From contig NC_068986.1 in the NCBI RefSeq assembly GCF_001194135.2, positions 26,163,742-26,216,499 on the forward strand: a DNA stretch of 52,758 nucleotides. The letters are read 5' to 3'. The notes below the pieces were generated by a model. The model was not told the origin of the DNA. It saw only the letters and a list, made by a program, of their open reading frames with translations, and searched no databases. How positions within the stretch are numbered: position 1 is the stretch's first letter; each line of letters opens with the position of its first letter. This DNA is from Octopus bimaculoides (Eukaryota). A program made the position numbers and the translations under genes. This document shows positions 1-52,758 of this stretch, piece after piece.

Positions 1-758
1 TTATAGTAGTAGAAAGCAGCAGTACAATTAGACAGAAGATAAACTAATGATTAACTAAAATGATGTTTTTAAACCATGTTTTAAAAAATTATGAGGGGGT
101 TATATAAATTGTAAGATTTCAGATTTTAATGGAAAGGAAACTATTTTTTTAAAAACTTATTTGATTATTTTAAGATTTGAATCTATTCTGATAGGATTTA
201 TTGCAACTAACCTAAATACAATAACAAAAATGATGAAAAAACAAAAAAAAAAAAACAAAAAAAAACACCCCACTACTAGTATATATTGCAAGAGGTATTT
301 CAATGAATAAAAAAAAATTACCATGAAGAAATCAACTGAAGGGGTGGTTCAAAATAAATTACTAAATATTTGTTGTTCTAGTAAAATAAAAATATCAACT
401 TTAAATCTTTCTCCCAACAAAAATTGAAAGTCCTAAAAGGAATGAATTGATAGAAATCATTTCTTGAAATTAGTTCACAATTATGACAAGAATGTGGAGA
501 GAGGTTCAACAGAAGCTTTTCTGTCTTCTTAGCCAAAGCTAGTCAACAATTATTGGGATAGCTATTTGTCCCTAACTGTTTCTTGTAGCACATAAGCAAG
601 GCGGCCTTACAAGACCATCATATCAAACACTTACTGGAAAGTAATATCAATTTTCCTCTGTTAAAATACTGGAAGTGATATGGTAAATATTAAACTGAAA
701 TTTACAAAGAAAAGTTTCAAATAATTCTACAGTACACAAAAATGTGCATACCATCCAC

Positions 759-760
<2 letters not shown>

Positions 761-793
<33 letters not shown>
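761..793. repeat. (AT)n microsatellite
   Basis: Direct reading. Confidence 0.95.
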
Positions 794-797
<4 letters not shown>

Positions 798-3700
798 GTA
801 TGCATGTGTATGCTCCTATATAACAAAAATATACTCTTTATATTTCCATAAACATTCTACTCAATATAAAGAAACAGAAATGGATTAAAGCAAGTACACA
901 ACATCAAGAGAAAAATGTTCTGAAAGAGGTCAAGTTTTAGAAGCTTGGGAATTCAAGATAAAACAGTTAAAAGACAGCATTTTAATGTGTTCAATCAGCA
1001 ACAGTGTGAAAAGTAACGTGCAAGGTCATGCATCAACAGTTAAAATACTGACAACATAGACTACAGTGCAAGGTCACCAGAGTTACAATATGCTACAAAC
1101 TGCATTTTTAACAGTGATGTGGTACCTGATATCGTTTACCAAAATGAAGAGTGCCCAAAGTCTGTAGAAAACAAAAAAACAAAAGGAATCAAGTCAAAGA
1201 CACAACACAAGGTGTAGACTAAATGAAATGAAGAGATCTACAGCATACGAGTGATATATTTGTTGACAAGAAGCCAAAACAAGTTCAACTGTATGATGCC
1301 TTGACAATATAGTATCACCAATTATAGTAATAAAGTGCATTATTTGTGAGATTTCATAAGACAACAACATGCACAAAGACAAATATTAGAACAAATTTCC
1401 TTTCTTGCTAAAATTTAAATAGATTTTTATGCCATAACATTATTATTATTTTTTTTTTTTTCACAAAAATATTTTCAGAATAATTTTGAGTAATTCTCAC
1501 GCTAATTAAACATGTATATAAAGAGAGTTTGGGACTTTATCCCACTGAAAGCTACAATAAAATTATAACATGGAAACACTAACTTGATAAGTAGGTTTGT
1601 TACTATTTGAAGAAGACCAAAAAACTTCATGCTAAGAAAGAGGTTTTTCAATGAATAACTCGTTCTATATGGTGTAATCACTAAAATTAAGGGGAACATA
1701 TGCGTGCCTTATGTGTGTATGCAAATACATTATGTGACTCTCTAAAATATAAAACTAGAATGGATGGACGACTGAAAAATTTGAAAGGTTAATGATGCAG
1801 TAATTATTCTTTTAAAAGTTGGTAAATAGAAAGAGCTGTACTAATATAAAATACATCCTTTGAATGATTTAATCATGAACAGTAAGACTTGTTCTGTGAA
1901 TATCAGTACCAAAAAGAAAATTGTAAATTAAACAATGAACTAAAATGAATTTTTTGCTTCTGAATTAGAGGAGTGTTCTATTGATTTGATTTGAGAAGTA
2001 TTTTAGGAAGCGACAATAATCAAAAGATCCAAGTGATAGAAATAGAAGATAATTACAAGGTTTGAAAAGTTCTGAAAGTCTAAAATTTTTATAGAAGTAA
2101 TAGTTGCACACAGCATATCATTTCATGTGACGAACTCCTCCAAGAATACATTTATGATGACTAATTTTTTAATATTTTGGTAAAACAAAACTAAAAACAA
2201 GATTTTAAAGAGTCAAGAAAATATGAAACAGTATCCCAATTTAATTAAACTGCTGATGAAAATGGAATAGTAAAGAAAAATAATATATTTCTTTATTTCA
2301 AAGGGAAATAACAAAAGAAACTCAGACCAATAATGAATAAAAACTTTAGGTTATAAACTAAGATCTAAGATTTTAATGTACATAATTTGAGACAGAAAAA
2401 GAGAAACCATCTCACTGATATTAGTGGGTCTCTGAAATTGTCTGAAATTGGTGCTTTAAAGAACTTTCAGGTATTTGCCTAAAATCAAATATGTTGGCTT
2501 TCCTACAAGGAAAAACAGAAATTTGTTTTAATGAAGACGACAAACAATAGGAATCAAATAGTAAGGAATTCTTAGTCAAGAGCAACTTGTTTTTGCAGTA
2601 ATCAAGACGGAGATTCCCATCCAGGTAAGTCGACTATTTGTTATATATCCAAATATAGTTAGAAATGAGTGCTGCAGTGTTTCAGAAAGAGAACAGTGGA
2701 GTGGTTTCTTCATCTTCATTTAGACAAGGTGACTATGATTTAAAAACAAGGGAAAATAAGAGTGGTGCATTCATTGGAACCCCAACATTAGCAATATAAC
2801 TGAAAGATACTATTGAGAATCAAAACTAAATTCCAGATAGTTGGTAAAAAGTACACCTACACTAAAAATGTGTATGTGTGTGTGTAAAATAAAAACCATA
2901 AATTCTAAAGGAATGTTTGTAGGACATTAAAAATAGGAATAATAATTTCTTAGGCACTAGAGTGAGAAGAAATAGGTACTCGACTCAGTACATTACTGAT
3001 ATTTATTTTATGTATTAATATGTCCACTAACTGTGTCCCACCTCTCCTTTCTCATATCTCTACCACTTGTATCCAACTACCTCTCCTTCCTCTTTCCTGT
3101 CAAATCACAATGCTTAAGAGGGAAGGGGTTGTGCTCTGACAACTTTCCTCACCCTCTCTGATTCTGTCATCACACACTTTTGACATGCTCTGACCCCTTA
3201 TCATCATCATCTTATCTCTCCTACACACACCACTCTACCCATCCATATAACATAGCACTGCATCTCTTCCTCCTTTCCTGATACCCTTATCATTCTAACT
3301 CTCTTTCACTAATCTCCTGACACTGCTTTTTCTCCTTCCTATTACTACTGGGCCATCTTATCACATCACTTTACCCACCATGTATAACTCAGGGTGCACT
3401 GCATTACTCCCCCATATCCTACCCCCTATCTCTCTCACACACATTTTCACTTTCCTTCCCATTACACCCTTCCCTAACAGTCTTTGTTAGTTGCTACCCC
3501 CCACCCTCTCAACAATAAACCTGTGTAATTCCAATACAATCTGTCTAAGACCCTGATGAACAGCGTAACCTATGCTGGCATAACAGACGGACTGAACCAC
3601 CCCATCACTGGTATCACCTACTCAACCTGCTCCATTATCTTGTCCACCCACCTCTCCTTCATACTAATAATACCTGACATTACTCTTCCCCTTCCATCTG

Positions 3701-4618
3701 TTTCTATTATACTCACTCCAACACTGTTCTCCGTTATTCTCTCCATCACCATCCTCTCATAATAAATCTGTTCAATCCAGTACAGAGGATCTTTCACATT
3801 GCAAACTGCAAGGTGACCCTCAACAGTGATGGTGCCACAAAAATCACCCATTACACATTGTAAAGGATTGGTAATTGATTCAAGTTGCGACAAGGCAAGG
3901 CTTGAGAATGTTCATTTGTCTTGCTAACAGCAATTCCACCTCTATAGTGCTGGTGCCATGAAAAACGGAGTCAGTACACACTGTAAAATGGTTAGTATTA
4001 TGCTAATACTGAGACATTGGAGCAAGATGTGATCCTCTAACCCAGTGAATCCTGTTAAACTATTCTACCCATAAAAGCTTAAAAGATGGATGGTTGATGA
4101 CGTAGTGGAAGAGATAAAAGAAACTTGCAATATTGATCTTACACTCTGAAGTCCAACAATCTACTCTAAATACTATTTGCATGAGGAACAGAGACATTTT
4201 AAAATCCATGCTGGAACAGACTGGCTTGGTTATATGACAATTAGTAATTATTGCTGTGTGAAAGTCAATTAATTAAATCTATAAATTAAACATCTATGAT
4301 GTTAAGGTGCTGAACTAGAGATCATATAATCATACTTCACACCTTAACATAAACATTGCACCGAATTACTGGGCAGTACCTATAACTGTCTCATAATTTC
4401 TGGCTGACAGCAGTATCACTTCTACTTCAAAGTTCAATTTTGAAGTGGGATGGGCAACTAAATGAAAAATAATTAATTGCATCTAAGTGAAAAATAATTG
4501 ATTTCTATCTAAAAAGTTGTGTTAGTTTCTCAACTTATTTCTTACTCACAACTTTACACTGAATAGAGTTATACATAACATTTTCATCTCTAGTTGCTAA
4601 GGATTTTATGCACAATTA

Positions 4619-4780
4619 TATACAAGGTGCTGAAAAATTCCTGGCTTTGGGTAAAAGAAAATACAGGAGGATCAGTTAATTATTTTATTCAACACATTCA
4701 CCTCTCAGTTTCACACACTTATTGCAGCAGTCTTTCAGTTTTCCTAAGCCCTGTAAAAGAACTTGGAAGGTTAGGCTTTC
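4619..4780 (+). mobile_element. Truncated mariner-like MITE (one end only)
   Basis: Starts tatacaaggtgctgaaaaattcctggcttt, which resembles a mariner-type TIR. The second TIR was not found. Confidence 0.45.
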
Positions 4781-7704
4781 AACATTTGTTCTTACTGACC
4801 CCTATTTTATGGCTGCTACTGTATGTATACACACACACACACACACATACATACACATACCAATGCACACGGACATCTCATATTTTACTTTTTATTCTCA
4901 GAGAGAAACAAATGCTTCCAACAGAGGTTACATTACTCAAATTATTCTTCTATCTCTGAATCTTAATCATTCTCCTAAACAGTAGATCTTATCTACAAAT
5001 TCCAAGATTTTTACCCCACAGTTTTCAGCTAATTTTAAAATTTAATAGGAATCTTCAATGTTCAATTATAAAACAAGTTGTAAAACTGATACAACTGATA
5101 TTCTCTTTGACATGTTGATGGTTATTACAGTTAATTTGTATTAGACACCACTACTTGCCTTAAAATTTCAAAAAAAAAAAAAAAAAAGGAAGAGAAAGTC
5201 ATATGAATCTAGGTTTCAATTTTACCAATTAAACCCTCATAATCATCGGTAAAATGTCTTATTTGATGGAACCAGATTCCCAAAATTTACACACAATTAT
5301 TTTGCAGGAAATGTTTTCTCAGATGTGAAATATTTATAAAAATAGACCATAGTAATGTAAAGGCCCAACAAACTTCTAAAGCTAAACCAAATTTGTTTAA
5401 TGCAAGGCAGTCTCTTCCGTGAATCAAACTCTTGCTCATGTCATAAACTTAATATGTTCTGTTATATTCACACTAATATATTATTTGATATAGTTTTGTG
5501 TGTGTGTGTACTGTTTTGCAATCAGTGTTACGCAAAACTAGCCAATCAAATGTGGTTCTAAGGAAAATAACCTCACAACCTAATTTGTTGAGAAATTTAA
5601 AAATCCTGAAACCAAAATAAACAATTAGGAACATTTTTCTTTAAACAAAAAATGAGAAAAACTAATTAACATTTGTAAAAACCTAATTAGTTTTCTTTCC
5701 AATCATATAAAATACAGTAAAAGAAAAAAATCTCAAAACTAATTAAAAGCTATTGGTAGTTCGTGTAAAATCTCCATAAAGCACTATTCTATAAAATTAG
5801 AGCATAAAATGAGACAGAAAATCCTTGAGGAAATGATGATGCGTTACTATGAATAGCCATAAATGTTAGGAAGAAAAACATCAGAGAAAATGGAACTTGA
5901 AATTATTTTGAGATCAATTAGATCAGTGGTCAATTTTAGAAACTATTGTATATAATTTGTATTAGCTTTCACACAATCAAACTCTCTTTCGTAAATATTA
6001 GAACTGACCAGTACTTTGTCAAAACTATGTTTGTGGCAGCATTGTCAATCAATGAACTTTGTAGTAAAAACTTTTAGATTTAAGTAGTATCACACACACA
6101 AAGACTGTGAAATATTTATGAAAAATAAAAGTCGAAAACAAAAGTGGCTGATGTGTTCATATAAGAGTTCAGTTTTCTATGAAAACATAACCTCAAAGCT
6201 CATAGTAACTAGTTTGAAGGAATTTTCATTGGAGCATAGATATTTGAGGTTGTAGACAAGAAAGATACAGTAATAAAAGGAAATCTTTTGCATATGCAAC
6301 AGTCCATCTTAAAAACTTACAGCTTAAGGAAAATAACAATAGAGTGCACTCTCTTTAGAATGATTTGTTTGAAAGAATTTAGTGTAGACAGAATAATGTC
6401 CAAAAGCAAAACTACTATCTTCTTTCTTTTATTAGGATTTAAAATTGTTAAATATTATCTTGTTTGAAATACCTAATCCATAAAAATATTCAGGTCAACT
6501 TGACTGAAAAATCTCAACTATATATTCTCTTGAACAAACTTCACACTTTATAATGAGAAATTAATCTTTGATGGTTAAAAGCCATTAGACATGAAAGCAA
6601 AAGAAATCCATGTCACCCACAACTGAAGAAAGTCATTGCCAAGCACCCTGTTCTGAAAGGAGGGCAAAAAAGAAACAACAGTAATTATCAGTAATATAAC
6701 AAAACAATACGCTGCCCAGTATTCATAAACATTAAAATCAGTGAACTTTGTAGCAAAATCTTTTAGATTTAACTCTTTTGATACCAACTTGCCTAAAACT
6801 GCCTCTGACTGTCTTGTTTTCAAAAGTTCTGAATTAAAATCTTCCACCAAAACTTGCCCACAATTTATGTTCTTAACACTAGCTTAATGATAACTAAGTT
6901 ATTTTACTAAATTCTTATATTTAAAATTAATTGAAAGAAACACAGAACATCTCAACAGAAATATGGTAACAAAAGGGTTAAGTAGTGATTTATAAAAATA
7001 TAAACAAACTAGTTTCTGTTATTAATGTACTTAAAATACTAAGAAACTAATTCTTGCTATCATCTGATCATTCTAAAAATAACCATAATCCCTTTCTCTT
7101 GTGAAAAGTTTTTAAAAAAATGAAAAACCAATAAAACAACACATATATTGAAGTAAAAACAATAGAGAAATCTAATATCAAAGAAGCTCGAAGATATCAA
7201 GACGGCTGCTAAGTGTAACAGATAAGATTAGAGGATTTTAAAATATTTTCAATTTAGACATGAAAATAAATCTATGCAATTTATATTCATAAAAATTCTA
7301 TATCAATTAAACTCAACTTTTAACAAGAATTTGATTAATATGATATTTTACAATTGAAAATGTCATATTAAATTTTATGGTGTGAAGAGACTTGTTCTGT
7401 AGTAAACTACAAGCATATAAAAGAAAAAAAAACAAGCAAAAAATAAAAATAATTTGGGGGAGAAATAGAAACAAAGCAACAAATATAAAAAAAAAATACA
7501 AGACATTTTATCTGTGATAGTAAATTGAATGCTTTCAGTTGTTTCTCCATTCAGCAGCCTGATATATATATATATGTATATATGGAGAGAGCAATATATA
7601 TATATATATATATATTTATATTTGCAACAATATAAAAGAGAAAGCAGTAAAAGCAAAAGTTGAAAAATAGATGTAGTAGTTGGCATAGAGGCCTGCATAC
7701 CTAC

Positions 7705-7749
7705 CTCATAACTCTCAGCTGGCACTGAAGATAGCTCTTTATCACCACC
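7705..7749 (-). CDS. Candidate 45-nt cassette exon GGDKELSSVPAESYE within the PTB region
   Basis: ttattctccttcattctcctggccag|GGTGGT...TATGAG|gtaggt. Phase 0-0, no stop codon. Confidence 0.55.
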
Positions 7750-10700
7750 CTGGCCAGGAGAATGAAGGAGAATAATAGGCTAGAGAATAACCAGTAATAA
7801 TAGACAAAAGTTGATGTTTCTCATCTAGACCAGAATGCCCATGGTCAGGTAATCAATTTGAACTATCAACTAAAAGATAGCCCAGTTTCAAGAAAAACAA
7901 TAGGTTAGCTAATAGTCTGTTTAATTGCTAACCCAAATATTTAATACATACCTTACTAGGCATTCAGAATTACAAAATAATTTGAAAAGTAACAAATTCC
8001 TTGAAAATAATTTATTTTTGTGGGAGGAGTTACATAAATTATTAGAATAGTATATTTTATTACTATTCTAATAGTCTATGAAGGTATTCTGAGTGAATAA
8101 TGAATTATCAGTTGTAGGCATAAAAATTACATTTTGATAGTCCGACAATTTTGCAAAGCAGCTTCATATGAGTGTCTCTAAAATATATTTAACTGAGTTC
8201 TGATGCAAATAATAGCAGTTGCAATTTAATAGTTGGTATAAAAACAAAAAATAATCTGTTACTACAACTGAAGGGATAATTGATAGAACTAAAAAGCTCA
8301 GAACCCAACTAAGTCTAGCTTATATTGAAGTAATAAACAAATTTAAAAAAGAAGAAATGTTTAATAACATGAAAAATTAAAATAAACCATTTAACTGCAA
8401 TATTATATGATACAAAAGACAGGATTTGCAAGAAGCAAATTGACAAAATTTTGTCATAGCATTCATTTAGCTTCCATGGTTTCTTGAATGTATGACTGAG
8501 ATAAAGAAGCAGGGTATATTTTCTTTCCTAATTAAAAGACATAAAAACTTACAGACTTAGTATGAGGAACCTAACATTTTTATCATTAATTAATGAAGAC
8601 TCTATTGTCAACTGATAAACTATGAATTCATGAAATAAGCTTAAAACAAATTTTTAAGCGTGTGAGACTTAATGAGATCAACAGTAAAAATATTAGCAAA
8701 CAATGTCAGTAATAATTACTTAGGTTTTAGGAGTCAAATTTGTAAGGATTCAGAATTGGAAAGCAAAGTAATGTGTTTGCAAAGCAATATTGATTAGAAC
8801 TGGAAAGTTGGTCACAGACAGATTCATTGAAAATCTGTTGCCTAAATAGGACATTCACTACAAACTATATTAATAAGGGGAAACTTATAAAATTCTGTTT
8901 TGCTTTCTCTTTATTTGTCTATTTGTATCCTCAGTTTGAGGTGGCAAATTATCAAAGTCATAAGAATGTCATTAGTTGGGTTGCCTTGTTCAATTCATTC
9001 TGGCTCTCTGTGTTAAAATCCTATTGAGATCAGTTTTACCTTTCATCCTTTCAATATTGATAAATAAAAGTAATAATTCAATATTGAGCTGATTCTTATT
9101 TCTCTTTGTCAATCTCACTCTTTCTCTGACAGCACATGTAATTCAGAGATCCAGCCTTGTCATAGACCGACATACTGATTTGACATGAGAATTATAGTAA
9201 CGATACATATGCTTATGGAATACTCTATCAGTTGCAAGTTTATTTCACAAATAAGAATGCAGTTGATTAAACAACACTGAATGCTCATTGTCAAAAGAAT
9301 TCACCATCCTATGCATATGTTTAGAGAAGTAAAACAGCTGAGTTAATAAGGGATGACTTTTGAGGAAATATCAAATCTCAAGTGTGTGTGTACATTGGTT
9401 AAGTGAGTTGATGGTGTTTCACATTTTCTATTTTTATTACTATTACATACTGTATTTTGTGAACAAAAGTGTTATTGGTTTCCAGCAAGCCATTCATCAG
9501 TTCACTGCATACCTTTATTTAACCAAGGACATGGTCCAAGTGAAACTGAAAACCTATTCTTTAATGTTAATTATATTGTTGACATCAATAAGATGAGTGT
9601 TATGAGAACATTTAATTTTATATTTAAATGTACTTTCTGCTACTGAATAAAGTTGAAATAATACTTATTTTGACAGCCAGGTAAATGGAACCAAGCATTG
9701 TTAGGGGCTTTATACAATATTAGCAACAAGGAATGGAAACTGGACAGTAAAGTTTGAATCTATTACTATGAAGTCAATAATTTTCCATCTAAATATCACA
9801 GCCATTGGGCTCTGTCTTTTCTGCTTTGTCAATAGATTCAACAATATTTTCTTTGCATTTAGTCAGAGCAGCTGTTTTTTTTTTTACATTAGGTTAACCA
9901 TCTTACTGTTAGCCACTATGACTGTGGTTAATGTGCCTATGTATAACAAACACTAAATATAACAAAGTTTTAATTTACAATGAATTTTATTTCAGCCATA
10001 TTTAAAATAGATTAAAAGTAAAAGCCTTGTACATATTACAAAACCTATAAATAATAGCCTTCAACTTTTTGTGCTAGTACAACTTTAGGATAACAATTAT
10101 TTCTTTATTCTTTATGTATAATTTTGATTTTTTACATGGGCACAAGACCATGGATTTTAAGGTTATAGTAGATTAAGTCAAATGTACTACTTGACAAGTA
10201 CATGTTATATCAAATGAAATTTGAACTGAGAATTTATGGGGGGAGGGGCAGAGAGAGAGAGGGAGATCTGTCATGAGCCCTATGACTCAAAGTCAGAGCT
10301 TAACCAGTTTCTCATGGCTTATAAATGCACGAGATTACAACACCACCCACTTCCTGAATGGGATGCTGGTCCACCACTGGGTTAACTTCCCAGCTATTGT
10401 TAGAACTCATTTACAACTGAGTGGACTGGAGCAATGTGAAATGAAATGCATCACCTGGTCAGAAAATCAAAACCATGGACTTGATTGAGTACACACCCTA
10501 TGCACCTTCACCCCTAACCAATAGGCCTTGCACTTTCACAAAACATAATTGAATGCAATTAGATACCTTAAAGTATTTAATATATCACACAACAAAATCT
10601 ATTAGCTAGTGCTTTCAGTAAACTTTAGTGGTAGTTTATAAATCTCCAGCAAGACTAGTGTTTTAGGGAAAGCAGTATAGTAGATTTTTATCAACTCAAA

Positions 10701-12589
10701 AGGATGAAAAGTGAAGCTGACCTTGAGGAGAATTAAATTCATTACATACAGAGAAAGAAATAAATGCAACAAGACATTAAGTTAAGAATTATAACTAATG
10801 ATTTCTAAATACTACTAATAAAATAATATGCAACTTTCCTAATAATTATTAGGCATGAAATTTAAGATTTAGTGGGAGATGGAAAACAGAAAATTGTCAT
10901 GCTCATGCCTTTTCCAAGAACAATATCAATGGTAAGTAAAAGAAAGTCTCCAAAATGGAAATCAAAACTAGGCTATGTGGTTAGGTTGCCAGATACATGC
11001 CATGGTGATGATACTACTACAGAATTATTGAAGGGAGGGGAAAAGGTCATGCTGTTCAATTACAGAAAAGAAACAAAAAGCTCTTTTCTCTCAGTATTGA
11101 GCAGAACATGTAATGAAAAGGGTTGTATTAAAGAGTGAAATGATAAAGGGAAATAAAAGAAGAAAACTAACAACACATTAGGAAATTAAGAAAGGCACCA
11201 CATATTCTAAAAATATGTGAATCCTAAAAGTCACATTGAGAGTTAAACAGCGAACAGAGCCTTGGTAAAACTCTTTTGGAAAAATAAAAGAGGCCCATTA
11301 ATAAATAATGGACACTTAATTTAAGAACATATATATAGCTATCAATTACCAAATAATTACTAAATAGTAATAGAATTAACTCTTAGAGATAATTTATGGA
11401 TTACAAAGGATGAACCAATTTTACCATATTCTTGGTAAAATTTCACAAAAAGTCAATGAAAAAGAAAATTTTTGACTTGAGTATGAAAGTTCCTCACAAA
11501 TATATATCTTAGATTTAAGGCTTCTTTGTTTAGAATATTTCCAATACCAGTCATGAAGTAGTCAATAATTTTAGAAACATGTTCACTTGAAAACACTTGT
11601 AATGATAATCTGTAAGTGTGTGTATAGATTGAAAAAAAGAGTAGAATGAAAGAGAGTATTATAAGTGTTAGAGGAGTATATTATGATTGGCTTTGATGAT
11701 TATAAGCATTTGCAACAGTAAACACCGGTCAACAAAGAATTTCCATTGGGGAGTATATTTGAGTGAACCAGAAAGTACTTCTGAAGCTATCTTCAGTTTT
11801 TCAGAACATATAGTTTTTGAGATCAGACCAATTGTATTTTTTTACAGTTAGATTTTGAAATATTTTGTATTTTTTAGAATAGTCAATCAGATCATTACCA
11901 TTTAATCAACATTCCTCATAGATGTAAAAATCATCCAGAACTTTTCTACTGTTAAAGAAATTCTTAAAAATAAAACCCAGCTAAACTATCACAAAAGATC
12001 TATGTATATACTAGATATAGTTTGGTTGCTGTATAGGAGACCAAGAAAAGCAGTGGGTACCACTTAAAATCTGCACTGTTTGATCAAGTGGACTATTTGA
12101 ATGATTAAAGAAAAAAAAATCAAGAAACAATCAATGCTTTGCCACAGACAATGGAGTCATGTAACAAAGGATCACTGTTAAATGCAACTGGCCAGTAAGG
12201 TCACCATGTGTCCCATGAATAAACAGTTTCAAATCTGTCCTCTTAGTTGACCCCAAGAAGATATTTTTACCATGTATCCATATTATATTTAATTTAATGA
12301 AAGATTTTGTAGAAACAGTGGGTAAAATTAATTCAAAAGGATTTGAATACCATTCCAAGGAAAATTTCCAGATGTGAGTGCAGCAAAGTTAAAAGTGTGG
12401 ACTTTTGTGGGGCTGCAGATCAATGAGGTTTTAAAAAAGTACTGAATTTGAACAAATACTCAATACACTGGAATTACCAGCTTGGAAAGCTTTTGAGTGG
12501 TTATGTGAAAACTTACTGAGAAATAAATTCCCTGTATATAGAAGTGTGATTGAGAAACTCCTTGACACCTATAAAGAAATGGGCGTAAT

Positions 12590-12745
12590 CATCATCATCA
12601 ATTAACATCCGTTTTCCATGCTGGCATGGACTGGATAGTTTGACAGGAGCTGGTTAGGCAGAAGACCGCACCAGGCTTCACTGTCTGCTTCAGCAGGGTT
12701 TTTACAACTGAATGCCCTTCCTAACACCAACCACCTAACACTTCT
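12590..12745 (-). repeat. Short interspersed repeat, LINE-tail-like family (catcatcat...ttccatgctggcatgg...atgcccttcctaacaccaacc)
   Basis: Shares motifs with copies at ~17030, 19055, 24290, 33610, 42640 and 45180 in this window. Confidence 0.7.
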
Positions 12746-13454
12746 TATATTCTCATTAGATTTCTTTCTAGAAAATCTTGATGCCATTTGCAAAGAGTAC
12801 GAAGAATAATTCCATCAATATAGTTATGTAATGGAAACTTGAAAGCAGGGATTTTGGAATGGAGGCATGATAGCTGACAGTTTGGGGATACTCTATCATG
12901 ACAACTCAAGTAAGTTTATATGAGAAAAGATCATATTCACAATATTTAAAAAAAAACAACTTTTCTAATGTATATTCTCCACAAACATGTGTAGTGTATT
13001 TAATTGAATCTACCATATAAAGGTTAAAATTAATTATGTTTGAATTAATCAACTGTAGGCTGTTTCAGTTCAAGTGATATACAAATTCTGCAGAAAATGT
13101 TATTTAAAATACCGTAAATATTTTTAAAAAATGAGATTAAAAAAACTGTTACAGTCCAAAAATGCTAAAGAAAGATTTAGAATTCCTGCCAAGGATGCAA
13201 TTGGATGCATCTCTGAAGAAAAACTAGTTTATTTTTGTTGACCAGTGTTTGCTAAGATATAACAAGTACCTTTAATATTTATTCAATCAAAGGGGATCAT
13301 ATGAATGAAAAACATGTATCAGTATGAAATATACATAAAAATTCATTAAATGACAATATATTTCTCAATTTCTCACTCATTCTTATATAAGTTAAAACGT
13401 GAGATATTGACATTGTACAGTTCTATATTTAAGAGATGAAGAATTATTTTCATT

Positions 13455-13517
13455 ATTTACATTTGACGGATATTTGTCAACAAACAAGATGAGGACAAAT
13501 ATCCGTCAAATGTAAAT
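13455..13517. repeat. Perfect 24-bp inverted repeat (15-nt spacer) made of two ends of the Penelope-like family
   Basis: atttacatttgacggatatttgtc (13455-13478) / gacaaatatccgtcaaatgtaaat (13494-13517). Confidence 0.9.
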
Positions 13518-15950
13518 AGTGTAAATAATGTAAATTGACATTGTACTTAAACAAAAAGTTATAATAAAATAATGTTCTAAAACTACAATATATGAAATAC
13601 ATAAAATCATCGAGATCAAAGTGAATAGAAAAGCAAAACAAACAAAAAAAATAAAGCTAAAATACATCACAATGAATTTTAGGAAAATGATGAGACTGGT
13701 GCCATATGAATGCTGAAATTATGCTAATTAAAGGCTGTTTAAACAAAGTGCATGATTTTGACGCTGAGATAATGATGTGAAGACATTTTTGTGCCAATAA
13801 ATAAATAAATAAATAAATAGAACATGATGATATTCCAGAGTTTTGAACAAATAAATAAAATTAGTTTTGCTGAAAAATTTCAAATGTGAATATATGCATG
13901 CAAAATGATATAAAGACTACACATATTTAGTGAACAGATAATGCTGACAAAAGAAAACAGTAAAGAAGACACTTCAAAATTTGACACATTCTTACTATAT
14001 AAAACATTCTCACATATAAAAAGAAATTGAAATACTATCTAAATGAAAATTAAGGACAACAGGCCTTATAGACAGATAAGATAAAAGACTAGTAGCCAAT
14101 TCTTTAATCATACTGCAACATCAAATCTTGGTAATAGTTTACAAAATTTATTACTTAAAAGTTAAAAAGTATCAAGTAAAAGTGAAGAAAATACTATAAA
14201 AATGCATTTATTATTTTAGGCTAAATATATTTCCTTTTTTTAGACAGAAAAAATGTATGTATGTGAATGGATGGGCAAATATACATACATATGAGAGGAC
14301 ACATCGATTGTGCCTCTTGCAACAGGAAAGATACAACGTACATCAACAACAACTGCCTCAAAATGTCACACTACCTTTTCATGAGACATGACATTGTAGC
14401 CAAAAATATTTACAATGCTATTAGATGAAGGATTGTCTTGATGCTCATACAAAAAGCACAGCAGACCCATGAATCCACACCTTTAAAAATAAGGAATACT
14501 GTGGAGCAATCCAATAAAAACAACAAACTTAATGCAAAAACAACAGACCTCACACTGTTTCAGGGGACAGGGAACAACTATCATAATTTATTATAAGTTA
14601 GTTGCCCATAGAGATCAATGTCTCATCTAAAGTTGTAGAAAAGATCATCGATGGGGAACTGATGCAGAACTTACAACTTTTGTATCCTGGATCTAAATGT
14701 CTTCCTGTACTTATTATCATAGATGCATTGGATAATTAAACAACAGATTTGCATTAGAAAATAGAAGCCCAAAAGTGCTAGAACAAAGCAAACTCACTCA
14801 CACCCTTCAAATCCAATTAATTAGTGGATACAGTGAAGATTTGCAAAACATTCTAAAGATTCTTCATTTAAATTTCTTGGAATAAACATATATACACGAT
14901 CTTATATGTACATATAGTAAATACACATACACACACACACATTATCCAGATATACACACACATATATGCATTTATTAACTCATACTCATATTCACAAATT
15001 GCAGGATGTATCACGACTCAAACAAAGAATCCTTGTCACTTTTCTAGTAACTGACTTCAATTCTGCACAGAAAAATATACATAGATACACACAAGTTAGT
15101 ATGTATACATAATACATATACACGTGATCACTTAGCTGGTGCTTTCTAAAATACAATGGAAGAACCATATTTCTGGGTTAAATTTGAATTATGAAAGTTT
15201 CCATTTTGAAAGTTATGATAACCAGATGAAACTTCAGTTACTCTAGTCATGCTTACAGATGTATAAACAGATATGAGTTTGACAGAAAAGAAAAAGTAAC
15301 TTTCCTTCACTAAAGTTGCCATAGAAATACTTTTTACATGACCCTAAATATTTCACTTATTTAGCAAAATAAAATCTTTTAGTGTATTGAGGAAATACAT
15401 ATTAAAATGGTAATTTCAGAAGAGTGCAGTATGTTTACAACAAGTATAAAACAACTGATTTCTTGCATAAACACAACTTCTGATTTATGCATAAGTAAAT
15501 AAAGGTACAAAATTTTAATTCAGAATCTAAACAAAGAGGAGAGAATGCATCTTATGTTCCAAACAACTATACAAGTATAAAGTGATGGAAAATTAAAACC
15601 AGGAATGGAATGTTTCTTTCAAGCATTTTTAAGCTGACCTTAAAATTGACAAACAACTAATTAAGGCTAAATGAAAATTCAACAGAAATAATATTTCACA
15701 CATACACAACAAATAATTCAAAGACTCAAATGAAATGATTCTAAATGATAAGAATATCTTCCTTTTTTTTTTTTTCCTGTCCAGAATCAATTTAAAAGCA
15801 AATTAAGATTTTCAAAATATATTGGAAGACTTAAAAGTAGTGTTTATATTATAGTACAATAAAAATTGAAGGTAGGAGGATTCCAACAAGGTAATGCTAA
15901 GTTATCAGTTACAATGCAAATATATTTGAATTTTTTCTTTTTGTATTTTT

Positions 15951-15960
15951 NNNNNNNNNN
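15951..15960. other. Assembly gap (10 N) with a 54-bp duplicated flank
   Basis: 15897-15950 is repeated at 15961-16014. Confidence 0.95.
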
Positions 15961-16237
15961 CTAAGTTATCAGTTACAATGCAAATATATTTGAATTTTTT
16001 CTTTTTGTATTTTTATTAATTATATTAAAATAAATGTTAACTGTATTCTCCAAAAAAAAAAAAAGAAAAAAAAAAGGAAGATTCTTCTACATCCAAATGG
16101 CTTTAAATGAAAAATATTGCTTTCTTAAATTACAGTGAGTAAAGAAATAAATAGCAAGTAGAAACTAAATATATGGGTGAGATGTTTTACAACTATTGTA
16201 CAGACAATATCAAAAAGGGAAGAATGAGATAACTCAC

Positions 16238-16243
16238 CGAAGC
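16238..16243 (-). CDS. Candidate 6-nt microexon (Ala-Ser) in the intron after the first PTB exon
   Basis: Long pyrimidine tract catttcctccttttctccctcacttctttcatattacatttttag|GCTTCG|gtgagt. Phase 0-0. Confidence 0.5.
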
Positions 16244-16469
16244 CTAAAAATGTAATATGAAAGAAGTGAGGGAGAAAAGGAGGAAATGTTAAAATGCATT
16301 AAATTAAAAAGAGTTCATCAGGATAAATAAAACTTAAATATATACACACATAGCACAAGATTGCATCTAATTCACACTCACTCTCTCACACATAAACATA
16401 TATATATACATTTTAGCATGCAGGTAAGAGTCCACCAGGGCTCGGTTTTCATTCCTTTCTATTTATCAT

Positions 16470-16882
16470 AATCCTCCAAGCTACAGCAGAGGAGTCAGAA
16501 ACCGGTTGTTCATAGGAACTCCTGTGTGCTATTGACCTAGTTCTCATAGCTTGAATCTGTAGCAGAATTAGAGAAGAAATTCCAGACATGGAGGCAAAAC
16601 CTGGAATTGTGGCCTCAAACTTAGCAAAGATTAACATATTAGTAAGAAAGAAGACAGGACTCTGCTACCATCAGGGAAATGGCCCTACTTGATATGCAGA
16701 AATGGACATGATAGGAATTCCATGAAGTATAAACTATGAACTCACAAGAAGTATAGTAGAATCACAGGTACAATAATAGAGAAGGTAGACTTTGTAATAC
16801 AGCAGATGTGCAGGAGCATTAAACACAATGAGCACACAGAAAATTAATTCTCTCAAATACCAAGAAAGCTCTCTAGAGGTAG
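16470..16882 (+). mobile_element. Decayed RTE-type LINE fragment (RT C-terminal part)
   Basis: Translates with stops and frameshifts to ELLCAIDLVLIA-ESVAELEKKFQTWRQNLE (degenerate YADD region) and ...SRCAGALNTMSTQKINSLKYQESSLEV. Confidence 0.75.
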
Positions 16883-17594
16883 ATCTACTAGGATCTCCTG
16901 GCACTTTTTTACCCATCTTTTATCATCCAAACTACATGTCCATACTCATTTGGTCCCCATTATTGCACAGTATGACTGATTGCTCTTATACTTAGTTTTC
17001 CTCTGAGCTTGTCTATACCATACCATCCATCATCATTTAATGTTCTCTTTCCATTCTGGCATGGGTTGGACAGTTTGGCAGTGACTAGCAAGCCAGAAGA
17101 CTGCACCAAACTGTCTGCTTTGGCATGGTTTCTAGGGTTGGATGCCCTTCCAAATGCCAACCACTTCACAGAGTGTACTGAACATTTTTTATATGGCCCC
17201 AGCAGCAGCAGCAAGATCACTGAGTAACTAGCAAGACCAGACCCCTCAACTGGCAGTGTGCAAGGTGCTGAGGGGTTAGAATACGAACAGAAGGTTAGAT
17301 ATAGGTATCTTAACATTATTCAGCCAGTAGAGTATACTTGCTTCATTTCTGTCCAAACTTGCACATCCTCTGTACTAAGTCCTCATTACTCCTTACAATG
17401 CAGCATCGCACTTTGTACACAAGCTCCATACAATCTACCCTTCACCAAAAACAAGACTTCTCTTGTCACCAGCAATAATAATAATAGCTTCCTGAACTTT
17501 TTCTACTCTGTTCTTACTCTAGCTACTATGCTTGCTGAGCATCCTCTTTCACTGCTAATTAGGTTACCAATATAGCAGAAGCTATTGACTACCT
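16883..17594 (-). mobile_element. Inverted continuation of the same RTE LINE, interrupted by a short LINE-tail-like repeat (~17020-17300)
   Basis: Minus strand reads VVNSFCYIGNLISSERGCSASIVARVRT, then KGRLYGACVQSAMLH, and later DKLRGKLSIRAISHTVQ. These are typical RTE post-RT segments. Confidence 0.7.
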
Positions 17595-19054
17595 TTATAG
17601 AGTTTCCTAGCATTGAAATGAATTTATCTTGCTACATAGATACATGAATATATATAAATCTAAAATAATGATAATTCTTTTCTTGAAAATCACTAAATGT
17701 ATTGAAAAATTTTTGGACTTCTGAAGCATAAGTATAATCAGTCCTGATATGAAGGTAATCTTCAAAGTGTGACTACAAGCTTAAATCTATATCTTTTCAT
17801 AATTATATTTCAAATATAGTTAATGATGATAACAATGATGATAAATTTCTTCAGTAAAATCATAAGAACACATACTGATGAGGTAAAATCACATAAAACA
17901 TGATAATGAAATATAACATATATGAACTTTTTTTATTAAGTGGCATACATTAGAGAAGTCTGCAACAAACAGATGAACGTTTAATGTGCAAATAGTTTGT
18001 TGGAAGAGATTTTATTGTTACCATAAGAGGTTTAGTTAATTATGTAAACTTTTATAAGGTGAAATTCATTCTTTATTATTTCTGTATATAAAATAATCTG
18101 CACATTTTTCAGTAATGAAGTAATCTATTTACTTATTTATTTCATACAGAATTAATTAAATTGCATAAAAAGCTAAAAAAAACCCAAAAAACAAAAGCAA
18201 AAAACTAATGATATGGTAAATGATCAATGAAGCCAGTGTTGTTAATATACCTGTTACAAACCAAAAATTATTCCTGAAAGCAAATATTACTTGTAAATGC
18301 TGTCATACTTCACTCACTCACTCGCACGCACACACACAACCCTTTTAAGAAAGGAAAATCTCAAAATTATACTATAATATATTTCTAAATGGGTTTTTTC
18401 TAAAAAATACATTTATATTAAAAATTATACATTTTAGATGCTATCAAAATAATGCATATGCCATAATGTCAGTAAATATCAAGAAAGCTGGATAATAACA
18501 ATTTCAATTCATTTAAACTAAAAGTAGTAAATACATTGTGAAATGGTTAACTGGTTATGATACCAATATACAAATACAAGAATTATCAATTCCAAGTTGA
18601 AACTAGAATGCATTTGTATTTTACAATAGTGTTTGTTAATAGAATACCTGTGAAATAAAACAAAAATATGAACTAAAGGAAATAACTGCAGTGGAACAAT
18701 GGCATGGATTTGCATATATTTGCTAAAAGTTATATTTTGAATGATGCAGCAAAAACTGTTTACCATTTTGCCTTTTAGTTGGAGAAAAAGTAAAAAGCCA
18801 AAAGTAATTCTCAGCAGAGCTCAAAGGGAGGGGAGATAATTTAAAGAAATTTATCTCGTTTCAGTCACTGAGTACGGACTAGATAGGGTTTGGGCAAAAC
18901 AAATCAACCCCAGTACTTATCTATTAAGTCTAGTACTCATTCTATCAGTATCTTCTACCAAACCACTAAGTTACGGGAATATAAAAAATCCAATACTGGT
19001 TGTCAGGAGATGGCAGGGGCCAAACATAAAGATACACACACACAATTATATATA

Positions 19055-19375
19055 TCATCATCATTGTTTAATGTCCGTCTTCCATGTATGCATGCATGAG
19101 CAGGACGGCTCACAGGAGTTGGCCAGGAAGAAAAACTACCCTATACCACTGTGTCTGTTTTGACAGGGCCTTTATGGCTGGATGCCCTTCCTAACACCAA
19201 CCATTTTTCAGAGTGGACTCAGTGCTTTTTATGTGGTACTAGCACAGGTAAGGTTAGTTTTTGCATGATTTTTACAGCTGGATGCCCTTCCAAATAACAA
19301 CCACTTTACAGTGTGGACTGCATGCTTTTTATGTGGCACCAGCACTGGCAGGGTTGCCAAGTAGTTTGCAAGACA
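19055..19375 (-). repeat. Same LINE-tail-like family, with an internal tandem duplication of the ctggatgcccttcc...accat/accac...agtggact unit
   Basis: The motif occurs at ~19178 and ~19277. It is followed by a GA-rich degenerate repeat body running to ~19900. Confidence 0.7.
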
Positions 19376-19965
19376 AGGAATTATGAGAGAGGCAGGGGCA
19401 TTTGAGGAGGGGAACTCATGTCAGAGGGTGACAGAGACAGAGAGCAGAAATGAGGTGTCTTGCTATAACGGAGGGGGCATTGGAGGAGATGATCCAGTAT
19501 CAGACGATGAAAGGTTAGAGTGTGACAGAGAAATAGGTGTCTTGCTATAGAGGAGGTACATGGTTACCCATTGAGAGAAAGAGGGAGAGATAGAAAGAGA
19601 GTGACCAAGAATGAGGGCAGAAATAGATGTGCTGCTAGAGAGGAGATATGTGGCTACCCAGCCAGAGGGAAGAGCAAGGGAAAGAAAGAGAGAGAGAGAG
19701 AGAGAGAGAGTAGGAACCAACAAAAATGTAAGAGAGGGAAATGAAGTGCCAGGGTAAACTCACAAGTAACAAGGATCAGAGCATAAATGTGATGGTAAAG
19801 AAAAGGGAAGTACGAAGGTAGTAATATACACAGTCAGGTGTTGCCAAGAAGGCACCAGTAGGGAGTGGGGATTGCAGTGACTGGCGAAAACCTGGGTAGA
19901 GGGCAGGAAAGGGGATATGAAGAGGAAATGTATATAATACACACACATACACATAATAGGCTTCT

Positions 19966-20100
19966 TTTCACTTTCCATCTACCAAATCTATTTACAAGGC
20001 TTTGGTCAGTCTGAGGTTATAGTAGAAGATACTTGTCCAAGATACCACACAGTGGGAATGAACATGAAACGATGAGGTATGGAAGCAAACTTCTTACACA
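19966..20100 (-). mobile_element. tRNA-derived SINE head, diverged copy
   Basis: ttccatctaccaaatc...aaggctttggtcagtctgaggttatagtagaagatacttg matches the copy at 46580-46660. Confidence 0.7.
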
Positions 20101-20396
20101 GCATGCTTGAGAATTTCGGATTTGTCAGTAAACAAAGAGATGGTAATGGGTATTGTAGGCTAACAAAGACTGGATTTTGCCGAGAGCATGTAAAGTATTG
20201 CATTCGTGAAATTTATATCCAATTTCTTAAAATTAAATCTCCTCTGAGGAAGTTGCTTACAATAACCGCTGATCTTTCTTTTCTTTCTCCTACTAAAAAG
20301 TAAATCTACCGTAATTCATACTATTGGCCCAAATGAGTCATTTCCCTTGGCTCATATTTTGTAATTATGCAAGCTCACTGGTTAAAACTTTTTTTT

Positions 20397-20573
20397 NNNN
20401 NNNNNNNNNNNNNNNNNNNNNNNNNNNNNNNNNNNNNNNNNNNNNNNNNNNNNNNNNNNNNNNNNNNNNNNNNNNNNNNNNNNNNNNNNNNNNNNNNNNN
20501 NNNNNNNNNNNNNNNNNNNNNNNNNNNNNNNNNNNNNNNNNNNNNNNNNNNNNNNNNNNNNNNNNNNNNNNNN
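20397..20573. other. Assembly gap
   Basis: N run. Confidence 0.99.
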
Positions 20574-20740
20574 GAAAATAAATTTCATGGTTATTCCTGT
20601 AAGACTTAAATATCTACCAAAACATTCAAGTTGGTATTTTCTGCAAGTCGTGTTACCTCAATGAACTTGACATATGAAAAACAAAAAAAAGTTCCAACAG
20701 AAGAGAGACTGGTATAGGGCTTTCCTATAAGTAGGTTATC

Positions 20741-21105
20741 TCCCTTGGCTAGGCGGCGCTCCATGTAGGCTAGATACTTCACCAAGAGGAGATATAAGCT
20801 TCTGCTTATTCCTGTCTGAAGTATCGCACGATACTTCAGACTTATCGTCCGATTAATTTACTTTGTTGACATTCTTTATCGACAGAATTTTTATACCTTT
20901 CAACCTTTCAGTAAAGTCCGCCTTTCTTCCAGTAACATACTGTCCATATAATCTTAAATATTTCTTTAATTCAGGCACAGTAAGTACTTCGATAGCTGAA
21001 TCATCGACCTGCTTTATAACCATGATAAGACGTAAAACAATAACAATAGCGTGGATAGTCTGCGGAAGTTTAATTGTCTACATGGAGCGCCGCCTAGCCA
21101 AGGGA
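20741..21105 (-). mobile_element. Putative non-autonomous DNA-transposon derivative with 28-bp inverted repeats and a SAP-domain ORF
   Basis: TCCCTTGGCTAGGCGGCGCTCCATGTAG (20741-20768) is perfectly inverted at 21078-21105. About 15 CpGs in 365 bp against a CpG-poor background. No target-site duplication was recognised. Confidence 0.7.
20853..21023 (-). CDS. 56-aa ORF with a SAP-like domain (MVIKQVDDSAIEVLTVPELKKYLRLYGQYVTGRKADFTERLKGIKILSIKNVNKVN); probably a truncated remnant
   Basis: Manual translation. LTVxELKxxLRxxGxxxxGxKxDxxxRL matches the SAP consensus pattern. It is shorter than any ORF in the supplied track. Confidence 0.6.
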   Translation of the reverse strand: MVIKQVDDSAIEVLTVPELKKYLRLYGQYVTGRKADFTERLKGIKILSIKNVNKVN

Positions 21106-22257
21106 ACCACTTTCTGTAATTAAGGGTAATGACATTTTGAGTGTGTATTTCTGATTTCTGGGGTGAATAAATATTTTTTGTGAAATTCTCAACTTTTTTC
21201 ACTGAGATTCACTTACAACTGCAACTAGGTTTTTGTTGTCTTTCTCCAATTACAATGCAAATTTTAAATATGAAAATTCTTCTAATCAAAACAAAATTTC
21301 ACTTACACCATATATGAGAACAATAAGAGAAGCACTTCACTTTACTCCTTTATTATTTTTTTTACATAGCAATGCAGTGCACTCGCACACTCTGAATATA
21401 TTGAAACACGTAGAAAATATTTGGAGTTAACCCAGAATTGCTTTACACAACGAAGGGAAACAACTCGGTCATCTAGCTTTGACGATTACCGGAATACCTT
21501 TTGTAGACACTATTTTACAAAAAGTATTTCTCTTTGTCAAATCCCATTTAATGCTTAAAGCTTCTGCAAGTCTTAAAAACAGTATATTTTCAGCAAAATA
21601 ATATATGGAACTAATAATAATGTATGTATGAATAATATATGGATCTAACCCCCAAATTCTGTCATCCTGATTCAAAATACTCTTGTAGGACAGCCTTTCA
21701 TTTATACCTTATCATAATATAATGAAATAGAGGATGTCTTAAAAAGGCAACAATGGGAATAAAGTTTCAGACTAGCTCTTCATTCAAAGTAATCCCATAC
21801 AGTATTGGTATTGGTCATATGACTGATGTATGAACAATATATACACCTATATTAGGTCATGTTCAACAATGAATATACAGCAGCAGGATAGTTGAAATAC
21901 TAAAATTTAATTACTTAAAAGAATCACAAGATATTCCAAAGCCTGTCAAACACTGTTAAAATAGGAAATCAGGAAGTACTACATCAGGTAAGTAATAAAA
22001 AGTATGTCTTGAATAAGTCCCACACCTTCAATCCTATTGATATTCATTTATTAAATAACCTTGTTTATAATTACAGAGTAATGTATTTATTCCTGGAGCA
22101 AAAAAATAATATAGCACCTATAAAGGTCATTTGTGTGTGTGTGTGTAAAATACTTGGACACCATTTTCTAGTGAATTTAAAATCCAAATAAAATAGAAAA
22201 ATAATATGTAAATGAAATAACTTTTAACATGAAAGAAATTATGTCAAGTATCTTCAC

Positions 22258-22409
22258 CTTAATTCGTCCAACAGCTTCTTGTGCTTGTATCATTCTCATT
22301 GGTTTTGATGGTTGCCCTTCAGATATTAATTGTGTAGAACCAAGGTAACGTGCTCGAAATAACACACCTTCTATCAATACTGCAGGATTGTCCGGATCAT
22401 TTATGCAAA
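22258..22409 (-). CDS. APBA1: APBA/X11 exon, first part of PTB domain (V)CINDPDNPAVLIEGVLFRARYLGSTQLISEGQPSKPMRMIQAQEAVGRIK
   Basis: Acceptor ttttatttggcag|TT and donor AAG|gtgaag. 152 nt, phase 1 to 0. Closely resembles the lin-10/X11 PTB motifs YLGSTQL and QAQEAVxRIK. Confidence 0.95.
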
Positions 22410-25400
22410 CTGCCAAATAAAATAAGAGTTTACAATCATTATGATACATTATTCATGTAAAATTCATGTACTTGCTGCTTATTTACAATAAGCAACAAAA
22501 TACACTGCAAATTAAAAAAAAAGAAAATATACAACAATCCCAAACTGATATCAAAACTAAAAAAAAGCAAAGACCAATTCACTGAAATAAATTATCACAA
22601 TAAAATAGAAAAAAGTAACTGTCTAATCTCTAAAAATAATCAAATTTTTGTAAGGAATTAAAAAAAAAAAAAATTTTTTTAAATCAAAATCTGGTTGAAA
22701 GTTTCAAACCATTCTGAAAAATCTGGATCTAAAATTATAACATTTTCAAATCTGATAGACTATTTACCATCTGTTGAATGAAGAAAACATTTTATAGAAA
22801 TAAAATAACATATATATATACACACACACATTAAAAATAAATAATATATACACTAAAAACAAAAGAAAGTAAAGAAAATTAACTTACAAATCTTAATTAT
22901 AATATTTATATACCCAAATGTCAAAGAAAAAAGAATGGAGTATGTAAAACCAAAAAGAAAACAAATAGAAAATGAAACAAAACCCCATCTTGTAAGCTTC
23001 AATAAAAACCATATAACCTTTTACCCCTTAAATCAGGACTTTTATTGTATCAGATAGAAAATTGTTAATCCTTTGGATCAATTTCTATAACTTAATATAC
23101 AATTATGAAACTTTATTGACTTATGAAAAAAAAAGAAAAGCAAAGAAAATATAAACTAGATAGTATTATATTGTATGTTTTACTACCAGAAATCTCATCC
23201 ATATGATAGGATAAATGATAAGTCATATATTCAAAATAATTTGTTATTAAATTAAAAGAGAATATTTAAATACAGTTCACTAACACAAACTGAACATCAA
23301 TTAAATAACACAAACAATAAAAATGATGTTATTAAACTAAACCTTTTCATTACTTCACTCATATTTCAAGTGCAAAAAGAAAAAAAATCTTATAAATGGA
23401 AATGTTTTTTTTTTCTTTTAAGGAATTAGAGGACTGGAAATATTTATGACCTTTTTGCAGCACCCACAAGACTAATGGGAGAAACGTGGGGGCAGAGAGC
23501 ATGACTTGTGGCTCATTACAGTAGGGAGTAGCAATTAGATCGTTTTGCAATTAAGATATGATTCTGAAACAAGATAGTGTTAAAAAAAATAACAAACAAC
23601 AATCATACAAATAATGTTTAGGAACAAGGTGATTGAATTTATTTATTTCATATTCATACGACTGCTATTTATGTTAAAGGTTAAATTAGGAAAAAAAAAA
23701 TTGAAATAACTATATCACTTGGCGTAATTAATTCACTATATATTAATAATGAAGCACTAAGTCTAAATGTTATAAACACTGAATTAATACATTGCCATCA
23801 CTTATATAGTTTTATTGTAAATATATCATTTGGTAAAAATAATGTCCTAAGAATCCTGGAATTTTCAACATGAAAGAAAACACTGTATAAACAGCTGAAT
23901 ATCTAAAACTCTATACTTTAACAAAGTTTTGCAACTAAACAGAACTTTCATATCATTCTTAAATAATGGTACACTATTTAATTTCAGTTATTAAATGGAA
24001 GATAGGCGGTTCTATGGATATGGAGTTCACTCCATAACCATGTGGTTTGGGGTTCAATCTCTCAGCATGACACCCTGAGCAAATGTCTTCCACTATAGTC
24101 TAAGACTGACCATACGCCTTATATGGAGACTGTATGGAAACCTACTGCATAAAATGTCTATGAGCATGTGCTTGCAAATGTTGATATTTCATGGCCTCAT
24201 TATCATAGCCTGAGCAAAAAGGTGATGTTTACATTCTCTACTGATAACAGCATATTGGTCTGTAATTTCAAATCAAGATCCCTCATTGGAAGCATGTAAG
24301 GATTAGTAACAGAAATGTCATCCAGCTACAAAATTATGTCTCAATTAAGTCTCCATCCAACCTATGCTAGCATGGAAAAACATGTAAAGCAAGAGATATG
24401 TATTTAGGTGTGTATGTATACAGACACACACATACACACACTCTTGTATCTATATATAAATACTCTCAGAGAGTAATTCATGAAGCATAAATCAATTCCA
24501 CTAGCACCAATGGAAGCACTGAAAACAAAAATATAATGGAATGCCTGAAGGAAGTCTTAAGCAACAAAGACTCTGAAGAGGTAGACCAAAATAAATAAAT
24601 AAAAGTATATCAAGCAAAGAGCTAAAGAGATTTATTTTTCCTAAATTGTGAACCCACATTGTGAGAATACATTATTTTATCTTAAATGATGCTGAGTAAG
24701 GTGCAAAGTATTTTTTCTAATAATATGTAGCAATGATTTAGACTGTCCAGAAAAACAGATTACAGCAATCTTCTTGAATAATTTCTTAGAAAAAACTGAA
24801 TAATTCAAAAACTTTCTACTTCTTCAATAACAGAAGATCCTGATGACTCTCTTACAGAAAAAAAGTGCTTCTCCAAAGAAATTTACAAGAGATTACTTTT
24901 CTTCTCAATAATTTCCTTTTATGCTACCATCTTGCTGTCTTTTATCTTAGCTAGAAAGCCTGTCAGAAAGTGTGGGTGTGTTTTCAATTACTAATCTATA
25001 ATTATTTATTCTTAAAATCTTTAATTTGCTATTTTAAATTTGAGTGAACAAGTGTATGCGCATGTGTAGATGTATGAAGCCCGAAAATCGTGTTGGATTA
25101 TTTCCCTTTAATGATATGTGCCAAACCAACAATAAACAAAATGATCACATGGATTGAAATTGCTCATGAATTTAATTGATATGAATGATGTTGCTGATGA
25201 CAGATATGGTAATGATATTAGTGATTAATTTCATGCAACTATCTAATTCATGTAGGGAAGCATATCCACAGAGAGATCAACTTTCAACAGTCATAATACA
25301 TTGTTCTCACTTTTTCTTTCTATTACACAATCTTTCATATCTATGTTTAACATTCACAATGACAAAATTACATCTTGAACAGGTTTCTTTTTTTTTTTTG

Positions 25401-28400
25401 GTGTGTGTGTAGATATTCCACATAAGATATGATTATTCTACTATAATATAGAGTTCATACATCTAAAATAGTGCTTGCATTACATGTAATCACATTTTCT
25501 GGGCCACATTAAAAATAATATTAATTCAAAGTAATCCAGCTGGGACACACTATACTTAATACTTTTCAACAAGTTTTTGCAGTTTTCTCCTCTACCGAGC
25601 TGTGTTCTCTCTCTCTCTCTCTGTCCTCATCTCTCTCATGCCTACTACAACAGTGTGTGTCACATTTGTTTTTTAACAAGACAGCCATGTCATTGCAATA
25701 TCAGGTTGGATACAATGTGAGCAGCAAATGCAGAAGGTTTTTCCACTTGCATTTTCTCTTGTTACCTTTTCTGAGTTTTATTCTCTAGATCCCATATTAG
25801 GTGCTTCATCCAGTCTTCTTTCCTCAGAACTTTCTCCTTAGCTATGCTTTTCTCTCAACAGCTCACTCATCTTCAAATTCAAACAGCATCAACCTCACAC
25901 ACTTGTGAAACCTAAACTGTGTCTTCACATTTAGGGAATATATGAAAAATATAGGTCACTACCTCATTCGCTAAGACTAAATCATCATTTAAAAAAATGT
26001 TATAGATCCCCCCCACCCCAATGATTATGTTTCCCAACTACTATCAATATGAAATTCTAAAATACACATAACCATTTCTCTTCCATTCTAACAATTTTTT
26101 CTCTCAAATATTTTTGTTTCTAAAATATTCCTGACTTTTTGGACAACCTAGAACTATTTAAAAAAATTTTCTATGATAGATCATCCTTTAATTTCTCAAT
26201 ATTTCTTATACATTCATCAAACGTTGTTTTGCTTCAAAATTTGATGAATACATAATAGACAGCATTTGAAGAATTTACATATTGCAAACAATTTTATTTT
26301 TTGTAAATTTATATGAAAAGAATATTTAAGCAGGACATGTAGATAAATATTCTAGTCCTTTATTTGCTTTGCAACTAATTCAATTATTAATAGCAACTGT
26401 CTGAATAAAAGATTTTATCTATTGCTTCCATCTCATTATAACAGACTATCTTCTTTAAATCTTGTTTTGTATCAAGCATGTTAGTATTTGAAACCTTGAG
26501 ATAATACACTTTTTGTGCTGAATTTCTTGTATTGTCAATTTGGTTCTTTGATATATTTCCCTTTGGCCTACATCTTTCTACTGGATTTTGAAGGTAATGA
26601 CACTTTACATCTAAACCATATTTACTAACCATATCCTTTAAATGGTATTTTTAAATCTATTTCAATCAGCTGTAAATTTTTGTTTTTTCCAAATATAACT
26701 AAGTTCCCACAAATATCCAAGATAGAATTTTGCTAATCAGACTTGTGAATAAGAAATTGGATGTAAAGAAAAGACCCTTAAAAACACATACTTGAACTTG
26801 AAATATTTAGTGATTTTTTTAATATATTTAAATAGGTTAAACTCTAGGTACATTAGTAATGTTAACCACAGTAGAAATAATCTATCCGGAAATAAAATAC
26901 TTCAAGAATACATCAATATTATCCACTTCAATTTAAACAAATTTAACTATCTTGCTATTAGCAATTTCTAATTTAAGCTCATTTTATAAAATAAATTGTA
27001 CTATAGCTGCTGAAGTTGCTTCTAGTAGAGATCTATCTACCCGCTGTTGTTAATATAATCTAACTAAAGAATTCCACTAAAAATTAAAAGTCAAAAGGTT
27101 GAGATGATATTAAGATTAATAAAGTATTTAAAATATATAATTTTATCTAAACTTTTTAAGATAATGGTTACAGTAGAAAATAAACATCTTTACATCTAAT
27201 TACTTAATATTAATTAAAACATATACTAAAAGACATTGGCTAGTCAGTGCTGTTTTTGGTATAGAGTCTTAAGTATTTTGATGAAACCAATGAAACACCA
27301 ACAGAAAGAGAAATTTTAAAATAGCAATAACATAGAAAGCACAAAGAATAGCACCATTACGTTAAAGAAGCCACACCATGTAAGTATACACAACATCAAA
27401 TAGTTTGGTTATGTAAAACAAAACTTACCAGAAGCCAATCAGATTAGTAGCATTCAATGATCCAAAGTGAAGCAGCGTAAGAGGGAAATTAGAACATGAG
27501 AGATTCAACAATAAATTATGACAAGGACACAAAGTATGATGGTAATTTGATATTTATTTTGGATGGAATAGGTTAGCATTTTGTGTAAATCAAAAATTCA
27601 AGCATGGCAACCTCTTGTAAAATATTATGTAAAAAAAAAAAATTAACCATAACCAGAGTTTCTACTGAAAAGAAGAGATGATAAAAGTATGGCTAGAATT
27701 ATTGACACAAAGAATACTGTAAATGGCAACAATTAAGCATTATTAAGGTTTTAAATGTTATGTATGTTGGGAGGGATTATATAATTAGATTCATACCATG
27801 TTAATATTAGCATTCCTCGCTGGATGTGATAGACATTTAGAAACCTATTCCAATATCTGCATCAGATTCACTGGGGTTACTCATATCCATTTAGATACTT
27901 ACATAAGAAATAGCATGGATGTAACAATACACATATAATGGATTCTACAGACTCCATAAGTACATACTGAGTACTTTAATGTTTACACACATAAACCCCA
28001 AAACATACAGCATGCACACAGAGAAACATTATTCATAAAATATTACATAAACACTAGCAGCAATAATATATATAAAACAAATTACTTTGAATATGTCAAT
28101 GAGTGTATATAATTCTAAATATCATACATAAAAGTGTATAAACAACTGGGCGTTTAAGACCTGTTGGTAGTTACCAAAGCAGGGGTGAGCCTATTATCAA
28201 CCATAACCCATGCTAACTACTTACTATAAAATATAGGAAATAATAGTCATGTTTTATACCTTGAATATCAGACAAATTCATTTATGGGAGAGATGTAATA
28301 TTAAAATGTCAATTTATATGCAGATATATACAGTATGTTTACAGTAACACTCATTAACAAAGGGTTTCCATTAGTCGAGTTTAACCATGCATTTGCACAT

Positions 28401-31400
28401 GTATGTGCAGTTCTGAGGAAGACTTTTGTTCTTCATGTATACTAGTCTTCTCTCTTGATGTCACCAATGGAAAAGCTGTCAGCTTTGACCAACACAGCTT
28501 GGCATCAATATTACTATAGGCATAGCTGGCAGAATCATTAGCACACTGGGCAGAATGCTTAGCAGCATCTCATCTGTCTTTACATTCTAAGTTCAAACTC
28601 CGCCAAGGTCAACTTGGCCGTTCATCCTTTCAGGTTCAATAAAGTAAGTACCAGTTGAGCACTGGGGTCAAGGTAATCGACATCCCCAAACCTACTGGCC
28701 TTGAGCCAAAATTTGAAATCAATATTATCACAGGTGTTGCTGCCAGAATACACACCACAAGGCATTTTGTCTGCTCCTTAACTGCTTTGCCAATTCAATG
28801 TTCTGGATTGATATTTCTATATCAACCCTGAAAGGATGAAAGCCAGTTGGCCTTGACAGGATTTGAACTTGGAAATGCAGAAAGTCAAAACAAATACTGC
28901 AAGGCATTCTATCCAACACTCTAATCACTGCTTTAATATTGATTAACATTTTCAAATTCCACTGAGCTCTACTTTTATTTCCATCCTTTCAAGATCAATA
29001 AAGCAAGTACTAGTTAAACATCAGTCGATGTAATTGGTTTATCCCCGTCCGCGAAATTGCTGGCCTTGTGCCAAAATTTGAAATCAATATTAAAAGTAAC
29101 TCAACATATTTACCTCCCTTGAAACATTCTGCCAGTTTGTAAGTAATGGTAAATTAAGAGGCCTATCTTTCACAGCATATACAGGGTGGCCCAAAATTCA
29201 CTCTACCACTTAATACAGAAATATATATATTAAACAGTACCTTAAATTTTGGGCCACCCTGTACATACACACCACATTCGTTTCTGATCTACTCTGGAGT
29301 GATGTTGATAGAAGTTAAAAAGTAGTGTCATGTCGTTAGTCAACAACAGGACAAAAACTTAGTGTTAGAAGCTAATGAAATTGAAACACTGATAAATTTA
29401 AGTGCTCTTCAGTGAAGGTGTGTGGTGCAGTAATTTGAGTGTTGGGTTCACTATCGCTAGGTCAGGAGTTAGATTCTCAGACTGAACAACATCATATGCT
29501 CTTGACTAAAGCACTTCATTTCACATTACTGCTGTTCACTCAGTTGACCCTGTAATCGATTGGCATTTCATTTATGGGGTGGGGATCTTGTACTCTCAGT
29601 TGCTTAAACTCCAAGGAAAACAGGATAAGCTCCAGCCTTATAGGTGTGTAGCTACTAAAACTTTAGACAATGGGCTTCATTAAGTTACGTTACTTACTTA
29701 GGGGAAATGAGCTAGTCTTTTAAAAGTTAAATGTCTTATCCAGAGAACACAATATGAAAATACAAACTGCCAAGCACTAATTGGGTGATCAGTGGCCTTC
29801 AATTAAGCTGTTTATACCACTGTTGTAGTAAGGTCAGTACTAAGGTACTGGGTGAAAAAATTTATATGAAAATTACACCTGGAATGAAGAGAAATAATAG
29901 CTTAAAGATCAATTCTGGATCAGAATGGATTGTTTAGCTAACAACTTCTCCTCAGCGTGTGGTTTCTATGTAGAACACGTTTGAGCATTTTACCATGGAT
30001 CTTAAGTCCTTATGTCTATGCTACTACCATTGCTGCTTACAAAATTAAATTTCTTGAAAATGCTGACAAGTCAAGAAACATTAGAACAATTAATCCAGTG
30101 AAATAAATGTGGATCCTTTCTTATAAATCAAAGTTCATTTTAAAATTACATTCTCTTCCACATCATTCTTTCTACAAATTAGTTTTGAAAAAAAAAAAAA
30201 AACTGTTTATAAATCTAAAGTCAATTTACAATACCTTGGAAAGAATGGTATTGTCAAATATTTGAATTTATAGATAGTTTTATAATGTAAATAGGCAAAC
30301 TTCTGATGAAGTGATCAAGGAAATACTATGGGAACTAATGTCTTATTTCTTAACAAACCATTTCTCTTACTATTTCTTTAAATAAGAAAGACATAATTAA
30401 AAATTCAGTGTACAGTATATTAAAAACTAAGCAGTTGATTTTATTTTATATTTAACACTGTTTACAAAGACATAGTACCCTTCCAAAGAATTACCTATGT
30501 TTAGGTAAGATAACTTTATTATAGGTTATTCTCATGCAAGTATTTAAGCTTTTCACTGCATGTTAATGAAACACTAATCAATTAGGATGTGTATTCCTGC
30601 TGTTGACTGCAAAAAACTATTTACAGCTAAGTGAGTGTTCAGTACCTTTGCTTAGAAGACAGTGCAACACAAGTGTTAGTGCATGTAACACTACTTATTT
30701 AGTCAGTAGATTGCAGTTTATCAACACTACCAACTGCAACAATTTTTAATCAACATGCTAAAAATAATGATTAGTGGATTAATTTACAAGAAGAAATAAA
30801 AGAAACAATCAATAATATTCTCCCCAGAGTTAGAAAAAGATCACAAGAGAGTGAATGTATAATAAGTTGATTAATAAATGATTTAATATGTTGGTGGCTA
30901 GTGTCTACAGTAAGCAAACCAAGCAATCCAGTTAAAGCTGAAAATATTATTTCAATTCTTCTGGATCATACTGTATTTTGTTGTGCAAATAAAATTGCCA
31001 GAAAAAAACCCAAATTAAGTCTAAATTTTAACTTGAAAAAAGTTTTACGATATGATAATTACATTTATACAAAAAGTAGAAATACAGGAAAAGGCATACA
31101 GCAATTAAACGTGAATAAAACAACTTCTTCAGTTCAAAACCAGCAATTAAGAAATTAAACTGCGAAGACATCCATAGCAGTGCAAATCTTTTTCAGTCAG
31201 AAGTATTAAATATAGAACATGATCAGAAAAAGATCTAATTTGGTAACACTTACAAAATAATCTTTTTAAGTTCTTAAGAGCAACCAATGTAATTAACAAT
31301 AAATAATAATAATATAAAGCATATAAAACAAAGATACGAGCTGAATATAGTGTCTAAGTCTGGAATGTATGATCAATAATTTTCAAGTAAAGAAGAATAA

Positions 31401-34400
31401 CTTAAGATTGCACCATTTCAAAAAATATTTTGATACTTAGAAACAAAGTTTCTTTTTGAATAATTACTCACCCTCCTTAGCACGTGATCGCCTTTTCTCA
31501 GCCTGAAAAGACAACAAAATTGCATAAGTTACAAAACTATTTTCTAATAAATAAAAGAACCAAGATATATAAAACTTTCATTAACATAATACATATTTCT
31601 TTTGGATAATATATATTTCTCACAATAACTTAAAGCTACAAAGCCGACGGGAAGGTGCTTAGTGAACTGAACTGACACTAATATATGGTTAGTACTTATT
31701 TTCTTGAATTAAAAAGTATTAAAGGCACTAATTAGTGAGATCTGAATTCAGAATAAAACTGAACACTATAAAGCATTAAATCTACTGAAAAGAAACACAA
31801 TTAAGATCAATGAATGTGAATGATGGAGAGAGCTAGAGTTGTTATCAAAATGTAACAAGTACAATCCATTAAGAATAATACATTTCACTTGAAACTAGAA
31901 TGAAAATACATAATAAAAGTTTAAAAAAAAAACTCTAGAAACCACTGTCATAAATGGGGAGTAAAAAAACAAACTGAATATAGTTTTGTAAATGCGTATG
32001 GATCTAATTTTCAGCAATAACTTCAGTTTTACAAATAAGCAAACAATGTTTGTTGAAATAATCTAAATGTAATTAGTGATGTAATGTAGTTACAGTGAAG
32101 ATTTATACAACAGATTGTAGACATCTAATATACACATAAGCAACAAATAAACTACATGTATACAAACACATATACGCACTTTCAAAAACACCATTATCAC
32201 CATATTTATAGTCACTGACCATATGATCCCCATTTTAATTAATTTTACAATGGTTTTAATATGTTGGCATGTATTAAATGATATATATATCATAGGTCAA
32301 TTCATATGTAAGTACATATCTAAAGACTTCTTTCAGTTGCTTATGTCAGAAAATAAAAGCACCTTAACACAAATGATAATTCTTTAAACAGAACTATAAT
32401 TTATAATCCTTACAATTCAATTTTACTCATATTTGCTTGGAAAAAAGTCAATGATAAAATTACAAACTACATCAGTGAAGCTTTATGATAAAGTTCTTTG
32501 AAATTGAAAACAGATTTTATTGGCAACAAAATATTTTTTAAGTTGATTGTATTTAACTTATCAATAGTGTCTACTTCATCATCATTATTCTCCATAGTAC
32601 TATTATTTTCACTATCCTAATATTTGGTTTCATGTCACTCTCCAAATCTGACAAGCTAGCAATATAACACTGTTCTTTTTAGACTGAATTCTTTACAACC
32701 AAAAATCTGAGTATATTCAGTTTTGGTAAGTAATGATTTCCTGGATAACTGCTAATTATTTTGCTAATCATTCAACTAATTTCCACAAAGTTTATTTGTT
32801 AAAATTACCCACTGGGATTGTTCTTAACAATACATACATAAGATTTTTAAAAAAAATAAAACAATGCTGGTTATAATGAAATTGCCACTTATAAAGTTTC
32901 CAAACAAAAGGAGTACAATAATCTTTCATTTATATGTCCAGAGCTTCTTACTATTGTTTCAACGTATTTATTCAAAGTAAATTACTACAGTGCATGATTC
33001 TGAGGATATAAAAGGACAGTGAAATTCTTGTGGAAAATAAATAAGTTACAGAAAATTCCACTCAAATTCTTTAAATCATAACTAAGAGAACAAAGAAAAA
33101 AAAAGTGAAACTATCTGATACACAATAATAGACACTTTATTTCTGGTATATAGAAACCAAATCTTTATATAAGTGTGAAAATATCAATAAAAAATACACT
33201 AACACAACATGAAAATTAAAAAAAAAAACTACAATACACTAATTTAATTTATATATTTCAAGTGACAATAAAACACTCCTAGTCCATGCTGTGGAGTTGT
33301 TGGTGATAGAGAGAGTATCCATCTGCAAAAACCATGCCAAACTGAAGGAGCAAGGGAAGGAAGAGTAGAACCGACTCTTTAGTCCCACTGCTAACAATCA
33401 AGACTGTTTAGTCACACTAGACAATTGCTCTAGTGTTTGCAGCATGAAAAAATACATTCAGTTCACGCTGTTAAGTGGTTGATGATAAGAAGGACATCAA
33501 GCCATAAAAATCATGCCAAAAATACCATGACATACAGCATAACAAATATTGCCAGCTTTTCTCTGTTGCTGTGCATGCCAAATGACAAAGGACCATAACA
33601 AGAGACAAGACGCTGAGACCAATAGAATCCATGCCAGCATGGAAAAATGGATGGATAGTGAATGATGGTGATAATGATGATGACAATGATGATGGTGATG
33701 ATATGCAAAACTGCTTTGCTTTAAAATGATACTAATGGGGTTACTACATATTTGTCTTTTCTAAACAATTATGTATGAAGTGCAATATTACATAGTAGTG
33801 AAACATGGACACTCAATGCAGAATATGTGCAAAAGAAATGAAGCAAGCATGCTCTGTTGGATGTATAATGTTAATGTGCATGACAAATGGAGTACAAATG
33901 AGCTGAGAAAAAACACAAGAAACCAGATGAAAGGGAAAGGATATGTGATGCATACGGAGAATACCAGAAGAGATGTAGAGATGTAGTAGTGGCATTTGGT
34001 AGTGGGAAAGAGACATTAATGGTAGCTACATATTTGCAAGATAAGAGAGAATGAATAATGAAATGATCATTATTAAGAGAATGTGATGTATGTCAATGAT
34101 AGGGGACCTATAAAGAGTGAGTGGTAGCTTGCAATATACAAGGGGTGATGTTAACAGGTAAGAAACAGTACAAGAGATGGATATTTGATAATAATTTAGA
34201 TGACTCTCTCTCTTAATCTTTAAAGCCTTTGTAAAGGGGTTATTAACAAAAAAACATCAGAACTAATTCAATATTTATAAAGTAAGATTTCAATATCTTT
34301 GTTATTGCTATTTTTGATATATGTATGCATTATAAGTATGCATACATTGTACATACGTATTTATTAATGGTTCTGAAACAGTACACAACAGGAGGTATCT

Positions 34401-37400
34401 TAGATGAACTGTAGGCATTTAAATATATAATTTCAGGCTTTAGAATATTGGTAGTAATGCTTGAACATCTTGACAAAAACATGTATTTATAATTTTGTTA
34501 GACTGAAGTACAATAAATAAGATGAGGTAAGCAATAATTTCATACATATTTTTCTAAATTTTTATCTTTAAAGCTACTTTGTTTAAACTTTCCATAAATT
34601 TTAATTTTCTATGCAAACTGCACCGATAATATTTGGGGTTTGATTTTCAGTATACCACTAAGATAAAAAAACAAAACAATTGAGAACCATTCACTGATCC
34701 GTGTATTTATTACACCTGTGTGATGTAAGAGGTGAATAAAATGTTGATGACAGGAAGGGCATCTAGTCAACTGCTTCTATAATGGAACCATGATGAGTAT
34801 AATACAAAATGGAGAAGATTGTCACGGAGTCCACAAGTCTAACCTCTTAGCAAAGAGAAAATATTCACCACTGTTGGATATTTTATATATAATGATTTTA
34901 TAGACACACACACGCATATATATATATATGATATAATATACATACATACACTTACATACATGCACTCAAATATATGTATGTAACACAAATTCTAAAAGGT
35001 GCCTAAAAGTATTTTGAGTGAAGCCAGTCTATGTAAGAAAAGAAAATAAATAACCATAGAGAAAACTACAATTTGAGTGACAACAAAGTGTAAGGAATAA
35101 ACATGGCTATAAAGTACACAAAATCTCACCATATTCTTCTTCACAGGCTAAGAGACAAAAAAAAAAAATAATGTCTTAAAATGTCTTGTGAAAATTTAAG
35201 TTGAGGCATAATGTGTAATCTATGTCATACAAAATACTTCAAGAAAATGAGATGGAAAGTAAAATATTAAAAAATATAGATAATAATTTAAAATTCAATA
35301 AGTATAATATTAATTATCTTAAAAAAATTTACGATAGATATGTATGTGAATATATATTGGGAGAAGGGAGTGGGGAGGGAAAATTTCCAGAAACTAGAGA
35401 TACTGAACTTTGATTTAATTTCAATCGAAAAACAGATGAATGTGTTTAATCAAATGAATGAGTGAATTATAATAAAATATATTTTGGTATGACATATGCT
35501 ATATTTTAAAAAAGAAATAATAACTCACTTGTGCACCAAGATTTATTGGAGGTTTACTCAACTCTGGAATGTCAACATGCTGGTCAGTTTGATATTGTTT
35601 TTGGAGTAATTTGTCAGTTTCTTCATCTGTATCAAAATCTAAGGAAAAATATGAAAAGTTAATGTCCAATAACAGTGAAAACCAGAACTAAAAGCTAGTA
35701 AGTGCACAGAACTAAGTTGATATAAAAGACATTGTTGATAATGCTGAAGTAGTTAGAAAAGCAATATCATATTATAATTTGAATCTTGACAATAGTAAGG
35801 AGTCCCAATAGTAATCTTTAAAAAAAAAATCACATATAATTAATTGAACATCAAAAAACAAAAAAATCACAAGCACAGGTGTAATGAAAAAAATCTCCTG
35901 TCAAGGAAGATTTCAACAAATTACAAACATACATTACACACACACACAAACGAACCAGCATTCATTTGATTCAATACAAAGTGATTTTGTCAATATTTTA
36001 CACTTATTTTTATCACTGACAATTTCAATTCAAGCTGAAATCATCCTGTCAATGATAGATTTGCTTCAGCTAAACAATTGTTCCAGTACAGAGCAGCAAA
36101 AAACTTCATTTTTATCATGAAATTGACAAAAAAAAAAAAACTTTTGCAAATAATGTAACCCTGAATGGTTGTGCAGTATCAAATCAAAAACCAGATTCAC
36201 ATTGAACCACCATTCTTTAGAGCAAGATACCAAGTACAGAGCCAATAAATTAATCAACAGACATTTGAGTTCTACACAGCTGCTTGACCTCAAGGTAGTA
36301 GTCAAATCTCTGCCAATAAACTCTCAAACATCAACTAAATAAATTAAATCCTCAATCTTAAAGACAAAGAAAAAGATGGTTAAGAAAATGAGTGACAAAG
36401 TTTCACCCAATATAACATATTATATTTGCAAAACCAAAGCACTGAATATGAGCCTTGTTTCTAACGATTTGATGAGCCACCACCACATGGATCAGCTCAA
36501 GAAGATCTAAGCATACTCAACAATAGGTAGTATAAATGAAGGCAGCATCAGGCTTTACTTGGAATAATCATTACTTAGAGCTACTGAAAAAAATAAGTTA
36601 TATTTTGTTTTAATAACAAGAAACTCAGTCTCACTATAAACAAGATCACAGCTGAATATCAAAAATGTGATTTTGTGTAACTATAAAACCAAGAAACTTT
36701 AAAACATAGAGCTATAAATATACATGCAGAATGTGAAATGAAAATCTAAGAGATATACCACCATATAACTGAGAAATTAATGTTAATTAAAAATATCAAC
36801 TGTTGATTGCAAAAAAGAAAACTGAAGTTATATGTATCTGTAATAAAAAAAAAGACTGTTTAAAGATAGCTAAATTTAAACCATTATAAATAGAAATTAA
36901 ATCCACATTAAACTTAGCATGTTTTCATTAATGTTGAGATAATACTCTTTTACTGATAATACAGCCAGTTATCTGTGGCCTTGCTTAAATAGAATTGAGT
37001 TTTCAATAACTAACAATGCTTATTTAACATATGCCAAGTATGTAAGCCAGTAATAATTCCTTAACAAAAAGAAATTAAAACACTGAGTTCTGAAAACAAA
37101 ATAGTCCTCCAACAACGAAGAATACCTATAATAAACATAAAAACATTATTGTATAACTGTAGAATATATAATTTATATTGTCTTAATGATAGATAATAAT
37201 AACAAGAAGAAGATTCAAGACAGAGATGTTAAAGAAAACAGATTATAAAATGTTTGTTTGTAACTCCGGGGAAGTAAAAGAAATAATCAAATTTGAAAAA
37301 TGTCAGGTAAGAAATATAACAGTAATAAAAATGCCTAATGTTGACATTAGTAATAAAATAGTTTACACAATTCACAAAACTAATGTCATCTCAGTAGCTC

Positions 37401-40400
37401 AACTTAAATATTCTGAACATATATCTGAAGAATACACACACATAGGGGGGGGGGGGGAAGAAGGAAATTAATATGCATGAGTGTGTGCACATCTCAAAAC
37501 AGGAAATAAGTTGTTATTAATTTAATTTTCCTTAGTTGATTCATTTATTCAGGACAAGATTTCACAAAATCCAATGTTTTCAAAACTGATCAATAACAAT
37601 ATATTTTGACTGCACACAGGGTCAGATATTTTTAGGAGCACATATAACCAACTGACTTGAAATATGTACCAGTAAATAGTTGTACAAACTAAGAAAGACA
37701 AAGATAAATTCAGCTTTCAATGAATTTAAACTCAGAAAATTAACACACAAAGTCTAACCTTTAACATATTTAGGTGCATCATGTCACCGTATGAATTTTC
37801 TCCCATGTAGCTGCAGGCGCATTGTGTCACATTGAAAGGGGAGAAAACTCATACAACAACAAAATGCACCAACAGCATGCTAAAAGTTAATACAATATAA
37901 TGGACCACGTCTAGCTCTCTACTACCCTTGGAAAGGAATCAATGAGAACACTGATATGACCATGATCTTTTCAAGAAGTGAAAAAATATTAATATTCTAA
38001 TACTGATTTAAAATTATTTTGATGTGTTCCTGTGACCAGCAAAATGCCATTTACATTATGCAAAGATCAAAACCTTTTAGAGATCATATTTTTATAATGA
38101 CAAATTTGGAGGGAGTCAGTAAAGTAGTTAGTTTTTTCATTAATTGTTATATTAAACCAATTAGAAATATAACTAACAGGAGGTTCTTACTTAAAATTAT
38201 TATCCAAGGTATTAATTTAACTAAGAACATTTTAAAACGAAATTTTGTATCTTGAACCAGAAGTAGTCTTAAATGGAGTGATATCAAAGGGTTTTAAAAG
38301 ATCTCTAAGTACATAAAGGTAACCTAAGAAAAGGCTCAATTGAGAATTTATTCAAATAAAAAAATTACAACTGTCTTTGAAAAGAAAGCCATCACTGAAA
38401 AGCAAAAGTGTACAATATAAGATAAAGAGAATTTGTTAATGCACTCAGAATACAGACATCTATAAAAGTGGGCTATAGAATCCATGATATAAGAGCAGAC
38501 TCCAGAATTTATAATAACCTAAAATAAATGATCAAATCAATATTGTACAAACCACATTAAATAATGCTCTCTTTAGATAGTTGAAAAGTAATTTCCTATC
38601 AAATTATATTGTTTAATACCAATAATGTGGAACACAAAGATATTTAACAGAAAATTTCTAAAGTAGTCAAGCTCTCTATAAACTTGTTAAATTAGTGTAT
38701 TTCAACAAAGATGCCACCTACAGGGCAACCAACAGTATCTAAGGCTGCTTTTATGAAGTATAAAATGCTTTGAACTAGCAACAACCTTGACTTGAACATC
38801 TCTTTATCACCATGGTATCATTTGCACACTACGATGAGAAAATGAAAATATGGGATACACAGTAGTTCATTTGGATCCTATCCTTTAAGATACATAATTC
38901 AGATATGTTAAAAAAAATTTGAAAAGCACTATGCTATAATCATGCATGATATAAAATGTATAAATTTTATTTTAGAACATGTAAGACTTATAAACTGTCA
39001 ACAAGAATCTGTGCACTAACAAGAGCAGCTTCTTTGGTACTGTAAATTAAATATAAAAGATAATAAAACTACTATTGTTGTTGTTTCTTCCTTTTTTTCT
39101 TCATGGTGGCCTTTTTTCTTTTTTTTTTAATAATTTATAAGATATTTTAAATAATTTACAAATAACATTTTTTTTTTTTTTTACAATTATTCAATAACTT
39201 AACTTTCATAGATATATAGGCTAAATTTAGTTTGAAATATCAGTATAGCTAAACACTTTCCTTTTTTCAAATGTGTGTAGTTTTAGCAAAAGTGTGACAA
39301 TTTCACAGTCATCTATTCAATCTATTCTTAAATAGAAATTTAAGAAGTAGACCAAAAAGACCACATTTTAAGATAATATAGATGTTCATTAGAGACAAAA
39401 TTTCATAGTAATAAAACAGACGAAATCCTAACAATTACCACTTAATATTTTAACTTTACATTAATGTCTCAACCGTTAAAATATGCTAACTTTATTTCCT
39501 TCCATAATTCAATTTCTTTTGAAATATTATCAATTTTCAAGTACAAGCTGATGATATACATATATATATATATTTCATTAATTTCTAATGTTTTAATGTT
39601 CATTACACAATACTAATTAAACTTATCTTAATGTTATTAATTGCATCTTGTAGTGTTAACAGTTTGGTTTCATTGAATATATATGTCTTCTAGAATGGTT
39701 GTATTGACCAACTTTTGATGTAGAAAAATGCTTAACAATGAGGAACATAGTTGACTTTAAGAGTCCTCATTGTTGGCCTGCTTCTTTCCTACAACATCTG
39801 AAGACTTCCTCTTTGCAGTTACATTTAAGGAAAGTCAGTTCAACATGGTATTTTCCTCCTCCAATGTGCAGACAATGAGATGCATCAACAGACCACAAAA
39901 AAAATGTCTAAGGTTTTGAAAGTTTACTTAAGTGGTCCTTATATCACTGCCTCTTACAAGATACTTTACTTACAGTTTGTAAGGCAGATCCCAGCAGTAA
40001 TCACACCTAAAACAACTCAAAGAAGCTTTTCAATAAATTTTCCTTAATAGTGATAAAGTAAAATTAAGCAAATTTGATAAAATACAGCAAATATTTTTTC
40101 AACTTAAAATGTGTTGTGTGTATATCAAAAATGGGAAGGAGTGAAAAAGGGAAGTAAAATAGGGGGGGGGTCTTATTTTTTTAAATCAACATTTCATAAA
40201 AGAATTATTATAAGAAAATCTTTAGAAAACCCTTTATTTAAAGTTTCTTTTTGATAGAATTTTTTCTGTAGAAGGAAATAATGGGGAAAAGTGCAGTTTA
40301 AACTTCAAAGGTGCAATGAATGAATAGGTTTGTTAATTTATATCCATGCTTATAGGATGTGAATAAGTATAAACAAAAAATTACATCAGTTACATATCAT

Positions 40401-43400
40401 TTTAGAATATATTCATGAAATTTTAATATTCATAACTGATGAAATGGTGTATGTTTTGTGCATTAAAGAAAATATTTCCTATTTTCTTTGATCATGCATA
40501 TCTCATTCAAATTGAAAAATGATAATCTTATAAAATTAGATTCCTTATCCACATAAGTTGTGAGTTTTATACTAATGAATTATTTTCAAAAGCAAAGTAT
40601 TTAAAAACAAGATCGAAGAATTCAGTTTGAGCAAAAGTTAAGAAATAACATAATTTTGTTTCCGCTCTTTTCTTCCCTTTAGTTTTTTTTTTTTTTTTTT
40701 TTTCAAAGCCCATATTAGAACAAAAATTAATTATTCATTTAGAGAAAAGCACAAAAGAGGGTTCAAGAGTGAAATGCTAAGAGGTAAGAAAACTTTTAAT
40801 CGGAGGAAGTAGTTACAAGCGGGAGTATGCCAATAATATGAAACTAAAGAAGTAGCCAATGGTTAGAGATTTAAAACAGTTAATGAAGCTTCACAATAAA
40901 ACTGTTAAAGAACTTCATTAATATGTAGAAATCGTTATCAAAATTTCAGAAATCAAATGAGACAGAGTGATGTGTGAAAAAACACGGACAATAATTTTAG
41001 AGAAATGTCAAGCATAACAAAGAAGTTGAGAGTGAAAAGACTACTATTATGTGAAAAAGTTTGTCATGTGGTTTAATCCACTAGACAGTCATTAAAGCAA
41101 TTAGAAGTTTGAATAGGTTAGTATTTCAGTTTTAATTATTTATTATTTGGAACATTTATTAAGATTTCAGGGATAACAGTTAAACACTACTAGCATTATC
41201 AACAACAGGAAAGAAATGAACTTCTGTTACAAATTTATGCTAAAATTTTTTTTTTTTTCATTAAATGCATCTTAATCTACATTAAAAGTGTACCACAGAT
41301 AATATGAGTAGGGATTATAGAAATATAAACTACTTAATCACAATTTGCAGCTTGTGAAATATAAAGAAAGAAATAAGGCACTAAATGATTTCAATGAGTT
41401 TTCCAAAGCCTCATATGAAAATAAGAGAGTTTTGTTTGTAACTGAATAAGAAGAAAACACCTTATCTGTAAGCACTCCATTTACATAAATTTATCTATTT
41501 CAATAAAACAGCTGTTTATTATTTAAAAGCCAGAGTAAGCATAACTCAAAAGATGTAAGAAGCAAATGTAGTAGTGTTGACATAAGAAAGGAAAAAGGAG
41601 AGGACTGAGAGGTAGAACAGAAACAGTGGTAGCCTCCACCTGAAAAAAGAAATTAGGGCACTAAATCTATTTGTGTTGACCACTCACTGGTAGCAGGGCA
41701 GCGGAATTGTACGGGCGAATCGCCATCTTCATCATCATAGTCTGTACTGCTTATTGAATTTACTGGAGAAAGAGAATAACATAGCAAATGTAAGCCAGAT
41801 GGCATATTATAAGAACAAAAGATGTCTGGAAATAATAGAGAAGAAACAGAATTTTAAAGTAGATGAATTATTAGGGAAAAACTTCAAATAGATGAAAGTA
41901 AGAGTAAAGGCTTTAGCTTGACACAGGAATGAAAAGATGAGGTAAAAGAAAAAGAGAAAGTTAAGTGGAAAGAAAAAAAAAAGGATTAAAAAGATAAAAG
42001 TTGGCTTTATATAAATACAATTTAAAGCTGTTATCTATCTGTTTTTAAAATGTCTTGAACACTAATCAGAAATTTCTTAGATTTGAAAAGAAAAGCTTTG
42101 TAAAATGTACATGCACATTTGAGAATGGGAGAGTACACAACTGTATTATGTGTGGGAACATTTTAGGTAAAAGGAACTGATCTTTTAAGATGTCTAACTA
42201 CTAAAACAAAAGTCTGGAGTTCAAGCTCTCTCATGAATATGCTCACTAAGTAGATATGGTACCTGAATAGTATTGTGAAGGTTGAGTGGGTGTTAAAGTA
42301 GTTAACATGTTTTTTCCATGCTAGCATGTTTAGAATAGCTTATTTGTTGATGCAACTGTTTTTGTAGCTAGATGTCCTTTCTTATTCTAAGGAAGAAGGA
42401 ATGGAATCTGGATAGTGTTACATGGCAAGTTCAGAGATACAACTCAAAGCTTGAGCTTGTGACTGTAGAATTCAGTTATTAAGAATATCAACATTAAAAA
42501 TGAATTTGTGTAAGAGCGGAAATGACAGGTTTGTTTTGATACAGAGTTCATGTTATGGACATGTATTTTCAGGTTCTGTAGCTGTATCTTGTAAAGACAA
42601 GTGGTATAAAAATCTTTTATTAAAAAAAAAAACAGTTAAGGGTTGGCAACAGGAAGAGCATCTGGCCTGAAAATACTACATCCAATAAATCTTCATCCAC
42701 ACCATGCCAGCATGGAAGAGTAAAGATAAAAATGAATGAAAAATAGAAAAATGATTTCATTAATTTCAAAGGTTGATTTGAAATTTGAGCTATAGTTAAA
42801 ATTCAGCCTCTAGTTTAGAGATTTGAACTCCTGGACTATAGGCGGATAATCCACTAAAATATCCACTCAACCATTTCACACACACACACATTTGTTTGTT
42901 TCCTCATTAAAAGTGCATTACTCAAAATGATGCTCTGATAGCCAACCAAAAAATGGGCCTTAACTGCTCCATTCGCTTCCCATCCTATCAACAAGTTACT
43001 TATAGTCTACTATGTTCTTCACCAATCACAATTCCCATTTTTTTTGTCCCCCCCCCCCCAAATGCCAGCTCACATGAATTCCCCAGCCATCCATATTTTT
43101 CATGCAGACATATTGCAAATGTTGAAATGAAACATAAAACATATCAATCTCACTAGTTTTTTGTCAGAAAAGACTATGGGTACAGTTCCTTCCTCCTAAC
43201 TAAACTGGAAAAAAATTAAGAAATTAAAAATCAACTTTACTGTAAACACCAACCAGACATGCATGTGAGTGCATTTGTATTATAACACCAGTTATATTCT
43301 GTAATACTTTGATTATTTCCCTTTGCAGTAAGCAAGAATTAGTGAATATTTTATATTTCTCATTACAGTATATTGTTTCCAGATTTTATATCTTTAAATG

Positions 43401-46400
43401 TTGCTTCTTAGCAACATGTTTTCTCAGCAGCTTCTGCAGCATGTAAAATGCTTCCAGAGAAAAACAGACGCATAAAGCCTTGAATTTTTCCACTGCATTC
43501 ATTCACTAGCATGAAATGAACACATACACAATAAATAAATAAATGAATAAATAAATAATAACTGAAAAGTTATTTCTGTGAAAATCTTATATGGCCTAAT
43601 ACCATATAACAGGACAAATAGAACATCTCTAATCAGGAGAAAAAAAGAAAAATTTACAGTTTCCAAATTTCACCTTTGCTAAACTTAATCAAAGGAAGGA
43701 TTTTGAAAAATTGCATATATATCTTTCTTTTGTTATCAGAATTCAACAAGACAGGAATACTCTCATCAGAAAACAAGTAAAGCTTAAATGATAGAGCAAA
43801 TATAGAAAAAGAAATGAAAAGCATGTGGCACTAATGGATAAGATTTCCATTGTAATCAAAGAACTACAGTGAGAACTAAGAAAAATCAAGGAGGCAGGAT
43901 ATGAAGTATTGAAAAATCTGGTTAGTAAACCTAACACAGTCTTGCCTTTACTGAAATAAGTTTAAATATCATAAAAATATGACTGATAGAGTGCATAGAA
44001 ATCTTGAAATTGGCAACAATATGATGAGTTCAGTGTTAAAATTATGATTTTCAGGAAAGACAATAAAATATGAATATTCTAAATAACAATTAGTTATCTT
44101 CTATCATTAAACATCCATTAATTTTTTTTTAATTACAAAGAGTCACTGTTGATTTAAGAAAAATAAGAACAAAACTCCAAGATTTTAAAATATTCTCTGT
44201 TGGAATTTGGGTTTTGAAGTATATGCAGAAATTTCAGATTATATCACCAGCAAATGAAAACAGACTAAGATGGTTAAGGCATTCTGCCAAAAATATAAAA
44301 TATTGAAGCATAAAGAATTTAAGAGGATCATGAACTAAAAATACTTGAAAAATCATATTTCACATCAAGACAAAACTTAGAATGCTAGTTCAGATGTTAG
44401 AAGCTAAAAATATAAGGAAACTACTGCATTGCTGACCTTGCCAACATATACCAGCACTGAAAAACCACTAGTGATGGATAGGATGAGTGATGACCATCTT
44501 CATTATCAGGATAATGAGTTTGTTAATTACAATAGTGATGATGAAGATGTTGATGAATGATGATGATGATGATGATGATAAATGATGATGATGATGATGA
44601 ATAATGTTGAAGATGAGGCATTAAACAATATGAATGTTGATTTCTTTTGCACTATCATTAAGTTTATATGCTGGGCACCAAATCTGAAATAGTAGGCATA
44701 ATTCTTTTGATGCCTGAGTATTCTGAATGTATCTTGAGGATATAGTTGTTGTTTAAATGCAGGTCAACCTTGATTAAGTAAATCTATGATCTAAGGCATT
44801 TCAGCTGTGATCATCATCTTTCTTTTTTTTTGTATCTAGGGCTGCATTGTCTAAAGTGCCCTTTTATTTTTAAGATGGTAACATATGACACGAGGGAATG
44901 TGCCTGCTATTTCTTATAATTGGAGCACTCATGTAGCAGCTCCTTCATTGGACTGTAATGTAGAGATATATAGAGATAGGAAAGGATATGCAAATGTTAG
45001 AGAAGACAAGTAAATTTGACAACATCCAATGTGTGCTCTTTTCTGAGGTGTGTTCCTTTCTGAAATGTAATTTATAATTACAGGCCTATCATCATTATCA
45101 TCATTGAATGAGTCATCGTAGTTTGTGTCAAAAATAATTTGGAGAACTGAGTCAGAGGAACATATCTTACTCATTTCTCCATTTGTGGATGGTTTTCTAC
45201 AGCTAGATGCCCTACTTAACACTAACCACTTTACAAAGTGTATACAGGCTGCATTTTATTTTGGTATAAGCATTACAGAGGTCTAAGTCCTCAACGCAGC
45301 TGAAGAATCCAATCTACTTAATGTTGTCTCCACTCAATTTCCAACTTATTACAGGATTTACTGGATGCACTTATCTCAGTACAAACACTGAAGAGGTTGA
45401 GGTTGCTCTATTCACTAGTCTCTGTTCTTTCAAAGCAAACACAAGAATGGACAGAAGGGGAAAAGAACAGAGAATATAGGAAAGACTAGGAGGTGGGGCA
45501 ACAGTGATGGAATGGCAGTGGAAGGGGATTTATAGGGACAGTTATATCTGGTTGTTGGCAAGAGTTTGAATAGAAAATTCCATGATGAATCTCATGGGAT
45601 AGCAATAAATATGATGGTTAGAGATAGAGAACTAGAAGGATGATATTGGAAGAGAGAGGGATAATAAGAATGGATGATGGTGGATAGATAAAGCAAATGC
45701 CATTCTTTGTTACACAGGAATCAGACTACAGCAAATAGGATAGAGGGTAACAAATAGGGCTGTACATGGAAACTTAAGACTATAATGGGTGAGAGAACAA
45801 CATATACATCTCAAGCTCCATCACCACCATCATTATTTTAATGATTATTTTGCCATGCTTGCACCAGTGAGTGGATCTTCTCCATATGTCACCAATCATC
45901 ACATTTCCTTTATAATTTCGTTATGTCAGCCTTTTCCACTTCATCCTGTATCTTCCTTTTCTACAGACTTCACCCATTTCACACACTTGACACTTCTTTA
46001 CTCAACTCTCATTCACCATGCTTGTATCAGTGCCAAGTTCTCTCTTGCACAAGGCATACATCAACTATTTTAAACATTTTAAACATGTTTAGAGTTGTTA
46101 GGATAGGTGTTTGGGGCCTAAAGAAGACTGTTTTCATGGCATATGATGATACAGGAAAGTATTTTTGAAGATATACTTTTGATGGGTTTTTTTTTATGTC
46201 TAAGAATATATACTCTTTTACTCTCTTTTACTTGTTTCAGTCATTTGACTGCGGCTATACTGGAGCACCGCCTTTTNNNNNNNNNNNNNNNNNNNNNNNN
46301 NNNNNNNNNNNNNNNNNNNNNNNNNNNNNNNNNNNNNNNNNNNNNNNNNNNNNNNNNNNNNNNNNNNNNNNNNNNNNNNNNNNNNNNNNNNNNNNNNNNN

Positions 46401-46538
46401 NNNNNNNNNNNNNNNNNNNNNNNNNNNNNNNNNNNNNNNNNNNNNNNNNNNNNNNNNNNNNNNNNNNNNNNNNNNNNNNNNNNNNNNNNNNNNNNNNNNN
46501 NNNNNNNNNNNNNNNNNNNNNNNNNNNNNNNNNNNNNN

Positions 46539-46570
<32 letters not shown>

Positions 46571-49046
46571 GACAGGCTTCTTTCAGTTTCCATCTACCAA
46601 ATCCACTCACAAGGCTTTGGTCGGCCTGAGGCTATAGTGGAAGACACTTGCCCAAGGTGCCACGCAGTGGGACTGAACCCAGAACCATGTGGTTGGTAAG
46701 CAAGCCACTCCTGCGCCTATATATTTCTCTAGTATCTTTGTTATTCTTAGTATATGTGATGGGCTGTTATGATGGTCCCAAGTTCATATTATTTAGCATT
46801 AGAATGTGCAGTATAGTAAAGCTGGCATTTGTGTACCAACAAAGTGTTTAATATTTGTAATAGCAGACAGAAGTCATGATGATAATGATATATCATGTTA
46901 ATAATAGTGATTATGGCTTTGGTGGTGGTGTTAATGATAAAGCTACCATCACAAATGATAATGAATGGTGGTGATGAATTGTGATGATGAATCATGTGGG
47001 TGATCATGATGATTCTCAATTGTAAGAAAATTTCAAGCTATATTTATTGCTATGAACATTAATGTATGATTTATTATCATTTCACTTTCCAGATGTTACA
47101 AGTGGGTTTTTTTTTTTTTACTATTATCTGTTTTTTTTTTTACATAAAAAAAAAAGCTACAAGCAAACACAGATAATATATTGTCCATAGGACAAATATT
47201 AGATGAACACATCATAATGTATTTCTAATTAAACTCAGAAATTTTCATCAAGCCATATTAATTAAAATCATTACATGAAAAACATTAATTATAAATGTCT
47301 ATATAAAAGAATAATTTTATACGAAATCACTTTAGGGAACTTACTATGATTTCATTCACATTTAGGAACTGAATATTTCAGCATAAACCAACAGACTTAC
47401 TGACTTGTACTATACTAAGTCACCTTAGTCTTTTAGTAGTCAAAACGTTCCATGTGAAATATACTCTTAATGAATAATAATATTATTGTTAGAAAGAAGG
47501 AATTTAAATCATTTGCGGAAGTTACTAAGCATGCAAAATATACAGTATAAATATACAGTATAAACTCTCAGTCCAACAACACAACAAGCAATGAATGAAT
47601 TACAATGACATGTGGTAAAATCATGCAAAGCAGTTGTCTATAATTTTCAATAAACCTTTCACTTCAAATTCCTATTGATGAGTTGCCAAATCTGCAACAT
47701 TTAAGTAGATGTAATCGAAATTATCAAACACTGGCTTATTTATAACATTAAGAACATCTTAATTTATTCTGCAGTGAACTATTAATAAAAAAAAATGCTT
47801 TATTTATTTGGCTATTTCTATAAATAAAGAAAGCTAAATGTTGCCAATAAGTAGTCTAATCAATAATAAGAGTACAACTAAGTATTTATCGTGTATGTAC
47901 TGAACAAATTAAATACACTACTTATGTATCTTTAGAATGACACTATGATGTTTGAAGACTAGACTAGGAAATTCAAGCAGTTATCTTGTGAATTTTATAG
48001 ATACAAAAACAGGTTTGATAATATTGAAGGAAAGAGGCAGTTTTGATTTACAGTAATAAGTGCATTCATTAATCAAGTCTAAATTAAAAAAAAAAATAAT
48101 GAATATCAAATTGTTTTGTAAACAATTAGTTGCATGATTCACATTCAATAACCTTAATTCATTCCATTTGACTTCATAATTGTTCAAAATACCTAAGAAT
48201 GATAAAATACATTAGTAATAATTTTACTATAAATGATAAACTAAATTTATGGGAGAATTGATTCCTTCTTATATCTAATCAAACTTTCCATGTGGTTTAA
48301 AAAACTGCTAAATAAAACTAACAGTGTAGTTTGATTAAATACATATTGAGTCTTCTATCTTTTCCACATCACATTCTTCTTAAAGACTTCATATTCTAAC
48401 ATGAAATTTCCAAATGCTTAAGCTGAAGATCCATCTAAACTTATATAATTCATTACAGCTTATTCAATAGATAAAAAGAAAACACTCCAAAATATAAAGC
48501 TTTTAAGAAATTCATTAAATTAATGTTGCATATATTACATTAGTCGTTATTTCTTTACAATTAAACTTCACTTCTATTAATATATACGTAAGTCAAGACT
48601 TCTGAAATGTTTACATATACTAAAGAATGAATACATGGAGCATGAAAATAAAATATTATAAAAGTTTTTAATGTGAAACAAACTGAATGAAGCACCCAAA
48701 TTTTATCTCTGATTCTAAACAATATTTCCTTTCCTCCTCATCTGTTAATTACCTAAAATATATTTTGATAAAATATTTCAGAAATATAAGCTAACTTAGA
48801 CTGTAATTTGAAAATTTCATTGAAAAAAACATTTGAAAATGTATCTGGATAGTAAGTAAATGTAGTTGAATATTAGATGACATGAATATGAAATAAGCTA
48901 TTTTATATTTGTATGAAAATTCTTAGAAGAATATTGCAAACATTAATGTTTACAAAAACTTGGCAACTTAAGGTAAAAAAAATAAAAAAAAGAATTAAAG
49001 GTTAATGACCAAAATAATGATTGTAATCATTTTTAGATTTTGATGA

Positions 49047-49086
<40 letters not shown>

Positions 49087-49776
49087 GTGATTTCAAGACA
49101 AACATTTTTCTCATTTAACCTAAAATACATCACAAATACAACACTACAAAAAAGTGTTAGATAAAGTAGGTTAAAAGCTACCATAAGCCAAAGAAATATG
49201 ATAGATAGAGATGAGTAACAAATTCTAGTTAAATATTTTTTAAAAGGACATTAGATATTAAAATTAATTAATTAAGAGAAAGGAATTATAACTTAAAACA
49301 TTTTTTTCTAAAATGATTATTAGCTATGACTGTAATATAAACAAGAATTAGTATCTAGAGATGTTTGAAGATAATAGGGTTGGGGGATGAAATTCTCCTT
49401 ATATCTAAGTCAGTACCTCCAGGAGTAGCTGTCTTGACATAGGCAGTTGTACTATTGGATGGAGAAACAACTTCATCACTTCCACTTTCCTCAGATGAAC
49501 CCTGTGATCCCGAGTAGTACTTGGTTGGGACAGACGTTCGCTGACATGCACTAGAATTAGGAGCACCATGTGCAGAGGCATGCGAAACATCGTTATAAAA
49601 CTGGTCTTTATCCTTGCTCAGTGACGACAGATCACTGGAGACTTTTTTGGAAACTGTGCGATAAACAGATTTCTCAATGCCTTCATCCTTCGGAACCGAC
49701 GCATATTTTCTCCCCTTGTTGCGCCGAACATAACACATATCTTCATTATCTTCATACTCATCATCGGTTTCATAAC
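22258..49776 (-). CDS. APBA1: X11/Mint/lin-10 (APBA-family) adaptor gene, partial multi-exon CDS: low-complexity N-terminal region plus first PTB exon
   Basis: Six AG/GT-bounded exons join in compatible phases (1-1, 1-1, 1-0, 0-0, 0-1, 1-0) with no stop codons. The chain ends in the family-diagnostic PTB sequence [43 protein letters not shown]. The symbol denotes the family; assigning a vertebrate paralog is not meaningful here. Confidence 0.88.
24005..24150 (+). mobile_element. tRNA-derived SINE head, diverged copy
   Basis: ggggttcaatctc...gagcaaatgtcttccactatagtctaagactgacc is the reverse complement of the family above. Confidence 0.6.
28519..29092. mobile_element. Cluster of three copies of a second SINE family (+, -, + tail)
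   Basis: Shared aagttcaaa...ttcatcctttc core. The 33-bp tail ctggccttgWgccaaaatttgaaatcaatatta occurs at 28695-28727 and 29060-29092 with 1 mismatch. Confidence 0.75.
29182..29261. mobile_element. 80-bp Tc1/mariner-type MITE
   Basis: Perfect 17-bp TIRs CAGGGTGGCCCAAAATT / AATTTTGGGCCACCCTG, flanked by TA on both sides. Confidence 0.85.
31472..31502 (-). CDS. APBA1: APBA/X11 31-nt exon, AEKRRSRAKE
   Basis: ttttgttgtcttttcag|GCTGAG...GAGG|gtgagt. Phase 0 to 1, which supplies the phase change needed to reach the PTB exon. Confidence 0.85.
33310..33700 (+). repeat. LINE-tail-like repeat, sense copy ending ccatgccagcatggaaaa...(GAT)n
   Basis: Reverse complement of the motifs at 12590 and 19055. 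Confidence 0.6.
33770..33980 (+). mobile_element. Decayed RTE LINE 3' coding fragment
   Basis: Degenerate translation AILHSSETWTLNAE followed by RNEASMLCWMYNVNVHDKWSTNELRK. Confidence 0.65.
35130..35147 (-). CDS. APBA1: APBA/X11 18-nt microexon, PVKKNM (candidate cassette)
   Basis: ttttttgtctcttag|CCTGTGAAGAAGAATATG|gtgaga. Phase 0-0, 381 nt downstream of the 110-nt exon. Confidence 0.7.
35529..35638 (-). CDS. APBA1: APBA/X11 exon (N)FDTDEETDKLLQKQYQTDQHVDIPELSKPPINLGAQ
   Basis: atttttccttag|AT and CAA|gtgagt. 110 nt, phase 1 to 0, open frame. Confidence 0.85.
41688..41762 (-). CDS. APBA1: APBA/X11 exon (V)NSISSTDYDDEDGDSPVQFRCPAT
   Basis: ttctctttctccag|TA and CCA|gtgagt. 75 nt, phase 1-1, CpG-containing coding-like sequence. 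Confidence 0.85.
42636..42740 (+). repeat. LINE-tail-like repeat fragment
   Basis: gggttggcaacaggaagagcatctggcc...ccatgccagcatggaag. Confidence 0.6.
44519..44600. repeat. Imperfect (GAT)n microsatellite
   Basis: Direct reading. Confidence 0.9.
45808..46070 (-). mobile_element. Decayed RTE-like LINE 3' end with a (GAT)n-type tail
   Basis: Reverse complement resembles the RTE C-terminus and ends in gcatggcaaaataatcattaaaataatgatggtggtgatg. Confidence 0.45.
46217..46710 (-). mobile_element. tRNA-derived SINE (gapped), with internal (TA)n
   Basis: Reverse complement has a box-B-like ggttcagtcccac head followed by ggcaccttgggcaagtgtcttccactatagcc...gatttggtagatggaaactgaaagaagcc. Related copies lie at ~19966 and ~24005. 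Confidence 0.75.
46277..46538. other. Assembly gap inside the SINE microsatellite
   Basis: N run. Confidence 0.99.
49049..49082. repeat. 34-nt poly(A) run
   Basis: Direct reading. Confidence 0.95.
49417..49776 (-). CDS. APBA1: APBA/X11 N-terminal acidic, Ser-rich exon YETDDEYEDNEDMCY...AYVKTATPG
   Basis: Longest gap-free ORF in the track. Acceptor ttcatttatttctag|GT. The last GT before the stop is GAG|gtactg, giving 360 nt, phase 1-1. The donor is non-optimal, so the 3' boundary is less certain. Confidence 0.75.
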
Positions 49777-52499
49777 CTAGAAATAAATGAATCATGCCTG
49801 GATATGATAATCATGCAGCATTCAACATAAAATGTTTAAATAAATACCAAACAATAAATTAAAAAAAGACATCACATGAACAGCAAATACAATAGCAATG
49901 CAACATTTCAAAAGAAATAAAAATGAATAACTTATAAAAGGCACAAATATTTAAGTGAACTGCACAATTAACTAAATTTTATAAAGAAATATAAAGCCAA
50001 AACATAACTGAACTGGAGAATAATAAATATCAAACCACATGAGATAAATCTTTAAATTGGTCTTAACTTAAAAGTAAAATCTGAAGAAGTTAGAAAATAC
50101 TTGCTATTTTTAACTATTTATTTGATTCATGCTATATTTTCAATTTATAATAATTTCTTAGTTGCTGGAGTTACTTTTCTATAGACAAAATTAATCATTA
50201 TACTTGAGTGGTATTTATTTCATCACCTTGGAGAAATGAAATGCAAAGTAGACATCAAATATAGTAGTGTATTTGATATAACATACACTGCATATATTAA
50301 CATGAACAGAATTGTTCCATACTTGCTTTAAACTGAATGGTGTTTATCATCTGTATGGCATATATTTAACCAACTTAATTCAGTCTAGATTTTTTAAAAA
50401 ATAAATTTGTATTTTGTCTACATGTCTACAAATAATTAACTAACATTTTATGTAGGAATTTTATGGCTGTTTCAGTAACAAAGTGGCTCTATTCAGACAC
50501 CACATTTTGAAGAGTAATTATATGTTTAATTCAATCAATATGCTCAATTTCAAACTGACAAAGTTTAAGGTAAAAAGATTAAGCACTAAGGAAAGAACAA
50601 CAAATGAAAATCACTAGAGATATGGGATTTTCTAATCCATCCAACTATGCCAATTTAGAAAAAGAAACAAAACTTTGAAGACTTTATTTTTTAATTTATT
50701 TTTCAGCTACTTTCTAATGAAACATTTTCAATGAATCTTGAAATATAATAGAAATACAGATGAAAAGCTTAGTAACAATCTTGTAGAACACTTGATATTC
50801 TGTGAGTTCCCTTTCATCTTATCAATCAAGTTTTGAAATGTAAGACAAAATATAAATTATTCGAAGAATAGCATGACAGCTTACAATATATTAATTTTCA
50901 GCATAATCAACAGTCTTGCTGCTCAATCTAATTAAAATATAAAATTAAATATTAGAATTTACTTATAATCTTCAACAAATTTTCTTTTACTCTTCATTAA
51001 AAAAAATATTCATCCACTTCAATATAGTTTTTCTGTTGTAGCTATCTTGTTTTTAATTACTATGAAACCAATGCTTTTCATTTTACTTACTCACTGAGAA
51101 TATAAGAAATATGATTCACTTTTCTTAGCTATTTCAATGATAAATTGTTGTTTCTGGAAACTACTATGAACATCATAAAAAATAATAATATCATTGTTAG
51201 TGATGAAAAAAAGTATTTTAAATTTTAGGATTTCAAAAGTGAACATGGAGTTAATTTAAGTTATTCATTCTAATAAACAGAGTGATTTTAGTAAACCCCA
51301 CACTGCAGAAATATAATCAATATAAATACACCAGCCAATATTTCTAATGAGAGTGGTTTAGAGTACATTATAATTACTTCCCTCAAAGATGTCATTACAG
51401 ATGTTAGTACTGAAGTATTCTAAAACAATCAGCAGATCATACCACATAGACCTAGAAAAACTGATAGGATTAAAAGACTAATAGCATAATACTAAAAGCC
51501 ATAATAAAAGCCATAATAATAAAGCAATTGTACATTAATTTCCTAACAACTAGTCATAATGTAAAGTGAAAGGGCAGCCCACAAAATGTACAGTGTTCAA
51601 TTATAATGTAAAATTATTGAGGTAAAAACATGCAAACCATTTATTAAAATGCTTCATGCAAGAGTTTACATAATGTATAGAGAGCCATTTCAACAGACAA
51701 CAAGGATTACAACATAATCAACAGTACAAAATACAGAGTAGTTTGTAAAAATGCAAAGATTTAAATTAAATTCAAAATTTACTGTAAAGATACCCATGCA
51801 CTGTGACAAAGAAACAATGAATTGCATCAATGATCTTAAACAGAGAATTGAACAAAATTATCAAGCAAAAGTAATTAAAAAGTGACAAGAAAGGAAACTA
51901 TAAACGATGCATTATTTCTTTCTATACACACATATATTAGCATTCAAAATTAGAATAATTCAACAAATATTTTTAATTATTATTTTTTTAAATAATAAAA
52001 ATAAGTCTTCTTTAGTAGTTTCTCATTTCAAGTTTCAATTTAACTAGTCCACTAGTATCCAAAGGTTAACATTTATAATTCGTAGGTCTATTGCTAAATT
52101 ACACAGAGTTTAATAATTTGTTTTGTCTGCCAGTCATTTTGGTAGGTATCCTTATAGCTTACGTATGGAATAAATATATAATAAATATTCTTCACGACAA
52201 AAAAAAAAAAAAAAATCAAATAATAGAAATAAATAGAAAATGGCTTAATGAAAGACAACTGAGTTAAAACCAAACCTGAATGATGCTAAGTTTGAAAAGT
52301 TAATGTAATATTTTCATATATATTAATTTAAAACTAACATTAATGTAATGATTTATTGTGTCTTCTTTTCGGAACCAGAAATATTTGAAACAGGAATACA
52401 TAGGAAGAAATAGATTGAAATTGATAGAAATAGAAGCAAATAAAAATAGACAGATTGAAAGAAACAGATCAATTGATCTATCAACAGACAAAGTGTTTA

Positions 52500-52655
52500 A
52501 TTTTCCTATAACTATTTTAACATTATTTACATTATTTACATTTGACGGATATTTGTCCTCATTTTGTTTGTTGTTAACATAACGTTTCGGCTGATATACC
52601 CTCCAGCCTTTGTCAGGTGTCTTGGGGAAATTTCGAACCTGGGTTCTCATTCCTA
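52500..52655 (-). mobile_element. Penelope-like terminal-repeat fragment containing a degenerate hammerhead motif
   Basis: Minus strand reads GACAC-CTGACAA-AGGCTG-GAGGGTATAT-CAGCC-GAAACGTT-ATGTT. It shares ttacatttgacggatatttgtc with the 13455 hairpin. Confidence 0.6.
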
Positions 52656-52705
52656 ACGATGTTACTATTATTATATTATTATTATTATTATTATTATTAC
52701 TATTA

Positions 52706-52758
52706 TTAACCAGGTCGCTGCCGTGAATCGAACTCGGAACCTTGGGGTTAGTACCCCG
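52706..52758 (-). mobile_element. Short tRNA-derived SINE head with a (TAA)n tail, cut by the window end
   Basis: Reverse complement is ...ctaaccccaaggttccgaGTTCGATTCacggcagcgacctgg, containing a box B, followed by (AAT)n at 52664-52708. Confidence 0.6.

Follow-up and report, generated by a model that had tools for sequence, protein, structure and literature searches.

ISL2EU elements are a branch of the PIF/Harbinger DNA transposons (the 'PHIS' superfamily), of which Repbase lists families from oyster, fish and further animals (Han et al. 2014, PMC4122938; 2015, PMC4482050). They are defined by a transposase that combines DDE, HTH and THAP domains, a second open reading frame (ORF) that encodes a YqaJ exonuclease domain, duplication of a 2-bp AT at the target site (target-site duplication, TSD), a distribution restricted to animals and a length of ~4.8 kb (PMC4482050, PMC4122938, PMC9179366). 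The TSD in particular is given as AT (PMC4482050; PMC4122938).

Here we analyzed a window of 52,758 nucleotides from Octopus bimaculoides (contig NC_068986.1, positions 26,163,742 to 26,216,499 of the forward strand), which has a G+C content of ~30% and is strongly CpG-depleted. A sequence-only reading had drawn attention to a CpG-rich unit at 20741–21105 of the window, flanked by inverted repeats and containing a small ORF, and had taken it for a non-autonomous element derived from a DNA transposon. Our results agree with that general assignment, through homology to an ISL2EU parent and by way of the unit's terminal inverted repeats (TIRs), and they change several of its particulars. We put at roughly 0.9 the probability that the unit is a dead, non-autonomous, internally deleted and one-end-damaged ISL2EU (PIF/Harbinger, 'PHIS') copy of O. 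bimaculoides. Among the papers we searched, none pairs 'ISL2EU' with 'Octopus' or 'PIF-ISL2EU' with 'cephalopod'.

Results

Ends of the unit

The two arms of the inverted pair, at 20741–20768 (+ strand) and 21078–21105 (− strand), are 28 nt each, separated by a spacer of 309 nt, and their complementarity is 100%, exactly as the sequence-only reading had described them. When up to three mismatches are allowed, the 28-mer occurs at these two sites only in the window, and shuffled sequences give an expectation of 0.00. A 177-N assembly gap at 20397–20573 lies only 142 nt from the true left end of the unit (see below), and one might therefore attribute the repeat to chance or to an assembly artefact beside the gap. 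We give this virtually no credence: shuffling predicts 0.00 occurrences by chance, no gap breaks the sequence of the unit, and its arms and interior find homologues in many proteins and in an independent contig, L001, a 1990-nt Logan contig from run ERR12120951 that encodes the protein P0020 (77% identical to P0012). As a separate observation, the stretch at 20337–20352 (GTCATTTCCCTTGGCT), just before the gap, matches the junction between the outer and inner parts of the TIR (20735–20750) at 14 of 16 positions, and may be a solo TIR fragment or a chance resemblance.

The left boundary had been placed at 20741, the start of the repeat, but end alignments show that the real left end is at 20716. 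Leftward of the repeat, homology to L001, Sinanodonta and Mya extends for a further 25 nt. The true terminus begins AGGGCTTTCCTATAAG..., is preceded by AT and matches the ends of bivalve ISL2EU elements; it is laid out as AGGGCTTTCCTATAAGTAGGTTATC / TCCCTTGGCTAGGCGGCGCT..., where the slash separates the outer 25 nt from the inner part. The outer part of the left TIR (20716–20740, + strand; AGGGCTTTCCTATAAGTAGGTTATC) has ~83% identity to L001 1–25 by a hand count from the alignment, and the TIRs of Sinanodonta (AGGGCATTCCAATAAG...) and Mya (TGTCCTTTCCGATAAC...) can be aligned with it as well. The inner part, which is the left arm of the repeat, is homologous to L001 26–53 and to the Sinanodonta TIR. 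The right arm is the inner 28 nt of the right TIR. The AT dinucleotide at 20714–20715, a putative TSD copy, abuts the left terminus and stands in the same place as the AT at the ISL2EU ends of Mya, Sinanodonta and Haliotis, although it is weak evidence on its own, AT being frequent where A+T makes up 70% of the DNA.

From these alignments, the 28-nt repeat is the inner half of a TIR of ~53 nt, which explains why the apparent ends of the unit fit no TSD rule. The earlier verdict that the termini match neither the TA rule of mariner nor the TTAA rule of piggyBac was thus passed on sequences that are not termini, the left end lying 25 nt further out and being flanked by AT.

The right side differs from this pattern. 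An intact element would carry the reverse complement of 20716–20740 followed by AT at 21106–21133, and this outer TIR is absent, leaving a non-canonical right flank. Local alignment of the reverse-complemented flank with outer TIRs was no better than with shuffles (p = 0.14–0.81), and a second copy of the outer TIR was found nowhere in the window. We also considered a diverged TIR that would end ...GTAATGAC / AT at 21133 and rejected it, because its alignment was likewise no better than that of shuffled sequences. An AT is accordingly seen on the left side only, and since the right terminus is non-canonical, no matching TSD copy can be assigned.

Read in direct instead of inverted orientation, this flank (ACCACTTTCTGTAATTAAGGGTAATGAC) bears some likeness to the outer TIR (L001 AGCACTTTCCGATAAGGTAGTTATC), at a marginal p of ~0.03–0.05 relative to shuffles. 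The likeness could stem from a rearrangement in place or from what is left of a neighbouring copy, or it could be due to chance.

The interior and its octopus relatives

The minus-strand ORF of 56 aa that had been reported at 20853–21023 is present as described, running from ATG to TAA, and the frame does remain open past the TAA, where it reads SDDKSEVSCDTSDRNKQKLISPLGEVS. The ORF call, Pfam and an alignment of sister copies together identify it as the native start and SAP motif of an ISL2EU SAP-SWIM-YqaJ protein. When the part beyond the stop is included, the peptide matches at least 17 proteins, all from O. bimaculoides and most of them named 'SAP domain-containing protein', with 63–96% identity over the aligned part and 83–96% in most cases; a second protein search returned further O. 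bimaculoides matches beyond the 17. With copy number estimated in this way from UniRef gene models, the family appears to be multi-copy in O. bimaculoides; no second copy of the unit was found within the window. The sister gene models contain frameshifts and differing internal gaps, and one sister tail (LKIFVSCRISQIM) resembles, by inspection, an out-of-frame version of KDLCKLPNFTEND. The frameshifts and differing gaps indicate that these models are decaying transposon copies and not a gene family.

The SAP motif noted earlier was examined with Pfam. The window peptide scores 19.2 bits (E = 9.7e-4) against SAP (PF02037), below the gathering score of 23.9, whereas P0001, P0003 and P0004, which are 88–92% identical to it, score 24.0–25.4 bits and pass. 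The motif is therefore upheld by close relatives, and the lower score of this copy (19.2 versus 24–25 bits) is due to substitutions such as L37F. Relative to the family consensus the window copy also carries D2V, L6V, M49I and a D-to-C change at residue 65. Its codon 57 is a premature TAA at a position where the aligned sister copies that reach it (P0001–P0010) have Ser. An AlphaFold2 model built from an 18-sequence alignment predicts helices at residues 16–27 and 34–42 with low confidence (pLDDT 50), and we dropped a fold search from this model because its pLDDT was too poor.

Behind the premature stop, 20769–20852 (− strand) is a remnant of exon 1, codons ~58–88, whose translation (SDDKSEVSCDTSDRNKQKLISPLGEVS) aligns with the sister copies. 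The window frame ends ...GEV, ~30 in-frame codons after the TAA, where the sister copies run on as ...GEVLPD..., and DNA homology to L001 ends after GGTGAAGT. Judging from these breaks in homology, the internal-deletion junction lies at 20768/20769, with codon ~88 joined to the inner part of the far TIR. Within the remnant, a perfect 13-nt hairpin at 20814–20841 (GTCTGAAGTATCG ca CGATACTTCAGAC) corresponds to a 15-nt insertion of five codons (SEVSD), seen as a 15-nt gap in L001. The SEVSD insertion is present in P0001–P0006, the main O. bimaculoides subfamily, and absent from P0012, P0015 and P0020. A search of Rfam with 20574–21400 gave no match at E ≤ 1, and the hairpins thus represent no known RNA family.

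On the other side of the ORF, the native 5' leader from the TIR to the ATG (21024–21077, − strand) aligns with L001 54–111. It contains the subterminal motif AAACTTCCGCAGACTA (21072–21056), and the subterminal sequence AACTTCCGnGGnCTA, which the leader contains, is shared with L001 and conserved at the Mya and Sinanodonta ends. Counted from the inner TIR, the ATG is 82 nt in; adding back the missing outer 25 nt would put it ~107 nt from a canonical end, as compared with 111 nt in L001.

The parent gene

The organization of the intact gene can be read from L001, which contains the homologous terminus, a 5' leader, an ATG at 112, exon 1 (SAP ... CNCTAG), an intron (GG/GTAAGA ... TTTTTCAG, with the slash at the splice junction) and exon 2. 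Exon 2 supplies the rest of a SWIM finger (CNCTAGQGEACNH) and continues into a PD-(D/E)XK exonuclease. Pfam assigns to the spliced protein the domains YqaJ (71.8 bits), Viral_alk_exo (62.2 bits) and SAP (24.2 bits). Longer, exonuclease-bearing copies, for which the sequence-only reading had advised a search, do therefore exist, both in L001 and in O. bimaculoides itself, where P0170 and P0171 (= XP_014784938.1) reach the YqaJ domain. The window copy lacks this domain, which has been deleted, and its ORF is the N-terminus of the YqaJ protein; the suggestion that it is the truncated beginning of a longer protein was correct, the protein being SAP-SWIM-YqaJ.

An exhaustive HMMER search with P0012 returned 154 representatives, with full-length SAP-(SWIM)-YqaJ proteins of 554–599 aa among the top matches, and the SAP domains of full-length relatives score 25–41 bits. 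A word-index search traced homologues to bivalve, gastropod, amphioxus and cnidarian sources.

Two-gene elements in other animals

A homologous SAP-YqaJ gene of 565–627 aa adjoins a convergent gene with HTH_Tnp_4 and DDE_Tnp_4 domains in nine of nine loci, six from Mya arenaria and one each from Sinanodonta woodiana, Haliotis rubra and Branchiostoma; the pairing with a transposase was read in these species and not in octopus. A THAP domain is recorded in seven of the nine loci; two Mya gene models, which are shorter, and the Branchiostoma locus lack it. The six Mya copies (L002–L007) are ~6.5 kb long and 99.9% identical, and they end TGTCCTTTCCGATAAC ... GGACA, with flanks WAT/TGTCC...GGACA/ATW (slashes here and below mark element boundaries). 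The Sinanodonta element (L008 7901–12464) is 4564 bp long, has TIRs beginning AGGGCATTCCAATAAG... and is flanked as TAT/AGGGC...GCCCT/ATA, and related ends with AT are found in Haliotis and amphioxus. By a hand count from the alignment, window positions 20716–20760 are 78% identical to the Sinanodonta TIR (L008 7901–7945), and the TIR core C(T/A)TTCC is common to the window, Mya and L001 and occurs in Haliotis as well.

Several further observations were made on these elements and their ends. In Mya, L003 contains two copies arranged head-to-tail with a single AT shared between them, and both gene models are called in the six 99.9% identical copies; the ISL2EU family looks recently or currently active in this soft-shell clam. 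The terminal ~45 nt are 78% identical between octopus and Sinanodonta, whereas the encoded SAP-YqaJ proteins are only ~54% identical. That the ends are better kept than the protein could be due to constraint from transposase binding and protein–DNA co-evolution, or to horizontal transfer among molluscs. A first metagenome scan gave no matches; a second gave two (L009 and L010), both within an unrelated ORF and without the inner TIR, and we discarded them as chance.

These elements bear directly on the identity of the parent, which had been thought to be a poorly described, possibly Zisupton-like family. Zisupton is a DNA transposon of aquatic animals that is said to carry SWIM/SAP-type motifs, and the SAP and SWIM-like motifs of the parent protein would be in keeping with a derivative of a Zisupton/KDZ-type element or of some other transposon, as yet undescribed, with a SAP accessory protein. 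We regard such an origin as highly improbable. Nine loci from four species pair the gene with a PIF/Harbinger-type transposase that has DDE_Tnp_4 and HTH_Tnp_4 domains (and THAP in seven), the duplication in the relatives is AT, and the left TIR of the window aligns with those same elements. Because the relatives combine the features published for ISL2EU, namely a (THAP-)DDE transposase, a YqaJ ORF and AT duplications, the Zisupton idea is left without support, and the parent belongs instead to a group that is already catalogued.

The Viral_alk_exo (PF01771) score of 62.2 bits on the L001 protein might alternatively suggest that the unit is a fragment of an endogenous virus. There is next to no chance of this, in our judgment, because the domain occurs in TIR-bounded two-gene elements with a DDE transposase, and with AT duplications in those whose ends were mapped (4.5–6.5 kb), and because viral genes are absent from the vicinity; viral contigs scanned for the TIR gave no matches either. 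The match to a 'viral alkaline exonuclease' is a relationship between domains alone, and a viral genome is not involved.

CpG content and genomic setting

The CpG richness of the unit, estimated earlier at about 15 CpGs in a CpG-depleted intron, proved accurate: 20741–21105 contains 15 CpGs, with an observed/expected ratio (o/e) of 1.04 as compared with 0.19 for the whole window. This is the highest count of all 365-bp windows (mean 1.5, 99th percentile 9), and the runner-up is a coding exon near 49400–49790. The first 400 nt of L001 are also CpG-rich (o/e 1.07, as compared with 0.58 over the whole contig), which indicates that the 5' end of the family is intrinsically so. Where L001 alone has CpGs, 7 of 11 are TG or CA in the window. 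The CpG richness of the unit is therefore inherited from the 5' end of its parent and partly decayed, and it does not mark a regulatory island. As the CpGs have not yet fallen to the level of the intron, their retention suggests a comparatively recent insertion, in line with the earlier description of the unit as young.

An exon at ~22180–22330 (− strand) encodes the start of a PID/PTB domain (Pfam PID, 30.6 bits), and its sequence (FRARYLGSTQL...) looks X11/Mint-like. A CpG-rich host exon encoding an acidic, Ser-rich sequence lies upstream at 49390–49795 (− strand), which places the unit inside the body of the PID gene in sense orientation. A motif search of the window for the next X11/Mint exon downstream found nothing convincing, and it is from the one upstream PID exon that we judge the unit to be probably intronic in a PID-domain (X11/Mint-like) gene. 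Coding exons of the host gene retain CpGs, whereas its introns have an o/e of ~0.19.

Other repeats occur near the unit and elsewhere in the window. Three sets of old dispersed repeats, 71–82% identical, are probably SINE-like elements: the first at 19928–20088, 46541–46703 and 24036–24120, the second at 12593–12740 and 17028–17170, and the third at 17112–17204, 19152–19355 and 33449–33524. An 87-nt near-palindromic unit at 13443–13534, with a second, partial copy at 52517–52573 (95–97% identity), is possibly a foldback element or a MITE. A perfect palindrome of ~32 nt lies at 761–793, and the 1-kb stretches 3001–4000 and 19001–20000 have G+C contents of 0.43–0.45 with GC skews of −0.47 and +0.28, respectively.

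Coding potential of the truncated copy

The sequence-only reading had raised the possibility that the unit still expresses a stand-alone SAP peptide. This would make the unit a functional micro-protein gene, encoding either a truncated repressor of its own family, comparable to KP of the P element, or a peptide co-opted by the host. The copy does keep its native ATG, with 82 nt of native leader, a SAP helix-loop-helix is predicted (helices 16–27 and 34–42, pLDDT 50), and several sister gene models likewise end shortly after the SAP motif. Nevertheless, at the codon of the stop the aligned sister copies that extend this far encode Ser, the SAP score of 19.2 bits falls short of the 24–25 bits of the family through substitutions such as L37F, and the copy sits in a host gene body in sense orientation. 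We consider a functional micro-protein gene very improbable, and the suggested peptide expression is unsupported, given that the TAA is a mutated Ser codon and that the outer right TIR is missing.

A related proposal concerns the family more broadly: SAP-only ISL2EU deletion copies, if transcribed from the native leader, might make a short TIR- or DNA-binding peptide that dampens transposition of the family. Such a system would parallel, in this superfamily, the way KP represses P elements, but on our analysis it is a long shot.

Discussion

Our results support a model in which the octopus unit is what remains of a full ISL2EU element. The ancestor would have been 4.5–6.5 kb long, with TIRs beginning (A/T)G..C(T/A)TTCC and two convergent genes, a SAP-SWIM-YqaJ gene starting ~85–110 nt from one end and a THAP-HTH-DDE transposase gene at the other. 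It would have inserted by cut-and-paste, with a 2-bp AT duplication. An internal deletion then took all sequence between codon ~88 of the exonuclease gene and a point 53 nt short of the far terminus, including the rest of the exonuclease gene and, presumably, the transposase gene. We assume that this deletion arose, as it does in other cut-and-paste families, when repair of an excision gap was interrupted. It left the 5' leader, the first 88 codons with the SAP motif, and the far TIR. Two later changes would complete the history: the mutation of a Ser codon to TAA, giving the 56-aa ORF, and the disappearance of 25 outer nt from the near (right) TIR. With this outer segment missing, the copy can most likely no longer be mobilised, and we regard it as most likely inert.

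The value of these findings lies mostly in annotation, as they explain a set of O. bimaculoides 'SAP domain-containing protein' gene models as transposon fragments. They also place an ISL2EU lineage in a cephalopod, the ISL2EU group itself being already catalogued, and they reveal a constant SAP–SWIM–YqaJ layout of the second ISL2EU protein over molluscs, amphioxus and cnidarians.

Among known systems, Zisupton/KDZ elements have a Zisupton-type transposase and an 8-bp TSD, whereas the transposase and target duplication of the relatives described here are of the PIF/Harbinger-ISL2EU type. The window copy resembles MITEs and internally deleted DNA transposons in that it is short, bears TIRs, derives from an autonomous element by internal deletion and belongs to a multi-copy family. 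It differs from classical MITEs, which lack a coding remnant, in keeping ~88 codons of the parent gene and in having one incomplete TIR. With respect to ISL2EU, the window copy departs from the published description in being a deletion derivative of ~390–418 nt without a transposase or an exonuclease domain and with a damaged right end, and its TIR starts AGGGC as opposed to 'usually GG'. In the remaining respects the agreement is close: the parent protein carries YqaJ, its partner in the relatives is a DDE and HTH transposase (seven of the nine loci add THAP), AT stands at the left end of the window copy and at both ends in the relatives, and the relatives are 4.5–6.5 kb long, against a published mean of ~4.8 kb, and restricted to animals.
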